Shown here: positions 1-64,000 of the stretch, one piece after another | Numbering within the stretch: position 1 is the stretch's first letter | How the letters are laid out: every line of letters begins with the position of its first letter | NCBI GenBank assembly: GCA_964187785.1 | Contig: OZ076418.1 | Coordinates: forward strand, 744,001 to 808,000 | Direction: 5' to 3' | Length of the DNA stretch: 64,000 nucleotides | DNA from: Amphiscolops sp. MND2022 | Taxonomy: Eukaryota | The notes under the pieces: generated by a model | Told to the model about the DNA's origin: nothing | The model's database searches: none | Seen by the model: only the letters and a program-made list of their open reading frames with translations | Translations under genes and position numbers: made by a program

Positions 1-711
1 AGAATCGGGTTGTGAAACGCTTACTATTAGCCAACACCAGAATGGAAGACTGTGTTGGGTTTGCTCTCGCTGACATGATGCGTCAGAATGACGTCATTGA
101 GGTTCTGAATGTGGAAAGTAACTTCCTGACTGGAGCCGGAGGCTTGATTCGTCTCTGCGATGCAGTTGAAATGAACACAACACTGAAGGAGTTGAGACTA
201 GCAAATCAATTCACAGGCGCCGGACATGCTACAGAAATGCGAATAGCTGACATGCTTCAAGTGAACAAAACTATTCTCAAGTTCGGCTTCAATTTCGACG
301 CCCCGGGTCCCAGAAATATAGCAACAACGTCCATCCAACGCAATGTCGAAATAAGCCGTCAGATCCGCAGAGGCGACTTAGACGATTCTGCCAGGCAACC
401 AGTGGCTAGAAACAAGGACGACCGGTTTTTCCAGCAGTTGGAGAAAAAAGCGGAACAGATGCAGCAGATTTTGACCAAGATGATTGAAGTGGAGCAGAAA
501 CAAGCGGAGAAGAATCTGATGGCGAAGCAAGACACTTACAAGGAGAGAATGAAAGACATGATTCCTAGGTGGGAGAGACTGGGCATTCCGGACCCGAGGA
601 AGCGACTGTCGGCAGACTTGACGGACGAGCTGAGCGGCCTTATGGATGAAGATGACCCGACCACGCACACAAGAACCGATGACATCTTGGATGACGGCGA
701 TGACCATGAAG
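1..711 (+). CDS. TMOD: Tropomodulin-family gene, partial upstream duplicate (3' part of the large coding exon; 5' part lies outside the window)
   Basis: Translation is identical to the LRR and C-terminal part of the 6179 ORF (offset 6959). Putative splice donor GAAG|GTAAAA at 711/712; no downstream acidic exon is visible for this copy. Confidence 0.8.
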
Positions 712-1023
712 GTAAAATGAGTTTATTGTTTTCCGCCCACATATAATGACTATTTCACTTGATAGTTACTTCACTATTTTAGTTACTAGTATTTAATATT
801 GCGTTTTACTAAAGAGGATGCAGAGGTTCGAAAACAAGCGAGTTTGTCCCAGCGCGCTATATCCGAAGTAAATTGCATTTTACCAAGGGGAGGCAAATTT
901 TCGATTAAGTGTCTATTGTTAGCCAATTGACAGCGTAAAAAAGTCATTTCGGATGCGATAGGTGTCACTGAACTATATATATACGCATATTAAAATAATC
1001 GCTTCGCACCGCTTCGCCTCTGT

Positions 1024-1590
1024 GTTATTATTATCATTATTAGGGCTTCGTGGAATTGCCACAGGGAGAAACTCCCGTAATTAAATCAAGGGGTTAGCAC
1101 GACATGGTTCACATAGGCACACAAAAATCCAAGTACACGGATTGTTTGCCCAATAATATTTAAGTTACTTCCACATTAAAGTAAGCAGTCTCTGTTTCAG
1201 GCTCAGTTGGTTGAAAAAGTCAAGGTGCTTCTGTATTATTTTGATTCTGAATCCAGTTCGGTACCAGAAGTTTTGACGTTGTGCTTCGTAAAAGGTAGTC
1301 GGTAATATGATTCTCGTCTGTCTTCCTTCACGCTTGATTTCATAGTGCTCGGTAAGGTCAACTGTATAGTAGTCGTTAATGATGTTACTGTACAACAAAA
1401 AGTCTTTGAGAACTTTGTAATAAAGTGGTGGCAATAAGTTCGTCGAAAGTAGCGAGTCAATGTAGTTCATGTTGCCACACATCCATTTGAGGGCTTTGGC
1501 GTTGAAATTTTCGATTAATTTGTGCTCAACCTTGTGATTAATATTGTTGCTATAACTTGTAAAGGCGCATATGAGAGTATCTTTCAATTA
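1024..1590 (-). mobile_element. 5'-truncated non-LTR retrotransposon (LINE) 3' fragment, intronic
   Basis: The 140-aa ORF (1165-1587) resembles the C-terminal region of a LINE ORF2 (RQNFWYRT...). It is followed on the minus strand by a (TAA)n-like tail at about 1024-1042. Confidence 0.5.
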
Positions 1591-4366
1591 AATTCATATA
1601 CCAGATTCTTCCTTTCAATGAGTATTCGATGAATCGAAACTGAAAACAATCGAATTTTCGACCCTGGTGGCCGTTGGGAGAGAAGATACCATTTTTGTGT
1701 TTTGCACTCCTATGTCTCGTAGACAGCTTTTTGACAAACCCAAGATTTTAGGGTTGAGCTAGCTCCATTCTGATTACTTCAATGGGACGTGCTATGGATG
1801 CCTGGTGTAGAACTAGGGTCGTTTAAACATTCACTTGCAACTACATCTACGAAAAGTGTATAATTTTTTCGCAAAATTTCCCAAAATCGACAATTCTTTC
1901 GCCAAAGTGCACGCCTGGGGAAGGTGAAAATCACTTCTAGAGCTACCAGCGGCCTGAAAAATTAACACGGTATACTACTGTGACCAAATCGTGGGAAAAT
2001 TACCGCCGATTGCGCCAAAATTGATTATACGTGACTTGGTGTCGCTTCAGAATGTTGATTGAAGAATCGACTATGTTGTGAAATTTACAAAAGTCTGTGA
2101 AACTCGCCTTCTAGGCTTCCTAGCTACCTGAAATTTTGTATGCGAGCGTGAATTTTGCCCACGTAACAGAAAAATAAAATAGCGGGGTGCCCAGGTCAAT
2201 ATTCCGCAATCCGAGTTGACAAAACTATGATGTACCCTATTAGTCACTTCCTGGGGCCAAAATTCACAAAAATGTCAATTTCTCCAAATTGGACAGTAGC
2301 AAGCTGCTCAAAATGCACAAATCGTCGGGATCTAGTGCTGTGTGTACGAAAATGCAAGAAATTTAGTGCTGGGATACTCCGAAGGTATTGCACTATGCTC
2401 AACTAAAATTCGATTTTTTTGACAGTTTCGTACAATTTTTGAGCAAAACTGCGGCTAAGATTTCTCGATCACTAGTAATGGTAGCGCTACGAAATTTACA
2501 CCACTAACGTAACTTTTTACGGTCTACACCATGGTGCAATCCGTTTTGGGCTACTCCTGCTAGGAGAGATTTCGACCTGTCTCAGGATCACTACTTCAGT
2601 GTACCGATATTATCATTGAAATAACACGTTTTTGGCTATTTCTCGGCAACCACTGGTTAGAATCACTCGCGGTTTGCTGCGTTTGCAACGTTTTACTCTA
2701 TACTAACAGAAAATAGGCAAGCAAAACCTGGCAGGTTCCAAATAAGGTCTCTCAAAATAAAGTTCAAGTTACACCTTTTACACTCTGGGAACAATGTGAA
2801 AAATACGTATTTTCCCTAGGAACTTTTTATTTCTCGGTTCCCAGATGTTCGGGATGGTTCTAACAGTACAGTAGGAAGGTGTGACAACTTTTTTTAGGGG
2901 AGTGGGGTTATTTCAATTATTACTTTTGATGTTATTACTCTCAGGTCTATGGGGTCCTCTACTCAGGTCTATGTATATCAAAGAAAATCAGAAGTTAAAG
3001 TGTCAATTTATATTAAGGAATGCTAAAAATTGTCTTGGCAGTAGTGTTTTGTACTACCAAGCTTGGAAACAACGTTTTTGGGCTGATCTTAAAGCTTGGG
3101 AACAAGTGCCCAAGGCTTCGCCCTCACCAATTTTGGTCTTTTAGGCCAAAATTGATGTTTTCTCTATAAAACTCGCTAATTTTCTCAATGTTTCAACAAT
3201 TTAGCCCAGCAAATTTTTCTGTTCCTGACCTAGCAGGTTTGATGGAACGTTTTTTTTTTGTATTCCCACTGGCCGTATCCTTTTCCACTAGATTTCAACT
3301 TTCAACACCTCAAAAATTGGTATTTGAGCTATATATGGTGTTGTTTTCAAGGTTTTCGCGCTCAAATTTTTAATCAACTGGTCCAAATACCCACAGGGTA
3401 TTTTCCCCAGTTAATTTCAGTGGGAACAGGCCTGGGAATATGCTTTTTGGGCCGATTATTAGCAAGAATTAGCAATATAATCCGATTGACGTGGGTATAC
3501 GGCAACTACAGGGGTACTGGAGGTGTGATGTCGGAGGTGCTCACACACTGTCGTCAGCTGATTGGGGCCTTCAGCACTCGTCCTCCCGGTCCCCATACAT
3601 TGCTAATTTACTAAAACGGAGCTACAAAACCCTTTAAAACCAGTTCCGGATAGGCCGGATTAACATTTTCAACAGCAGGTGTTATCAAAATACAAGGGGT
3701 ACACTGTCTGAAATCGTCGATTTTTGGTTTCAGACCTCGGAAATACGCAGGATACGCATTGAAAAACACTAGTACAAGGCCCACAGGGCTAGAATAAGGC
3801 ACCAAAAACAATCTAGGACTCTCCAACAAGTTTTCCTAGGTCCAGACCTATCAGCGTCGTAAAGCAGGAAAAACTCCAATTATGGCGAAAAGATGGAAAA
3901 ATGTCCCTTGTGGGGCGCCATAAAAACTACTCTAGATGTAACGTCAAGCAAGTAACGCACATACCAGAACTGGGACAATACTTAGGTTGCCTAGACAGGA
4001 GACCATAGTCCTATAACAAGCCTAAATACCAGTTTTTCGTCCCTAAAGGTCTCTTAGGGACTTTTCCAAAACACCGTGGAGACTCCTCTTATTAGAGCTC
4101 CGTGGCGACGTGCCGGCACACTCAAAGTCCGGACACGTCCCACAAGCATGTAAAAACGTTCCTAAAGACTTCCTGCGGTCCTACATACTCCCGAGGTCCG
4201 AAAACAGGGTTCTAGCTGAAATGCATTCTATTTCAGAAAATAACGTCTAAATACTCCATTACAAGGATCTGGCAGATCCGACATCATCATAAATCTGTAA
4301 ATCAAAACTAATGACATCAGAATTAATCAAGATTGGCACTTGTGGCATGTTTCTATTGAATTCGCG

Positions 4367-4716
4367 GGGTGGCTGTAAATAGGTCGAATTTTTCTGGTCG
4401 AAAGGACAGAGGTCGAACCTTTTGATCGAATTGAAGGGATCGAATGGAATGCGGTCGAATTTTATCGTATTTGTTGTATGGCTCGGTCGCTTCGCTCCCT
4501 TCGCCAAGTAGCAACATTGAGGCATGGCCATATGGCGCGTCGCTCCGCTTCGCTTCGCTCCTGCATTCAGGGCACTAGGGGTATGTGAACATATCTGACT
4601 ACGTTATAAAAATTTCGATCCGATTTGTTTCGATCCCATTCAAAAATTTGGTATTGTCGACCTGAGGACTAACTCTGATTTTCGATCCCGTTCCTTCGAC
4701 CTATTTCCGCCCACCC
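4367..4716. mobile_element. MITE (350 bp) with 9-bp TSD, MULE-like
   Basis: Imperfect TIRs GGGTGG..AAATAGGTCGAA / TTCGACCTATTT..CCACCC. Direct repeat GAATTCGCG at 4358-4366 and 4717-4725. Confidence 0.8.
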
Positions 4717-5227
4717 GAATTCGCGATTCTCTTCATCTTCTTTGCTGTGGGATATCTGGATCTCAGAACGTTTTTGTATTAAAAACGCACTTTTCTGGGG
4801 AGATGACACAAATCCGAGCATTTTTCTTGTTCTTCCACATCGTGTCAGTGTCTTTTCTTTTTTCTGGGTCGGGGTGGGGGGTCGTCTTTTTTTGTGCTTC
4901 CTTTTTGATTTCAACGACCTGCCAGGTCGGCCATTTTGATTCGCACACTTTCTGGTCCTTGATCGAATTTTTCATCGAAAATTTGGTGCTGACTGGTGGA
5001 CGTTACAAAGATCGCGAAGCGATCGTAGTGAGAGCTGGTCTTTGCGACGGTGAGGGCGAGCGTGCATACACCGCATATGCCCCACATTATGATATTTCCG
5101 GGAATTGACATATTTATTCCTTGAGTTGGAATGGAGTTGGCTTAATTTTGTGGTCACTTGGCTTAATATTTTTAAGCCAAATGACTCGACGAAAAACTTA
5201 AGCCAAATGGTATTAAGCCAAGTGACT

Positions 5228-5480
5228 GGTAACCGGCAGAGCCAGCTGAGTACTCGAAATATCGTCGAAGTTCACGTTACACACTTTGGAAAGTCCATTT
5301 CGTTTGTCATGTTTCTCCAAGAGAGCTGTATGATTAAAACATGTACTGGTTCTCGGGAAGTACAACAACTTTGGCAAACTGAAGCAATTTTTCAACATAT
5401 GAAAAACCATAGTGCGCATCTGGTTTTTCAACAATCCCGTTAACTTTTTCCAGTTCATTAATTTTCTTTTCCAATTGGCG
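5228..5480 (-). pseudogene. CRE-clade-like non-LTR retrotransposon RT/thumb fragment (inverted 5' part)
   Basis: Translation LKNCFSLPKLLYFPRTSTCF...QLALPV matches the conserved post-RT block of RLE-type (CRE-like) retroelements. Confidence 0.6.
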
Positions 5481-5485
5481 AATTA

Positions 5486-5722
5486 ATGGACAAAGGATAC
5501 ATTTTTCAACCGGTGGCCTTGAAAGTACAGGGTTCTTTATGCGAGAGCAGTGAAATTTTCACCCGTCTCTGTAAACTCTGTAAAATGCTCTGTCGTTCGC
5601 ACAACGATCAACGAGTTGGCAGCTTTTCGAAGCAACGGATTTCAATGGCTCTTCAGATCGGCAATGCGGCCTGTGTTCTAGGAACTTGGAGTGACAGAGA
5701 TGTGTTCGAAGAAATTTATTAA
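5486..5722 (+). pseudogene. CRE-clade-like non-LTR retrotransposon C-terminal fragment
   Basis: YIFQPVA...G...QRISMALQIGNAACVLGT is the typical C-terminus after the restriction-like endonuclease domain. It is followed by a short AT-rich 3' tail. Confidence 0.65.
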
Positions 5723-6178
5723 ATATAGTTTATTTTTTAATAACTTCTATATCATTGCAGCTTTAAAAAATTCTACCGGTCGACTGGGATAGTGGCTGGT
5801 ATGAGTAATTTGTTGTTTTTTTTGTTACTGGTCTACTGGGATAGTGGCTGGTATGGGGTTCCCTACTTTCGTTGCAGACCACGGGTGTGTGTCTTCTCCC
5901 CCCAACATGATGATACACGTGGCACTTGATTGATGACGAAGATCCATGATATCTGATAGAGAAAAAATTCCGCTTCAACTTTTATGCTGGCTCTGTTTGC
6001 TGTGAGCTACACTCGAGCCCTGAAATAATGTTGACATTAAAAAATTCAGCATAAAAAACAGAACTTCAGGTTTTGAAATCAGTTTCTACGTGATAGATAA
6101 TAGTTGTGAAGATTTTCATCAGGTCGAATTCTGTTCAAATTCGAATTCCGACACCCATGGTTTATTCTTTAGATCAGA

Positions 6179-7670
6179 ATGTCGGTTACTGCGAATCGCA
6201 AATTCACTGCCCAAGATGAAGAAATTCTAGAATCCCTGAACGAGAGCGAAGTCAATGAGTTAGCTATTTTCCTCAGTGACTTAGACACCAATGGTGCTAT
6301 CGAATTGACTGATCATGTGCCCCCTAGTGAACGCACGACCTATCACGTGGACAAGGCTGGAGCCGACACCTACGATAGGAATAAGCTATTGAACTTCCTT
6401 GATAAACAGGCGGCTCAGTACCAACCTAAAGATCATTATGAGCCGTACACGGGTGAGAAGAAAGGAAAGCCGTGGCGTCCCAAGAAGGAAATTCGAACTT
6501 ATGGCATGAGAGGCGACCAGGGCGACAAAAAGGGTGCTGTAGCTGAGGAATGGGAGAATCTCATCGACGCTGCCAGTGATGAAGATCTTGCTGACATGGC
6601 TGCTCTGTTAGGCTTGGGTCATTTGGTCAACCAGGACCAGTATCAAGCGGCACAGCAAATTTTAGCCGAGGATAGAAAAACAAGGTTAAAACCTGGCGAA
6701 CCAGAGGAGCCTTTCCTGGAAGAAAATGTTAGCTTGAAAAACACTGGACGACTTGATACTCTCACACCATCCAAAGTCAAACTTGGAATAGTCAAGATGG
6801 ACATTCCTGCTAAACTTGGCGGTGAAGTCAATATGGCGGACGTTGAAGATATCATAAACAGGTCGATGGATAATGATCAGAGTTTAACTGAAATCAATTT
6901 GAACAACATCAAGAACATCTCGAAGGAGAGATTTGTCAACTTGTTTAACGCTTTGAAGCAGAATCGGGTTGTGAAACGCTTACTATTAGCCAACACCAGA
7001 ATGGAAGACTGTGTTGGGTTTGCTCTCGCTGACATGATGCGTCAGAATGACGTCATTGAGGTTCTGAATGTGGAAAGTAACTTCCTGACTGGAGCCGGAG
7101 GCTTGATTCGTCTCTGCGATGCAGTTGAAATGAACACAACACTGAAGGAGTTGAGACTAGCAAATCAATTCACAGGCGCCGGACATGCTACAGAAATGCG
7201 AATAGCTGACATGCTTCAAGTGAACAAAACTATTCTCAAGTTCGGCTTCAATTTCGACGCCCCGGGTCCCAGAAATATAGCAACAACGTCCATCCAACGC
7301 AATGTCGAAATAAGCCGTCAGATCCGCAGAGGCGACTTAGACGATTCTGCCAGGCAACCAGTGGCTAGAAACAAGGACGACCGGTTTTTCCAGCAGTTGG
7401 AGAAAAAAGCGGAACAGATGCAGCAGATTTTGACCAAGATGATTGAAGTGGAGCAGAAACAAGCGGAGAAGAATCTGATGGCGAAGCAAGACACTTACAA
7501 GGAGAGAATGAAAGACATGATTCCTAGGTGGGAGAGACTGGGCATTCCGGACCCGAGGAAGCGACTGTCGGCAGACTTGACGGACGAGCTGAGCGGCCTT
7601 ATGGATGAAGATGACCCGACCACGCACACAAGAACCGATGACATCTTGGATGACGGCGATGACCATGAAG
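6179..7670 (+). CDS. TMOD: Tropomodulin-family protein, large coding exon
   Basis: N-terminal tropomodulin motifs (DEEILESLNESE, EPYTGEKKGKPW, ASDEDLADMAALLG) and the LRR actin-binding domain (EINLNNIKNI, LNVESNFLTGAG, ILKFGFNF..PGPR). Acceptor-like TTTATTCTTTAG at 6161-6172; phase-1 donor GAAG|GTAAAA at 7670/7671. Confidence 0.9.
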
Positions 7671-8618
7671 GTAAAATGAGTTTATTGTTTTCCGCCCACA
7701 TATAATGACTATTTCACTTGATAGTTACTTCACTATTTTAGTTACTAGTATTTAATATTGCGTTTTACTAAAGAGGATGCAGAGGTTCGAAAACAAGCGA
7801 GTTTGTCCCAGCGCGCTATATCCGAAGTAAATTGCATTTTACCAAGGGGAGGCAAATTTTCGATTAAGTGTCTATTGTTAGCCAATTGACAGCGTAAAAA
7901 AGTCATTTCGGATGCGATAGGTGTCACTGAACTATATATATACGCATATTAAAATAATCGCTTCGCACCGCTTCGCCTCTGTGTTATTATTATCATTATT
8001 AGGGCTTCGTGGAATTGCCACAGGGAGAAACTCCCGTAATTAAATCAAGGGGTTAGCACGACATGGTTCACATAGGCACACAAAAATCCAAGTACACGGA
8101 TTGTTTGCCCAATAATATTTAAGTTACTTCCACATTAAAGTAAGCAGTCTCTGTTTCAGGCTCAGTTGGTTGAAAAAGTCAAGGTGCTTCTGTATTATTT
8201 TGATTCTGAATCCAGTTCGGTACCAGAAGTTTTGACGTTGTGCTTCGTAAAAGGTAGTCGGTAATATGATTCTCGTCTGTCTTCCTTCACGCTTGATTTC
8301 ATAGTGCTCGGTAAGGTCAACTGTATAGTAGTCGTTAATGATGTTACTGTACAACAAAAAGTCTTTGAGAACTTTGTAATAAAGTGGTGGCAATAAGTTC
8401 GTCGAAAGTAGCGAGTCAATGTAGTTCATGTTGCCACACATCCATTTGAGGGCTTTGGCGTTGAAATTTTCGATTAATTTGTGCTCAACCTTGTGATTAA
8501 TATTGTTGCTATAACTTGTAAAGGCGCATATGAGAGTATCTTTCAATTAAATTCATATACCAGATTCTTCCTTTCAATGAGTATTCGATGAATCGAAACT
8601 GAAAACAATCGAATTTTC
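6960..8618 (+). repeat. Segmental duplication, copy 2 (matches 1-1659)
   Basis: Same ORFs as 1-1659 at offset 6959. Confidence 0.95.
7983..8549 (-). mobile_element. Duplicate of the intronic LINE 3' fragment
   Basis: Identical 140-aa ORF at 8124-8546 with the same TAA-rich tail. Confidence 0.5.
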
Positions 8619-8945
8619 ACGTATCAATCACAATCAATGGAAATCAAAATTTATTACGAAATGTTGAGTCACGACAATAGGATACGCGCATGTTGTGAAT
8701 CGGGGACCAGGAACAGTATCTAAAGGAATATTATCTAAACCAATCCGATCACTCAAATTGACATGAATGCGGGTGTTTTAACCAATCATACGATTTTAAA
8801 TATTTTTCAAATGCTATTCCGTTTTCCTCCCAAATGCATGAGGGGTTCTTTTCGCTGGTACTTTGTTAGATCATTACATTGACTTTTGGTTCCAAAACTA
8901 CCAAAACTGTTTATGAAAAACCGATGTGCAAAAGTTAGTTGAAAC

Positions 8946-9288
8946 GGGAACGTTTATTTAGGCCCGAGAAACTATGGCCCGATAGTGAAATATCTGAGGT
9001 CCGAAAATTAGTTCATCGAAATTATTATTATAACGTAGTCAGCTATATTCACATACCGCTAGCGCCCTAAATGCAGAAGCGAAGCGGAGCGACGTGCCAT
9101 ATGGCCATGCCTCAATGTTGCTACTTGGCGAAGGGAGCGAAGTGACCGAGCCATACAACAATTATGCTAACTCTTCAAATAAATCAAGTTTAATACATAT
9201 TGGCTGATATAATATTATCTGACGCTAATAGTCACGGAATTTATCGGGCCTCAAATTACACTAGCTTCGGGCCTCAAATATGCTACCC
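8946..9288. mobile_element. MITE with 8-bp TSD (hAT/P-like)
   Basis: Termini GGGAACGTT..AGGCCCGA / TCGGGCCTCAAATATGCTACCC. TSD GTTGAAAC at 8938-8945 and 9289-9296. Confidence 0.85.
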
Positions 9289-9317
9289 GTTGAAACATGT
9301 TTACACTGATGTTGCAG

Positions 9318-9466
9318 GCTCCAATGACGAGGATGAGGAAAACGAGAATGACGTCACTGGGAATGACGCAGCCGAAGGAGACGAAGACGATGATGAGGAA
9401 GATGAAGACGACGACGATGATGATGATGACGACGATGATGAAGATGACCCGGGCATGATTCCCTAA
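9318..9466 (+). CDS. TMOD: Probable terminal coding exon of the tropomodulin gene (highly acidic tail GSNDEDEE...DDEDDPGMIP*)
   Basis: Acceptor GTTGCAG|GC at 9317/9318 is phase-compatible with the phase-1 donor at 7670 (G|GC = Gly). It continues an Asp-rich stretch and gives a 546-aa protein. Confidence 0.65.
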
Positions 9467-12169
9467 TTGGAGCACTGGAGCACCTTGTCATGAAACACCC
9501 CTTCCCCACGCGGGTTACCATTGGTTGTAGTAGACATCATCCCATCGCTAAGATAATTCGTATATTATTAATTTATGCAAACAAATAAATCTAATCTCAA
9601 AGTAGTGTCCCCTTCGAACCGAGTCAGTTGGAAGTCTGTTACTGTTATTGAGTGAGGAGTGCTCGTTGTTCTTTGGGCGCTGTTCTCTGCGCATCAATCC
9701 CAAATTTTGAACATTCTTTTATAATATGCTTCAAACAGTTTGTACAGAGTGGATGTCCAGTGGAGAAAATATCAAGTTCTATTTTCACCGTATTTGGTGA
9801 GTTGATTTTTTTCTATTGGAGACGTGCTTTATCAAGAGACCAAGACGTATTTTCATGAATTGCTGCCAAAAAAGTGGCACCAGTAGTTTAGTTGCCTCGA
9901 TTTTCATGAAGTATGGGATACGTGAGCAAGTCTCAGGAAAGCCTAAAGTTGGCTTCTGATCGAGCCTAAAAAGAATAAGTCATTTCTCCAACCATACGAG
10001 AACGGTTCCGGATAGAAACCACCTTTTCTAACTTGGAACGATCGGCATTGTTTGATAAAATCTCATCACACTGCGTCTCGCCTGGTTTTAACAACGGTTT
10101 CTATCGCGGAATCGGAATGATACTGTTTCCAAAATGTCATTTCCTGTCTCCATGAATTGATACTTGAGTGAAACAACATGTTCTTTTTTGGGCAACAAAA
10201 AATAATTAAATCCTTTTTTATATTACATATTTTCTCCACAATATTTTCGATTTTCCTATAGAGATTGTTTTCGCTAACTTTTCATCACGGGTTATGGAGC
10301 ACTGATGAAGGGCTACGGGTTTGTTTTCACTCTATTCAGTCGCCAGGTGCAGTTACCTGGTGCAGTGGTGATGCCTAATTCGGAATCATTTAAATTACAC
10401 AATTAGGAGTCACTGCCTGAGTTCCGATTTTGATACTTTCACTCTTCAAAAACATCTTGGACAAAACATTCATTCTACTGTTGGACGAGCTTTCGACACA
10501 CTTAATTGTGTTGAAAGTTTATTCGGAACAATTGTGCTGTTCGAAGCATGCTTCAATTTTCATGCTTAATTCTTAAAAAGTTGTCAGTCTTCAAACTATT
10601 TGACTACAGGGCTATTTGAATGATTAGTTCGATCACTTTTCTCGGTATTGTGTTAACGAAATTCATTTTTAATGAATACAAATGATCGTCACTGCACTGA
10701 AATGCTTCAGAAATGGGCTGAAATTTCGGGTTGTTTTTGAATTGGGGCTCCATCGCCCAACTTTCGAACCTGATGTCAGAGTTTATTGAGACCGTGGATG
10801 CCTATTTAGAAGTGCTTGCTTGATTTTGTGCTAGAATGAATGCGTATTAGATACAATAAATTACCTAATTTGGAACTCAATTTTACCATTATTTTCAAGA
10901 TTTATAGTTAATTTTACACTCTTGTTGTCTTTTCACCACAACTCTCATCGATAGACCAAGTATAGTCAACTCCGGTTCGTATCCAGTTAAATCGGATCTT
11001 GGTTTAATTCATTCATATCTGAGACCCATTTCGCGACGACCAATGTAATATCCAGTTAATTCGCATGTCTCATCATTCGTACTACATTCGTACTGTATTT
11101 CACTCGGTCCCTAGCGATACGAATTAGGTAGGTTCAGCTGTATTAACTCCTGCAAAATCTAGTTCCCGAAAAATAAATTGGCTGAAAACTGTATTTACTT
11201 GAAAAATCGCAGATATTATGGTTGTTACAAAATGAGAACGGCCTTCTATCTAATTGGAGTCTCCTATTAATATCACTTTTCTTCCGATTGACCTGTTTAG
11301 GTCACAGTTCTGTGTCAAAAATATCAAGCACCTAGTTATGTCCGATTCCAGCTGAAATGTTTGTGAATTGGTCGAAACGATTGAATTCGCATAGGACGAA
11401 ATTTCATGCCATTTTCATTTGAAAACGAAGCTTGAAGCCATTTGATAATCTGTGTGTATGTGTGGACTTTGGATCAGAAAGAGGTTTATAGTAGTTTAAT
11501 TGCATCCTGCCGCTAACAACGAGATTGGGGTCTGCTGCTAATGTTTTGACCAATGAAGTTTGTCTGAAGGGCTGTGATGCTATATTGACTATTGACTGAC
11601 CCAAGTTGCATTGACCGGCAAGGTTTGCGACTATGACCAACATTATAATGAGTGGTTTCGTTTCGATGTGGTTCCTGCAGAATCATCCTTAACCTTGATA
11701 AGAGTTGTATATTATGTTTGCTATAAAATATAGTAAGGTTTCATGTTTTATCATGAGTTGATGCAGCTTGTTAAATCAATGTTAAATATGATCGGTATGG
11801 GCTCATAAAAATCCCTAATACTGATGAAAATAGTTAATTCAATTTTGTTTTACCGTAAGAAATTAATTTCCATTGATGGCATTTTTAAAAAAAATGTCCA
11901 CTGCAAAAAGTAATGTTATGTAGTATGAAAAGTTCAAAGATCAAACTAGAATTCAAAAGTAACTGGTTCGGTCTAATGTCGGAAGGAATATCTAACATTA
12001 TGTCCCATGTATGCAGGAGTGAAGTGAATTGGAGCGACGTGCCACTACTTGGTACTTGATAAGTCCCGGAAGAAGGAAGGCCAATGCAAGCTTAGTGCAA
12101 AGGGTCCCCCTTTCATTTTTACTATTTTAACGTAACCTACAAGACCGGACGAGACTAAAGGGACCCCGC

Positions 12170-12490
12170 TTTCATTTTTTTCGTCACTGCGACTTTTTTT
12201 CGAAAATTTTGCAACAGAATGTAAGTTAATGAATCCCATAGGGTCCCCCTTTTACATTTTTCGGCACTATGTGACATTTTCCGAAAGAAAAAATCAGAAG
12301 TTTTTGAATTTTTTGTTCCCAGTTGGGGGAAAAGTGGTTTCCGTGTCTTATCGAGCATGAAAGGCACCCTTTGGGTGTCTCGAAACTGTTTCCTGAGCTT
12401 TTCATAAATACGTCCTGGGCATATTTTAAAAACTTTGCGCTTTTTGAGCCTTAGATGTACCGCCGACTTTGGACGTTCTTTTGTTTTTGT
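12170..12490. repeat. Dispersed non-autonomous repeat fragment related to the internal units of the element at 58763-59762
   Basis: Shared block TTTTGCAACAGAA..AATCCC..AGGGTCCC..TTT..CA..TTTTCGGCACTATG with about 59075-59290. Confidence 0.6.
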
Positions 12491-13722
12491 ATTAGCAGTG
12501 CGGTGGCAAAACATGCAAGTTCTTGTGTTGAAAATGTTACGCAAGTTTTGCTAAATAACTTGCTTATTTTCAACCTTACACGCAATAATTGCACATGGTA
12601 TCACAAAGTGTATTATCACTTAAAATGGCCGAGGTGCATATGCACTAAATTGAATACCCCCTCCTACCCTTTGATAATTGCCATAATTATGAGATAATAT
12701 ATCGGCGTGCTATTGCGAAAAGCGCCCCATGGTATATCCGCGTTGATTGAAAGTGTGAGTGAATATTTCAGAGAGATTTGGTTTGAAGCGAGAGAGATTA
12801 GATAATTGGTTCCCCGCAAATTATTGGCACAGCACAGTTGCAGTTGAGTTGGTTGGTATTAACGCCATTTGCAGCCAAGCCAGTGAGTCACAGAGAAGTG
12901 TCCAGAGACATACATTCATTGATACTCAAGACAAGTGAAAGTCAGTTCGTTCGATCATTAACACAGGGTTGGTAGACTCAAACTTCTTTCTATTTAAAAC
13001 TAATTTTATTTTAAACAAGTTCAAAATAAATATCGCTTTTTTCTGAGTACATCTCTGATTAATATCAAAAGTCAAAATTTTCAAACAAAAATGTTTGTAA
13101 TCAACGTTAAAATTTATTAAACTTATAGTTTTACAGTTTTCCAAAATACTTTTTCGTTCAGAATATTTTGGTCTCCTTTAATCGAGTCCGAATCACTTTT
13201 TTATAATCAGAGGTCCATTTCATTTGTTACAGTATGGAAGTTTTTCGACGTAAGAGGCGCATTTTAAGTGATCGACCCCAGATCAGTAATGTAGGTCCAC
13301 ATAAATCTAGTTATGCCTGGTTTTTATATAGTTATTTTTTGAATGGAAGTAAAATAGAGTAAACTCCGGATAATATTGGTCTTTCAGTTGGTTTGAGACC
13401 CCATCATTTGTATCTGAATGTATTACCGTCCGGTTCTTTCATATTTTCTATTGCGTATCTCGGTCCCTAATGATAGGAAATAGGCGGATTCCACCGTATT
13501 TTGCGCACAAAAAAACAAACCAACTGGCATTTTGCTACATAATTTTTGAATACCCAGTATCACCCAGAAGTATCTTTTATACTGATCAACTTGTGAATGG
13601 ACTCTGAAAAATTTTGTTTCTGCCACAGCTGAAAAATGCAAACTTTTTTATAGGCCTGTGGCAAACTGTTATATATAGATTATGAATTGTTTGCATTCAT
13701 CTGATGTATTATTCGATTGATT

Positions 13723-14101
13723 GGGAACGTTCATTTAGGCCCGAAAAACTGAGGCCCGATAATGAAATGTTATCTGAGGCCCGAAATATTGCGTGTGATA
13801 CACAACGGCGAACTAATTACGATAACGTAGTCAGCTATATTCACATACCCCTAGTGCCCTAAATGCAGGAGCGAAGCGAAGCGGAGCGACGTGCCATATG
13901 GCCATGCCTCAATGTTGTTACTTGGCGAAGGGAGCGAAGCGACCGAGCCATACAACAAATATGCTAACCTCTTCAAATAAATCAAGTTAAATACATATTG
14001 GCTGATATAATATTATCTGACGCTAATAGTCACTGAAATGATCGGGCCTCAAATTACAACAGCTTCGGGCCTCAATTTTTCGGGCCTCAAATATGCTACC
14101 C
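13723..14101. mobile_element. MITE, same family as 8946-9288
   Basis: Imperfect TIRs with iterated GAGGCCCGA. TSD GATTGATT at 13715-13722 and 14102-14109. Confidence 0.85.
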
Positions 14102-14373
14102 GATTGATTATTTAAGATTTTTAAGGTATAAAGATAGGCATTGATCGGAACCTCGCCGACTCACTTGTAACAGCAGGAAATACTGTTTAGCTGAAAGTGA
14201 AAAGAAACTTTTGAACGCAATAGAAAAACTACTATATCATGTTTTTACAGTAGCATGATACATGTAAACTGGTGATGTAAAAGTGTGATGCCAACCCTGC
14301 TTCAGTTAAACAAACTAAACAAACATAACTGAGCAGAGCAGCTGTCGTCTCGTCGTCGTGTCGGTGTTGAAAG

Positions 14374-14540
14374 ATGGCCGGAGGCAAGTCGGGCAAGGAT
14401 GCGGGGGGCAAGGCCAAGAGGTCGGCCGTGTCCAGGTCGCAGAAGGCGGGGCTGCAGTTCCCAGTGGGCAGGATCCACCGCTTCCTCAAGTCCAGAACCA
14501 CCTCCCACGGAAGGGTGGGCGCCACCGCCGCTGTCTACAG
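14374..14540 (+). CDS. H2A.Z: Histone H2A.Z (H2A.V), exon 1
   Basis: Translates to [55 protein letters not shown]; phase-2 donor AG|GTAAAT. Confidence 0.95.
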
Positions 14541-14893
14541 GTAAATAAATGTACCACCTACCTGTCTACCACTAATACCACTACTACTACTACCGCTGAT
14601 GTTGCCTGCCTTTTTATCGCCTCTTCATTCATTTTCTTATTCACATGAAACAACAAAACATGTTAATTAGTGAGTCGGTATATGAAGATATACCGTATAC
14701 ATTTTTCTCTAAATTATACAAATTTCACATTAAAAGAGGAAATATGTTAAGAAATAGGTATACAAAAATCTACATCATTATAATCCTCTATGAAACAAAC
14801 ACAGGTCCGGACATCCTTGGGATGGAATATATTCATCTATGGACACCAATTTGTCACCACCATCGTCTCGTTGCAACTTGCTGCTGCTGACTT

Positions 14894-15069
14894 CACTCAA
14901 CTCCGTTTATAACGATTACGTTTATAACGATATTCCGGTTATAGCGATAGATTTCACGATCCCGGTCACGATGCTAGTATTCAACCATTTTCGCCTATAG
15001 CGATATTCGGATATAACGATTGAAAAACGCCGGTCCCCGGGTGGTAATCGTTATAAGCAGAGTTGAGTG
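14894..15069. mobile_element. Tc1/mariner (pogo/Tigger-like) MITE in H2A.Z intron 1
   Basis: TIRs CACTCAACTCCGTTTATAACGA / TCGTTATAAGCAGAGTTGAGTG, followed by TA on the right. Confidence 0.7.
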
Positions 15070-15712
15070 TATTGAACTATTTTTCAACTTTTGTTTTGAT
15101 GCTAAGTTTAAGATTGCCACAAAATACACGGTAAAACGGTCATCTTCGGTAAATTTCAACTAATCACTCGATTTTCCTAAGGAATACATGGGTATAAAAA
15201 CGTTTTAAAACATTATAATCCCTTGAAAGTAGACGACGCGTTGACCTATTTGGAACGGGAAGCGATGTCTTAAAGGAGGTCGGATTTATATCCAATTTTG
15301 GTTTCCTTTTCGATGCCATAACTGCTTCTCAAAGCAAAGCTTTCAGTTTGGCAGAAGCGGTCAAGGCCTAGATTACATTCAGTGCACTAGCCCAAATTTT
15401 TGGTATTGCTCAATAGGAATTTACGCATTTGCCCTGATTAAATCGGTCGATGTTGAAAGGCTTTTTTTTCGGTTTTGAAATCATATTTGGAGGATCGATC
15501 CCATTTAGTGGGAGAAACTATGTGCAAACTTGTATTTTAAAAATATAATGAAGATCTGTAATGAATGATAATTAATATTTCTGGCAATACGCCGATTTTT
15601 CACTTTCTAAAAAAAGTGAATTTCCTCGCATTATGATAAAATACAAAAGATTTCACATATACGAGGGCAGTGTAAAATTCAAATTAATGATAATAATGAC
15701 GATTATTGTAAA

Positions 15713-16156
15713 TTACTTATTCAACTTATTATTTAAACCGATACTCCAACATTTCCGGCTATATTGCGGTCTATCAACTTGACTTATGAATTTCTCAGTA
15801 AAATATTTCTTTAGTCTCTTCTTCAGTGTATCATACGTTTGATTTCCACTTTTCATTTTATCAGGTAAAACGTTCCACAGATGTACTACTCTCTTGAACA
15901 GACTGTTTCTCATTTGTTCACTTCTTGTATGAGCACGATAGTACAAATTCTTAGTTCTATCGTGACTTGTTATACGGGCGGTTTCTAAATTAAGCTGGGA
16001 AAAAGCGGGAAGAAGATTATGCTTCCATTTCCAGAAAAATTTGATAGCGTTCATGTCTAACGTCTTACGAACTGATATGGTACCGTGTTTTATTCTCAAA
16101 TTCTGCGCTGAATCCATTTTATATCTATTGAAACACGCTTTTACACCCCAATTCAA
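15713..16156 (-). mobile_element. 5'-truncated CR1/L2-type LINE 3' fragment in H2A.Z intron 1
   Basis: C-terminal LINE ORF2 motif RNSLFKRVVHLWNVLP. Confidence 0.7.
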
Positions 16157-17226
16157 TTGTTTTTCTAAAGTCGATCTTACACCGAATTCGAGAATGAAGC
16201 GCCGAAATCGGCGTCGATTTAGGTAATTTAGTGCCGATAATGGTGTTTCCTGCTCGCCAGTATATCTAGAAGGACTAAATTGCTCTGTTCGATTGCACGT
16301 CTTTCAGTTAAATTGAAGAATTTTAAGCTATACTACTGTTTTCATGTAAGCTCTATTTCAGAAAAATAAAAAACAATAAAAACATTTAAAACGTGGGTTT
16401 CCATAAAAACTGTGTTTGACTAATATGGTAAACTATTTTTGCCAACCCCGGAACCAGGGCTGTTTAAAAATAATTGGAAATATAAAAATCAATTATCAAA
16501 TTGAAAAACGATTAATTGAAATCTACAGTTTCGAACAATTAATAATTGAATTAGTTGCAATTAATTGGCAATCAATTATCATAGTGTTATTTTAGTATTG
16601 TCGATAGTGTGTTCGTCCCAGAGTCGATGATTGACCTTAAGGAACAGTTGCATTTTGAAGTTGATTATCGATAATCCGAATAAGCGTACCCGGCACTAAA
16701 AAACACAAAAAGATGATGCATGTGGCCCACTTTGATACCTGGAAATTTGTCGAAATGTTTTTCTCAGAATTATCTGAAACGAAGACATTTCCATAACCCT
16801 TATTTAAATTATTTGTCGGTGATTTTGACGTGATTTTCAATTCAAAATAGCGTGAATGAGATCGTGATTTTTTTTTTTGGGGGGGGGGCTATGATCGCGG
16901 GTGACTTTACGCTGGCCCTAATTATAAGTGAGTGTTTGTGTCATTTCATCGAGTTGCCTCTACAGCGTCGAATTATTTAGAATGGAAAATTGCAACTGAA
17001 CTTTGCAGGGTCGAAGTATTTAGGATCGAATTTTACAGGGCATAATAGCAATGGTTGGTATAATATGAAACGGAGACTTGCGTTTCTTTCGATCCTTGAT
17101 CAAATCAGGTCTCAATTCGATCCTACATAATTGGACTCCCAACGCGCCGCACCAATCCCATTCATTCATCAATTCAATCCATCTCTCCATCCTCCATTCA
17201 CTGTATGATGTGTTGTGTTGGGGTAG

Positions 17227-17368
17227 TGCGGCCATTCTGGAGTACCTGACGGCGGAGGTGCTGGAGTTGGCGGGCAACGCGAGCAAGGACTTGCGCGTGA
17301 AGAGGATCACCCCTCGACACCTGCAGCTGGCCATCCGTGGCGACGAGGAGTTGGACTCACTCATCAAG
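17227..17368 (+). CDS. H2A.Z: Histone H2A.Z, exon 2
   Basis: Translates to (S)[47 protein letters not shown]; flanked by AG and GT. Confidence 0.95.
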
Positions 17369-18198
17369 GTTGTCACTCTACTCACACACGTTTTCAAAGT
17401 TGCCATGTTGTAACCTTTTCTTGACACTTTGAAGTCCGTCTGCTATTTTTGAGCAGCCTTAGATATGGCGCCGACTTGGGCCGTTCCCGGCTTGTTTTTG
17501 ATAGTTGTGAATTGATGGTAGTATATATAGTAAGAGTGACAGGGCAGGGCAGGGCAAAAATTAATTGCAATCAATTAATTGATTTTTACCCAAACCCAAA
17601 ATTCATTGATTTTGAAGAACTGTTAATTGCAATTAATTGATTTTTACCCAATTATTGCAATTAATTGCTCGGTTATTTCACGTCAAAAACGTTGTTGATA
17701 AACGTTTATTCAGTACATTTTGACGATTGTCTATTACCACAAAAGTTTGAGATGCAATTGTTATTTTCCGCCCATATTTCATATGGGAAAGGAAAATATT
17801 TAAATGAAACGGGTTTTTTTTTACAAAATTTGCCAAGAATTATTGTTTACGTAATTTGAAGAAGTACATTCACAGAATTCAACTGACATAAATTTGATTC
17901 CATGCGATATGTATTTGTAAAGATTTTTGGACTTGAAACGATTTTGTTGCTCAAATGATTTGGGGCGGAAAATATCCCGCTGGTCCGCGGGCGTCTTGTT
18001 TTTTTAAATGAATGAAAAACTTGTGTGAATGAAAAATCGCTGTATAAACCTCAATAGTGAATAAAACTGTTTGTTTTATTACTTAACTTGCCGATCGATC
18101 AAAATGAATTCTTTGCAAATGCCCATATTTGATTGGCAGAGGAGCAATTAATGTTTGCCATGCCCTGAAGAGTGATGCGTTGTGTTGATTGATTGCAG

Positions 18199-18279
18199 GC
18201 GACTATCGCGGGCGGAGGAGTGATCCCACACATCCACAAGTCCCTTATCGGCAAGAAGGGCACCCAGGGAAGGATCTGA
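18199..18279 (+). CDS. H2A.Z: Histone H2A.Z, exon 3
   Basis: Translates to ATIAGGGVIPHIHKSLIGKKGTQGRI*; acceptor TTGCAG; total 129 aa. Confidence 0.95.
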   Translation, partial: ATIAGGGVIPHIHKSLIGKKGTQGRI

Positions 18280-19766
18280 TCTGATCCCATCTCATCTGAA
18301 TCACTCTTCAATCAAATCAAGCTACCACCTCCTACGTTTTGTGAGACTATTCTATTGTATTGTTTTGTGTTATGACTGCCTCCAACTGGCTACTGTTGTT
18401 GTTGCTGCTATTGGTTTCATGCGTGACTAGACCTCCTGTAGTCCTCTACATGTAGTATTGACTATTCATTCACTTCTCTTAACTGTGTAGTCGTGTGATG
18501 ATTTGCAGTTTTCAAGAGACAACATTCGGCTACCAAATGATGTCACATCGGTCACTTCCCATAACTCCGAAAATTAATTTTAATTATCATGGTTTAAAAA
18601 ATGAATCGCAGCACAAAGTGCTAATTTAAATATAGGCGCTGCCGCAAATTGGTGGCCCTACCTTAAGAAATCACTGCGGCATCTAAGGGCATTGACAGTG
18701 CGGGGAAGATGAAAAACAAACGACCTCTCAATATTTTGCCAACTTGCACGAATTTTACGTGTGAAAGTAATCCGTTGGAAATTTGGGAGCCATGGCACTA
18801 GATTTTGAATTCGGAGCTATGAATAGTCACCGTAACATCATTGTTGTTCTCCTATTGTCGCACACCAGCTTTTTTCTGACACATTCCTCAATTGTCGATG
18901 CGTACTTTTAGTGGAAGAAAATTAACTCACAAACCTTATGGGTAGTCTTGTCCAATTATTATCCAGGAGGGAAAAGTTCAAAAATGTTGGCTCAACTTCG
19001 GTTATTGAACTTAACCGTGTTTGGGAATCGTTGTCACAAAGTGAAGACCGTGTCTCATGATACTATCAGTAACCACCATTGAGGCATCAAGATTCATCCA
19101 TTCAACTTTCGTTTCATCACACGACGCATGAATTTTTGCAGTTTTTCTCGAAAAGGGTCAGCTATCAAGAGAGATGTTAACGTTTCAACTTTTGTATAGC
19201 GTTACAAAACAATGATCATGAGTTTTATCGGGAAAATATATCTATTGTCAAATCGTGCGCAATTTTTCATCAACTCAAACATTGGCATCATGTTTTCATC
19301 TCGATTTATGGCTGGTTCTTTTCGCAACAGCAGCTGTGACGTTGATGACAGTTTGGGTCGTTGGAAGGGATGAGAAAACTTTGGCATTTAAGTTGAATAA
19401 TCTCTGTTGCCAGTATTCGGACAAGAAATATGATACGCAGAATTAAGAAATCTTGAAAATGATGCTACCTACCTCCGAAATTAGCATTAAATAAAGTGCA
19501 ATCTGTTTTCTCATCCCCGAAAGTAGATTAGAGTGTAGGACGTTGAAAATTTGCAAAACGACATTCAAATTTGTTTTTCAAAATCACTCCGTTTCATCAA
19601 TTTTGATTCCAATTGGCTAATTCCAAAAATTAGAAAATCAATTTTAACAGAATAGACTTTCAAAATTAGCATACTCTACTATCATGCTACTAGAGAGGTA
19701 GAAAATGCTGCTTCGCAAATCGGCACAATCTTTCTATCTTATTGTCCAGTGGTATGCGAGCAGTGG

Positions 19767-21314
19767 TGTCGTGTGCGACTTCTGGCAAATGAAACTTACC
19801 GTGAAAATCAAAAAAGATATTAAATTCTTTTGTAACTTGCACAGTTTTTATTACTTTCCCCTTCAGCTCTGAATTCTGAACACGCTCGAACGTGTTCACT
19901 CCCTTTGTTCAGCGACGCTACACAAATTCCTTATTTGGTCATGACGTCAAATGACATCATTTTGTCGTAGACGCTACGCCTGCGAATAACGCAAACAAAA
20001 TGCTTTTGTTAGCGTGATCATATGACTTGACGTCATATTACGGCATGTTTGTCAGCTAATCACGATTCTGATTGAATTTCATTAGTTGACGAAGCGGGTG
20101 AATTTAGTATAAAAGCCGTCCAAATTTTCACCCCCTCAGAGCTTTTTTGGAATAATACCAAATCGACAGATTCGACAACTCCTACTTCTCAACCTTCCTT
20201 CACGGGTTCAATCCCCATCATCAGTGCGGCGCAGTATTTGTTAGGTAAACCTTTTTCATTTTTTCTTTTCGGAGCGTTTACTTTCATTTTTTCTTGTCCT
20301 TTTTCTTAACTTAAACTTTTATCCGCAGTCTATAAATTTTTACAAGTTTTGGCTCAGTCTATCTTAACGATTTTCAGGCCTGCTTTCAAGTTAAAGCAAT
20401 TCTATCTTAGAGTATTTGTCAAGCCTGCTTTCACGTTAAAGCAATTTTATCTCAGACGATTTTCCCAACCTGCTTCCAAGCCAGAGCAATTTTATCTTGA
20501 ACTATTTTCAATCATTACTTTCGAGCCAAAACAAACTTAGTCTTAAGCTTTTTAATTCAACCCTGCTTTCAAGTAAAAGCAATTTTAAACTATTCTCTCA
20601 TTGCTTTCAAGTGAAAGCAAATTAAGTCCCAAACTATTTTCAATCTAAAACAAATCCAAGCCTGCTCTCAAGTTGGAGCAATTCTCTTACGCTGGAGTTT
20701 CGATTGACTTTTGACTTCAAACAGAAGTTATACCAGCTTTGGTCAACAGACTGAGTAGTCCCTGCTTTATAGTGGACTCTAAACCAAAGTCTGGTGATAC
20801 TCATTGACTCTAAACTAAGAACCACAGCCTTAGCTGGGTTATAAGAGACTTGACCAACTTAGCTTTGACTTGACTCTTCAAGTCGAACAGTTCTCAAGTA
20901 GTCGTATAGCACTTTATAAAAACAGTTCAACAATCTGTTGTCCTCTAATCAAAGAATAGCGATTCGCTATCTTTCCCAGTCCGTGACAGTCGGTGGACTA
21001 TGAACGTGCTAGCTCTTTGCTGCATCTTAAAAAGAGGCCTAACCTCTCACTTATGTGGTAAAAACATAAAACAACTTATTGAACTTAATAACTGATTTCT
21101 TAGTAACTTAACCATTATCTTTTGAAGATTGCCGTTTAACTAGATTTATTATATTCTTTTCATTTTGATTTGTGCACTGTTTTTGTATATCTGACATTCG
21201 TAACAGTTTCAATATAAATGAAGAAAGGTTCAATTTACATATTCCTGAACCAAAGCATTCTTTCTCCCGGGCCGTAGAAATAAAGTCCTTCCATTCGAAC
21301 TCACGCCTGAGACA
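19767..21314 (+). mobile_element. LTR-like repeat, copy 1 (homologous to 57574-60633)
   Basis: Both copies start at TGTCGTGTGCGACTT and contain a TATA-like TAGTATAAAAG and a 43-45-bp tandem array. They run to a candidate ...GAGACA end, and homology continues about 130 bp further. Confidence 0.5.
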
Positions 21315-21450
21315 ACCTTTGTCGAAGTGTAGGAAGGCACTCTCGCAAAAAATTTAATTACGATGCTACTTTGAGATTTCAAACGAAAAATAAGAAAAAA
21401 TCGAACTAAGAGTTCCCTAATTGGACAAGAATTCGAGACTTATCAATTTT

Positions 21451-22480
21451 GATCAATTAGCAAAGGAACCGGAGACTTAGACGGGACTGACGATGTTATG
21501 TTTGTCAACAGTACAATGCACTCGCTTTTCGCCAATTGTGAAGGTTTCTTTAACAACGAACAAGTTTACACATCTAATGGTCTTTACCCAAACAAAGCTT
21601 TTGTTTCTAATGAGCTCTCTGGTACCAAGGCATCTATATCGTTTTGTTAAGGTTATGACTATGGAAAAGATCCGTCTGCTTTTGGAGAAGAACCCTTTGT
21701 CACTAGAGAAGGGGAAAAAATGATACTGTTGCCTTCTACGGGAAGTTATGTGTTGATATTTTCACTTGTTTTTACTTCCGAATAGTAATGTACGGTTACG
21801 ATTGGTTCGTTCGCGGCCGATTTTCTATTTACTTTCACAGCAGAATGAAAATTTCATTGCTAGAATCTTGGAGGTGTCTCTTTTCGTTCGACAAGTTGCT
21901 GTCGGTGATCGAATTTAAAAAGATCTCCACAACACTCTTATGCTACGAGGAGCACTATATCATTTTTCTTAAGTTTTAGCGAAGTCTTTCATAATACCCA
22001 GCGGACAACCAGTATATTCATGAAAACGTTTTTTAATAATGCCCCAATTAGACGTTAAGCAATTGAAATGAATGTTCATACTGCTTTCAATGGAACTTTG
22101 AAGACTAACCCGTTTCACTATCAAAAATTTTGGTCTCAGTTCCTTACGATTGGTTCGAGGAAGCCAGGTTGTTGTCGATTTGGATACTACCCAAAATGTT
22201 CAGGGTTACATCACATCCATGAGAGCTCTCAAATTCGATGAAAATGGTCCCGGTTTTCCTCTTGAGGATTACAATAATCATTTTGTACAAGTATTTGACC
22301 TCACGTCTACCCAATAAGCTACCGTTCAAGTCTATTACCCTAATTTTGTCGCCGCTAGTCTTAGCTTAGAATTGGAATTCACAACTCCTGTCAGTGCAGC
22401 AACTGAGGTAGTTGTCTTCGGGGAAAAGAATTTCCACAATATTTATTGACAAGAACGGTTCAGTCGTTAAAAATGGATAA
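21451..22480 (+). pseudogene. Degenerate Polinton major capsid protein gene of an older, divergent family
   Basis: DDVMFVNSTMHSLFANCEGFFNNEQVYTSNGLYP and the C-terminus IDKNGSVVKNG* align with the MCP at 38523-41437; many frameshifts and stops. Confidence 0.85.
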
Positions 22481-22875
22481 CGATCATTTATCACGAATCA
22501 TTTCCAGATTTGGTATTTTGAAGTAAAAGTATCTTGGTTTCTTCCCAGCAGATATGATCCCTGAAATTTTCCCCATAATTCTTTTTTAATCTGTAACACC
22601 GACACTAGCAAGAGACCTGGAGTGCATTGGGTGATGATTGCGAATTGTCAAGGAATATTTTTTTCGGAGACTCTCTAGGCAATTTACCAACCTACTACAA
22701 AACTATTCAACTGAATCCTAAGAAATCGATTAAAGTTTTGAATTGTTTTACTCTACAGAAGCAACATCTCTGCCGACTTTATTGTATCTAGTTTGCCTAT
22801 TGTTTGTTTTCTAACTTTTTAATGTATGATCTGAATGATATTGTTATTCCCAAATTCTTTGCAGAAGTTTTGTAA
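22473..22875 (+). pseudogene. Degenerate adenain-like protease gene of the older Polinton
   Basis: Translates to MDNDHL...KYLGFFPADMIP...PGVHWVMIA...FFAEVL*; the start overlaps the MCP stop exactly as in the young element. Confidence 0.85.
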
Positions 22876-23084
22876 GGTGTGAAGGTTTTGTAAACTTCTT
22901 CATAAACTCCAATTAAGATTATCTGTGAACCTTAATCAAACGATTTGCTTCCAAAATTTTAGTCCTATTCACCAACAGTTGAATTTCTAGCGTACAACAC
23001 ATCAATCAATGGAATTAGTTAATCAATGGAATTAGTTGATCAATGGAACAGTAATTATTACAAATGAAATTGATTCAAAACAAT

Positions 23085-23831
23085 TCAAAAGCTATCCTGG
23101 GTATATTGGAAATACCGACGTCCCCGGTTCGGTCTGGGAGCTTCCGGCATCGGGGTTTCCTCTCTTTGTTGTGGCGTAACTGGCCAGTCTTGTCCAGGGA
23201 GTGAAGGTCCGTAAATGGCTCGTTGTTGTTGGGATGGTGGTGGGGTGTCGAAAATGGTAGAGGAATTGTCCGTGTCACAAAAGAGAATGGGACTCTCGCT
23301 TCTCTCGTCTCCTTCTTCCACTCCCCAGAAGGAACGGATTCTCTCTCTGTCTCTTCTAGTTCGTGCTCCGTGCTCCACATTCTCTGAGTTTCTTTCTGCT
23401 CAAATGAAACACTGCGAAGTCTCTTTTTGTTCAGAGGTAGAGCTCTCGTCTCGTACCACTGTAACGTTTAAGGAATGTTCAGATGCACCCACCGACGTTT
23501 TGAACTCCCCTGCAACTTCAGCTCTGACTCCGTTGGGGATTTCGTTGCTGGTGTTTAATTTCCCCCGCCACTGATGTTGCATCCGAAAAAGAGCTTCCGG
23601 CATCACACAGCTTTCCACAATCGCGTCTGATTTATCGTCAGGGTGAATGGTTAGAATTCGGACTTCCTTCGTCTCAACGTGGAAGTACGTGAATAGTTCC
23701 CTCGTTTCGAATTCTGAGTTAGCATTGTATAAACAAGCATAACTGTTGGAAGTTGATGATTTGTGAAGAAGATAGATATTGAACTGAGAAAATGAAATTA
23801 GTGAAGAAATTTTGGAACAGTTGTGGAGCAA
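23085..23831 (-). pseudogene. Older-Polinton homolog of the 32006-32632 ORF, split by one in-frame TGA (23400-23402)
   Basis: CVMPEALFRMQHQW resembles CIPDVLFSMSHIW. ORFs 23400-23831 and 23085-23378 are in the same frame. Confidence 0.6.
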
Positions 23832-24089
23832 AGTTTGGAATTACGAAGTTATTTCAAAATTATAGTATCTGAAGGTAATTATTATGAGAGAAAACTTGGA
23901 GGTTAAAGTTTGGACTTTTCGAAGCTGAGTAACAGCAAAATTTGGATGACGTGTGAAAATGAAAATTTGTGAAGAAGTTTAAGGTTGAATTTCGGAGCAG
24001 TTGGTGATGGAATTTCGAAGCAGTGTTGCTGAGGAAAAGTTTCCGAACGTCAGTATTTGTACTATCCATTCTTTGAATAAATGATGAAT

Positions 24090-24480
24090 AAATTACCTCC
24101 ACCAATCACAGTTCGTTATTGTGATTGTGCGCCATCTAGTTCATGCAAACCAACAAACTCATGAAAGGTACCAAATTTGAAAGTTTGAATGAATTAGGAA
24201 TAAATTACCTCCACCCAATCACAGTTCGTTGTTGTAATTGTGCACCATCTAGGTCATGCAAACCAACAAACTCATGAAAGGAGCCGAGTTTGAAAGTTTG
24301 AATAACTTATTATTAGGTTACCTCCACCAATCACAGTTCGTTGTTGTGATTGTACGCCATCTAGTTCATGCAAAGCAACAAATTCATGAAAGGCCCAAAT
24401 TTGAATTTTCGAATAAAGTATCTCCACCAATCACAGTTCGTTGTTGTGATAGTGTCCCATCTAGTTCATGCAAAGTAACA
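24090..24480. repeat. Tandem ~100-113-bp repeats (4 units), each with the palindrome CAATCACA-N9-TGTGATTG
   Basis: CCAATCACAG occurs at about 24102, 24215, 24327 and 24427. Confidence 0.85.
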
Positions 24481-24499
24481 TCCATGAAAGGTACCCAAA

Positions 24500-24962
24500 T
24501 TCAAGCTATTACAAAATTAGGAATGAATTTGGCATTCCGTGGTAGTCTGGATCTGTTTCCTGCTTTCTTCGTAAAATATAGTAACAATTCGTTCCTTCTC
24601 TTAGTCTCTGATTATCCTATTGACCTCACACAATTCGAACAATACTCAGTATCAATTCAAATTTTTGTAATTCTCAATTGTCAGTATCATATTCTAGTTT
24701 ACAGCACACATCTCAGTTCTTCAGATTTATCACTCCAGGGCATTTTCTCCTATCAGAATGTAGGCTGTCTTTTCACTGTCTTTATTTCATAAAGTTTTAT
24801 TTCATAAAGATACTAAAATTGAAAGGATTTATTTTCCAAGAACTTTTGTCAGCAATCGACTTCCATAAATCTCTCCGGTCTCTAGTCCCAACAAGTTTCA
24901 ATGTGTCGAGAAAAGACTTCTTCACAAGAAATTCAAAACTAATCCGAGAAAATAAACATTGA
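24500..24962 (+). pseudogene. Older-Polinton homolog of the 31037-31468 ORF (frameshifted)
   Basis: GCLFTVF + KFYFIKILKLKGFIFQELLSAIDFHKSL versus DCLFTAFKVYFTEIVDLKGSIFQKLLAAIHFHQSL. Confidence 0.75.
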
Positions 24963-25093
24963 TTTCTCCCAGAGCTCTCGAAACTTGCACTATTGCAATT
25001 CTCTCCAAAAGAAATTCGATATTGTTATCCAGCAAACGAGAAGAATTACTTGAAACTATAGATTGTATATCAAAATTTTTATAGCTTCTCAAA

Positions 25094-25400
25094 ATGTCTC
25101 ATAGAGAACTGAAACAATGTCCCATGTGTTCCAAGTTTGTTGGAAGCAATAACTTTGCACGTCATAAAAAGATTCAGTTTCAATGCAGCAAAAGCTCATC
25201 TTTTGCCAAAGGGAAGAAACTTTCTCGACACTTTCTGGCTGAACACTCAATGTCTAGTTTCGTATGCTCTATCTGTATATTACCGTCTCTTACTTTCAAC
25301 CGTTTGAGTTATCATAAACGTCAAGTACACGGAAGAGTGGGAAAAATACCAATCGATCAAATTGATTTATCTGGATTTGGAGAGGAGATTCTAGTAAACT
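25094..25400 (+). pseudogene. 5' fragment (C2H2 zinc-finger region) of the older Polinton pPolB
   Basis: KQCPMCSKFVGSNNFARH...FVCSIC..PSLTFNRLSYH...DLSGF aligns with the N-terminus of the 30954 pPolB. Confidence 0.8.
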
Positions 25401-25525
25401 GTGAAAGAGATCATTCATTAAAATAATTATCGAAGAATATAAATTAATAGTAATTTCATTTAAAAGCTTCCAATGACTTTGAAATGAGTATAAAACTGGT
25501 TTATAGCCTCAATTCGCATCAGGGT

Positions 25526-25541
25526 AGCCTTTAAAAAGGCT
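25526..25541 (-). terminator. Histone-type 3' stem-loop of the older-family RING gene (left flank of the Polinton insertion)
   Basis: Minus strand reads AGCCTT-TTTA-AAGGCT-ACCCT. Identical copies at 46071, 46702, 47129, 48898 and 52360. Confidence 0.6.
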
Positions 25542-25544
25542 AGG

Positions 25545-25813
25545 AGTAGTAGTATATGTTCCAATGTGGCAGGTATAAAGTGAGGAGTTCATTTACCTTT
25601 TTTCGTGTTCCGCTTCAATATCCTTTAGAAATTTATCTCCTCAAATTAAATAACCTGTCAATTTTATCAGTCAGCTAGGGGTTCATTCACCCGAGAACTG
25701 TCTTATTTGAGTCAAATAACCTGTGAAGGTCATCCGACTGTATGAACTAATTATCTCCTCAAACAAAAGAACCTGTCAATCTTATCAGACTACCCGTCGG
25801 CGAAAGTAATTAT
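25545..25813 (+). repeat. Left terminal inverted repeat
   Basis: Reverse complement of 45385-45655 with a few substitutions and indels. Confidence 0.95.
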
Positions 25814-25990
25814 CTTTTCAGATAGAAGAATCTGTCAATTTATTGAGAATACCCGTCAGCAAAAGTAATTATCTACTCAGATAAAAGAACCTGTCAATCT
25901 TATAACTGCCCTGCGGCGAAAGTAATCATCTTTTCAAATGAAAGAAAGTTTTATGTGAATACCCGTCGGCGAAAGTAATCATCCACGCAA
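25790..25990 (+). repeat. Subterminal ~50-59-bp tandem repeats with core TACCCGTCGGCGAAAGTAATYAT
   Basis: Four core copies are visible. Confidence 0.75.
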
Positions 25991-26612
25991 ATTAGAGTGA
26001 CTAGCACATTTTCTTTTTAGACAATGTGTCAGATAATTCAATTATCCTTGAAAAGTAAAGACAATAACTCTGTCAAGTTTCTCAAAAAGCTTCTTATTTT
26101 GAATAATTATCTATAGATGCTAAAGAACATTGACCGTATTTGATTATATTAACATCGTGTCAAGTAGATTTGTTATATACTAAAGTTGTGGGACTGTCAA
26201 TTTTCCCAGACAACCAGTAACCTAATGTAATTACTTATGAGAAAGAGGACAACAAAAGCCCTCAACTTTCGCAGTGATCCTTCATGGAATAATTATCTAG
26301 CGACGTTAAAGAACATTGAGCGTATTCAAAGTAATGCTACGTAATCTAATCTTGTTATCTCTTTGAGTAAACGTATCCTATCAATTTTCCCAGACATCAA
26401 TTCAACTAGAATAATAACCTATGAAAGAAGAGAACAATACTTTTCAGAAAACATTCTCAGGGCTTAAAAGGAGTATGAAAAAAACTTTCTTGCTCGAACA
26501 TGATCTTACAAAATGAAAGCTAAATATTTTCTAGAACATGGTCACACAAAATGAATGAAATGAAAGTTGAAATATTTTCTAGAACATCAACATACAAAAT
26601 GGATTAGAAAAA

Positions 26613-29600
26613 TTAAATATCTAGGGGTTTTGTGTGAATCCCATCTTCTTGCACTTCTCGTTTAGGGTAAAAGTAAGACAGACCTCGTTTTTTCAGTTCG
26701 TACGTACAAATTTCCTTCTGATCGACAACTCTGAATCCTCTGTTCGTCGTGGTGACTTCATCTTGTTTTTGTAGAACATTCCTCATCTTCAACATTGGAT
26801 TGTCATCCTTCAATGTAGACTTGTTGACTCCTTTGCAGCTTATTTTCACAGTCTCTGATCGAGCATCAAAGCAACAGTATGTCTTTGAACACAAGGCTAC
26901 CATTTCAGTACATCGAAACTCTTCTTTGAAAAGACCAGGTGTTCTTTGATCAAATTTGTTGTGGAGACTGCAACAGTTTCTAGGGAAAAAATTGAATCGA
27001 CCATCAGCTTTGAATTCCCTTTCACTACAATCGGCCCACCGACAGTTTTGCCACAAAGTCTTCATCTCAGGTTTGATGATTTCTTCGATATTCGTCTCGG
27101 ATATTGCCATGTACAAACTATCAGTATCCATCTCAATCAGCTCGAACTTGGTATCATCACAAAAGAGTTTGAAAAAGTTAAAGTATAATTGAAGCATAAC
27201 AAGTTTAGCATATTGGAGTATAAAAAAAACCAACAATGATGGGTTCTTTGTGTTCAATTTTCCTCTTTCCCAATTCCAATTCAAAGATTTCGCGAGGTAG
27301 GTGGTGGAAACGTTTGAACATTCGATTATTGACTAACTTATCCACCTCTGATCCCACAACAAACTGAGTGTTTGTATGTTTCGAGCGATCAATGATTTGA
27401 TATCCATAGGAAGAATTCGCGATCAGTTTCATTGTCTCAGCTACAACAGAAGAATCCTTGTTTTCATCACCTCTTCTGCGTGCTGGCACTACCGAAGAAA
27501 CGAACCCTTCGAAGGTTCTCTTCGGTTTGTATTGAAGAAACCAATGAATTTTTTTCACAACCAATCCTTTTTCGAGATAAAAGTTCAAGAGTGGTGTTAT
27601 AATTGGACCCCGCTCTAGTTTAAAACTCGATATCAACATGCGAGTGGGTTTTTTCAATAGGTTATTTATCTGCGCGAAGGATCGCATGTGTGTTCCTATA
27701 TCTTCACGAGAAACATCGCAGTTTTTGAAGATTGGCGGAAAATCAGCAAATTGATCTCGCAACTCCATGGGAACCTCAATAGTGCAGTCCAAAACTCCAA
27801 TGAGTTGTTCCTGTCGAATTCGTTGGAGAAGGCTAGCTTCGGATAATGGGGGAATGAAGGGGTGATTTTTTTTCATGAAATCTTTAGCTCCTTCTTCGTT
27901 TGATTTCACCATTCTCCACCACTGACATTCCCAAATCTCAACAATTTTTAATCCCTTACTTCTGAGGAATCTTCTGCGGAAAGCATCAGATTGTCGACGT
28001 TTCACTCCCTTTTCGATATCTTCTAAAGGTAAACGACGTTTCTCCTGACAGTGGCAAAAATGATAGAAACATCCCATTGCTTCGAACACTGTGGAACAAT
28101 GTGAACAGTAACCATCCACAGAAAATCTTCCAAACTTCTTTTGCTTTCCATTGAATTGGGTTTGTATGGAACATTCAGGATGTTTGAACTGTTGGAATTC
28201 GAGAATCAATTCCTCGAAATGACTCCGTCTCAACCTGTTTGGATGAAATCGATTATCCTCCTTCAATTCCCACTTCGAGTACGGGCCAGTGGGTAGTTCT
28301 TTTGTCATAGCAAACGGATACAATTGACTAGCGTCAATTCCAACAATAGCTTTGCAGACATTGGACGAATTTTTGATTTTTGTATCCCCCACTTTCGCAT
28401 ATCGAGTAAAAATGATAGATGGACCTCCTGTTAACCATTTTCGAATATAATCATCATACTGTCGATCTGATTCGATGAATGGAAAGAATTTGAAATTTGT
28501 CGAGGAATGGAGAATGCGATTTGCTAAATTTGGTAGAGTACAACCAAGCTTCAACATATCGATACCTCTATCATGATAAAATTTCATCATCGTCAACATA
28601 GCTTCAAGGGTAGGTTTCACATCTTTAACATTGTACCATTCCAAGAAATCACGAAACGTCAGCATGCCTTCTTCAATCCAGATTGTTTCCAACGCTTCAT
28701 AGTTCTCTTCTTTAGTCTTTGGTATTTCCTTCAAACCAAGCTTTCTCAAAGCATCAGGAACAGCAACACCTTGATTCAATATTTGAATGTAATGTTGATA
28801 GTCAGAATCAAGAACATTACAATTCTTCAATTTACTGAAAAACGCTTCAGCTGGGGGCAGACACGGTTGTTCCAATTTAACTACATCATCGAACCATTCA
28901 TAGGGGAAAAATCCTTTCTCTTCCGATGCACCATAAGCTTTCAAAAATTTGTCGAGGGATGTTGCTCCTCCGAGAAAGTTTAAAATATCTAGAAACTGAA
29001 TTCCCATGAAACTACAGCTAATATACTTGTTGCTAACTTTAATTACCGATGGAGAACATTCGTGTTCTAGTAGGAGATACTCCAACAGATACTGTTTGAT
29101 TAGATTCAGATCATACTTCGAACTGTTAAATCCGAATACAGGTAGATAGTCACAGTACTTTTCCAACTCCAATAAAACTCGAGTGAGTGTTTCTTTTTCC
29201 TGAAATAAACCCATGAGAACGGGATCATTCTGAATGTCTTTATCATCAATCTCTTCGTTGTTGTCTTCGTGAGCTTCATCTAGGAGATTATCATTTGTAG
29301 GTTGTCGTTTTTTTCTTCTGGGAAGTTCTTCTATCAGTTGGTTAATGCGTTTTGCAATCTCATCGAGTTCGTTTTTGAACAATTCTCTGTATTGCGTTGC
29401 ACTCTTTTCCGATAACTTTCTAAGTTCATCGACAAACCGACTGACGAGTTCCCTGGGATCACTGCAGCAGATAAAAATAGGTTGATCGCAAAGATTAGAT
29501 GAAATAGCTACGCTTATTGGAACAATGCGAGCGATCCATGTTGTGTTCTCTTGATTGGAAGTGTTGTTTCCTAGTGGAACAGCGAGAGCTTCAAAGTCAA

Positions 29601-30954
29601 ACACAGCTAAATTTTGGAACAATCGTCTCTCCGTTTCAACATGAATGTTTATTCCCTCCAGTTTCTCGAAAATTGTTTCTCTAAGTTCGTACGGTCCATT
29701 GGGATAAGTATGTTTAACTTTGTCATCACAACTCAGCAAATGACGATCCAATAGAGAGCTCTTCGTGAAATAATTGTCACAGTTGTGACATCTAAAGTTT
29801 TTCAAGAGAGTGTTGATGTTACTGACCCAACACACGTGGTTGTTGTACTGAACTAAAGATAACCCTTTCCCGAAAAGTCCTGCACTTCTTCGTGAGAGTT
29901 CCCCTAGTAGTAAGCCTTCTTCATCGTAATACAAAGAATACATATTCAAATTAACTGATGTAATTTTTTCTACTAGAGGAATTTCCTCTGGCGAAACACC
30001 AGGGAAATCAATTGCATCTTGTCCACTTTCGCTCAAGAACGATGTGAAGTAGAGAAGGGTATTGTTCGACAAGTTCTCACTCCCATGAAGATGGAATGCT
30101 ATCGCCCGAAAAAGACACAAATTGTCGTGATACGGCTTACTATTACTGTCGGAGAGAAAGCATTTAACACTCTTATTCCGAATCAAAGCATTGGGTAACT
30201 CTACATCAGTACAACCAAGTGCAACTCGAGGCATCAGATAGACAAAGAAAGTCACATTAGTCACACAGTAAAATCGCCATTTTGTGTCCGGACGCTGTTG
30301 AATAATACTCTCGAAGACGTTTTCATCTTCATAACGTTCCTTGATAAATTCTAAGTCTTCTAATGTAGAAAATATGACTGGGAAATGAAATACGGGATTA
30401 TTATTCTCAGCGTAAAAGTATCGGAACTCCCCGTGGTTCTGAATGTTTTGCAAGACAAACCCAAACGAAAAGTTGAGTTTTGCTGCACAAGGAAGTTCAG
30501 AATGGATGAAATCCAATTTCTCATCAATAAACTTTTCATCTAGCGAATTCAGTCTGAAATTATAAACAATTTTCCTACTGGTTTGGATTTTTGAGTCTGT
30601 AAGAAAATGTTGTACAGTACGCATCTCACTCAAGAGATTTGGATCGGAGTTGAATTCACTCAGATCCATTTCATTGTTGACGTTGGAGGTTGAAGGATAA
30701 TTTTGGTGTTGGGAACGATTGTGGAAAGATAGTTGATGAAAGGTCTGGAAAGGTTGGTGACACACTCTGCAAACGAATGATTTCGCACGATTTGCACCAT
30801 GTTTTGTAGCAATATGATATTGTAATCTCACCAATTTTCCAAATGTCTTGGGACATTTTGGACATCGATGTTGATGAGATTTAATATGACGAGCAAAATT
30901 CTTTTTCGCAAGAAGTTTATTGCAAACGTCACACTGCTTGCGATCGTGTGGCAT
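26613..30954 (-). CDS. polB: Protein-primed family B DNA polymerase (about 1446 aa after correcting one frameshift in the A8 run at 27222-27229)
   Basis: Exonuclease motifs VFDFE, GFNSSKYD and YNVKDV; polymerase motifs GIDASQLYP, KLIANSSYG and EMDTDS. Also N-terminal C2H2 fingers and an OTU-like DNLCLFRA...NHVCWV segment. Confidence 0.95.
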
Positions 30955-31036
30955 CTTGTAAATTAATTATGCGATAAGATGGTCTGCAAATGGTCAAGGG
31001 TAACCTTTTGTCCAGACGATAGTGAATCCACTAATT

Positions 31037-31468
31037 TCACAAACTCGGAACCAATGGGGGAAAAACTATTTGCTCAACTTTGGATATTAGGTCTGCGTTG
31101 AATCGTGGTCCAGAGATACTTCTTGAAGAAATAGCTTTCGCAAAGTGAAACTTGAATCTTTTACGGAATAGTCTTTTTCTTGCCAAACTGGGTTGCTTCA
31201 ATGATGGATAAGGTAGACTTTGATGAAAGTGAATAGCAGCCAACAATTTCTGAAAAATAGAACCTTTCAGATCAACAATTTCGGTAAAATAAACTTTGAA
31301 CGCAGTGAATAGACAATCAATCTGCTGTGATCTGAAATTCGTTGACGTAAAACTTTTGGTTACTTTGGAATGTACGAGAGAATCAAAGAAAATTATGTGA
31401 GTGGAACAGTTAACTTGTTTGCAAATTTTTGTATGTGATCCGACGACGTACTGTTCGAAATTATTCAA
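31037..31468 (-). CDS. Polinton accessory protein, unknown function
   Basis: 143-aa ORF directly upstream of and co-oriented with polB; homologous relics at 24500-24962 and about 50110-50620. Confidence 0.6.
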   Translation of the reverse strand: MNNFEQYVVGSHTKICKQVNCSTHIIFFDSLVHSKVTKSFTSTNFRSQQIDCLFTAFKVYFTEIVDLKGSIFQKLLAAIHFHQSLPYPSLKQPSLARKRLFRKRFKFHFAKAISSRSISGPRFNADLISKVEQIVFPPLVPSL

Positions 31469-31689
31469 ATCGATTTGTGAAGGTTAGGATTCAAAAATGA
31501 CCAACAAACAACAGTCTGTGAAAGATTGGAAAAAAGGTGGAAATAAATCGGGCGTTCCACAAGCCATGAAAAATGTTACTCTCAAAAAGTGAAAAGATAT
31601 CTTACAAAAATGGAAAAGTAAGGAAAGTACTACGAAAGGTTTTCATCTACAAAATGAAATGATAAAAATGACATCACGAGCAAAAAGAA

Positions 31690-31915
31690 AAATTTTCAAT
31701 TGGTCATTTCCTTTTAATTTTGAAAGTAAGCAACTCAAATACAAAATTCTGATTGGTTCGCGAGAAAGTGTTGAATCGGTCGATCGATTTAATGATTTAG
31801 AGTGTCAGCCAATGAAGTTTATTCTCTGAAATCACTAGAAGATATTCCTCTCTAAATACGTGATAGAGAGTAGAAATTCCAAATCGTGACCAATCACAGA
31901 TTTCTGTTATTGGAT
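31690..31915. promoter_or_regulatory. CCAAT-rich candidate bidirectional promoter with palindrome CCAATCACAGA-TT-TCTGTTATTGG (31890-31913)
   Basis: Several CCAAT/ATTGG boxes lie between the divergent transcription units; the palindrome is conserved in the older family. Confidence 0.55.
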
Positions 31916-32005
31916 ACTTGATCGTCTTGATTGATTTCAGCCGACAGCCATTCCATTGTATATCTCCTCCAGACTAGACACCTAAAATTTCACTCTACTA
32001 TTAAG

Positions 32006-32632
32006 ATGAAAGTATTCACCTTTGAAACAATACCTGACAAAGAAAAAATCACTTTTCATTGGGACGAAGCTAATGGAGAGATTGTATTTGTTACAGAGAG
32101 TCGAATTTTTCAGGACGATTGGAGTGTATCGAACAAAATTTGCATTCCTGATGTTCTCTTCTCAATGTCCCACATTTGGATGCACTGTGTGAAGCAAGAA
32201 AGTGATGTAGCCTTATCATCGATAGTTTTACATCGCAAAAATATTCCTCGCCATCAATTTTTGGAGCCTACCCCAAACTTACTTTTACAACCTGTAACGA
32301 ATTGTGAATCAATATCTCCAAGTGTGAGAGAGATTTTCTACGAGCATGACTTATCACGTTGTCCGCTGTCAGCTAATCAATTGGGACTTTTAGAAGACAT
32401 GGAAAGGTTGGAAGGTGCCTGGTCATTGAACGATCAGAGTTCATTCACTCAGTCAACATCCAACGATGTCGCGACTCGCAAAAGGATAATACCCCGAATG
32501 GGTACTTCGGCCATTAGAGGAAAGAGTCACCGACTAGACACGAAACAAGAGAACGTTGATTCGTCGAACCTTTTGATTGGTCCTATCGACAACGAGCACA
32601 CGAGAGTAGGTGTCAGCGAATCAGATAATTGA
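32006..32632 (+). CDS. Polinton accessory protein, unknown function (208 aa)
   Basis: Open frame from ATG 32006; divergent homolog at 23085-23831. Confidence 0.65.
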   Translation: MKVFTFETIPDKEKITFHWDEANGEIVFVTESRIFQDDWSVSNKICIPDVLFSMSHIWMHCVKQESDVALSSIVLHRKNIPRHQFLEPTPNLLLQPVTNCESISPSVREIFYEHDLSRCPLSANQLGLLEDMERLEGAWSLNDQSSFTQSTSNDVATRKRIIPRMGTSAIRGKSHRLDTKQENVDSSNLLIGPIDNEHTRVGVSESDN

Positions 32633-32820
32633 AAAATTTTACTCGTTTATTCAACGTTACGAGTATATTCGATTCATCATTTAACTCAACATTATTTCAC
32701 TTTTTTACTAAAAGCCAAGAAGTCTGTACGTCCTTTTTCATTTCCTCCAGTATAGATAAAATTGATACTCTTTTTTACTAACATCTTTAACGTTGTTTTA
32801 ACGTGGAACATTCAATCAAG

Positions 32821-33559
32821 ATGAAGAGAAGTCTTTCCTCAATTTCATCAAAAGGATCCAACGCTGAGCCTAACGTGGAAAGTGGGACTTTGGGACTTCG
32901 AGCATTGAACAGCTACAAAGAACGAAATGCTGTTGGAGTTTTGGAGCAAGAAAACTGTTGGGATTTTTCGCACGTACCTTTCAGAACTCTGAGAGTATCA
33001 ATTCCCAAATACTCATATGAGAGGGAAACAGTTTCGGATTGGGTTCATTTCAAAATTCTCAAAAAGGATCGAGGAGAGTACAAAGGACATCAACTCGTTA
33101 TTCTTTCTCTTTATGAAACTCGTCAATTATTGTCAAGTTTGGAACGAATCAATAAAGATTCTCACTCACAATTTGAGTGTATCAAAGGTGATACAAACTA
33201 CGGAACAGACATTTCAGACTTCCCACAAAGTCATTCTCCGTCCAATTTCCCTACTTTGGAGGAAGATCGAGAAAAAGGAATTAAATTTTGGGATATTTGC
33301 GAGTCCGAGACGATTTGTGGGAGCATCCCTCAAAGTGTATGACAATACCGACTATTCAAAGACATATATTCAATTGAAACTCTACACTAGAAATGATACT
33401 CATGACCAATTCGTTCGGAAAGGGGCACTCAGTCTGCGGGTTGGTGAACTCGAGGAACTAACCCGACACGATAGTCAACTGATGGAAGCAGTTGTGAGAG
33501 AATCACTGAGAAAGTACAAATTGTGGAAGGAAAACTCTGCATTTTCATTAAAAGTTTGA
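32821..33559 (+). CDS. Polinton protein with candidate PC4-like ssDNA-binding domains, probably one frameshift near 33272-33290
   Basis: Two overlapping frames; the second contains RRFVGASLKVY...YIQLKLY...VRKGALSL...ELEEL, reminiscent of PC4/Sub1. Confidence 0.45.
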
Positions 33560-33692
33560 ATGATGTTCTTTTTATCTTAGTTATGTATGTGCATGTTTTC
33601 CGAAGTATTTATTTCCATCGTTCTCGTGAATTGAAAAATAATAGAGTTTTCATTACAATTCATGTTTCATTAGAAGTGAGTCGGATAGAATA

Positions 33693-34094
33693 ATGATTGA
33701 TATAGGAGAGAATAGAAAACTTATTACCAGGAAAAAAGTTGAAAGAACAATTGAATTCATTGAGTGCAAAACTTTTGGATCCAAGTGTCAGCCTGAATTT
33801 CATTTACAATTTAGTCTACTGGAAGCGAGTCTCTTACCTAAAGAAATTGAAGTTGTCACAAAAGAATCCAAGTCTTTCAAATATTCGAACGGAAGAAGGA
33901 GACTCGAATTGACATTCTGGGGTACAGATAACAAAATTGCAAACTGTAAAATTGAAGTTAAACAGTTTAAAAAGACAAAATTCGTTACAATCAATAGCTT
34001 AGCGCTCTCTACTCAAGAATATTTGCGACTAAAACAATTTTGTACGTCAACAATATCGGTACCTGAAATTGACATTTTGGAGCAGTCTCAGTGA
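33693..34094 (+). CDS. Polinton accessory protein, possibly PC4-like
   Basis: 133-aa ORF; KIEVKQF...SLALSTQEYLRL resembles the PC4 strand-strand-helix end. Confidence 0.5.
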   Translation: MIDIGENRKLITRKKVERTIEFIECKTFGSKCQPEFHLQFSLLEASLLPKEIEVVTKESKSFKYSNGRRRLELTFWGTDNKIANCKIEVKQFKKTKFVTINSLALSTQEYLRLKQFCTSTISVPEIDILEQSQ

Positions 34095-34131
34095 ACATTT
34101 TGGAACAGTCTCATTGAACATTTACCCAACA

Positions 34132-34542
34132 ATGAATTTGAACTCGATTCTGTCAACTGAAAAAGAAATATCCACCAATACTCATTTTCAGAAAAACACT
34201 AAACGCAAAAATTTTTTCTTGGCGTGTTGTCTCTCCATCAGTTCAGAAGTAGATTTATTAGAAATTGATCGACTAGCTCCGTTCGGTGGTTTGATAGGAA
34301 TTGGTGACTCAACTCTCGAGACAGTATTCGGTGGATTGAAGTGTTTTCGAATGCATGCAGTTTTACATGATGCATCTGGTTTCATGAAAACGACATATTC
34401 AAGAGGAGTCGGATATTGTTATGTATTCAAAAGCGATACCATACTACCAAATTCCTGTTTATTGGGACACATTACTGGTTTAGTTTATTGTCTCTATTTG
34501 AAATTCTATCATTCCAAGCTTTTCAGTGATTTCGATGTTTGA
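34132..34542 (+). CDS. Candidate phospholipase A2-like protein
   Basis: Gly-rich loop PFGGLIGIG followed by HAVLHDA (His-Asp dyad) and GVGYCY. Confidence 0.45.
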   Translation: MNLNSILSTEKEISTNTHFQKNTKRKNFFLACCLSISSEVDLLEIDRLAPFGGLIGIGDSTLETVFGGLKCFRMHAVLHDASGFMKTTYSRGVGYCYVFKSDTILPNSCLLGHITGLVYCLYLKFYHSKLFSDFDV

Positions 34543-34623
34543 TTAGCTTCACAGTTTCAAAACCGTGATCGTCCCCTCATTATCCAATTTCAACCACAAA
34601 ATCTAGTTTGCTCAATCACGGAA

Positions 34624-34893
34624 ATGACTGATGGTGTTGATGGTTTGGAAACAATTACACCCCAACAGATTGTATTTGACTCAAACAATCAAGAACGATC
34701 ACCTTGGTTCTTTTTGGGACGCGAATGTTCGAGATCTGCTAGCCTCTTTTTCTTTCAGTGTTTTTTAATTTTCATTTTAGTTTCAACGTCAATCACTTGC
34801 ATTGCATTATCAAAAAGTTGTGAAGAGTCAACTGTTTGGGTTGCAATTTTAACGTGGGCTGTTGGCTATATCTTACCTTCTCCGAGGCCTTAA
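34624..34893 (+). CDS. Small two-helix membrane protein typical of Polintons
   Basis: Hydrophobic segments LFFFQCFLIFILVSTSITCIAL and VWVAILTWAVGYILPSP. Confidence 0.7.
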   Translation: MTDGVDGLETITPQQIVFDSNNQERSPWFFLGRECSRSASLFFFQCFLIFILVSTSITCIALSKSCEESTVWVAILTWAVGYILPSPRP

Positions 34894-34894
34894 C

Positions 34895-35545
34895 ATGAAC
34901 AAAATTAATTCCACGAAAGACAGGCTTTTCATGTCTATAGTAGGCCCTTCTGGGTGTGGAAAGTCCCATTTGATTTTCGACATGTTGAGAAGAACTTTTT
35001 TCCCCGAGTTTGACAAAGTTTTGTATTTTTTCAAACACAGTCAACCTCTATTTGAGCAAATGAGTCGCGAGTTTCCAAAGTTAGAATTCATCGGATCGCT
35101 AGATTTCGATCTAATTGACAATCTACCAGATAATGGAGCCAATTATCTTTTAGTGTTCGATGATTCCTGTCAAGAAATTTACAAATCGCAAAAGTTCATC
35201 GACTTGGCTACTGCAGGAAGACACAAAAAGCTGAGTTGTATTTATATCAAACACAATCTCTTTCACAAATCATCTAACGGTCGGGATATAGACTTGCAAA
35301 ATACACATATTGTTCTTTTCAAATCACCGCGTGACGTACAACAAGTAAAAGTTCTCAGTCGTCAATTAGGAATTGAACGTCAACTAGTAGATTGGTACAT
35401 TGATGCTACTACAAAACCTTTCGGACACTTGATGATTGACCTTAGTCCAAAAACTGATGATCTCATACGTTATGGTACTAATTGTACATCATTTCCTTCA
35501 CAGTTTTACCTACCTAGCAGTAGAGCACGACAGTGGGTTAAATGA
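34895..35545 (+). CDS. FtsK/A32-like genome-packaging ATPase
   Basis: Walker A GPSGCGKS, Walker B LLVFDD and the GRH motif. Confidence 0.93.
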   Translation: MNKINSTKDRLFMSIVGPSGCGKSHLIFDMLRRTFFPEFDKVLYFFKHSQPLFEQMSREFPKLEFIGSLDFDLIDNLPDNGANYLLVFDDSCQEIYKSQKFIDLATAGRHKKLSCIYIKHNLFHKSSNGRDIDLQNTHIVLFKSPRDVQQVKVLSRQLGIERQLVDWYIDATTKPFGHLMIDLSPKTDDLIRYGTNCTSFPSQFYLPSSRARQWVK

Positions 35546-35859
35546 TCAAACCACTGAATTACTTTACTCTGAAACTCTTTTTGACTTTCAACAAAACCCT
35601 CCAAAACATTTTCCTCAAAAAATGTTCCAAAGACTTTCTTCGTTTTCTATGTGAGTGTGTTAAAAATCTACTAGAAGGGAATCTCTGTGATATTCGGCGA
35701 AAGCAAATCAAACGGTTTGAATCTTTAATCATTCGGATAATTTCCCCAAAGACTTCTGTGAGAACAAGACGTGCTTTGCTAGCCAGTGATAAGGGACTCT
35801 CGCTAATCAGATTGATTGGTGGTTGCGTTTTGAAAAAGTTTGCACATAGATTTGATTGA
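35542..35859 (+). CDS. Conserved small basic Polinton protein downstream of the ATPase
   Basis: LRFLCECVKNLLEGN...RRALL pattern; duplicated at 39902-40219. Confidence 0.7.
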   Translation: MIKPLNYFTLKLFLTFNKTLQNIFLKKCSKDFLRFLCECVKNLLEGNLCDIRRKQIKRFESLIIRIISPKTSVRTRRALLASDKGLSLIRLIGGCVLKKFAHRFD

Positions 35860-36376
35860 TGGACAAAAGTAAGTTTGTCTTGATTCCCTTATCTTTGTGG
35901 GAAAATCTATTCAAAAGTTACTTCGAACCCACAACTACAAAAGAAAAATCAGCAGGACAAGTTTATCTCAAATTCGGAGGGTCATTAACCCCGAAGACTG
36001 ATCGTAAGTCGATGGTTTTTGAACCTAAATATAAAGTTAGTAAAGTTGCTCCCCAATCACCTCTGAAATCGTCGCTACCTAATTTCGAAGAAACCTTGGA
36101 GAATAAATACAAGAACAATTCTTCGGCAAAAAAATTCTCAAAAAGCTGACAACGAACGATTCCATCAAGTTTTCAATCAACAAAACTATAATAGTTGACG
36201 ACATTGACACTGAAATTGAAGTGGAGGACTTTATCTCGAACTTGACAAGGAAGAAAGGTGAATTCGATCCACGCTTCACAATAATTTTGAATGTTCTAGA
36301 TCTTGATCCATCTACTGTTCAGAATTCTAAAGCTTTCAATGACGACAATGCAGGATGGGTCTATTACGCTTTCTGA
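35856..36376 (+). pseudogene. Polinton ORF (about 173 aa) with a frameshift in the A7 run at 36128-36134
   Basis: Adding one A continues the frame as KKILKKLTTNDSIKF...AGWVYYAF*; duplicated at 40216-40736 with the same lesion. Confidence 0.65.
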
Positions 36377-37306
36377 AAGATTACTATTGAATAAGTTGTA
36401 CAGAAAAGTTCTTCAGCGTTTGGGTCAATCAAAAGTTTATATAAAAGCAGTGGTCTCACTCGGAAGAAAGTAGAAACATTTCTCGAATCAAAAAGTGCCT
36501 ATACAAAGTTTAAACAGAGACGAGGAAAATTTAATCGACTTTCTGCTCGAGCTAGATTTATCAATGACATTTGGTGCTTGGATTTAGCGCAAATGGATAG
36601 ACTAGCATCTTACAATTCAGGAGTCAAGTATTTAATGGTTGCCGTTGACATCTTTTCACGATTCGTTCGTGTACAACCTCTAAGAACGAAGAGTGCGAAA
36701 AGTACTGAAAATGCATTTGTCAAGATGTGTGGACGTTCCTCAAATGGATTGGATTTCCCCAAAAAACTTTGGATTGATCGAGGTAAAGAATTCCTCGGTG
36801 ACTTTAAAACTTTTTGTGAAGATGTTGGCATTGTCGTTTATCATACAAACAGTGAAACCAAAGCAGCCTACGCGGAAAGAGTTATTCGATCCTTGAAAAA
36901 TGTTATCTATCGTTATCTAGAGGAGAAGAATACTTTCAATTACTTGAAAGAGCTTCCCGCATTCGTTGAAACACTAAATTCACGCGTGTCCTCGGCCACC
37001 AACTTAGCACCTAAGCATGTGATGAACGAACATTTTCTTCAGGTTTTGTATGGTGCCAGAAATTCGTACAACCCTCTCAAAATTGGACAAAGTGAAGCAA
37101 AGTTTTCCGTCTGAGACAGAGTCCGAATCGCAAAAGTTGATAAAGCCTTTCGACGAGGATATAAATCCCAATTCACAGATGAATTGTTCACTATTACTAA
37201 AATTGCTACTCGCTACCCTATTGTTACCTACATAATCAAAAATCAGACTGGAGAAACAATTTTGGGAAAGTTTTACCAATCAGAATTGTCTCGTCAAATC
37301 ACTTGA
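36348..37306 (+). pseudogene. Retrovirus-like DDE integrase (about 319 aa), disrupted by a frameshift near 36408 and an in-frame TGA at 37112-37114
   Basis: DLAQM / WIDRGKEF / AERVIRSLK catalytic motifs. The C-terminal KF.V(G)DRVRI...GY...FT.E.F...GKFY..EL continues past the TGA. Confidence 0.92.
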
Positions 37307-37309
37307 CAG

Positions 37310-38152
37310 ATGGATAACTTTATTGTCGAGTTGGTTTCGAACGCTTCTTCTTCTATTTACCCTGACAATACACTTGCTTCGTTCACCAATTTTCTTCCCG
37401 AACAATTGTACTTAGATGGTGATTGGGAGGTAGCTCTTCTTGAAATCACTTACCCTGCTCTTTATAACAACATTACTGAGGGTAAATTTTGGTACGTACC
37501 ACAGAGAAGTACTTCCAAAAAAAGCAACAACGAAGAAACGAGGGAAGCATCTAATGAATCTTACGAATCTGTGACTATTCTGCCTGGAATGTATTTATCA
37601 TTAGATGAGATTTTTCAGTCGATGAATGATGCACTCAGGTTGCGCAACAGACAAAGTGTCGAACTAAAATGGAAGGTTGATTCAATTACTAGACACTGTG
37701 AAATTGAGTTAGCATCTGACAAGTCACAACTAGTTTTCGCTAGTCAGGACTTATGTTCGATACTGGGTTTTAGTCAGTCAGTATGGTTTAGTAGCAAAGG
37801 TCCTCACAGGAGTGAGTTTCCAATAGATATTCTGCGTTTCCACTCTGTCATGGTATACACTGATATCGTTGAATTTTCAATCATTGGTGATACCAAAGCT
37901 CCAATTCTGAGATGCTTTCCGTTCAATAATAAAATTCAAAGAGATTCTATATCCGTCACAAAGTATTCCAATTATGTTTCGTTCGACAATTTACAATTCA
38001 GAAGACTTTTGAAAAATTCAATACATTCAATCAAAGTTGAACTGAGAAGTCCGACAGGAGAATTAATCCCTTTCGTTGCAGTCGGCATAACACGACTCAC
38101 TTTACTTTTCAGAAAAACGAAAGCTAGTCCCAAAGACTCGATTCCAATCTGA
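37310..38152 (+). CDS. Minor capsid protein (penton-like, single jelly-roll)
   Basis: N-terminal motif LVSNAS..YPDNTLASFTNFLP...L.GDWEVAL.EI.YP. Confidence 0.88.
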   Translation: MDNFIVELVSNASSSIYPDNTLASFTNFLPEQLYLDGDWEVALLEITYPALYNNITEGKFWYVPQRSTSKKSNNEETREASNESYESVTILPGMYLSLDEIFQSMNDALRLRNRQSVELKWKVDSITRHCEIELASDKSQLVFASQDLCSILGFSQSVWFSSKGPHRSEFPIDILRFHSVMVYTDIVEFSIIGDTKAPILRCFPFNNKIQRDSISVTKYSNYVSFDNLQFRRLLKNSIHSIKVELRSPTGELIPFVAVGITRLTLLFRKTKASPKDSIPI

Positions 38153-38154
38153 TC

Positions 38155-38523
38155 ATGAGAAATGTTCATTTACCTCACTTTAGTGGCGTTCCACGTCAAC
38201 GAGGGAGAGGACTCGGAGCACTTGCTGGTACGATTGCTCGTACCGCTTTTCCTATCTTGAAACGCTTTGTTGTACCAGCTTCAAAAAAAATTGGAAGAGA
38301 TGCTATCGATATAGCCTTACCGCAAGTTGAGGATGTCTTCAGCGGAAAATCATCCGTCAAAAAAGCAATCAGGAAAACAGCTTCTTCAACATTAAAAAAA
38401 CAAATTGGAGGAGGTCATCGGAAAAAAATTAGGAGGTCGAAAGGGAAAGCAAAAAGGTTCATTTCTAAACGAAAGAAGAGAAAACGCAGTCGCGAAGATT
38501 TCTTTAAAAAAATTAAAGAGTAA
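38155..38523 (+). CDS. Basic core/cement-like virion protein with QxGxG motifs
   Basis: RQRGRGLG, KQIGGG and an Arg/Lys-rich tail; located between the minor and major capsid genes. Confidence 0.7.
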   Translation: MRNVHLPHFSGVPRQRGRGLGALAGTIARTAFPILKRFVVPASKKIGRDAIDIALPQVEDVFSGKSSVKKAIRKTASSTLKKQIGGGHRKKIRRSKGKAKRFISKRKKRKRSREDFFKKIKE

Positions 38524-39681
38524 TGTCTGTACCCACTCCTGTGAATCACTCCTCATTAGATGTTTTTGATGGAGTTCCAATTTTGGAACCTATTCTTTGG
38601 TCCAACACTCAACAGACTTTCCCTACTAATTCACTGAATGAAGCTAGTATTGATTTCCATCTAGAGACAGATCGTAATGTAATGTTGGACTTACAGGAAA
38701 CTTATTTACTATTGAAAGTTGAAGTGAAAAAGGATGGCGTAGCCTTAGAAAACGCAGATGAAGTCATGTTCAGTAACAATGCGTTACATTCGCTTTTCTC
38801 CAACTGTGAAGTTTACTTCAACAATGAACAAATTTATACTTCTAATGGATTGTATCCTCACAAAGCACAAATTTCAAATGAATTTTCTGGAACTCGAGGT
38901 CTGAAAGATTCTATTGGAATATGTCAAGGGTACCAGTATGAAAATATCCCAAACGACTTTACTTCCGCTCCTTTCACGGGGAAAGTAATGACAGTGAACA
39001 CTGGAGAAAAAAATGTTTTATGGAAAGCTAGCGATCGATGTGTTCACTTGCGACAAATTTCTTCTACCCAACATCAAAGTTAGAATTCGACTCATTCGTT
39101 CACGACCGAATTTTTATCTCATTAGTACCCAAACAAAGAATTTCCATGCTACAATCAAGGAAGCTTCTCTTTTTACTAGAGTAGTTGCAGTGGATGAACC
39201 TTGTATCCGTACTATCCAGGCAACAATCAAGGAGAGACCAGCTCGTTACAACTTTACAGAGGTTCTTAGTAAAACATTCATTATTCCAAACAACCAGAAC
39301 CAGTTTATTCACGAGAACATTTTCAATGCACCAATTAGGCGAATAGCTATCGCAATGAATACAAACACTGCTTTCACTGGAACTTTGGGAACAAACCCTT
39401 TTCACTATAGAAAATTTGATCTTAGAGAAGTGCGAATCGTGAGGGGAAATCAAGTTATTGTCAGGATGGATACAAGAAATATTGTTCAGACTTATGTTAC
39501 CACGATGAAAGCTCTAAAATTTGAGGATGATGGTCCAAACATACCTTTGTCAGAGTATGAGAATCATTTCGTCCAAGTGTTTGATCTGACCTCCACACAA
39601 GAGGCTAATGTCCAAATGTATTATCCTGATGTAGTCGCTGCCAGTCTCAGACTAGAACTTTTCTTCCAGACAGCACTGACT
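38523..39681 (+). pseudogene. Major capsid protein (double jelly-roll), 5' copy: frameshift at A7 (39007-39013) and C-terminus lost at the duplication junction
   Basis: LHSLFSNCEVYFN...YPHKA, GKLAIDVF..DK.L.PN, NPF.Y..F motifs. Confidence 0.9.
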
Positions 39682-40780
39682 AATCACCGCGTGACGTACA
39701 ACAACTAAAAGTTCTCAGTCGTCAATTAGGAATTGAACGTCAACTAGTAGATTGGTACATTGATGCTACTACAAAACCTTTCGGACACTTGATGATTGAC
39801 CTTAGTCCAAAAACTGATGATCTCATACGTTATGGTACTAATTGTACATCATTTCCTTCACAGTTTTACCTACCTAGCAGTAGAGCACGACAGTGGGTTA
39901 AATGATCAAACCACTGAATTACTTTACTCTGAAACTCTTTTTGACTTTCAACAAAACCCTCCAAAACATTTTCCTCAAAAAATGTTCCAAAGACTTTCTT
40001 CGTTTTCTATGTGAGTGTGTTAAAAATCTACTAGAAGGGAATCTCTGTGATATTCGGCGAAAGCAAATCAAACGGTTTGAATCTTTAATCATTCGGATAA
40101 TTTCCCCAAAGACTTCTGTGAGAACAAGACGTGCTTTGCTAGCCAGTGATAAGGGACTCTCGCTAATCAGATTGATTGGTGGTTGCGTTTTGAAAAAGTT
40201 TGCACATAGATTTGATTGATGGACAAAAGTAAGTTTGTCTTGATTCCCTTATCTTTGTGGGAAAATCTATTCAAAAGTTACTTCGAACCCACAACTACAA
40301 AAGAAAAATCAGCAGGACAAGTTTATCTCAAATTCGGAGGGTCATTAACCCCGAAGACTGATCGTAAGTCGATGGTTTTTGAACCTAAATATAAAGTTAG
40401 TAAAGTTGCTCCCCAATCACCTCTGAAATCGTCGCTACCTAATTTCGAAGAAACCTTGGAGAATAAATACAAGAACAATTCTTCGGCAAAAAAATTCTCA
40501 AAAAGCTGACAACGAACGATTCCATCAAGTTTTCAATCAACAAAACTATAATAGTTGACGACATTGACACTGAAATTGAAGTGGAGGACTTTATCTCGAA
40601 CTTGACAAGGAAGAAAGGTGAATTCGATCCACGCTTCACAATAATTTTGAATGTTCTAGATCTTGATCCATCTACTGTTCAGAATTCTAAAGCTTTCAAT
40701 GACGACAATGCAGGATGGGTCTATTACGCTTTCTGAAAGATTACTATTGAATAAGTTGTACAGAAAAGTTCTTCAGCGTT
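39682..40780 (+). repeat. Internal duplication of 35322-36420
   Basis: Constant offset 4360; at least one SNP (ACAAGTAAA versus ACAACTAAA). Confidence 0.95.
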
Positions 40781-40785
40781 AGAAC

Positions 40786-41437
40786 TTATCTCATTAGTAC
40801 CCAAACAAAGAATTTCCATGCTACAATCAAGGAAGCTTCTCTTTTTACTAGAGTAGTTGCAGTGGATGAACCTTGTATCCGTACTATCCAGGCAACAATC
40901 AAGGAGAGACCAGCTCGTTACAACTTTACAGAGGTTCTTAGTAAAACATTCATTATTCCAAACAACCAGAACCAGTTTATTCACGAGAACATTTTCAATG
41001 CACCAATTAGGCGAATAGCTATCGCAATGAATACAAACACTGCTTTCACTGGAACTTTGGGAACAAACCCTTTTCACTATAGAAAATTTGATCTTAGAGA
41101 AGTGCGAATCGTGAGGGGAAATCAAGTTATTGTCAGGATGGATACAAGAAATATTGTTCAGACTTATGTTACCACGATGAAAGCTCTAAAATTTGAGGAT
41201 GATGGTCCAAACATACCTTTGTCAGAGTATGAGAATCATTTCGTCCAAGTGTTTGATCTGACCTCCACACAAGAGGCTAATGTCCAAATGTATTATCCTG
41301 ATGTAGTCGCTGCCAGTCTCAGACTAGAACTTTTCTTCCAGACAGCACTGACTGAAACAATTGAAGTGATTGTCCTCGGTGAACGATTGTCAACAATTTA
41401 TTTAGACAAAAGTGGAACAGTTGTTAAGAATGGATAA
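40786..41437 (+). pseudogene. Major capsid protein, 3' copy (40786-41353 duplicates 39114-39681; carries the only C-terminus)
   Basis: Offset 1672; ends ...LGERLSTIYLDKSGTVVKNG*. Confidence 0.9.
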
Positions 41438-41834
41438 TGAACAACTATTATCTATTGTCTCGAAAATTAAAAACTTGAAGTATAAATATTTGGGATCTTT
41501 TCCCGCAGATATGGTTCCATTTAATATTGACAAAAATAGTTTCTGTATAATTAACAGCGACTCGAGTACTGAACCCGGAACCCATTGGGTGATGATTGCG
41601 GATCGAGACGGAATACTCTACTTTGGTGATTCCTTGGGAAGACCGTTGGACTACTACAGAAAGATACGATTCAATTCGAACCGATCAGTGAAACTCTTGT
41701 GTAATTTTCGGTTGCAAAGACAAGACTTATGTGGACTATACTGTATTTATTTTGCCCATGTACTCTACAAATATGGAAATTTATCGTACGTTTGTGATAG
41801 TTTAATATTACGTTTCTTTGCTGAGTTTTTATAA
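41430..41834 (+). CDS. Adenain-like cysteine protease (134 aa)
   Basis: PGTHW (His), YFGDSLG (Asp) and Q..DLCGLYC (Cys); ATG overlaps the MCP stop. Confidence 0.92.
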   Translation: MDNEQLLSIVSKIKNLKYKYLGSFPADMVPFNIDKNSFCIINSDSSTEPGTHWVMIADRDGILYFGDSLGRPLDYYRKIRFNSNRSVKLLCNFRLQRQDLCGLYCIYFAHVLYKYGNLSYVCDSLILRFFAEFL

Positions 41835-41899
41835 TAAAATTTCACTTAATTTTCTTTCAAGTGACATTTGAGTATTGCGAGTTTTTTGCAAAATAATTC

Positions 41900-43915
41900 C
41901 AAAGATTTCAAAAATTTTCTTCACTATTTCTCGAGTCATGATATTGTTTTTAAATATTTTTTCATGAGGATTCTGAAAAAGTATGGTTTCATAAACTTTT
42001 GAAAAAATCATTATTTTCCTATTTTTTTTTCTACTAAAATCACTAAGAAAATTTCTCTAAACGTATTTTCGTATCTTAGAATTGATTTCTGAGATGTATT
42101 TTTCATGCGGATTCTGAAAATGTATAGTTTTATAGACTCTTGAAAAAACCATTTTTCAATTTTTTTTCATATTTTTTCTCGAATATTTTCAAGAAATTTT
42201 TGTAGAAACGTTTTTTCGAGTTGTATATATGTTTTCTAAGACGTACTTGTTATAAGGATTCTGAAAATGTATGGTTTAATGGACTTTTGAAAAATTTTTT
42301 TTGCTTTTTTCATATTTTTCCTCGAAATTTTTCAAGAAATTTTTGTCGAAACGTTTTTTCGAGTTGTATATATGTTTTCTAAGACGTACTTGTTATAAGG
42401 ATTCTGAAAATGTATGGTTTAATGGACTTTTGAAAAATTTTTTTTTTGATTTTTTTCACATTTTTTCTCGGAATTTTTCAAGAAATTTTTGTCGAAACGT
42501 TTTTTCGAGTTGTATATATGTTTTCTAAGACGTACTTGTTATAAGGATTCTGAAAATGTATGGTTTAATGGACTTTTGAAAAAATTTTTTTTTGTTTTTT
42601 TTTCACATTTTTTCTCGACATTTTTCAAGAAATTTTTGTCGAAACGTTTTTTTGAGTTGTATATATATGTTTTCTAAGACGTACTTATTATAAGGATTCT
42701 GAAAATGTACAGTTTAATGGACTTTTGAAAAAATTTTTTTGATTTTTTCATATTTTTTCTCGAAATTTTTCAAGAAATTTTTGTCGAAACGTTTTTTCGA
42801 GTTGTATATATGTTTTCTAAGACGTACTTGTTATAAGGATTCTGAAAATGTATGGTTTAATGGACTTTTGAAAATTTTTTTTTGATTTTTTTTCACATTT
42901 TTTCTCGAAATTTTTCAAGAAATTTTTGTCGAAACGTTTTTTCGAGTTGTATATATGTTTTCTAAGACGTACTTGTTATAAGGATTCTGAAAATGTATGG
43001 TTTAATCGACTTTTGAAAAAAACTTTTTTTCGATTTTTTTTTCACATTTTTTCTCGAAATTTTTCAAGAAATTTTTGTCGAAACGTTTTTTCGAGTTGTA
43101 AATATGTTTTCTAAGACATACTTGTTATAAGGATTCTGAAAATGTATGGTTTAATGGACTTTTGAAAAAAATTTTTTTTTGTTTTTTTTTCACATTTTTT
43201 CTCGACATTTTTCAAGAAATTTTTGTCGAAATGTTTTTTTGAGTTGTATATATATGTTTTCTAAGACGTACTTATTATAAGGATTCTGAAAATGTATAGT
43301 TTAATGGACTTTTGAAATTTTTTTTCACAATTTTTCTCGAAATTTTTCAAGAAATTTTTGTCGAAACGTTTTTTCGAGTTGTAAATATGTTTTCTAAGAC
43401 GTACTTGTTATAAGGATTCTGAAAATGTATGATTTTATAGACTTTTGAAAAAATCATTTTTTCTTATTCTTTTTCTACTAAAATCACTAAAAATTTTTCT
43501 CTAAACATTTTTTCAACATTTACAATTGATTTCTGAGATGTATTTTTCAGGAGGATTCTGAAAATGTATGATTTTATAGACTTTTGAAAAAATCATTTTT
43601 TCTTAGTCTTTTTCTACTAAAATCACTAAACATTTTTCTCTAAACATTTTTTCAACATTTACAATTGATTTCTGAGATGTATTTTTCAGGAGGATTCTGA
43701 AAATGTATGATTTTATAGACTTTTGAAGAAATCATTTTTTCTTATTCTTTTTCTACTAAAATCACTAAAAATTTTTCTCTAAACATTTTTTCAACATTTA
43801 CAATTGATTTCTGAAATGTTTTTTTTTCATGAGGATTCTGAAAATGTATGGTTTAATGGACTTTTGAAAAAATCATTTTTTCTTATTCTTTTTCTACTAA
43901 AATCACTAAAAATTA
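41900..43915 (+). repeat. AT-rich tandem array, about 14 units of ~133-150 bp, inside the Polinton
   Basis: GGATTCTGAAAA recurs at about 41968, 42109, 42256, 42399, 42545, 42694, 42837, 42982, 43131, 43281, 43414, 43553, 43692 and 43833. Confidence 0.95.
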
Positions 43916-43994
43916 ATAAATTCGAAATAGTAAACCAATGCAATTGACAAAATTGAAAGCAATAACATTTCAACTTCAATCTCTCGCACAGGGT

Positions 43995-44010
43995 AGCCCT
44001 TAAAAGGGCT
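43995..44010 (-). terminator. Histone-type 3' stem-loop after the RING-like gene
   Basis: Minus strand AACCC-AGCCCT-TTTA-AGGGCT-ACCCT, 23 nt after the stop codon. Confidence 0.65.
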
Positions 44011-44033
44011 GGGTTGAAAAGAAAGTTGACTTA

Positions 44034-44300
44034 CTAGTCGCTCGATGACATGATGACATCGTCCTCTGACTCCTGTTGGATGTTCAGAGAGGTAGAGCGA
44101 CAGTGTGGACATTTGTCTATGTACTGAGAGCAGACAGCTCTACAGAAGACAAAGTCACACACTCCGCAACTAACCCACGAGCACCAACATTTCCTCCGAA
44201 GTGTAAGACAGATGGCACACCTCTCCTTAGTGCCTCTGTGTTCATGGATTCCGAACTCCGCTCCGACTTTTTCACGACTAGTTAACTTTCTCTTAGGCAT
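44034..44300 (-). CDS. Cys-rich RING/FYVE-like zinc-finger protein (88 aa)
   Basis: C-x2-C-x6-C-x-C-x4-C-x2-C-x4-C-x3-C-x6-C-x2-C ending CPHCR; N-terminal PKRK; homologs in the flanking array. Confidence 0.75.
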   Translation of the reverse strand: MPKRKLTSREKVGAEFGIHEHRGTKERCAICLTLRRKCWCSWVSCGVCDFVFCRAVCSQYIDKCPHCRSTSLNIQQESEDDVIMSSSD

Positions 44301-44683
44301 GATTGCAGAATAAAATGATATTGTTCAGACTAAAGAGAGAATCTATAACTCTCCTTTGATTGGTTACAATGAACTGAGTGACTCTACATTGGTTAAGTAC
44401 ATTCTTGTGATTTCTGACCAATAATATCACAGCGCAAAAAACTGATATATAATTAACATTAAACAAAGATCAAAAGAAACCAGATCAGACCCTTAAGATT
44501 AAAGAGAATGAAAATCTCTTTAACCTCAAAGAAAATCTCAGGTGAACCTTACGAGGTCTGGGATTCGAAGAAAAAGAAATAACTAACCTGTAGTTGGCGT
44601 TCCACAAAGTTCAAAGGAAACCGGATCAGAACCTTAAGTTTAAAGAGAAAGTCAATCTTTAAACTCAAAGAAAAATCACTGGT

Positions 44684-44699
44684 AGCCCTTAAAAGGGCT
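44684..44699 (-). terminator. Histone-type 3' stem-loop after the PIP-box ORF
   Basis: Minus strand AACCC-AGCCCT-TTTA-AGGGCT-ACCAG, 22 nt after the stop codon. Confidence 0.65.
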
Positions 44700-44721
44700 G
44701 GGTTTGAAAAGACTAAACAAG

Positions 44722-44931
44722 TTACTTGTAAAAGTCTGTAATTTTACTTTGCTTCGGAAGCTTCCCAACGAAGTTCTTCAGCGTGACGACACTATGCTCA
44801 GCCGGGACGATCAACCAGATCGCCCGGTCTCCATTCTCTCCGTTCACTTCTTCGGCTTGCCTCACCGTAAGGTGGGGTAGCCCATTCTCCCTGGCCCGAC
44901 GGAGCAAAATCTCTCGCCTGCTTTCTAACAT
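44722..44931 (-). CDS. Micro-protein (69 aa) with C-terminal PCNA-interacting PIP box QSKITDFY
   Basis: ATG at 44931; matches the Q-x-x-(ILM)-x-x-(FY)-(FY) consensus at the extreme C-terminus; followed by the stem-loop. Confidence 0.6.
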   Translation of the reverse strand: MLESRREILLRRARENGLPHLTVRQAEEVNGENGDRAIWLIVPAEHSVVTLKNFVGKLPKQSKITDFYK

Positions 44932-45174
44932 CCTCACAAAAATTCGGTATTTTAAGTAACTTGTTTGTGACTACAAAAATTGAGGTATGATGGTAAGGTT
45001 TCAAAATTGGAAAAGTTGGTAGAAATTGATCTTGACGGAATATGATTGGATGAAATTGCTAGATCCTATTTTAAAAATCCTGATAAAGATGATTTTTTGC
45101 CTTGACAGCATGTCTGGTTGAGTTAGTAAATTTATTAATGTTGAAAAGGAAACCTTGAAGTGATAATTATTTTT

Positions 45175-45410
45175 TCTGACGGGTAGTCTACTTTACTGAA
45201 CTAGTTAATAGTCCTTGAATAGAAATCCACTAACAGATAATTACTCTTGCTGACGGGTAGTCTACTTTACTGAACTAGTTAATGTTCGTTGAATAGAAAT
45301 CCACTAACACATAATTACTTTCGCCGACGGGTAGTCTACTTTACTGAACTAGTTAATAGTCCTTGAATAGAAATTCACTAACACATAATTACTTTCGCCG
45401 ACGGGTAGTC
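45175..45410 (-). repeat. Subterminal ~74-bp tandem repeats sharing the CTACCCGTC..AAGTAATTAT core
   Basis: Three full units plus the copy inside the TIR. Confidence 0.8.
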
Positions 45411-45655
45411 TGATAAGATTGACAGGTTCTTTTGTTTGAGGAGATAATTAGTTCATATAGTAGTCGGATGACCTTCACAGGTTATTTGACTCAAATAAGA
45501 CAGTTCTCGGGTGAATGAACTCCTAGCTGGCTGATAAAATTGGCAGGTTCTTAATTTGAGGAGATAAATTTCTAAAGGATATTGAAGCGGAACACGAAAA
45601 AAGGTAAATGAACTCCTCACTTTATACCTGCCACATTGGAACATATACTACTACT
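45385..45655 (-). repeat. Right terminal inverted repeat
   Basis: Reverse complement of 25545-25813. Confidence 0.95.
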
Positions 45656-47158
45656 GCTAGGTTTTTGAGGATTTAAAAATTACTGAAAGGGGTCAAAAGC
45701 TGTCCTTCCCTGCTATGCGGGCATGAAATTAACATTGTTCCACACACTTTGGCGCAGCAAGCTTTACCACAAGTGGTGCATTGCAACCAGTCGCACCAGC
45801 ATGCTGAATTCAGAGTAGTACATACCCAACAGTAAGTGTGTTTTTTCTGCATACAGTCATGACGTCAGGGTGAATGGTTAGAATTCGGACTTCCTTCGTC
45901 TCAACGTGGAAGTACGTGAATAGTTCCCTGGTTTCGAATTCTGAGTTAGCATTGTATAAACAAGCATAATTGTTGGAAGCACTGTAAATTAATATTAATT
46001 TCATTTAAAAGCTTCCCATGACTTTGAAATGAGTATAAAACTGGTTTATAGCCTCAATTCGCATCAGGGTAGCCTTTAAAAAGGCTAGGTTTTTGAGGAT
46101 TTAAAAATTACTGGAGGGGGTAAAAAGCTGTCCTCCCCTGCAATGTGGGCATGAAAATAACCTTGCTCCACACACTTTGGCGCAGCAAACTTTACCACAA
46201 GTGGTGATTGCAACTAGTCGCACCAGCATGCTGAATTCAGAGTAGTACATACCGAACAGTAAGTGTGCTTATTCTGCATACAGTCATGACGTGTTCCAAA
46301 TTTGTTCCACGTTTGTTGGAAGCAATATTTTTGCACGTCATAGAAATATTCAGTTTCAATGCAACAAAAGCTCATCTTTTGCCAAGGAGGAGAAACTTTC
46401 TCGACACTTTCTGGCTAAACACTCAACGTCTAGTTTCGTATGCTCTATCTGTATATTACCGTCTCTTACTTTCAACCGTTTGAGTTATCATAAACGTCAA
46501 GAACACGGAAGAGTGGGGAAAATACCAATCGATCAAATTGATTTATCTGGATTTGGAGAGGAGAATCTAGTAAACTGTGAAAGAGATCATTCAATAAAAT
46601 AATTATCGAAGAATATAAAATAATATTAATTTCATTTAAAAGCTTCCCATGACTTTGAAATGAGTATAAAACTGGTTTATAGCCTCAATTCGCATCAGGG
46701 TAGCCTTTAAAAAGGCTAGGTTTGTGAGGATTTAAAAATTATTGAAGGGGGTCAAAAGCTGTCCTTCCCTGCTATGTGGGCATGAAATTAACAATGTTCC
46801 ACACACTTTGGCGCATCAAACTTTACACAAGTGGTGCATTGCAACCAGTCGCACCAGCATGCTGAATTCAGAGTAGTACATACCCAACAGTAAGTGTGTT
46901 TATTCTGCATACAGTCATGACGTCAGGGTGAATGGCTAGAAATCGGACTTCCTTCGTCTCAACGTGGAGGTACCTGAATAGTTCCCTGGTTTCGAATTCT
47001 GAGTTACCATTGTATAAACAAGCATAATTGTTGGAAGCACTATAAATTAATATTAATTTCATTTAAAAGCTTCCCATGACTTTGAAATGAGTTTAAAACT
47101 GGTTTATAGCCTCAATTTGCATCAGGGTAGCCTTTAAAAAGGCTAGGTTTTTGAGGAT

Positions 47159-47350
47159 TTAAAAATTATTGAAGGGGGTAAAAAGCTGTCCTTCCCTGCA
47201 ATGTGGGCCTGAAATTAACATTGCTCCACACACTTTGGCGCAGCAAACTTTACCAAAAGTGGTGCATTGCAACCAGTCGCACCTGCATGCTGAATTCAGA
47301 GTAGTACATACCCAACAGTAGGTGTGCTTATTCTGTATACAGTCATGACG
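47159..47350 (-). pseudogene. Older-family RING/FYVE-like gene fragment (one of six copies, at about 45672, 46101, 46732, 47159, 48928 and 52390)
   Basis: YCWVCTTLNSAC(W/R)CDWLQCTT(C/F)GKVCCAKVCG..LI.CPH.R aligns with RCAICLTLRRKCWCSWVSCGVCDFVFCRAVCSQYIDKCPHCR. Confidence 0.85.
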
Positions 47351-49574
47351 TGTTCCAAGTTTGTTCCAAGTTTGTTGGAAGCAATATTTTTGCACGTCAT
47401 AGAAAGATTCAGTTTCAATGCAACAAAAGCTCCCCATCTTTTGACAAGGAGGAGAAACTTTCTCGACACTTTCTGGCTAAACACTCAACGTCTAGTTTCG
47501 TATGCTCTATCTGTAAATTACCGTCTCTTACTTTCAACCGTTTCAGTTGTCATAAATGTCAAGTACATGGAAGAGTGGGAAAAGTACCAATCGATCAAAT
47601 TGATTTGTCTGAATTTGGAGAGGAGAATCCAGAATTATTGGAGGAACATCGTTCTGGGCAGCCTTTCTGGGTTGATTCCATGAACAATTTTTGTTTCGTG
47701 TTTTTCGATAATTTTTCAGTAGAAAACCGTTTTGACCAAATAAAATATCATTTTTCTCAATTGTAGACCGGTTTTCATGAATTTTGACTGTTTTCCGATA
47801 GCTTTTTATCGGAAAATGGCCATTTTTCTAATTTGAAACTCATTTTTGGTACTTATTTCCAGGAAAGAAAAGGGAGAACTCGTCGTTTTCGCGAATTTGA
47901 GTACATTGAGTTGATGTCTCTGATGTTGGAAGCGCGGGGCCCACCCCCTTTATATACATGGGGGTGTATCCCCGCTGTCGGTGTGATATGAGTGGCCTAT
48001 AGCTGTAACGATCAAGACTCATTCCGAAACGTCACGATAACACACCCTTAGTGCTATATGTTAACATATACTCAATAAAACTTACTTAATCCTTAAAATA
48101 TTGAATGAGATGAAAGCGATCTGGCAGAATTAATCTGATTCTTGAAAAATCCAAGTTTTCGGTTCTTACCTACATGTCCTTGTTCACTTAGAAGTGTTAT
48201 GCTCAGTACTTGTTCCCACTAGACGGTACTGATAGTTTTTCTAAATCGATGAATCTTCACTTACTTAAAAACTGGTTTGATTATATTATACTAAACTTCT
48301 GGCGGAACGAACAACTTTCAATACTAAACTAATTCTAGTTGAGTTAGTTTCCCGTATTTTGCTCCAGGTTGCAAAATTCAGCGAAAACTTGTACTGGATT
48401 AAGTGAGTCATGAAACCTTGGGAAGCCTCCTTTACTGGACTACTGGAAGTAACATATCATCGAACACTTGTGACGGATTGAGTGAACCAAAAACAAATTG
48501 ATTGCAGAGACACTTCTAACTTTCAACTTACAGTATACAGTAGTAAACTTACTGTAGTAATCCGCGAAAGAGAATATTCATGAAAGGTATGAAAAGTGAA
48601 TAAACCTTCGAGTCACAGTGAACATGACAGGTTAGAAATATCGATTCTCTAAACTGTCTTGTAAACCGTGCAGATCATTCATGAGTGATATGAAATGAAA
48701 AGTGAATGAACTTTTGACTCGCAGTGAACATGACAGGTTAGACTTACTGAATCACAACTGTCTAAAAAAACCGTGGAAGAGATCATTCATTAAAATAACT
48801 ATCGAAGAATATAAATTAATATTAATTTCATTTAAAAGCTTCCCATGACTTCGAAATGAGTATAAAACTGGTTTATAGCCTCAATTCGCATCAGGGTAGC
48901 CTTTAAAAAGGCTGGGTTTTTGAGGATTTAAAAATTATTGAAGGGGGTCCAAAAGCTGTCCTTCCCTGCAATGTGGGCATGAAATTAACATTGTTCCACA
49001 CACTTTGGCGCCGCAAACTTTACCACAAGTGGTGCATTGCAACCAATCGCACCAGCCTGCTGAATTGAGAGTAGTGCATACCCAACAGTAAGTGTGCTTA
49101 TTCTGCATACAGTCATGACGTCAGGGTTAATGGTTAGAATTCGGACTTCTTTCGTCTCAACGTGGAAGTACGTGAATAGTTCCCTCGTTTCGAATTCTGA
49201 GTTAGCATTGTATAAACAAGCATAACTGTTGGAAGTTGATGATTTGTGAAGAAGATAGAGATTGAACTGAGAAAATGAAGATTATTGAAGAAATTTTGGA
49301 ACAGTTGTGGAGCAAAGTTTAGAATTACGAAGTTATTTCAAAATTATAGTATCTGAAGGTAATTGTGTGAGAAAACTTGGAGGTTAAAGTTTGGACTTTT
49401 CGAAACTGAGTAACAGAGCAAAATTTGGATGACGTGTGAAAATGAAGATTTGTGAAGAAGTTTAAGGTTGAATTTCGGAGCAGTTGGAGATGGAATTTCG
49501 AAGCAGTGTTGCTGAGGAAAAGTTTCCGAACGTCAGTATTTGTACTATCCATTCTTTGAATAAATGATGAATAA

Positions 49575-50170
49575 ATTACCTCCACCAATCACAGCTCGTT
49601 ATTGTGATTGTGCGCCATCTAGTTCATGCAAACCAACAAACTCATGAAAGGTACCAAATTTGAAAGTTTGAATGAATTAGGAATAAATTACCTCCACCCA
49701 ATCACAGTTCGTTGTTGTCATTGTGCACCATCTAGGTCATGCAAACCAACAAACTCATGAAAGGAGCCAAGTTTGAATAAATTATTATTAAGTTACCTCC
49801 ACCAATCACAGTTCGTTATTGTGATTGTGCGCCATCTAGTTCATGCAAACCAACAAACTCATGAAAAGTACCAAATTTGAAAGTTTGAATGAATTAGGAA
49901 TAAATTACATCCACCCAATCACAGTTCGTTGTTGTCATTGTGCACCATCTAGGTCATGCAAACCAACAAACTCATGAAAGGAGCCAAGTTTGAATAAATT
50001 ATTATTAAGTTACCTCCACCAATCACAGTTCGTTGTTGTGATTGTACGCCATCTAGTTCATGCAAAGTAACAAATTCATGAAAGGCGCCAAATTTGAATT
50101 TTCGAATAAAGTATCTCCACCAATCACAGTTCGTTGTTGTGATAGTGTCCCATCTAGTTCATGCAAAGTA
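49575..50170. repeat. Six CCAAT-palindrome tandem units
   Basis: CCAATCACAG at about 49585, 49698, 49802, 49915, 50019 and 50120. Confidence 0.85.
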
Positions 50171-53100
50171 ACATCCATGAAAGGTACCCAAATTCAAGCT
50201 TTTACAAAATTAGGAATGAATTTGGCATTCCGTGGTAGTCTGGATCTGTTTCCTGCTTTGTTCGTAAAATATAGTAACATTTCGTTCCTTCTCTTAGTCT
50301 CTGATTATCCTATTGACCTCACACAATTTCGAACAATACTCAGTATCAATTCAAATTTTTGTAATTCTCCCAATTGTCAGTATCATATTCTAGTTTACAG
50401 CACACATCTCAGTTCTTCAGATTTTTCACTCCAGGGCATTTTCTCCTATCAGATTGTAGGCTGTCTTTTCACTGTCTTTATTTCATAAAGTTTTATTTCA
50501 TAAACATACTAAAATTGAAAGGATTCATTTTCCGAGAACTTTTGTCAGCAATCGACTTCCATTAATCTCTCCGGTCTCCAGTCCCAACAAGTTTCAATGT
50601 GTCGAGAAAAGACTTCTTCAGAAGAAATTCAAAACTAATCCGAGAAAATAAACATTGATTTCTCCCAAAGCTCTCGAAACTTGCACTATTGCAATTCTCT
50701 CCAAAAGAAATTCGATATTGTTATCCAGCAAACGAGAAGAATTACTTGAAACTATAGATTGTATATCAAAATTTTTATAGCTTCTCAAAATGTCTCATAG
50801 AGAACTGAAACAATGTCCCATGTGTTCCAAGTTTGTTGGAAGCAATAACTTTGTACGTCATAAAAAGATTTAGTTTCAATGCAGCAAAAGCTCCTCATCT
50901 TTTGCCAAAGAGGAGAAACTTTCTCGATACTTTCTGGCTAAACACTCCACGTCTAGTTTCGTATGCTCTATCTGTAAATTAGCGTCTCTTACTTTCAACT
51001 GTTTGAGTTATCATAAACGTCGAGTACATGGAAGAGTGGGAAAAATACCAATAGATCAAATTGATTTATCTTAATTTGGAGATGAGAATCCAGAATTATT
51101 GGAGGAACTTCGTTCTGGGCAACCTTTCTGGGTTGATTCCATGAACAACTTTTGTTTCGTGTTTTTCGAAAATTTTTCAATAGAAAACCGTTTCGACCAA
51201 ATAAAATATCCTTTTTCTCAATTGTAGACCGGTTTTCAAGAATTTTGACTGTTTTCCGATAGCTTTTTATTGGAAAATGGCCATTTTTCTAATTTGAAAC
51301 TCAATTTTGGTACTCGTTTTCAGGAAAGAAAAGGGAGAACCCGTCGTTTTCGCTAATTTGAGTACATTGAGTTGATGTCTATGATGTTGGGAGCGCGGGG
51401 CCCACCCTCTTCATATACATGGGGGTGTATCCCCGCGGTCGGTGTGATATGACTAGCCTATAGCTGTAGCGATCAAGGCTCATTCCGAGACGTCACGATA
51501 ACACACCCTTAGTGCTATATGTTAACATATACTCAATAAAACTTAATCTTTAAAATGATATTGAATGAAATAAAAGCGATCTGACAGATTTAATCTGATT
51601 CTTGACAAATCCAAGTTTTCGGTTCTTTCCTACATGTCCTTGTTCACTCAGAAGTGTTATGCTCAGTACTTGTTCCCACTAGACGTTACTGACAGTTTTT
51701 CTAAATCGATGAATCTTCACTTACTTAAAAACTGGTTTGATTATATTATACTAAACTTCTGGCGGTACGAACAACTTTCAATACTGAACTAATTCTAGTT
51801 GAGTGAGTTTCCCGTATTTTGCTACAGGTTGCAAAATTCAGCGAAAACTTGCACTGGATTAAGTGAGTCATGAAACCTTGGGAAGCCTCCGTTACTGGAC
51901 TACTGAAAGTAACAGGTCAGCGAAAACTTGTGACGGATTGAGTGAACCAAAAACAAATTGATTTTAAGAGCCACTACTAACTTTCAACTAACAGTATACG
52001 GTAGTTAACTTACTGTAGTAATCCGCGAAAGAGAATATTCATGAAAGGTATGAAAAGTGAATAAACCTTCGAGTCACAGTGAACAAGACAGGTTAGAAAT
52101 ATCGATTCTCTAAACTGTCTTGTAAACCGTGCAGATCATTCATGAGTGATATGAAATGAAAAGTGAATGAACTTTTGACTCGCAGTGAACATGACAGGTT
52201 AGACTTACTGATTCACTAAACTGTCTAGTAGACTGTGAAAGAGATCATTCATAAAAATAATTATCGATGAATATAAATTAATATTAATTTCATTTAAAAG
52301 CTTCCCATGACATTGAAATGAGTATAAAACTGGTTTATAGCCTAAATTCGCATCAGGGTAGCCTTTAAAAAGGCTGGGTTTTTGAGGATTCAAAAATTAT
52401 TGAAGGGGGTCCAAAAGCTGTCCTTCCCTGCAATGTGGGCATGAAATTAACATTGTTCGACACACTTTGGCGCAGCAAACTTTACCACAAGTGATGCATT
52501 GCAACCTGTCGCACCAGCATGCTGAATTCAGAGTAGTACATACCCAACAGTAAGTGTGCTTATTCTGCATACAGTCATGACCTCATGGTGAATAGTTAGA
52601 ATTCGGACTTCCTTCGTCTTAACGTGGAAGTACGTGAATAGTTCCCTGGTTTCGAATTCTGAGATTGCATCGTATAAACGAGCATAATTGTTGGAAGTTG
52701 ATTTGTGGAGAAGATAGAGATTGAACTGAGAAAATGAAGATATTGAAGAAATTTTGGAACAGAGTTGTGGAGCAAAGTTTAGAATTACGAAGTTATTTCA
52801 AAATTATAGTATCTGAAGCTAATTGTGTGAGAAAACTCGGAGGTTAAAGATTCGACTTTTCGAAGCTGAGTAACAGAGCATTGGAGGAACTTCGTTCTGG
52901 GCAACCTTTCTGGGTTGATTCCATGAACAACTTTTGTTTCGTGTTTTTTGATAATTTTTTGATAGAAAACTGTTTTGACCAAATAAAATATCATTTATCT
53001 CAATTGTAGACCGGTTTTCATGAATTTTGACTTTTCCGATAGTTTTTTTATTGGAAAATGGCCATTTCTCTAATTTGAAACTCATTTTTGATACTCGTTT

Positions 53101-54910
53101 TCAGGAAAGAAAAGGGAGAACCCGTCGTTTTCGCGAATTTGAGTACATTGAGTTGATGTCTCTGATGTTGGGAGCGCGGGGCCCACCCCCTTCATATACA
53201 TGGGGGTGTATCCCCGCGGTCGGTGTGATATGAGTGGCCTATAGCTGTAACGATCAAGACTTATTCCGAGATGTCACGATAACACACCCTTAGTGCTATA
53301 TGTTAACCTATACTCAATAAAACTTACCTAATCTTTAAATTGATATTGAATGAGATAAAAGCGATCTGACAGATTTAATCTGATTCTTGAAAAATCCAAG
53401 TTTTCGGTTCTTTCCTACATGTCCTTGTTCACTCAGAAGTGTTATGCTCAGTACTTGTTCCCACTAGACGGTACTGATTTTTCTAAATCGATGAATCTTC
53501 ACTTACTTAAAAACTGGTTTGATTATATTATACTAAACTTCTGGCGGAACGAACAACTTTCAATACTGAACTAATTCTAGTTGAGTGAGTTTCCCGTTTT
53601 TTGCTACAGGTTGCAAAATTCAGCGGAAACTTGTACTGGATTAAGTGAGTCATGAAACCTTGGGAAGCCTCCTTTACTGGACTACCGAAAGTAACATATC
53701 AGCGAACACTTGTGACGGATTGAGTGAACTAAAAACAAATTGATTGAAGAGACACTGCTAACTTTCAACTTACGGTATACAGTAGTAATCCGCGAAAAAG
53801 AATATTCATGAAAGAGAATAATCATGCGAAGTCTTTCCTTATGTTCAGTGGTAGAGCTCTCTCGTCTCGTACCACTGTAACGCTTAAGGAATGTTCAGAT
53901 GCACCCACCGACGTTTTGAACTCCCCTGCAACTTCAGCTCTGACTCTCCGTTGGGGATTTCGTTGCTGGTGTTTAATTTCCCCAGCCAACGATGTTGCAT
54001 CCGAAAAAGCTTCCGGCATCACACAGCTTTCCACAATCGTGGCTGAGTTATCGTCAGGGTGAATGGTTAGAATTCGGACTTCCTTCGTCTCAACATTAAT
54101 AGTTCCCTCGTTTCGAATTTTGAGTTGAGCATTGTATAAACAAGCATAATTGTTGGAAGTTGATTTTTGAAGAAGATTGAAAATGAAGATTATTGAAGAG
54201 GAACAGAGTTTTGGAGCAAAGTTTAGAATTACGAAGTAATGTCAAAATTATAGTATCTGAAGGTAATTTTGTAAGATAACTTGGAAGTTAAAGATTCAAA
54301 TTTTCGAAGCTGTGTTACAGAGCAACATTTAGATGGTTTGTGAAAGTGAAGATTTGTGAAGAAGTTTAAGATTGAATTTCGAAGCAGTGTTACAAAGGAG
54401 AAGTTTCCGGACTTTTAGTATTTGTACTATCCATTCTTTGAATAATTTATGAATATATTACCTGCACCAATCACAGTTCGTTGTTGTTATTGTGCGCCAT
54501 CTAGTTCATGCAAACCAACAAACTCATGAAAAGTACCCAAATTCAATCTTTAAAAATATTAGAAATGAATTTGGCATTCTGTGGTAGTCTGGATCTGTTT
54601 CCTACTTTCTTCGATAAATATAGTAACAATTCGTTTCTTTTCTCAGTCTCTGATGATCCTATTGACCTCTCAAAATTCGAACAATACTCAGTGTCAAATC
54701 AAATTTTTGTAATTCTCCCAATTGTCAGCATCATATTCGAGTTTACAGCACACATCTCAGTTCTTCAGATTTATCACTCCAGGGCATTTTCTCCTATCAG
54801 ATTGTAGACTGTCTTTTCACTGTCTTCTTTATTTAATAAAGTTTTGAACTCCTTTTCATTAGATTTCCAAATCATTGATTTCTAGTCCTATAACAAATCT
54901 TAATACATGT

Positions 54911-54954
54911 ACTCCTCACTTTATACCCCTCTGTTCAGTTCACTCTTTACTTCT
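54911..54954 (-). mobile_element. Relic Polinton terminus of the older family
   Basis: Reverse complement AGAAGTA-N20-GGTATAAAGTGAGGAGT has the same spacing as the young TIR AGTAGTA-N20-GGTATAAAGTGAGGAGT. Confidence 0.6.
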
Positions 54955-55564
54955 CTCGTCAAAAGTTGAAGCTAAATACAAACGCACTGATCCTGATAGC
55001 CCTCTACGAAAGTTAGTAAGAAAGGGATATAAAGACTAAATATTATATTAACAGAATGGGATCCGATTAAATAAACAAATACAAACAATAATATTCACAA
55101 AATACAACTTGATTACTCTAAAATGCTGCCCGCCCTCGAAGAATTCGACCACCTGCCGACGAGCACAATTCCCCAGCTGAGCATAACCTCTCTGCATTGC
55201 TCTTAGCTGTTCTATAATGAGCATCTCCCACGGCTCAATAAGAACTGGCATCCACTGAAACAAAACACAGTCTCTAGTAACAAAGAGTTTATTTCCGCTC
55301 ACAGTGGCACAAAGATCTACTCTCCACCGATGTTTTTCAAAATAATGAAACCTGACTGGAACCATTGTGAATACACCATAAAAAAGAACAGAAAAATGTA
55401 AAAGTGAAACAACCTACATTGACATCATTTCTACAAATCAGGGTCAATACACACTCCAGTCGTAGACTCCACGAATATACGACCGTACATCCTTCAGACA
55501 CTTGATGACCTCGAAATTCATTTGTCATCATCTCTAATGATCGTCTCTCAAACTCACGAAATAA

Positions 55565-55815
55565 GGCCAAATAGGTCCGGGATATCCTGGATACTTTGAA
55601 GGCAAATTCAGACAAACATGTGAGACTATTGGATATTGGCTGGAAAAGTGTGGTGTTTGGTTTGCAGTTTTTCTCTTTGTGAAACTCATCAATGACGTAA
55701 CAGTAACTATCGTCAGAGACTTTGAAATACACCGACTTACTGAAGAATCTGTGGGATTTGGTAAAATCCTATCATCTGCAAACATTCTTTTAATGGTTTC
55801 AATTTTTCATTCAAT
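55565..55815 (+). pseudogene. Fragment resembling the membrane-anchor end of a retroelement envelope glycoprotein
   Basis: GPGYPGYFEGKF..TIGYWLEKCGVWFAVFLFVKLINDVTVTIVR..EIHRLT..SVGFGKIL contains a hydrophobic segment; family assignment is from recollection, not a search. Confidence 0.35.
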
Positions 55816-55841
55816 GTTCACCCCCTCTACAAAAGATATTC

Positions 55842-56125
55842 CATATCTGGAGAATTAGCTCCTTCAGCCTTATGTTCGATAATGCAAAGGCTGCCGAACA
55901 AGAAAGACAAAAAGGCATCGACCCTCACCCCAAAATACCTTGTAATTTTTACGGCCCTCTGTTCTACACATCAAATCACTGGTACCGTTTCGATATGAAA
56001 CTATACCCTTATGGATGCCCTCCTGCTGCTGGAGAAAGTGCTTCTCTAGATATCAACATGGTGAATTCGACCCAATTCTTGCTTGGCCTGTCAAACTGAT
56101 CTTCCGAATTATTGTAATTATTTTG
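55842..56125 (+). pseudogene. TRAF-type MATH domain, N-terminal half (frameshifted)
   Basis: HIWRISSF...FYGPLFYTS..YRF.MKLYPYG...GEFDPILAWP. Confidence 0.7.
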
Positions 56126-56326
56126 AGCGAACCTAGACGTGGACGGCTGATGAGAGAGTCAAGAAGGCAGGAAAGTATTAAAGAAAGAAATAGTTACTTA
56201 CGTGATTGGAGAAGGATCGTCTTCAGTCGGGTGTTGGATGAGAGGTTAATTAGTGGTTAATGATGTTAGAGAATCCGGAAGGGTTGTCGTTGCATTTTTA
56301 TACTCGATTTCAAAAATAGGAAATGT

Positions 56327-56456
56327 GGAACCACGCTTATCGTCGATTCCACCTGATGAGGCTGATGTAAGTATACCTGGAACCACGCTTATCGTCGATT
56401 CCACCAAATTAGGCTGATTTAAGGAAACTGGGAACCACGTTTAACGTAGATTCCAC
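56327..56456 (+). repeat. Three ~52-bp tandem units with core GGAACCACGCTTATCGTCGATTCCAC
   Basis: Cores at 56327, 56379 and 56431. Confidence 0.85.
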
Positions 56457-56734
56457 TACTTGAAGAAAATACATGCTTCTTGGGAAAAATTACCTGAAAA
56501 TTTGCAAGAGAAAAAATCCTGCGGGATAAAAAAATAAATTTGAAATGAAAGTAAATTAGTTCCATTTTTTGGAACCACAAAAATGTCAACAAGAAAAGTA
56601 AACATAAATAAGAGAAAATTAAATTCCAACAGTACTGAGAGTAAAATAAATTGAACAAAGCAAATCTTGGCAGCCAGTGTAAAACAACATATGAACAAAA
56701 TCAAAAAAGTGTTCAGGCAGCTTGCAAGGGTTGA

Positions 56735-57115
56735 CTATTCGTTGCGAAGAAATTGGAGAACTTTTTTATTTATGACTGTTTTGAGTTGTGTCAAACCGTA
56801 TCTATTAAGATGTACATCATCAGACTGGAGGACATTTTCACAGGACATGTTGTACGATACACCGACATATACGTATTGGTATGATTCATTAGACAAAAGA
56901 TCATTAAATCGACAAATTGAATTAAAGGATACATTTCTTCTTTTGGGGATACCCACAACAAACACACGGATACCGAGTTCATGCAGGTAGTTCGCTATAG
57001 AATCTATATCCAGTTTAACTTCTGCTGGGCTCATCTTTCGCCTTATTGACCGCGTTCTTCATACTTTGGGACAATCCATTTCCTCCAAGAAATACTATAA
57101 TGTAGTGGTATTTGT
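56735..57115 (-). pseudogene. SGNH/GDSL-type esterase fragment (frameshifted)
   Basis: Block III-like IIVFLGGNG and block V DDVHLNRYG. Confidence 0.6.
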
Positions 57116-57289
57116 TGAGATTATTTGTTCTTAAATAGCTAAGCACGTCTTATGAAATGGAAACTTCATCACATTCTTCCATTCAGAAGTTTCGTACAAG
57201 CGAGTCACCAATTAACAAGGTATTCGTATTTGCAAAAATTCTTTCGTAGACGCGAAATGTATATCCATTGAGTCGCAATGTACCAAAAT

Positions 57290-57515
57290 CTATTATCACA
57301 ATCACTGAAAGTGACAAACCTAGCGGCACTTGGACAAAAATGGTAAACCCAAAAGACAACCAAAACAGCCTGTTTTATACGTCTCTGCAGAAGTTATGGG
57401 AATCCGAGAATGTTTTCCCTTCCTGATCTCACTTAGCCAACCTTTCAAAAGCAATTCCCCGTTCATTCTAAATGATACGATGATCATCGAAGTCAACCTG
57501 GAAGAACCAATGTGA
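57290..57515 (+). pseudogene. TRAF-type MATH domain, C-terminal half
   Basis: TWTKMVNP...PFILNDTMIIEVNL matches the MATH C-terminal strands. Confidence 0.55.
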
Positions 57516-58179
57516 ACATCACCAACCTGTACACCCTCGTCACAATTTCTTCAACATTGAAACCCGGTTGAGATGTCGTGTGCGACTTATGGCAAATAAA
57601 AATCCTACCGTGAAAATCCAAAAGTCAAACTCAAAACTTGTTATGTATAATTTCATATTTTGTAACTTGCGCAGTTTTATCTTTATTACTTTCCCCTTCA
57701 GCTCTGAATTCTGAACACGAATGTTTTAACTCCCTTTGTTCAGCGACGCTACAGACATTCTTTATTTGGTCATGACGTCAAATGACATCATTTTGTCGTA
57801 GACGCTTCGCCTGCGAATTACACACTTATAATGCTTTTGTTAGCGTGATCATATGACTTGACGTCATATTACGTCATGTTTGTCAGCTAATAACGATTGT
57901 GATTGAATTTCATTAGTTGACGAAGGGGGCGAATTTAGTATAAAAGCAGACCAAATTTTCACCCCCTCAGAGCTCTTCTTTTGGAATACTAAATCGACAA
58001 ATCCGACAACTCCTACTTCTCAACCTTCCTTCACGGGTTCAATCCCCATCATCAGTCCGGCGCAGTATTAGTTAAACCTTCTTCATTTTTTATTTTTGGA
58101 GCTTTCACTTTCAATTTTTTTAAGTCTTTTAACTTAAACTTTGATCCGCAATCTCTAAATTTTTTGTTTTGGCTCAGTT

Positions 58180-58762
58180 CTTTTTTGACGATTTTCAAGC
58201 CGGCTTTCAAGTTAAAGCACTTCTATGTTAGAATATTTGCCAAGACTGCTTTCACGTTAAAGCAATTTTATCTTAGACGATTTTCAAGCCTGCTTTCAAG
58301 TTAAAGCAAGTCTATCTTCAAATATTTGTCAAGTCTGCTTTCAAGTTAAAGCACTTCTATCTTAAACGAATTGAAGCCTGCTTTCAAGGTAAAGCAATTC
58401 TATTTTAGAATTTTTGTCAAGCCTGCTTCCGCGATAAAGCAATTTTATCTTGGACGATTTCCAAGCCTGCTTTCAAGTGAAAGCAATTTTATCTTGGAGT
58501 CTTTGTCAATTCTGCTTTCAAGTTAAAGCACTTCTATCTTAAACGAATTGAAGCCTGCTTTCAAGGTAAAGCAATTCTATTTTAGAATTTTTGTCAAGCC
58601 TGCTTCCGCGATAAAGCAATTTTATCTTGGACGATTTCCAAGCCTGCTTTCAAGTGAAAGCAATTTTATCTTGGAGTCTTTGTCAATTCTGCTTTCAAGT
58701 TAAAGCAATTCTATCTTAGACGAGTTTTAAGCCTGTTTTCAAGTTAAAGCAATTCTATTTTT
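58180..58762 (+). repeat. 43-45-bp tandem repeats with TGCTTT-N6-AAAGCA hairpins and a 177-bp higher-order duplication (58334-58510 / 58511-58687)
   Basis: Read directly from the sequence; the array resumes after 59763. Confidence 0.9.
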
Positions 58763-59762
58763 ACACTTGCGATAAGCAAGTGTTATGGGAAAGTGCGGGT
58801 GCTTTTTTTTCCGCGCGACAACTCACTCGTTTCAGACCGCAAGTCGCATAGTCTGAATTTGTGGCCGTGGCAACTTCTGGCAGCTGGCCAACTTCCAGCA
58901 CTTGTCGCAACTTCTGGCACTTGGCATAGAGGTTAATTAGGATTATTTGAGGTCTGCCAAGCAGAAGGACGTGGGTTCGAGTCTCGCCTTTGACCAAAAT
59001 TTTTTGTGCCTGTTATTTCGACTTTGTGACTTTTTTTCGCATTTTTTTATGTCACCAAAGATTCCTCCCTTCATATTTTTGGTATTTTGCAACAGAACGA
59101 ATGTTTAAAAATCCCAAAGGGTCCCTTCTTTCAGATTTTTCGGCACTATGAGACTGTTGAAAATTCTCATTTTTTGTTATGTTTTGCAAAATTTATCAAG
59201 TCTCGCTTCAATTTTTTTTTGAAATTTTGCAACAGAATGGATGTTAAAAAAATCTCGAAGTGCCCCCTTTTACAGTTTTCGGCATTGTGAGATTTTTGAA
59301 ATCGAATAATTTTTGTCTGAAATATCCGATTTTTGTTTTTTGTAAGACCGCTGTTTTTTCTATGTGACTTTTTTTCTAATTTGTTTTCATCGAAGCCCCC
59401 TCAATTTTTACTAGAAACGAAACGTTTCGCGAGCATAAAGCACTGCTCAAGGTTTTCGGCACTATGCGACTTGCCGGAGACCTTCATCAAAAAACTTTTC
59501 GAAAAATTTTTTTCCTCAAGTTTGTTTTTTTAAAGGTTTACGGTTGAGAAAGATAGGTTTTCTGTTGTTTCCAGTTGGAGAAGAATTGTTTTCGAGATTT
59601 ATGGGTATCCCTTCGGGATTTTTTGGCGCTGTGAAATTGATGAAATTTTAACAATAATGTCCTTTTACCCTTGGCTCTCCGTATGATATTGCTTATTTGG
59701 GTTTCTTCAAAAGTTCGCAACTTTCTTCGCAAGTGTTTGCGAAGCACGGCTTCGCCTCTGTG
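58763..59762 (+). mobile_element. Helentron-type non-autonomous element (HINE/DINE-like)
   Basis: 5' palindrome ACACTTGC-GATAA-GCAAGTGT, subterminal partner GCAAGTGT at 59729-59736 and 3' hairpin GCGAAGC-ACG-GCTTCGC. Inserted in a T run of one array unit without a clear TSD. Confidence 0.7.
58922..58996 (+). pseudogene. tRNA-Gly(GCC)-derived segment with A- and B-box-like motifs
   Basis: TGGCATAGAGG (A-box-like), CTGCCAA anticodon-loop-like and GGTTCGAGTC (B box); the stems do not close a proper cloverleaf. Confidence 0.5.
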
Positions 59763-62700
59763 TAGAATTTTTGTCAAGCCTGCTTTCAAGCCAAAGCAAT
59801 TTTATCTTAAACTGTTTTCAATTATTACTTTCAAGCCAAAACAAACTAAGTCTTGAGCTTTTCAACCCTGCTTTCAAGTAAAAGCAATTTCGAACTATTC
59901 TCTCATTGCTTTCAAGTAAAGGCAAATTAAGCCTTCAGCTATTTTCAATCTGGAACAAATCCAAGCCTGCTCTCAAGTTAGAGTAATTCTTTTCTTACGT
60001 TGAAGTTTCAAATGACTTTTGACTTCAAACAAGCTATTATACCAGCTTTGTTCAACAAAGACCCCTTCTTTATAGTGGACTCTAAACCAAAGTCTGGTGA
60101 TACTCACTGACTCTAAACTCAGAACGACAGCCTTAGCTGGGTTATAAGAGACTTAAACAACTTAGCTTTGTTCGACTCTTCAAGTCGAACAGTTCTCAAC
60201 TTGAGACAAAGAGTAGCTGTATAGCACTCTATAAAAACAGTACAACAATCTGTTGTCCTCTAATCAAAGAATAGCGATTCGCTATCTTTCCCAGTCCGTG
60301 ACAGTTGGTGGACTATAAACAACGTGCTAGCTCTTTGCTGCACCTTAAAAAGAGGCCTAACCTCTGACTTGGTAAAAAACATAAAACAAATTGATAAACT
60401 TAATAACTCATTTCTTAGTAACTTAACCATTATCTGTTAAAGGTTGATATCAAACTAGATTTAGTTATATTCTTTTCATTTAGTTTGATTTGTGCAGTCT
60501 GTTTTCGTATAACTGACAATCGTAACAATTTTAATATAAATGAAGTTTCAATGTACAGATTCCTGGACCAAAGCATTCTTTTTTCCCGGGTTGTAGAAAT
60601 AAAAACCTTCCATTCGAACTCACGCCTGAGACAACCTTTGTTGAAGTGTAGGAAGGCACTCTCGCAAAAGTTTTAATTTCGTGGCTAATTTGAGATTTCA
60701 AACATAAGAAAAAATCGAACTAAGAGTTCGCTAATTGGACAAGAAATCGAGACTTATCAATTTTCATACCAACCTACGCAACACTTCACAGTGGTGTGCT
60801 GAGGGATTACTAAAATTGAATGTCGATATGTGAGTTTTGAATGTCTATTTAAAAAATTTTTCTTTCATCTGATTCGTTCAGGAATTTTGAATGTCGTTTT
60901 GCAAATTTTCAGCGTAATACACTGTATTTTTACTACCACTACTGCTGCTATTTCTGTGGACGGTGTAGAAGTGACTTTTCACTGTGGATTCGCCTCGGCG
61001 CGATCATACTCATCTTTTGTGCTACTGCTGAATAAGTTTAGATTTGTTTTGTCACATGTTGTTTACTATCCGTCAGGCATGGCAGTTAATCACGCGGTTA
61101 ATCTCTCAAAATTCACGCTGGAAATGTCACGCTACCATGGTAGAAATCACAACCAATTCACGATTTTCCCCCGAAAAACTCGATAAAACACGGCTTTTTT
61201 CATTATTTCAGTTTAATTAGGAGGAATTAACCTAAAAAACAAAAACACAAATTTTCCAATGTTTCTACACCAAGTTTTTGACTATTTTCTGTCTGAATTC
61301 TGTTGAAGTTCGAAAAGAATGTACGTTCTACAGCAATGTTGACGAGGCCACTGATATGAACGAGTGGCTTTGAATGAACTGAACTCTTTTCAACCAATAG
61401 ACAGTTTGAGTCTGCTTTTTGCCTCGGTTCTTTTCAATGTCGGCTGAATGGTTGTCCGTCTAATGAGCCGTGATTAACAGCCGTCATGTCATGCCTGCTA
61501 TCGGTTTTGTTTGTGGGTGGCCCATTAACATTCATTCCTCCGTGCATTCAATTCTCTTTTCATTTGAAATTACTCACTGATGAATCCAAAAATGACCTCT
61601 GCACTAGTTACTTTCAGCTTTAAGAGATTTACGAAAATTAATTTATTGGAAGCACTCTTGAAGAAAATACCGAAATTTCTTCGCATGTTTCCATTCTATT
61701 TTAACCTTACTTATCATCCATTGTTCTATGGTTTCCTTTTTCGAAACATCCTCTCTGCATAAAATACCAAAAAACAGCACTTTTTGACTGGGAAGTTGCA
61801 AACTCCATGGAACTGAATTGAGTTGAGTTGAGAACTGAATGCATCGTTGATTTCTGTCGTTGATGTTTTTGTTCCTGTTTTAAATTGTTTTAAAGTCTTT
61901 CCTGTGATTGCTAATTCATATTGTCAACCATCTACTTTTTCTCATCTACGCACAGTTCAATCAAACAGCCTAGTCGCAGGTACCGCCGAAATACTTGTAA
62001 TACAAGCCGCGTTGGACAAGTTTTGAGTGAAGGCTTACGTTCGAAGAGGACCTGTATTTATAGAATTTTCCCAACTTTTGATGAGTTTTGAATGTTTTGT
62101 TCTCGGTTACAAACTGTGGCTTCTATTAGGAGGTGGCTAAGAAATGGAGTATTCTACAGTAGAAGAATTGAAGCCAAGCGCTGTCTCTATTCGGCAGTGG
62201 CTTATAATCGGACCAGGGCCCGAATTTTCATGCTTTGAAATCACGTCAAAAATTACGCAACGCAGATTATATGTGGGCGGGAAATAACATTCCACTTTTT
62301 AGCAGTCAGTCTTGTCCTGTTCCATTTTCAATCTGCGTTCCAAGTCAACTGAAAGTATCAAATGTTTTTTGAACCAGGTTAGCATTTTCGAAACAGCAGC
62401 GGCTGAAATTTCTCCATCGAAACGGCAAGTTGTTCGAAACTGTCTGGTAAATGATTTGTTCGCTCCAGAGGTAAATCGAACTTTTACAGAGCCTTTTTTC
62501 AGGAATTACTTCAGATTAGAAACTAATAATGAAAAACTTGTATGAATTTTGCAATGACACACCGTGCAAAAACAACAAGACGCCCGCGAAGCATCGCGAT
62601 ATTTTCCACCACCAACCAAGCCTTAGAAACCAAAATAGTAACTAAAAAAGTGAAGTGGATGGAGATCGTGGAGATTTGGCAGAATTTGGAAAAAAAAACG

Positions 62701-64000
62701 CAACACAGATTATGATTTTCCTCCCCCCATTATATGTGGGCGGAAAATAACAATCAGAACCCAGTGTAGCCTCAGTCTTTAACTCAATGTATCTTGCTTC
62801 GCAGACATGCCGTGTCTGTGTTGCTTTCTCGGTGTACAGCTTGTCAATGTAGTTTAGTTCATGAATTCATTTTCTCCCACTACAAGAAGAAACCAGAAAA
62901 AAAACGAATGCTAATTCTTCATCTTCCTTCCGAAAAGTTCGATCATTGGCTGGGATAGGTTTATTTCTCGATTACAGAAAATGACTGGAAGGTAAAATGA
63001 AGGTGGCTCTGCAGGCTCGCAAGCGGGGAACGGCCCAAGGCAGCGCAAAATCCTTTCAATTTGTCCAAAACCGGTTTTCGGTTTTCAACCGGAGTCTGCG
63101 GTTTGATCCAAGTGCAATGTACTTGCGACTATAATAGTAGGGGGGAATGACTAAATAATGAAGTGCGCATAATACCTACAAAAAAAGTTTGATTTTATGG
63201 TCATTTTTCATGTCGGAGACTCTCAGGAGCTATTTTGTTAGATTTGACGAACATTTGACTAATTCATAACTGAAAATTTGATTTGACCGCATATGGACTA
63301 ACCGGACTGGGCTCTAGTGACAAGCTACGTAGCTTTTTTGCAGAACAAGCTAAGTACTTTTTTGCAGAACAAGGTGTATATATATTTTTCAGAAACCGCA
63401 AAAGTATTTCTGCTATCGCTACCACTAATTATTATTATTTCTGCGACAGCTGGAATATTACTGAAATCTCAAGAATTCTACTTTTTTTCCAGTACAATTC
63501 TTGTGATACTGAAAAATTCATATTTTCTTCGGCATATAGGCTATAGGCTATATCTTGACTATAGGCGTGAGAATTAAATTTATCGAGCTGCCGACGACAT
63601 TTCAATTCTCGTGGGATGGAACGAGCGAGTGGTAATTATGCTTTCGTACGCCGAGTTATTGAGATGAAGCGAATGAGTGGTAATTATTCGTTCGCCTAGA
63701 GCTTGATAAAAAACAATACTGCAGGAGACATTTCTAGTGTGAAGATTTCTGTACAGCACATTCTAGAGCGTCATTCTTCGCTTTTGGTGTCTAGAATTCA
63801 TTGAAAAGTCCATGCATGAATGTTTTGTTCAAATACTTATTTCAGGAATTCAGCTAAGTTATTTTTTCCGAACTAAAGGGCGATTCTGAGGAAATATTCC
63901 GAGGAATATTTCAGACAAAAACTGAGTTAGCTATAAATTCAAAATGCTATCAAACCTCTGTTTCCTATAGAATTGAGTGAATATTACTTTTGAAGTATTG

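What the first reader, a model, noticed from the sequence alone, without database searches (positions are those of the whole stretch)
43990..44724. Polinton genes ending in replication-dependent-histone-type 3' stem-loops
Seen: both minus-strand right-arm ORFs (RING-like 44034-44300; PIP-box 44722-44931) are followed 23 and 22 nt after their stop codons by the identical sequence AACCC-AGCCCT-TTTA-AGGGCT-ACC. A degenerate third copy lies at 44544-44559. Established: metazoan replication-dependent histone mRNAs end a short distance after the stop codon in a 6-bp stem/4-nt loop (about CCAAA-GGCYCT-TTTC-AGRGCC-ACCCA). It is bound by SLBP and cleaved about 5 nt downstream with U7 snRNP. The second stem G, loop U1/U3, the top U-A pair and the ACC tail are all retained here; the bottom pair is A-U rather than G-C and the 5' flank is less A-rich. 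A TTGA(G/A) motif recurs about 14-19 nt downstream as a candidate downstream element. Inference: this virus-like element may plug early genes into the host histone-mRNA pathway to get non-polyadenylated, S-phase-restricted expression. I know of no description of this for Polintons, but have not checked the literature.
Basis: partly seen in the sequence, partly recalled or inferred. Interest (0 to 1): 0.92.

Follow-up and report, generated by a model that had tools for sequence, protein, structure and literature searches.

The report
Histone-type 3' hairpins on Polinton genes
Two small non-histone genes of a virus-like transposon (Polinton) in an unidentified animal end in the same RNA hairpin that closes genuine histone genes. 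This hints that the element ties their expression to the host's DNA-replication phase, but no RNA evidence exists yet.

Summary
Two minus-strand genes in the right arm of a 20.1-kb Polinton (25545-45655) are followed, 22 and 23 nt after their stops, by an identical 6-bp/4-nt-loop hairpin.

A generic histone-hairpin definition finds 8 sites in the window against 0.12 expected. All are on the minus strand and all belong to one family.

The other six lie in remnants of a second Polinton family (B) into which this element inserted. Three full-length-looking B copies and a contig from another metagenome (family C) carry a homologous Cys-rich gene with the hairpin.

The proteins are only 36-39% identical, yet the 30-nt hairpin block is 80-90% identical. 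Its only stem change is a compensatory C-G to U-A.

The same 19-mer ends six genuine histone H1 genes in metagenomes.

Against membership: Rfam Histone3 scores are subthreshold (18.5-20.5 against 34), though one real H1 hairpin scores 20.3. The two 5'-flanking adenines are displaced, and no convincing downstream element was found.

Host histone genes, U7 and transcripts could not be reached.

Verdict: probably a co-opted histone-type 3' end signal. Conservation is shown; function is inferred. I found no prior description.

The parts
25545..45655 (.). Polinton 'family A' copy, 20,111 bp, with termini AGTAGTAG.../...CTACTACT. It is degraded: 7 of 14 reference genes are interrupted.
   Evidence: TIRs, junction alignment, Pfam hits, break counts against sibling L068.
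25539..25544 (.). Left copy of the 6-bp target-site duplication (CCTAGC on the minus strand).
45656..45661 (.). Right copy of the 6-bp target-site duplication.
25545..25818 (.). Left terminal inverted repeat.
   Evidence: 94-97% complementary to the right arm.
45380..45655 (.). Right terminal inverted repeat.
44722..44931 (-). 69-aa ORF ending in QSKITDFYK, a canonical PIP box with the TD motif. Found in family A only.
   Evidence: consensus from PMC3973308. 98.6% identical in 4 sibling copies.
44681..44704 (-). Stem-loop 1 with flanks (stem 44699-44684), 22 nt after the PIP-ORF stop.
   Evidence: Histone3 19.8 bits; -10.5 kcal/mol, z = -3.0.
44544..44559 (-). Decayed duplicate of the stem-loop inside a ~140-nt tandem duplication, with no ORF upstream.
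   Evidence: z = -0.6.
44034..44300 (-). 88-aa Cys-rich ORF with paired CxxC motifs and an acidic tail. Probably zinc-binding; the fold is unassigned.
   Evidence: no Pfam hit; pLDDT 46.
43992..44015 (-). Stem-loop 2 with flanks (stem 44010-43995), 23 nt after the Cys-rich ORF stop.
   Evidence: 19.4 bits; -9.1 kcal/mol, z = -2.1.
41957..43966 (.). Array of ~140-146-bp tandem repeats between the protease gene and stem-loop 2.
   Evidence: families D1, D2, D8, D9.
26616..30954 (-). Protein-primed family-B DNA polymerase gene. Interrupted: 2 pieces in 2 frames.
34931..35651 (+). A32-like packaging ATPase gene (interrupted).
36339..37303 (+). rve integrase gene. Interrupted: 3 pieces in 3 frames, 1 in-frame stop.
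38523..41434 (+). Conserved 414-aa ORF next to the protease. Called capsid-like by position only. Interrupted once by an internal duplicated segment.
41430..41834 (+). Adenain-like cysteine protease gene. The ORF is intact; the Pfam match is weak.
   Evidence: (Peptidase_C5, E = 0.0039, below cut-off).
21455..25387 (+). Remnant of a second Polinton (family B), colinear at 87% identity with L072 10201-14173. It forms the left flank of element A.
25523..25541 (-). Family-B-type stem-loop (AGCCTT.TTTA.AAGGCT + ACC). The insertion of element A cut it off from its ORF.
45673..45852 (-). Cys-rich paralogue (59 aa) whose stem-loop was split off by the insertion of element A.
46068..46250 (-). Fragmentary Cys-rich paralogue plus stem-loop (stem 46086-46071), gap 14 nt.
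   Evidence: (18.5 bits).
46699..46910 (-). Fragmentary Cys-rich paralogue plus stem-loop (stem 46717-46702).
47126..47437 (-). Cys-rich paralogue (92-aa ORF) plus stem-loop (stem 47144-47129), gap 14 nt.
   Evidence: (20.5 bits).
48895..49108 (-). Cys-rich paralogue (57 aa) plus stem-loop (stem 48913-48898), gap 21 nt.
   Evidence: (20.4 bits).
52357..52570 (-). Cys-rich paralogue (57 aa) plus stem-loop (stem 52375-52360), gap 21 nt.
   Evidence: (20.4 bits).

Best explanation
The hairpin is a portable, histone-type 3'-end signal that Polintons of this animal lineage attach to small accessory genes.

Proposed mechanism:
1. Each gene is a short, intronless unit read inward from the right terminus.
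2. The transcript folds into a 6-bp/4-nt-loop hairpin 14-23 nt after the stop codon.
3. The host stem-loop binding protein recognises it through G-C at stem position 2, U at loop positions 1 and 3, and the 3' ACC.
4. The histone cleavage machinery cuts a few bases after the stem, leaving a non-polyadenylated mRNA.
5. The amount and lifetime of that mRNA follow SLBP, and therefore S phase.

The products fit that timing. One is a 69-aa protein ending in a high-affinity-type PCNA-binding motif. The other is a Cys-rich, probably zinc-binding protein of the 'Oncoid'-like accessory class. Both would act while the host replicates and the element's own polymerase could copy it.

Shown here: the hairpin's presence, position, modularity (two unrelated ORFs carry it), conservation with a compensatory change, and identity to genuine H1 hairpins.

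Inferred: every RNA-processing and timing step, and both protein functions.
For: - Abundance: 8 generic histone-hairpin sites against 0.12 expected, all on the coding strand of one gene family.
- Specificity: Rfam Histone3 is the only family hit repeatedly, 7 times at 18.5-20.5 bits.
- Published diagnostic features are all present (criteria): G-C at position 2, U at loop position 3, closeness to the stop codon.
- The identical 19-mer AGCCCTTTTAAGGGCTACC ends six Pfam-verified H1 genes 31-43 nt after their stops. These score 20.3-36.4 bits, so the low Rfam score reflects the flanks, not the hairpin.
- Conservation across families: A (5 of 7 copies), B (3 of 3 copies plus 6 remnant units) and C (L059).
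- Protein identity is 36-39%, while the 30-nt hairpin block is 24-27/30 identical.
- Pairing is 100%, with one compensatory pair (C-G 6, U-A 5) and no half-changed intermediates.
- Two unrelated ORFs in family A carry the same ~31-nt block.
- A duplicate of the block with no gene upstream has decayed.
- No other gene of the element has a comparable hairpin.
- The PIP motif with TD matches the published signature.
Against: - There is no transcript or 3'-end evidence of any kind.
- Rfam scores are below the gathering threshold of 34.
- The two adenines immediately 5' of the stem, part of the minimal high-affinity SLBP site (mutant), are replaced by CC(C/U). The AA pair sits 3 nt further upstream.
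- Downstream purine content is not above background, and the TTGAR motif lies at variable distance, 8-22 nt. A U7-pairing element is therefore unproven.
- The host's own histone hairpins, SLBP and U7 were not found in ~415 kb of held host DNA.
- Family C copies L074 and L076 and family D copy L073 lack the cassette.
- Copies within a family are too similar to show selection.
Confidence: 0.55

Rival explanations
1. The hairpin is a conserved RNA element that works without SLBP or U7. Examples would be a generic stability or termination hairpin, or a binding site for an element-encoded protein. Its likeness to the histone hairpin would then be convergent or vestigial.
For: - The canonical 5' adenines are displaced, and the flank AACC(C/U) is itself conserved across families A, B and C. 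That suggests a somewhat different recognition surface.
- No convincing purine-rich downstream element was found.
- Rfam scores are subthreshold.
Against: - The 16-nt core plus ACC is letter-identical to hairpins of genuine H1 genes. Every published diagnostic position is kept.
- Convergence on 19 of 19 bases is unlikely.
- Only 1-2 accessory genes per element carry it. There is no element-wide hairpin rule.
Confidence: 0.2
2. The 16-bp palindrome acts at the DNA level. It could be a protein-binding or cruciform site, a recombination hotspot that moves the cassette between Polinton families, or an integration target.
For: - Element A inserted exactly into one such hairpin, with the target-site duplication CCTAGC overlapping the stem.
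- The cassette is present or absent between near-identical family C copies.
- The cassette abuts different family B segments in the rearranged units.
- A compensatory C-G to U-A change preserves the palindrome on both strands.
Against: - Six other insertions of family A have unrelated flanks, so there is no target preference.
- The loop (TTTA) and both flanks are asymmetric. They are conserved in one orientation, at a fixed 14-23 nt from a stop codon.
- A copy without a gene upstream has decayed.
Confidence: 0.08
3. The hairpin has no function. It would be a fragment of a host histone 3' UTR, or a chance palindrome, captured once with the Cys-rich gene and carried along passively.
For: - Copies within each family are 90-100% identical, so they say nothing about selection.
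- All occurrences trace to one gene cassette lineage plus one intra-element duplication.
Against: - Between families the coding sequence has diverged to 36-39% amino-acid identity, while the hairpin block stays 80-90% identical and its only stem change is compensatory.
- The block was re-used on a second, unrelated ORF.
- The one gene-less duplicate has degenerated.
Confidence: 0.07

Closest known systems
[quoted passage not shown]
   Same: - 6-bp stem and 4-nt loop.
- G-C at stem position 2 and a U-A closing pair.
- U at loop positions 1 and 3, and a 3' ACC(C).
- Sits 14-23 nt after a stop codon of a short intronless gene.
- Core plus tail is identical to the hairpin of six genuine H1 genes.
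   Different: - The upstream genes are not histones but accessory genes of a virus-like transposon.
- The bottom pair is A-U.
- The 5' flank is AACC(C/U) instead of adenines next to the stem.
- No clear purine-rich downstream element.
- Rfam score is 18.5-20.5 against a gathering score of 34.
- Processing was not demonstrated.
'Oncoid' accessory genes of adintoviruses/Polintons (Starrett et al. 2021, PMC8502044)
   Same: Small ORFs near an end of the element with paired CxxC (potential zinc-binding) motifs and an acidic CK2-like site. They are proposed to act on the host cell cycle.
   Different: - The 88-aa protein has no LxCxE motif.
- No sequence homologue was found in protein databases.
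- That paper does not mention stem-loops or polyadenylation (0 occurrences each).
Hairpin-defined mRNA 3' ends of giant viruses (the Mimivirus 'hairpin rule'; recalled from my own knowledge, not fetched)
   Same: A palindrome shortly after the stop codon of a gene in a related viral realm marks the transcript end.
   Different: - There the rule covers most genes, the hairpins vary in sequence, and transcripts are polyadenylated.
- Here only two of about 22 ORFs carry a hairpin, and its sequence is invariant and histone-like. The other genes show nothing comparable.
U7-snRNA-dependent repression of HERV1/LTR12 elements in human cells (PMC11417402, listed; abstract only)
   Same: Sequences of a mobile element engage a component of the histone 3'-end machinery.
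   Different: Going by the abstract, that case involves sequence motifs in the LTR12 elements and leads to repression. Here a complete SLBP-type stem-loop follows protein-coding genes.

Membership tests
Histone 3' stem-loop (RF00032) | 6-bp stem with a 4-nt loop | tested here: met
   100% of 66 cells paired; MFE -7.9 to -10.5 kcal/mol.
Histone 3' stem-loop (RF00032) | G-C pair at stem position 2 (the base read by SLBP) | tested here: met
   Invariant in all copies. Criterion.
Histone 3' stem-loop (RF00032) | U at loop positions 1 and 3 | tested here: met
   The loop is TTTA in all window copies. One sibling copy (L067) has TATA, which keeps positions 1 and 3.
Histone 3' stem-loop (RF00032) | 3' flank beginning with A (ACC/ACCC) | tested here: met
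Histone 3' stem-loop (RF00032) | Two adenines directly 5' of the stem (part of the minimal high-affinity SLBP site) | tested here: not met
   The flank is AACC(C/U), so the adenines lie 3 nt further upstream. Criterion from PMC10388802 and PMC3884669.
Histone 3' stem-loop (RF00032) | Located a short distance (median ~30 nt) after the stop codon | tested here: met
   Gaps of 14, 21, 22 and 23 nt. Criterion.
Histone 3' stem-loop (RF00032) | Rfam gathering score (34 bits) | tested here: not met
   18.5-20.5 bits. However, five of six genuine H1 hairpins with the same core also fall below 34 (20.3-33.6 bits).
Histone 3' stem-loop (RF00032) | Purine-rich downstream element complementary to the host U7 snRNA | tested here: inconclusive
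   Purine content is at background level. TTGAR recurs but at variable distance. The host U7 is not available.
Histone 3' stem-loop (RF00032) | The upstream gene is a replication-dependent histone | tested here: not met
   The ORFs have no histone fold or Pfam hit.
Histone 3' stem-loop (RF00032) | SLBP binding, cleavage 4-5 nt after the stem, no poly(A) tail | not testable with these tools
   No transcript data could be reached. The exact ORFs are absent from the protein/contig collection.
Polinton/Maverick | Protein-primed family-B DNA polymerase | tested here: met
   PF03175, E = 4e-14.
Polinton/Maverick | Retroviral-type (rve) integrase | tested here: met
   PF00665, E = 1e-8 in the window and 5e-11 in a sibling copy.
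Polinton/Maverick | A32/FtsK-type packaging ATPase and adenain-like protease | tested here: met
   Pox_A32, E = 3e-7. The protease match is weak: Peptidase_C5, E = 0.0039, below the cut-off.
Polinton/Maverick | Long terminal inverted repeats and a 6-bp target-site duplication | tested here: met
   ~275-bp TIRs. The CCTAGC duplication and an empty-site-like sequence in paralogous units.
Polinton/Maverick | Jelly-roll capsid proteins | not tested
   The 414-aa conserved ORF has no Pfam hit. It is called capsid-like by position only.
PIP-box PCNA-interacting proteins | Q-x-x-(M/L/V/I)-x-x-(F/Y)-(F/Y); the TD motif marks high-affinity binders | tested here: met
   The C-terminal QSKITDFY matches the signature in PMC3973308. 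The +4 basic residue of a PIP degron is absent because the protein ends at +1. PCNA binding itself was not tested.
RING finger | Match to RING/zinc-finger profiles or fold | tested here: not met
   No Pfam hit at E <= 0.1. AlphaFold pLDDT 46 gave no usable model.
Element-wide hairpin rule for 3' ends (giant-virus type) | Most genes are followed by a stable hairpin | tested here: not met
   Only the two right-arm genes have a G+C-rich 6-bp hairpin. The other 20 ORFs show unrelated weak stems.

The most novel reading that the evidence does not exclude
Mobile elements of several classes may have captured the complete histone-mRNA 3'-end signal, producing the first known non-histone mRNAs that end in the histone stem-loop.

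The classes seen here are Polintons of at least three families, RT-encoding retroelements, and GDSL-esterase ORFs of the kind carried by some LINEs. The last two appear in metagenome contigs L002, L033, L035, L019, L023 and L027.

The consequence would be that these elements couple their expression to host S phase through SLBP. In the Polinton this would deliver a PCNA-binding peptide exactly when replication forks are available.
Probability: 0.4. Interest if true: 0.92.

Novelty: new variant of a known kind. Interest (0 to 1): 0.8.

Why it matters
Replication-dependent histone mRNAs are described as the only metazoan mRNAs that end in a stem-loop instead of poly(A) (PMC10388802).

A virus-like transposon that places this signal on its own accessory genes would be the first parasite known to tap the pathway. 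That would provide:
- a simple explanation of how an integrated DNA element times gene expression to host DNA replication;
- a natural set of variant hairpins (A-U base pair, shifted adenines) that probe what SLBP tolerates;
- a sequence tag for finding cell-cycle-coupled accessory genes in Polintons, adintoviruses and other repeats.

The pairing with a PCNA-binding motif makes the S-phase idea directly testable by expression profiling.

Tried and rejected
- **Cys-rich protein, word-based homologue search:** no hit.
- **Cys-rich paralogues, profile search of 1.8 billion representatives:** one hit, a bacterial invasin-like repeat protein. Rejected as compositional.
- **IMG/VR scans:** the hairpin pattern and the Cys-rich profile both found nothing.
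- **AlphaFold model of the 88-aa protein:** pLDDT 46, so no fold search was run.
- **PDB search with the PIP-box protein:** a single hit to the DC-SIGNR neck repeats, made of seven weak stretches summed. Rejected as spurious.
- **Poly(A)-signal census after every gene of the element:** uninformative, because almost no gene has AATAAA or ATTAAA nearby.
- **Purine-rich downstream element:** not above background.
- **Integration-target idea:** rejected, because six other insertions have unrelated flanks.
- **Element-wide hairpin rule:** rejected.
- **Host histone genes and U7:** none in the window or in ~415 kb of fetched host contigs. The tools offered no way to search that assembly by DNA.
- **Host identity:** unresolved. 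The tropomodulin-like gene is at most ~35% identical to any named animal protein.
- **Related Polintons L071/L074/L076 (family C) and L073 (family D):** no Histone3-like hit.
- **Literature:** no paper combines Polinton or Maverick with the histone stem-loop or SLBP, and none links the stem-loop to transposons in the relevant sense.
Full report
**1. The observation**

Read on the minus strand, the window carries the block AACCC-AGCCCT-TTTA-AGGGCT-ACC twice.
- One stem is at 44699-44684, 22 nt after the TAA of ORF 44722-44931.
- The other is at 44010-43995, 23 nt after the TAG of ORF 44034-44300.

Both fold as isolated 6-bp/4-nt hairpins (-10.5 and -9.1 kcal/mol, z = -3.0 and -2.1).

The degenerate copy at 44559-44544 is real but folds no better than shuffles (z = -0.6). 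It lies in a ~140-nt tandem duplication of the sequence after hairpin 1 and has no gene upstream.

The 16-mer with up to 3 mismatches gives 10 matches against 0.42 expected. I also used a generic definition taken from the literature rather than from this sequence: a 6-bp stem, G-C at position 2, U at loop positions 1 and 3, then AC. It gives 8 sites against 0.12 in shuffles. All are on the minus strand and all belong to one family.

**2. Context**

The host element is a Polinton. It has a pPolB (PF03175, E = 4e-14), an A32-like ATPase, an rve integrase and a weak adenain-like protease.

Its exact bounds are 25545-45655 (20,111 bp). It has ~275-bp terminal inverted repeats, AG...CT termini and a 6-bp target-site duplication, CCTAGC.

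This copy is degraded. Against a sibling copy, 7 of 14 reference genes are interrupted:
- pPolB, one unnamed ORF and the integrase by frame changes;
- another unnamed ORF by a frame change and three in-frame stops;
- the integrase also by one in-frame stop;
- the ATPase and a neighbouring ORF by frame changes, with part of them present twice;
- the capsid-like ORF by one internal duplicated segment.

The two hairpin genes are intact.

The contig comes from ENA assembly ERZ25074608. The host is an animal that I could not name. Its tropomodulin-like gene is at most ~35% identical to named proteins.

**3. The flanks are another Polinton**

The six further hairpins carry the variant AGCCTT-TTTA-AAGGCT and start at 25526, 46071, 46702, 47129, 48898 and 52360. 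They follow paralogues of the Cys-rich ORF at 14 or 21 nt where the ORF is intact.

This DNA is not unique host sequence. Window 21455-25387 is colinear at 87% identity with a second Polinton family, B. The units to the right of element A are rearranged pieces of B.

Element A inserted into one B-type hairpin, and the duplicated CCTAGC overlaps the stem. Six other A insertions have unrelated flanks, so this is not a target preference.

**4. Distribution**

| Family | Source | Finding |
|---|---|---|
| A | Same assembly | Both hairpin genes in 5 of 7 copies. Two copies lack that part of the right arm. One copy has an insertion that separates the Cys-rich ORF from its hairpin. |
| B | Same assembly | Three copies with a full-length 1410-aa, or split, pPolB. 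Each has one Cys-rich ORF plus hairpin 21 nt after the stop, on the minus strand in the right arm. |
| C | JGI metagenome contig L059 | A homologous Cys-rich ORF (shared EFGIHEH motif) with the hairpin 23 nt after its stop. |
| C | Assembly ERZ26859043 (L074, L076) | Flanks of L059 are 92% identical to this family, but these two copies lack the cassette. |
| D | L073 | No hairpin within 10 kb either side of its capsid-like gene. |

**5. Conservation**

Between families the Cys-rich proteins are 36-39% identical, while the 30-nt hairpin block is 24-27/30 identical. The B and C copies share 25 of 25 bases around the stem.

An 11-sequence alignment included three H1 hairpins. All 66 stem cells pair, five pairs never vary, and one pair is C-G in six sequences and U-A in five, with no half-changed state.

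Within family A the same ~31-nt block follows two unrelated ORFs. This is the behaviour of a modular signal.

**6. Is it histone-type?**

Rfam Histone3 is the only family hit repeatedly in the region, seven times at 18.5-20.5 bits against a gathering score of 34.

Published diagnostic features are G-C at stem position 2, U at loop position 3, a median distance of ~30 nt from the stop, and a purine-rich downstream region (preprint 10.64898/2026.10.14.759114). All but the last are met.

The strongest evidence comes from a scan of metagenome contigs for AGCCYTTTTAARGGCTACC, which returned 60 loci. Six are genuine linker-histone genes (Pfam Linker_histone, E ~1e-28 to 1e-29) that end 31-43 nt after the stop in exactly the family A 19-mer.

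Those hairpins score 32.7-36.4 bits, except one at 20.3. So an A-U bottom pair is used by real histone genes, and a score near 20 does not exclude a real member.

**7. What does not fit**

- The minimal high-affinity SLBP site includes two adenines directly 5' of the stem (PMC10388802). A mutant changed in these adenines and in the second base pair does not bind SLBP (PMC3884669). Here the flank is AACC(C/U), conserved in families A, B and C.
- Downstream purine content equals background. TTGAR occurs in all four lineages but 8-22 nt from the stem.
- Poly(A) signals are uninformative.
- No host histone gene or U7 lies in the ~415 kb of host DNA that I could fetch.

**8. The proteins**

The 69-aa ORF ends in QSKITDFYK. 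This matches the canonical PIP box and carries the TD motif associated with high-affinity PCNA binding. It lacks the +4 basic residue of a PIP degron (PMC3973308).

The 88-aa ORF has paired CxxC motifs and an acidic tail. It recalls the 'Oncoid' accessory genes of adintoviruses (PMC8502044) but has no LxCxE motif. It has no Pfam hit and no confident model. 'RING-like' is therefore unsupported.

**9. Explanation and rivals**

| Explanation | Confidence |
|---|---|
| A co-opted histone-type 3'-end signal giving SLBP-dependent, S-phase-linked expression of accessory genes | 0.55 |
| An SLBP-independent RNA hairpin | 0.20 |
| A DNA-level palindrome | 0.08 |
| Passive carry-over with no function | 0.07 |

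An element-wide hairpin rule is excluded.

**10. Novelty**

Full-text searches found no paper that links Polintons or Mavericks with the histone stem-loop or SLBP. None links the stem-loop to transposons in the relevant sense either.

Many other loci from the pattern scan show the same hairpin 21-52 nt after non-histone ORFs, followed by a purine run such as CCAAAAAGAG. These ORFs include GDSL-esterase ORFs and the last ORF of RT-encoding elements. The phenomenon may therefore be wider than this Polinton.

**11. Limits and a slip**

All evidence is sequence-based.

From these, the position of an insertion in a sibling copy and of internal duplications can be inferred. That goes beyond the rule to count breaks without placing them. 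I have not repeated those places here, and I have deleted nothing.

Noticed in passing
window 21455-25544 and 45656-~54900: Element A is nested in remnants of a second Polinton family (B). The right-hand flank is a rearranged, partly tandem set of B pieces with periods of ~1.06 and ~3.46 kb, each carrying a Cys-rich ORF plus hairpin.
   Followed up: yes
L002, L003, L012, L018, L025, L029, L034, L053, L057 (JAAUYA contigs); L033, L035, L058: The same hairpin sits 28-50 nt after non-histone ORFs. In most of these loci a purine run such as CCAAAAAGAG follows. In L002, L033 and L035 an RT-domain ORF lies upstream on the same strand. This looks like retroelements using a histone-type 3' signal.
   Followed up: partly
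L019, L023, L027, L048, L060, and about 10 related short contigs (Ga0058701, Ga0268247): GDSL-lipase/esterase ORFs, as in ORF1 of some LINEs, are followed 21-45 nt later by the hairpin. It is a repeated family within one sample set.
   Followed up: partly
L020 1001-1119; L031 190-308, 2278-2396, 2537-2655: 5S rRNA genes (117 bits) are interleaved with histone H1 genes on the same contigs.
   Followed up: no
L059 against L074 17100-17620 and L076: The Cys-rich gene plus hairpin cassette (~800 nt) is present in L059. It is replaced by ~200 nt of unrelated sequence in two otherwise 92%-identical family C copies, so the cassette is gained or lost as a unit.
   Followed up: partly
window 41957-43966: About 14 tandem repeats of 140-146 bp lie between the protease gene and the Cys-rich gene's hairpin. 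Family B has a comparable array of short repeats after its pPolB (L075 11701-13875).
   Followed up: no
within window 25545-45655: Two pairs of 100%-identical direct repeats of at least 300 nt lie inside element A. They reflect either a very recent internal duplication or an assembly artefact. One consequence is the interruption of the capsid-like ORF.
   Followed up: partly
window 6179-7705 (+): A single 508-aa ORF encodes a tropomodulin/leiomodin-like protein (Pfam Tropomodulin plus LRR_TMOD-LMOD). It is at most ~35% identical to named animal proteins. A 70%-identical relative exists in another ENA sample. The host lineage appears unsampled.
   Followed up: partly
window 44325-44400 (-): CCAAT-like (AACCAATCA) and TATA-like (TTATAGA) motifs lie about 65 and 45 nt upstream of the Cys-rich ORF start. 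This was read by eye only.
   Followed up: no
L063 16009-19119; L065 17920-19776: The flanks of other family A copies carry a non-LTR retrotransposon (Exo_endo_phos plus RVT_1) and a hAT transposase (DUF659 plus Dimer_Tnp_hAT). The host genome is repeat-rich.
   Followed up: no

Follow-up and report, generated by a model that had tools for sequence, protein, structure and literature searches.

The window, by which we mean the whole 64,000-nucleotide stretch of DNA that was analysed, holds a 20.1-kb Polinton/Maverick element, and a short accessory reading frame, PIP69, starts 724 bp inward from the right end of this element. The features on which our argument depends are these.

25545..45655, no strand assigned: Polinton/Maverick element of 20,111 bp, with AGTAGT...ACTACT ends and a GCTAGG target duplication
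26613..30954, minus strand: protein-primed B-family DNA polymerase (pPolB), by Pfam; two ORFs in the window copy
34895..35545, plus strand: A32-type packaging ATPase, by Pfam
36593..37114, plus strand: rve integrase, by Pfam
41430..41834, plus strand: adenovirus-type (C5) cysteine protease, a weak Pfam match (E 0.0035) below the cut-off
43995..44010, minus strand: second, identical histone-type stem-loop, behind the Cys-rich ORF, by sequence pattern
44034..44300, minus strand: 88-aa Cys-rich ORF, a putative zinc finger, from the ORF list and its sequence
44679..44704, minus strand: histone-type 3' stem-loop with its flanks behind PIP69 (stem-loop proper 44684-44699; the stem runs from 22 nt after the stop)
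44722..44931, minus strand: PIP69, a 69-aa accessory ORF with an open frame, 24 genomic matches, purifying selection and frame-keeping indels
44728..44751, minus strand: PIP box codons, residues 61-68 (QSKITDFY), 5 of 8 positions invariant
44791..44931, minus strand: conserved N-terminal module, residues 1-47, with 15 of 47 positions invariant and two helices predicted at low confidence
45380..45655, no strand assigned: right terminal inverted repeat, with its partner at about 25545-25818

An earlier note on this DNA had placed the reading frame in a Polinton, a setting borne out by the terminal sequences, the duplication, the inverted arms and the core-gene matches to Pfam. The element has the terminal inverted repeats with AG...CT ends and the 6-bp target duplication that mark Polintons/Mavericks, the two copies of GCTAGG lying at 25539-25544 and 45656-45661, and its pPolB, A32-type ATPase and rve integrase score over or near the Pfam cut-offs, with the protease below. 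Pfam gave no match for the major and minor capsid genes, and the capsid labels that we attach to ORFs of this element are presumptive, resting on position and on conservation across families. The capsid region (38523-41437) is split and partly duplicated and the polymerase (26613-30954) is in two ORFs; with these regions split, the window copy looks defective, while its arm genes are open. An AT-rich tandem repeat with units of about 140-150 bp (41957-43966) separates the protease from the arm genes, and a similar AT-rich tract stands behind the Cys-rich gene of a sister Polinton family. The insertion site (25526-25545) adjoins the hairpin of a remnant of that family's Cys-rich gene, and the flanks of the element (including 45656-54700) are tandem debris of the sister family's arm and polymerase start.

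PIP69 has 24 genomic matches, all within Polinton arm DNA. In 18 of them the frame is open from the ATG to the PIP box, and a hairpin follows 13-34 nt on; the other six are truncated or out of frame ahead of the motif. Seven copies are near-identical and dispersed, the remaining ones extending down to 54% identity. Selection was tested on 7 of the 18 intact copies, one or two per lineage, over 64 codons. NG86 omega lay between 0.14 and 0.70 in 20 of the 21 pairs (one pair was saturated), and a codon model with free omega improved on omega=1 by a 2dlnL of about 34-36. When the window copy was compared in turn with four others, in comparisons that are not independent of one another, indels were multiples of three in 8 of 8 cases within the ORF, as against 1 of 21 in the flanks. 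Every intact copy belongs to a single genome, and a single degenerate array accounts for 14 of the 24 matches. As judged from its sequence, PIP69 is a genuine Polinton accessory gene, under selection and lineage-restricted, and it is very probably translated.

The array just mentioned (G000:C11:23.64-23.68 Mb, L088-L091) is a tandem series of arm-only units belonging to several diverged lineages, each unit comprising a terminal repeat, a PIP gene, a hairpin, a Cys-rich gene and a further hairpin; besides its share of the PIP69 matches it has zero core-gene matches. When the window PIP69 is compared with its counterparts at L009 and L010, DNA identity is lower in the ORF than in the downstream flank, the figures for L010 being 160 of 210 identical positions in the ORF and 196 of 203 in the flank. 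The sequences suggest that old PIP69 alleles may have been swapped as a cassette between Polinton arms.

Within family 1, the gene is present in 9 of 12 elements; two others carry a deletion, and one is without the arm in the DNA examined. One family-1 element (L060/L061, G000:C5:44.81-44.83 Mb) has an identical deletion of the two accessory genes in both arms, with one hairpin kept. The sister family (ATPase identity 64%) has the Cys-rich gene without PIP69: there was no PIP69 match in the two elements examined, and no PIP-ending ORF in the one arm with ORFs listed. Four elements of other Polinton groups, one from each, contained neither PIP69 nor the hairpin; an antisense 34-aa loose match in an other-group element was set aside. 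Because the gene is missing from 3 of the 12 family-1 elements, from the sister family and from the four other-group elements, PIP69 is not needed for Polinton spread here.

Relatives elsewhere are few. A Pfam search with PIP69 found no match, the Atlas gave no usable lead, and a single-sequence search returned no homologues; nor were relatives found in viral contigs, JGI metagenomes, phages or the PDB. A PIP69 profile retrieved four credible proteins from the 50% library and three from the 90% library, all unnamed. Three proteins, P0001, P0002 and P0004, resemble degenerate PIP69 copies of this genome; P0005, a repeat-rich plant protein, was rejected as a chance match. The only relatives from outside the assembly are P0003/P0010, which are 56 aa long and 55-59% identical to PIP69, and which were not found in this assembly. 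These proteins retain the N-terminal module, as seen in P0003, and stop before the PIP box; known from protein alone, they may represent either a nonsense copy or a true PIP-less form.

The C-terminus of PIP69 reads KLPKQSKITDFYK, also given as LPKQSKITDFYK, in each case followed by the stop, and its last residues are QSKITDFYK. The ORF thus ends, as had been claimed for it, in a canonical PIP box carrying the TD dipeptide, and QSKITDFY matches Q-x-x-[ILMV]-T-D-aromatic-aromatic. The canonical form Q-x-x-[ILMV]-x-x-[FY]-[FY] is present in 17 of the 18 intact copies, the exception having I at the last position. Across the seven copies compared, Q61, K63, I64, T65 and F67 are invariant, T65 being encoded by three different codons; position 62 may be S, L or T (six codons in all), D and E alternate at position 66, and at position 68 Y and F occur along with a single I. 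Invariant positions number 5 of 8 in the PIP box and 15 of 47 in the N-terminal part, as against 0 of 13 in the intervening linker. The box is therefore conserved above its surroundings in the genomic copies. The earlier note had named conservation in homologues as one of its checks, and the answer is divided: the box is kept in diverged genomic copies under purifying selection, but it is lacking in P0003/P0010.

The comparison with p21 and Cdt1 needs more qualification. The PIP degron has been defined as Q-x-x-hydrophobic-T-D-aromatic-aromatic-x-x-x-R/K, with high affinity contributed by T5 (PMC3973308). The T of the proposed p21/Cdt1-type signature is invariant in PIP69, but the D is not: TD is found in the window copy and in 15 of the 18 intact copies overall, and TE in the other 3. 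The basic residue at +4 is indeed missing, as the note had said. Only one residue follows QSKITDFY, so the window protein has no +4 position; 16 of the 18 intact copies end at +1, and the remaining 2 have V, rather than K or R, at +4. Host Cdt1 itself has QPTINSVF, with R at +4 and no TD (N-terminus of the Cdt1 frame, L176), which makes the degron rule uncertain in this host. PIP boxes are usually found at the C-terminus (PMC6204406), so that an ending straight after the motif is ordinary. Given the Cdt1 sequence, the variable D6 and this ordinary ending, the reading of the tail as a truncated, degradation-resistant degron is weak. Host PCNA is an ordinary single-exon gene, and we think it probable that PIP69 docks on its product through the C-terminal PIP box. 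Elsewhere in the genome, QRKITDFF occurs in two related non-Polinton frames (L162:1501-1524 and L165:1501-1524), which we take to resemble pogo/Tigger-type transposase tails.

Just beyond the PIP69 stop lies the sequence ACCC-AGCCCT-TTTA-AGGGCT-ACCA, of which ACCC starts 18 nt past the stop. The host genes for H2A, H2B, H3 and H4 all end in ACCC-GGCCTT-TTTA-AAGGCC-ACCA; the Polinton hairpin and these four core histone genes have in common the 5' ACCC and 3' ACC flanks, the loop and the stem length. The PIP69 hairpin combines the hallmarks of a histone stem-loop, namely a 6-bp stem, a 4-nt loop, a G-C pair at position 2, U at loop position 3 and conserved flanks, and its sequence was matched 0 times in 100 shuffles. 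When nine examples were aligned, 54 of 54 cells were paired and 3 of the 6 pairs showed two-sided changes, the nine being related by descent so that the shuffle control for them gives no probability. Pair 2 (G-C) and loop U3, the diagnostic positions of the histone stem-loop (bioRxiv 10.64898/2026.10.14.759114), are fixed in all nine.

A genome search with a pattern based on an A-U first pair gave 52 matches, and its reversed control none; most of the 30 examined sit 17-19 nt past a PIP69 or Cys-rich stop. A more general hairpin pattern had 6270 genome matches, and among the matches listed most lie in core histone arrays; the host core histones are arranged in 3.63-kb quartets (L027-L045). The hairpin pattern was absent from viral contigs. 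The histone-type 3' end that the note had proposed is thus real as sequence and matches the host histone stem-loop, and the host has PCNA, an SLBP scoring over its profile cut-off, and a candidate U7 snRNA (L172:1501-1556, minus strand) that has a U7-type Sm site and scores 33.9 bits where the cut-off is 34. There is no AATAAA or ATTAAA within 300 nt of the PIP69 stop, an absence that carries little weight because 5 of 9 other ORFs of the element have no such hexamer behind them either. On balance we favor SLBP/U7-type processing of the PIP69 mRNA.

The neighboring Cys-rich gene, with its identical hairpin, has a sister-family homologue of 81 aa that is 36% identical and is also followed by a hairpin. 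Its identity as a RING protein is not established: the Atlas offered RING-like leads at 0.89 only, and there was no fold match.

How might these signals work together? The linker between the N-terminal module and the PIP box is variable and indel-rich, and from the pattern of conservation we describe PIP69 as a PIP box joined by a free linker to a conserved module; a monomer model was of poor quality, with a pLDDT of 48. With an mRNA ending in a host-type histone stem-loop, PIP69 would be made in S phase and its message confined to replicating cells, at a time when PCNA is loaded on DNA. With its C-terminal PIP box the protein would then attach to host PCNA and act as an adaptor, tying whatever partner its N-terminal module binds to host replication forks. 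Our first guess for that partner would be a protein of the element, such as the integrase, the polymerase or the co-regulated Cys-rich protein. The element may thus have assembled an S-phase module from two host cell-cycle signals, one in RNA (the stem-loop) and one in protein (the PIP box). A conserved accessory gene whose PCNA-docking product is made in S phase and serves as an adaptor to replication forks is the best explanation of the whole that we can offer, and we are evenly divided on whether it is right.

The earlier note had suggested either a competitor or a recruiter of PCNA. If PIP69 does bind PCNA, three arguments incline us slightly toward an adaptor and away from a blocker. A free linker sets the PIP box apart from a conserved N-terminal module; the 47 residues of that module, which the note did not discuss, point to an adaptor over a bare competitor peptide. 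No canonical PIP box was found in the other sense-strand ORFs of the window Polinton, whereas the transposases of other elements carry one of their own. Finally, histone-type mRNAs are degraded when DNA synthesis comes to a halt; a strong blocker would in this way eliminate the message that encodes it, and this decay would limit what a blocker could do.

A stable p21-like blocker is nevertheless plausible and the leading rival, although we consider it rather unlikely. On this account a high-affinity T5 PIP box would occupy PCNA and, having no basic residue at +4, evade CRL4-Cdt2, slowing host forks or translesion synthesis during replication of the element by the protein-primed polymerase that it encodes. 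Protein-primed polymerases need no PCNA, which counts in its favor, as do the invariant T5 and the replacement or loss of the +4 residue in every intact copy. There are precedents too: TD-type PIP peptides that cannot be degraded displace Pol eta/kappa (PMC3973308), and stable p21 blocks PCNA-dependent replication (PMC3974872). However, a blocker does not account for the 15 invariant positions among the N-terminal 47 residues, which persist in a PIP-less relative; D6 is not fixed, and host Cdt1 manages without TD. A histone-type mRNA, moreover, would decay as soon as a blocker had stalled the forks.

Another rival concerns the hairpin. It could instead be a DNA element, or a terminator that serves the arms generally, unrelated to SLBP and S phase, in which case PIP69 would be expressed on some other schedule; we regard this as unlikely. 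Several differences from host histone genes do speak for it. The first pair of the stem is A-U in the Polinton hairpins and G-C in host histone genes, and the distance from stop to stem is 21-23 nt in the Polinton genes, as opposed to 42-70 nt in the host genes. Against the Rfam Histone3 model (RF00032) the Polinton hairpins score 18.5-20.4 bits (PIP69, 19.8) and the host genes 25.7-30.2; the cut-off of 34 bits is missed by Polinton hairpins and host histone genes alike, and at the gathering threshold Rfam has zero matches across the whole window. Pairing with the U7 candidate is not clear-cut. The region downstream of PIP69 reaches -4.8 kcal/mol, a value that 39% of background sequences equal, and the Cys-rich gene -8.4 kcal/mol, equalled by 4.6%; among host genes the values are -8.8 for H2B, -6.2 for H2A and -1.8 for H3, so that the H3 control is at background level as well. 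A TTGA[AG] word at +14 to +18 is common to the Polinton genes and host H2A/H2B, but we do not count it as evidence because H3 and H4 lack it. Set against all this, the ACCC/ACC flanks, the loop and the stem length are those of all four host core histone genes, and the A-U-type hairpin is always on the sense strand, just past a stop, behind two unrelated genes in two families.

A third possibility, which we judge distinctly improbable, is that the main job of PIP69 resides in the N-terminal module (in binding DNA, chromatin or another host protein, for example) and that the C-terminal motif is a lineage-specific addition or serves another ligand, PIP-like motifs being capable of promiscuity. 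P0003/P0010, which retain the N-terminal part alone, and the single PIP69 copy with I at position 68 are consistent with this. Yet the invariant positions of the tail are PIP consensus positions plus K63 and T65, with position 62 left free, and a C-terminus of this kind is rare by chance. In 60 simulated windows (second-order Markov, ORFs of at least 50 aa), Q..[ILM]..[FY][FY] fell within the last 12 residues of only 3 of 5971 ORFs, and the TD form occurred in none of them at any position; in the real window the motif occurs in 3 of 137 ORFs, and PIP69 is the sole case with it at the end. The last alternative, that PIP69 is a chance ORF or a tail captured from a host PCNA client such as POLD3, is very remote and largely refuted, because all 24 matches are in Polinton arm DNA, selection and frame-keeping indels are evident, the host Cdt1 motif differs, and capture from POLD3 was rejected for want of similarity to a protein that ends in a different motif.

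We therefore return to the adaptor, and to its place among known systems. PIP69 shares with the PIP degrons of p21(CIP1), Cdt1 and Set8 the Q-x-x-hydrophobic-T-D-aromatic-aromatic core (PMC3973308). Unlike them, it has no +4 basic residue, its D varies to E, it is encoded by a mobile element, and it has no CDK-inhibitor or licensing domain; searches of Pfam and the PDB found no N-terminal CDK-inhibitor domain, and no sequence homology was found. PIP69 is neither a PIP degron nor a CIP/KIP protein. Clamp motifs have been described in the transposon proteins of Drosophila pogo, human Tigger and Lemi1 and in LINE-1 ORF2p, along with clamp binding by Tn7 (PMC5371812); the Polinton is likewise a mobile element with a sliding-clamp motif, but its motif is on a separate 69-aa protein and not on a transposase, integrase or polymerase. 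The Thermococcales inhibitor of PCNA, TIP, is a looser parallel. Both are small and free-standing, and TIP binds PCNA as PIP69 putatively does, but TIP is an archaeal cellular protein with a non-canonical PIP followed by a helix, whereas that of PIP69 is canonical and terminal (PMC6204406).

The Polinton 3' end resembles that of replication-dependent histone mRNAs (RF00032; SLBP/U7) in its 6-bp stem, 4-nt loop, G-C pair 2, loop U3, host-type flanks and position near the stop; it departs from them in standing behind non-histone genes, in its A-U first pair, in its shorter distance from the stop and in a downstream element that is only putative. Variable ORFs flanking core modules and (AGT)2//(ACT)2 ends are known from the accessory regions of Mavericks/Polintons (PMC8097293), although the main text of that paper mentions neither PCNA nor histones, and the PIP69 family has no named relative. 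Processing proteins have been sought in giant viruses and none found (bioRxiv 10.64898/2026.10.14.759114); the main text of that preprint does not mention Polintons or transposons, and a second preprint (bioRxiv 10.64898/2026.08.17.745202) did not bear on the question. In the titles and abstract openings listed from non-subscription literature, we found no PIP micro-protein in a Polinton and no histone stem-loop on the non-histone genes of a mobile element.

Overall, the interpretation offered by the earlier note is partly supported, and a broader model can be put forward tentatively, at slightly short of an even chance: that two sister Polinton families hijack the histone-mRNA pathway, using an SLBP stem-loop and no poly(A), to make non-histone accessory proteins in replicating cells only, and that one of them adds a free-standing PCNA-docking micro-protein. 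The more surprising part, and most likely the one to surprise a specialist, is the histone 3' end on non-histone genes; to our knowledge, in animals this 3' end is held to be confined to replication-dependent histone mRNAs. We also know of almost nothing established about how Polintons are expressed and engage the host cell, or of roles assigned to their accessory genes. If the model is true, a Polinton gene could be assigned a definite host target in PCNA, and the histone stem-loop would be its timing device. Such transcripts would be under-seen by poly(A) RNA-seq, and natural non-histone users would test the requirements of SLBP/U7 processing outside the histone loci.

Follow-up and report, generated by a model that had tools for sequence, protein, structure and literature searches.

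Predicted accessory genes of two diverged Polinton families, found within the 64,000-nt stretch of DNA analysed here (the window), bear just past their stop codons a small hairpin that resembles the stem-loop of histone mRNAs and therefore, to judge from sequence, likely borrow the host pathway for histone messages; that both families make histone-type (SLBP) 3' ends is the reading we favour, with somewhat more belief than doubt. The hairpins agree in sequence, position and sense, are conserved between the families, and are each followed by a second, predicted long hairpin. On our reading, the six-pair hairpin with its UUUA loop and ACC tail would act as the histone-type 3' end of the message and be recognised by host SLBP, cleavage would fall a few bases past the stem, and the resulting messages would thus be without a poly(A) tail, their synthesis and decay following S phase. 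We infer transcription, SLBP binding and S-phase timing, and presume that the RING-like and PIP-box-like proteins encoded upstream act on host replication.

Polintons (Mavericks) combine a protein-primed polB, an integrase, an ATPase, capsid proteins and a protease with terminal inverted repeats and a 6-bp target-site duplication. The young element of the window (25545..45655, no strand assigned) holds these parts: its terminal inverted repeats begin AGTAGTAG, the 6-bp target-site duplication GCTAGG lies at 25539-25544 and 45656-45661, and it encodes polB, a packaging ATPase, an integrase, capsid-like ORFs and a protease (Pfam matches PF03175, PF04665 and PF00665, with PF00770 weak; the protease match is under the Pfam cut-off). 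Unlike known Polintons, it also carries RING-like and PIP-box-like accessory ORFs with histone-type 3' hairpins. The first, a Cys-rich ORF of 88 aa (44034..44300, minus strand), is called RING-like from the likeness of its Atlas features to RING-type clusters (0.89, a lead only); a Pfam search returned neither a RING match nor any other, and the AlphaFold model has a pLDDT of 43. The second, ORF2 (44722..44931, minus strand; 69 aa), is a putative gene with the C-terminal PIP-box-like motif QSKITDFY, to which no protein family could be assigned and for which Pfam gave no match. CCAAT-type boxes precede both (three before the RING-like ORF, at -122, -92 and -63, and two before ORF2), as compared with 0-3 before five other ORFs and a background of 0.72 per 200 nt, and are weak evidence.

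The sequence-only reading had assigned the remaining hairpins to a sister Polinton family, and this is borne out by the relics of capsid, protease and polB N-terminus (32-60% protein identity) that flank them: decayed capsid and protease genes (21456..22875, plus strand; segments of 46-60% identity), a polB N-terminal relic (50790..51140, plus strand; 32-37% identity) and further polB relics at 25094-25426, 46297-46563 and 47359-47679. What the window preserves of this older family is limited to relics of its capsid, protease, polB N-terminus and RING-like genes, and neither its ends nor an integrase was found; all of its copies are broken and therefore give no sign of current function there.

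The old-family hairpin, AGCCTT-TTTA-AAGGCT-ACCCT, occurs in six copies, all on the minus strand and at the positions first reported: 52360..52375 (RING-like core 52412-52579), 48898..48913 (core 48950-49117), 47129..47144 (core 47180-47347), 46702..46717 and 46071..46086 (each behind a broken RING-like copy) and 25526..25541. The sequence-only reading placed the hairpin 14 nt past the stop of the older-family RING gene and called all six copies intact. The hairpin is indeed intact in each, but the 25526 copy has been severed from its partner gene (the old RING-like copy at 45673..45861, minus strand) by the young Polinton, whose target-site duplication overlaps the first three stem bases; and the 14-nt spacing applies to three of the five gene-attached copies (47144, 46717 and 46086), the other two (52375 and 48913), which have a frameshift close to the gene end, standing at 21 nt. 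In the young element, the hairpin reads AGCCCT-TTTA-AGGGCT-ACCCT and is found behind two ORFs only, the same 16-mer lying at 43995..44010, 23 nt past the RING-like stop, and, previously overlooked, at 44684..44699, 22 nt past the ORF2 stop (both minus strand). Overlooked as well was a decayed third copy (44544-44559) within a local duplicate of the ORF2 3' cassette (44463..44592, minus strand; 77%) that has no gene directly upstream. Gene-attached hairpins are always in the sense of the gene, 14-23 nt past a stop, and a degenerate 19-mer pattern, itself taken from these data, occurs 8 times as against 0 in 100 shuffles.

When positions 23000-56000 were searched against Rfam (E<=10), eight of the nine matches were to Histone3, one per intact hairpin and all gene-sense, with scores of 17.9-20.5 bits (19.4 and 19.8 for the young hairpins at 43995 and 44684), all below the gathering score of 34. 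True histone stem-loops (n=4) on contig L056, which shares a bin with a Polinton of 51% minor-capsid identity and belongs to some animal that may not be this host, score 29.8-34.2 bits, and one of the four reaches the gathering score. Like the histone mRNA 3' end (RF00032), the Polinton hairpins have a stem of six pairs and a U-rich loop of four bases (8/8 intact copies), a U-A pair 6 and an ACC tail, and sit close behind an intronless ORF; four intact copies folded as RNA cut after the tail gave pair probabilities of 0.74-1.0. G-C as the second pair of the stem and U3 of the loop, which are described as diagnostic of the histone stem-loop (bioRxiv 10.64898/2026.10.14.759114), are likewise present in 8/8 intact copies, and the G at position 2 makes the sole base-specific SLBP contact (PMC10388802). 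Unlike histone 3' ends, the hairpins follow ORFs that are RING-like or PIP-box-like rather than histone coding, score below the Rfam cut-off and have A-U in place of the usual G-C at pair 1. Wild-type SLBP affinity is reported to need two 5' adenines (PMC10388802), where the Polinton hairpins carry CC or CT and the L056 histone genes also CC. From stop codon to stem-loop, metazoan histone genes have a median distance of 30 nt, typically 23-31 (bioRxiv 10.64898/2026.10.14.759114); the Polinton distances of 23, 22, 21 and 14 nt are at or under this range, and three measured on L056 are 26-43 nt.

The four L056 histone genes share the hairpin GGCCTT-TTTA-AAGGCC, an AAACC-type 5' flank and an ACC tail, and their hairpin matches the old Polinton one at 14/16 positions, the difference at pair 1 (G-C versus A-U) being a second two-sided change. 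Both sets also have a downstream TTGA motif. In 4/4 L056 histone genes it lies at +9/+10; in 5/5 Polinton cassettes checked it is 5-7 nt farther out, at +14 to +16, a range into which a TTGA-like motif falls at 2.7% of element positions. The Polinton motif, unlike that of histone genes, lies within the long hairpin and is predicted to be paired; because the long hairpin is predicted to cover a candidate U7 site, it would probably tune or replace the normal U7-guided cut.

In human cells, SLBP is reported to be bound to histone mRNAs only (PMC4604434), and the stem-loop pathway is described there as serving these alone; a Polinton user, if real, would be a viral client. Our literature search found no paper joining "polinton" with "histone stem-loop" or "SLBP". 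Such a 3' end could let a DNA element dependent on host replication confine its accessory proteins to S phase. The natural variants seen here (A-U at pair 1, the downstream long hairpin) would probe the tolerance of SLBP and U7 in a cassette of 100 nt, small enough for reporter use.

Selection on the hairpin had originally been argued from compensatory change and from the six intact copies. The swapped stem pair between old and young families is genuine, but it is a single two-sided change at one pair, which is too little for a covariation test, and its proposed direction (C-G to T-A) is unsupported; the outside histone reference carries T-A as the old family does. The copies themselves make a weak argument because they are broken duplicates of 90-95% identity (90.3-95.2% among the five attached to genes): 10.4% of 16-column windows are equally invariant among those five, and 16 invariant columns have a probability of ~0.047. 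Selection on the stem-loop is nevertheless supported by other sequence comparisons. A 26-nt island around the hairpin is identical at 24/26 positions between old and young families, compared with 6/18 in the 5' flank and 54/135 nt (40%) in the RING-like core; the identical 16-mer is reused behind the unrelated ORF2; and there is the second two-sided change relative to the animal histone stem-loop. Over 13 hairpin rows, pair 1 is AU in 8, GC in 4 and broken in 1, and pair 5 is UA in 10 and CG in 3. The long hairpin adjoining the stem-loop decays in the old copies.

An RNA stem and a palindromic DNA site would account equally well for a two-sided change, both strands of the 16-mer fold with equal energy, and the young element inserted exactly at an old copy, as might be expected if the 16-mer were a near-palindromic site for a dimeric protein; alternatively, with the old copies all broken, it could be the functionless remnant of a histone 3' end acquired in a single capture. 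We regard this pair of explanations as unlikely, because the hairpins are always gene-sense, 14-23 nt past the stop, with asymmetric flanks like those of histone genes, and an inert relic would not have kept 24 of 26 positions while the protein core fell to ~40%.

No homologue of the RING-like ORF was recovered by word search (protein lengths 48-154), among 1.84 billion representatives, in viral contigs or in bin G001, and none of ORF2 by word search or among the same representatives. The 45 related loci all lack a homologue of either ORF and have no hairpin behind a gene; their 7 loose hairpin matches, four of them within integrase coding sequence, are close to the shuffle level of 2-6. The hairpin patterns had 0 occurrences in viral contigs, and a canonical-like pattern gave 6 stretches there, of which the 2 past the pairing filter were rejected (one within an ORF, the other 66 nt behind an unrelated ORF). 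A tropomodulin search yielded distant animal matches, apart from a single match at 70%.

The long hairpin directly behind each stem-loop is a new observation: a fold of 55-64 nt is predicted immediately 3' of every one. Behind the young RING-like gene it is imperfect and begins at the ACC after the stem-loop (43934..43994, z -4.5); the one after the ORF2 stem-loop (44610..44683, z -3.9) and the best-folding old-family one (48831..48897, z -3.2), all on the minus strand, include a further segment able to pair with the loop and 3' arm of the stem-loop. Downstream of the L056 histone stem-loops, folding is weak (z +0.4 to -2.5), which leaves the long hairpin unsupported as a host histone feature. 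Hammerhead and C/D-box readings were dropped by eye, as the motifs were not shared.

A canonical pri-miRNA has a stem of ~33 pairs with single-stranded flanks, and the Drosha ruler is 11 pairs. In two of the three Polinton cassette types, unlike in histone 3' ends, a longer pri-miRNA-like fold is predicted to compete with the stem-loop. This extended fold of ~31 pairs (31 pairs, z -5.0, for the 48831..48897 unit) starts at the same loop base and is the minimum-energy structure in 3/3 old copies folded and in ORF2, where the stem-loop of uncut RNA carries a penalty of 1.3-4.4 kcal/mol (0 in the young RING-like cassette and in the four L056 histones); the loop and 3' arm pair with the segment past the long hairpin at 12/13 positions in the old family (background 0.1-0.3%) and 11/13 in ORF2 (background 0.9%), versus 6-9/13 in the four histones. 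The unit might serve chiefly as a precursor of small RNA or a substrate of RNase III (Drosha), cut just past the stem-loop to give a hairpin the size of a pre-miRNA plus an mRNA whose end folds anew into the histone type, and the gene-less duplicate, which lost its stem-loop and retained the long hairpin (z -4.3), would suit such a role. We think this role, which can coexist with SLBP binding, improbable: the extended fold is absent from the young RING-like cassette, which together with the duplicate lacks the extra pairing (8/13, background 49-60%), the long hairpins cannot be aligned with confidence between families (six two-sided changes, six broken pairs), and they match no miRNA family in the Rfam search of 23000-56000. 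A precedent is herpesvirus saimiri: its pre-miRNAs directly follow snRNAs, and the 3'-end cut of the upstream RNA sets them free (PMC4526738). Both systems join a 3'-end signal from a host non-poly(A) pathway to a pre-miRNA-sized hairpin downstream, but in the virus Integrator cuts the upstream RNA, an snRNA, at a 3' box, whereas the Polinton cassettes have a protein-coding ORF, a histone-type stem-loop and a hairpin that is a predicted fold. It seems similarly doubtful that an endogenous animal DNA virus has preserved in both of its diverged families a two-part 3' cassette by which ubiquitin-ligase-like and PCNA-binding-like proteins enter the histone mRNA pathway, with its S-phase timing, and that the same cut frees a precursor of viral small RNA from the hairpin behind.

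Least probable is that the hairpins are element-specific signals for termination or polyadenylation whose likeness to histone ends is incidental. Giant viruses and virophages follow a hairpin rule of this kind, long hairpins lie behind all three gene ends, and AATAAA is near only 1/15 ORF ends of the young element (a scarcity we take as uninformative), but the short hairpin keeps its loop sequence, strand and ACC tail, unneeded for a signal of shape only, and just two of the young element's ORFs bear it.

A Polinton spans 25545-45655, where we found terminal inverted repeats, polB, an A32-type ATPase, an integrase and a weak protease match. Its minor-capsid-like ORF matches nine proteins at 94-100% identity over the full length, which makes this a young, multi-copy family. 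Scrambled and tandemly amplified remains of an older sister family surround the element, including capsid and protease remnants (21456-22875) and four N-terminal pieces of polB. A tropomodulin ORF in the window marks the host as an animal. Both families carry a Cys-rich RING-like gene (38-42% identity over 45 residues), in the young element an 88-aa ORF (44034..44300, minus strand). The young polB (26613-30954, minus) and major capsid-like gene (38523-39708, plus) are each broken into two ORFs, and an AT-rich tandem array of 133-150-nt units (41880-43970) separates the protease from the RING-like gene; in the old family, the stretch from the divergent polB start to the RING-like region contains tandem repeats of 100-113 nt that carry ATTGG, CCAAT in reverse (24072-24530 and 49555-50222).

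All six old-family hairpins listed by the sequence-only reading are present on the minus strand (25526, 46071, 46702, 47129, 48898 and 52360). The young stem-loop lies behind the RING-like ORF (43995-44010, minus), and an eighth copy, previously overlooked, lies behind a 69-aa ORF, ORF2 (44722..44931, minus), at 44684-44699 (minus). A degenerate 19-mer pattern, derived from these same data, occurs eight times in the sequence versus never in 100 shuffles. The stop-to-stem distance had been put at 14 nt, which applies to three of the five gene-attached old copies; the other two, both with a late frameshift, have 21 nt, the young RING-like ORF has 23 nt and ORF2 has 22 nt. At 25526 the hairpin exists but does not directly follow its gene: the young element inserted into the 5' arm, the target-site duplication GCTAGG preserved an undamaged hairpin on one side, and the gene (45673-45861) lies on the opposite side of the insertion. 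The insertion point, marked by the duplication at 25539-25544 and 45656-45661, is exactly in the old arm, and this single site may reflect chance or targeting.

The six intact copies had been read as evidence of selection on RNA structure, an argument we abandon: identity among the five old copies with a gene attached is 90.3-95.2% (58 of their 333 columns vary), invariant 16-column windows make up 10.4% of all windows, the 16 invariant columns of the stem-loop correspond to P ~ 0.047, and every copy is broken. A separate long hairpin, predicted directly 3' of the stem-loop, has z scores spread from -3.2 to +0.1 among the old copies, as expected under neutral decay. Because they are broken, near-identical and adjoined by this decaying fold, the old copies amount to one sequence, so that the proposed covariation retains a valid two-sided change at one pair, but as a single weak event. 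Since both strands fold equally, the change between families does not by itself show whether the unit is an RNA stem or a palindromic DNA site. We regard a DNA site or an inert relic as improbable; the stem-loop is real and probably functional. Other observations are better evidence for selection: a 26-nt island is identical between families at 24 of 26 positions, versus 6 of 18 in the adjacent 5' flank and 54 of 135, without gaps, in the RING-like core; the identical 16-mer recurs behind the unrelated ORF2; and in a 77% copy of the ORF2 3' region that lacks a gene immediately upstream (44463..44592, minus), the stem-loop has decayed. When the young element was compared with the remainder of the window at nucleotide level, capsid/protease DNA and the 26-nt island were the only matches.

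An Rfam search of 23000-56000 gave nine matches at E<=10, of which eight are Histone3; each hairpin has one of these, oriented like its gene, and they score 17.9-20.5 bits where the cut-off is 34. In the hairpins, stem position 2 is still G-C and loop position 3 still U, features termed diagnostic in a preprint that also gives a metazoan median stop-to-stem-loop distance of 30 nt (bioRxiv 10.64898/2026.10.14.759114). According to PMC10388802, the stem position 2 G is the only base-specific SLBP contact, and the minimal wild-type site includes two 5' adenines, which the Polinton hairpins, in contrast, lack.

As an outside reference we used L056 (G001:C645), a 3-kb animal histone unit (H4-H2A-H2B-H3) inside a bacterial bin labelled Rubrivirga sp. 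The bin also contains a Polinton contig that matches the minor-capsid-like ORF at 51% identity. Both are most likely contamination; their co-binning is only a hint of shared lineage, and the unit may not be this host's. The four stem-loops of the unit share the sequence GGCCTT-TTTA-AAGGCC, an AAACC-type flank and an ACC tail; they match the old hairpin at 14 of 16 positions, pair 1 being G-C in the histone genes and A-U in the old hairpin. Across 13 rows, pair 1 is AU in eight, GC in four and broken in one, pair 5 is UA in ten and CG in three, and pair 2 is GC in twelve and GU in one; counted as events, two two-sided changes occur among hairpins that are intact, and one more in the duplicate whose stem-loop has decayed. 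Because these rows form few related groups, the covariation shuffle result (0/500) is no probability. The four histone genes all have TTGA at +9/+10, and the five Polinton cassettes checked have it at +14 to +16, a range for which the background of TTGA(A)G-type motifs is 2.7% of element positions.

In the cassettes TTGA falls inside the predicted long hairpin, which starts at the ACC tail. Over the 66 nt 3' of the stem-loop, fold z is -4.5 for the young RING-like copy, -3.9 for ORF2, -4.3 for the duplicate (window starting 2 nt early) and -3.2 for the best old copy, the other old copies giving -2.0, -1.9, -0.7, -0.5 and +0.1; a rougher 12-shuffle score puts ~1.8% of the 2062 background windows under -3. 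Downstream folds of the L056 genes are weak. Two further relic segments, 53836-53901 and 47929-47994, fold strongly (z about -5 to -6, rough score). Aligned without gaps, the young and old long hairpins give a consensus fold with five further two-sided changes; because six of its pairs are broken, we dropped it as covariation evidence.

Polinton accessory genes probably carry a histone-type 3' cassette, a fuller picture than covariation gave. We think it reasonably likely that both ORFs are transcribed into RNAs that end just past the stem-loop, lack poly(A) and have host SLBP bound at that end. Such binding would couple them to S phase, and the probable role of the long hairpin is to tune or replace the U7-guided cut. 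The loop and 3' arm can also pair with a segment beyond the long hairpin, at 12 of 13 positions in the six old copies (background 0.1-0.3%) and 11 of 13 in ORF2 (0.9%), and in uncut RNA this extended fold is predicted to be more stable by 1.3-4.4 kcal/mol. A Drosha-type cut of it, also freeing a small-RNA precursor, has a precedent in PMC4526738; we consider it unlikely here, and the pairing was not seen in the young RING-like cassette, the duplicate or the four L056 genes. Giant viruses have hairpin terminators, and an element-specific one is very doubtful here. Regarding SLBP binding, PMC4604434 places SLBP in human cells on histone mRNAs only, and passages of PMC13525598 name no non-histone client. 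Literature searches, reaching a minority of subscription papers, found none joining 'polinton' with 'histone stem-loop' or 'SLBP', and none whose title or abstract deals with a virus or transposon using this signal.

The RING-like ORF has no Pfam match and no usable structure model; its Atlas leaning to RING-type clusters, at 0.89, is a lead only. Because ORF2 has no family and low Atlas recognition, it is a putative gene. It ends in QSKITDFY (motif site 44725-44751, minus), a p21-like motif that fits the PIP-box pattern; this pattern occurs in 3 of 137 window ORFs and C-terminally in ORF2 only, and a PCNA-binding peptide is possible. PIP boxes are described in PMC3019552. Searches including 45 related loci, viral contigs and the bacterial bin found no outside homologue of the RING-like gene. 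Within the 45 loci (187 kb; five of at least 9 kb) no gene was followed by such a hairpin and none had a RING-like or ORF2 homologue, so these loci weigh neither for nor against the refuting condition that most homologous genes lack the hairpin; hairpin scans covered all 45, with further scans on 11 and on 2, and pattern scans of viral contigs gave nothing relevant. Four related loci contain a tRNA gene (L003:8865-8936, L004:6496-6567, L005:7102-7173, L001:3682-3753), flanked in L003 by protease and convergent polB. Elsewhere in the window, duplications of 99.9-100% identity (1-1659 and 6960-8618; 35322-36420 and 39682-40780; 39114-39681 and 40786-41353) are either very recent events or assembly artefacts, and a single ORF (6179-7705, plus) encodes a 508-aa tropomodulin with 32-36% identity to named animal proteins.
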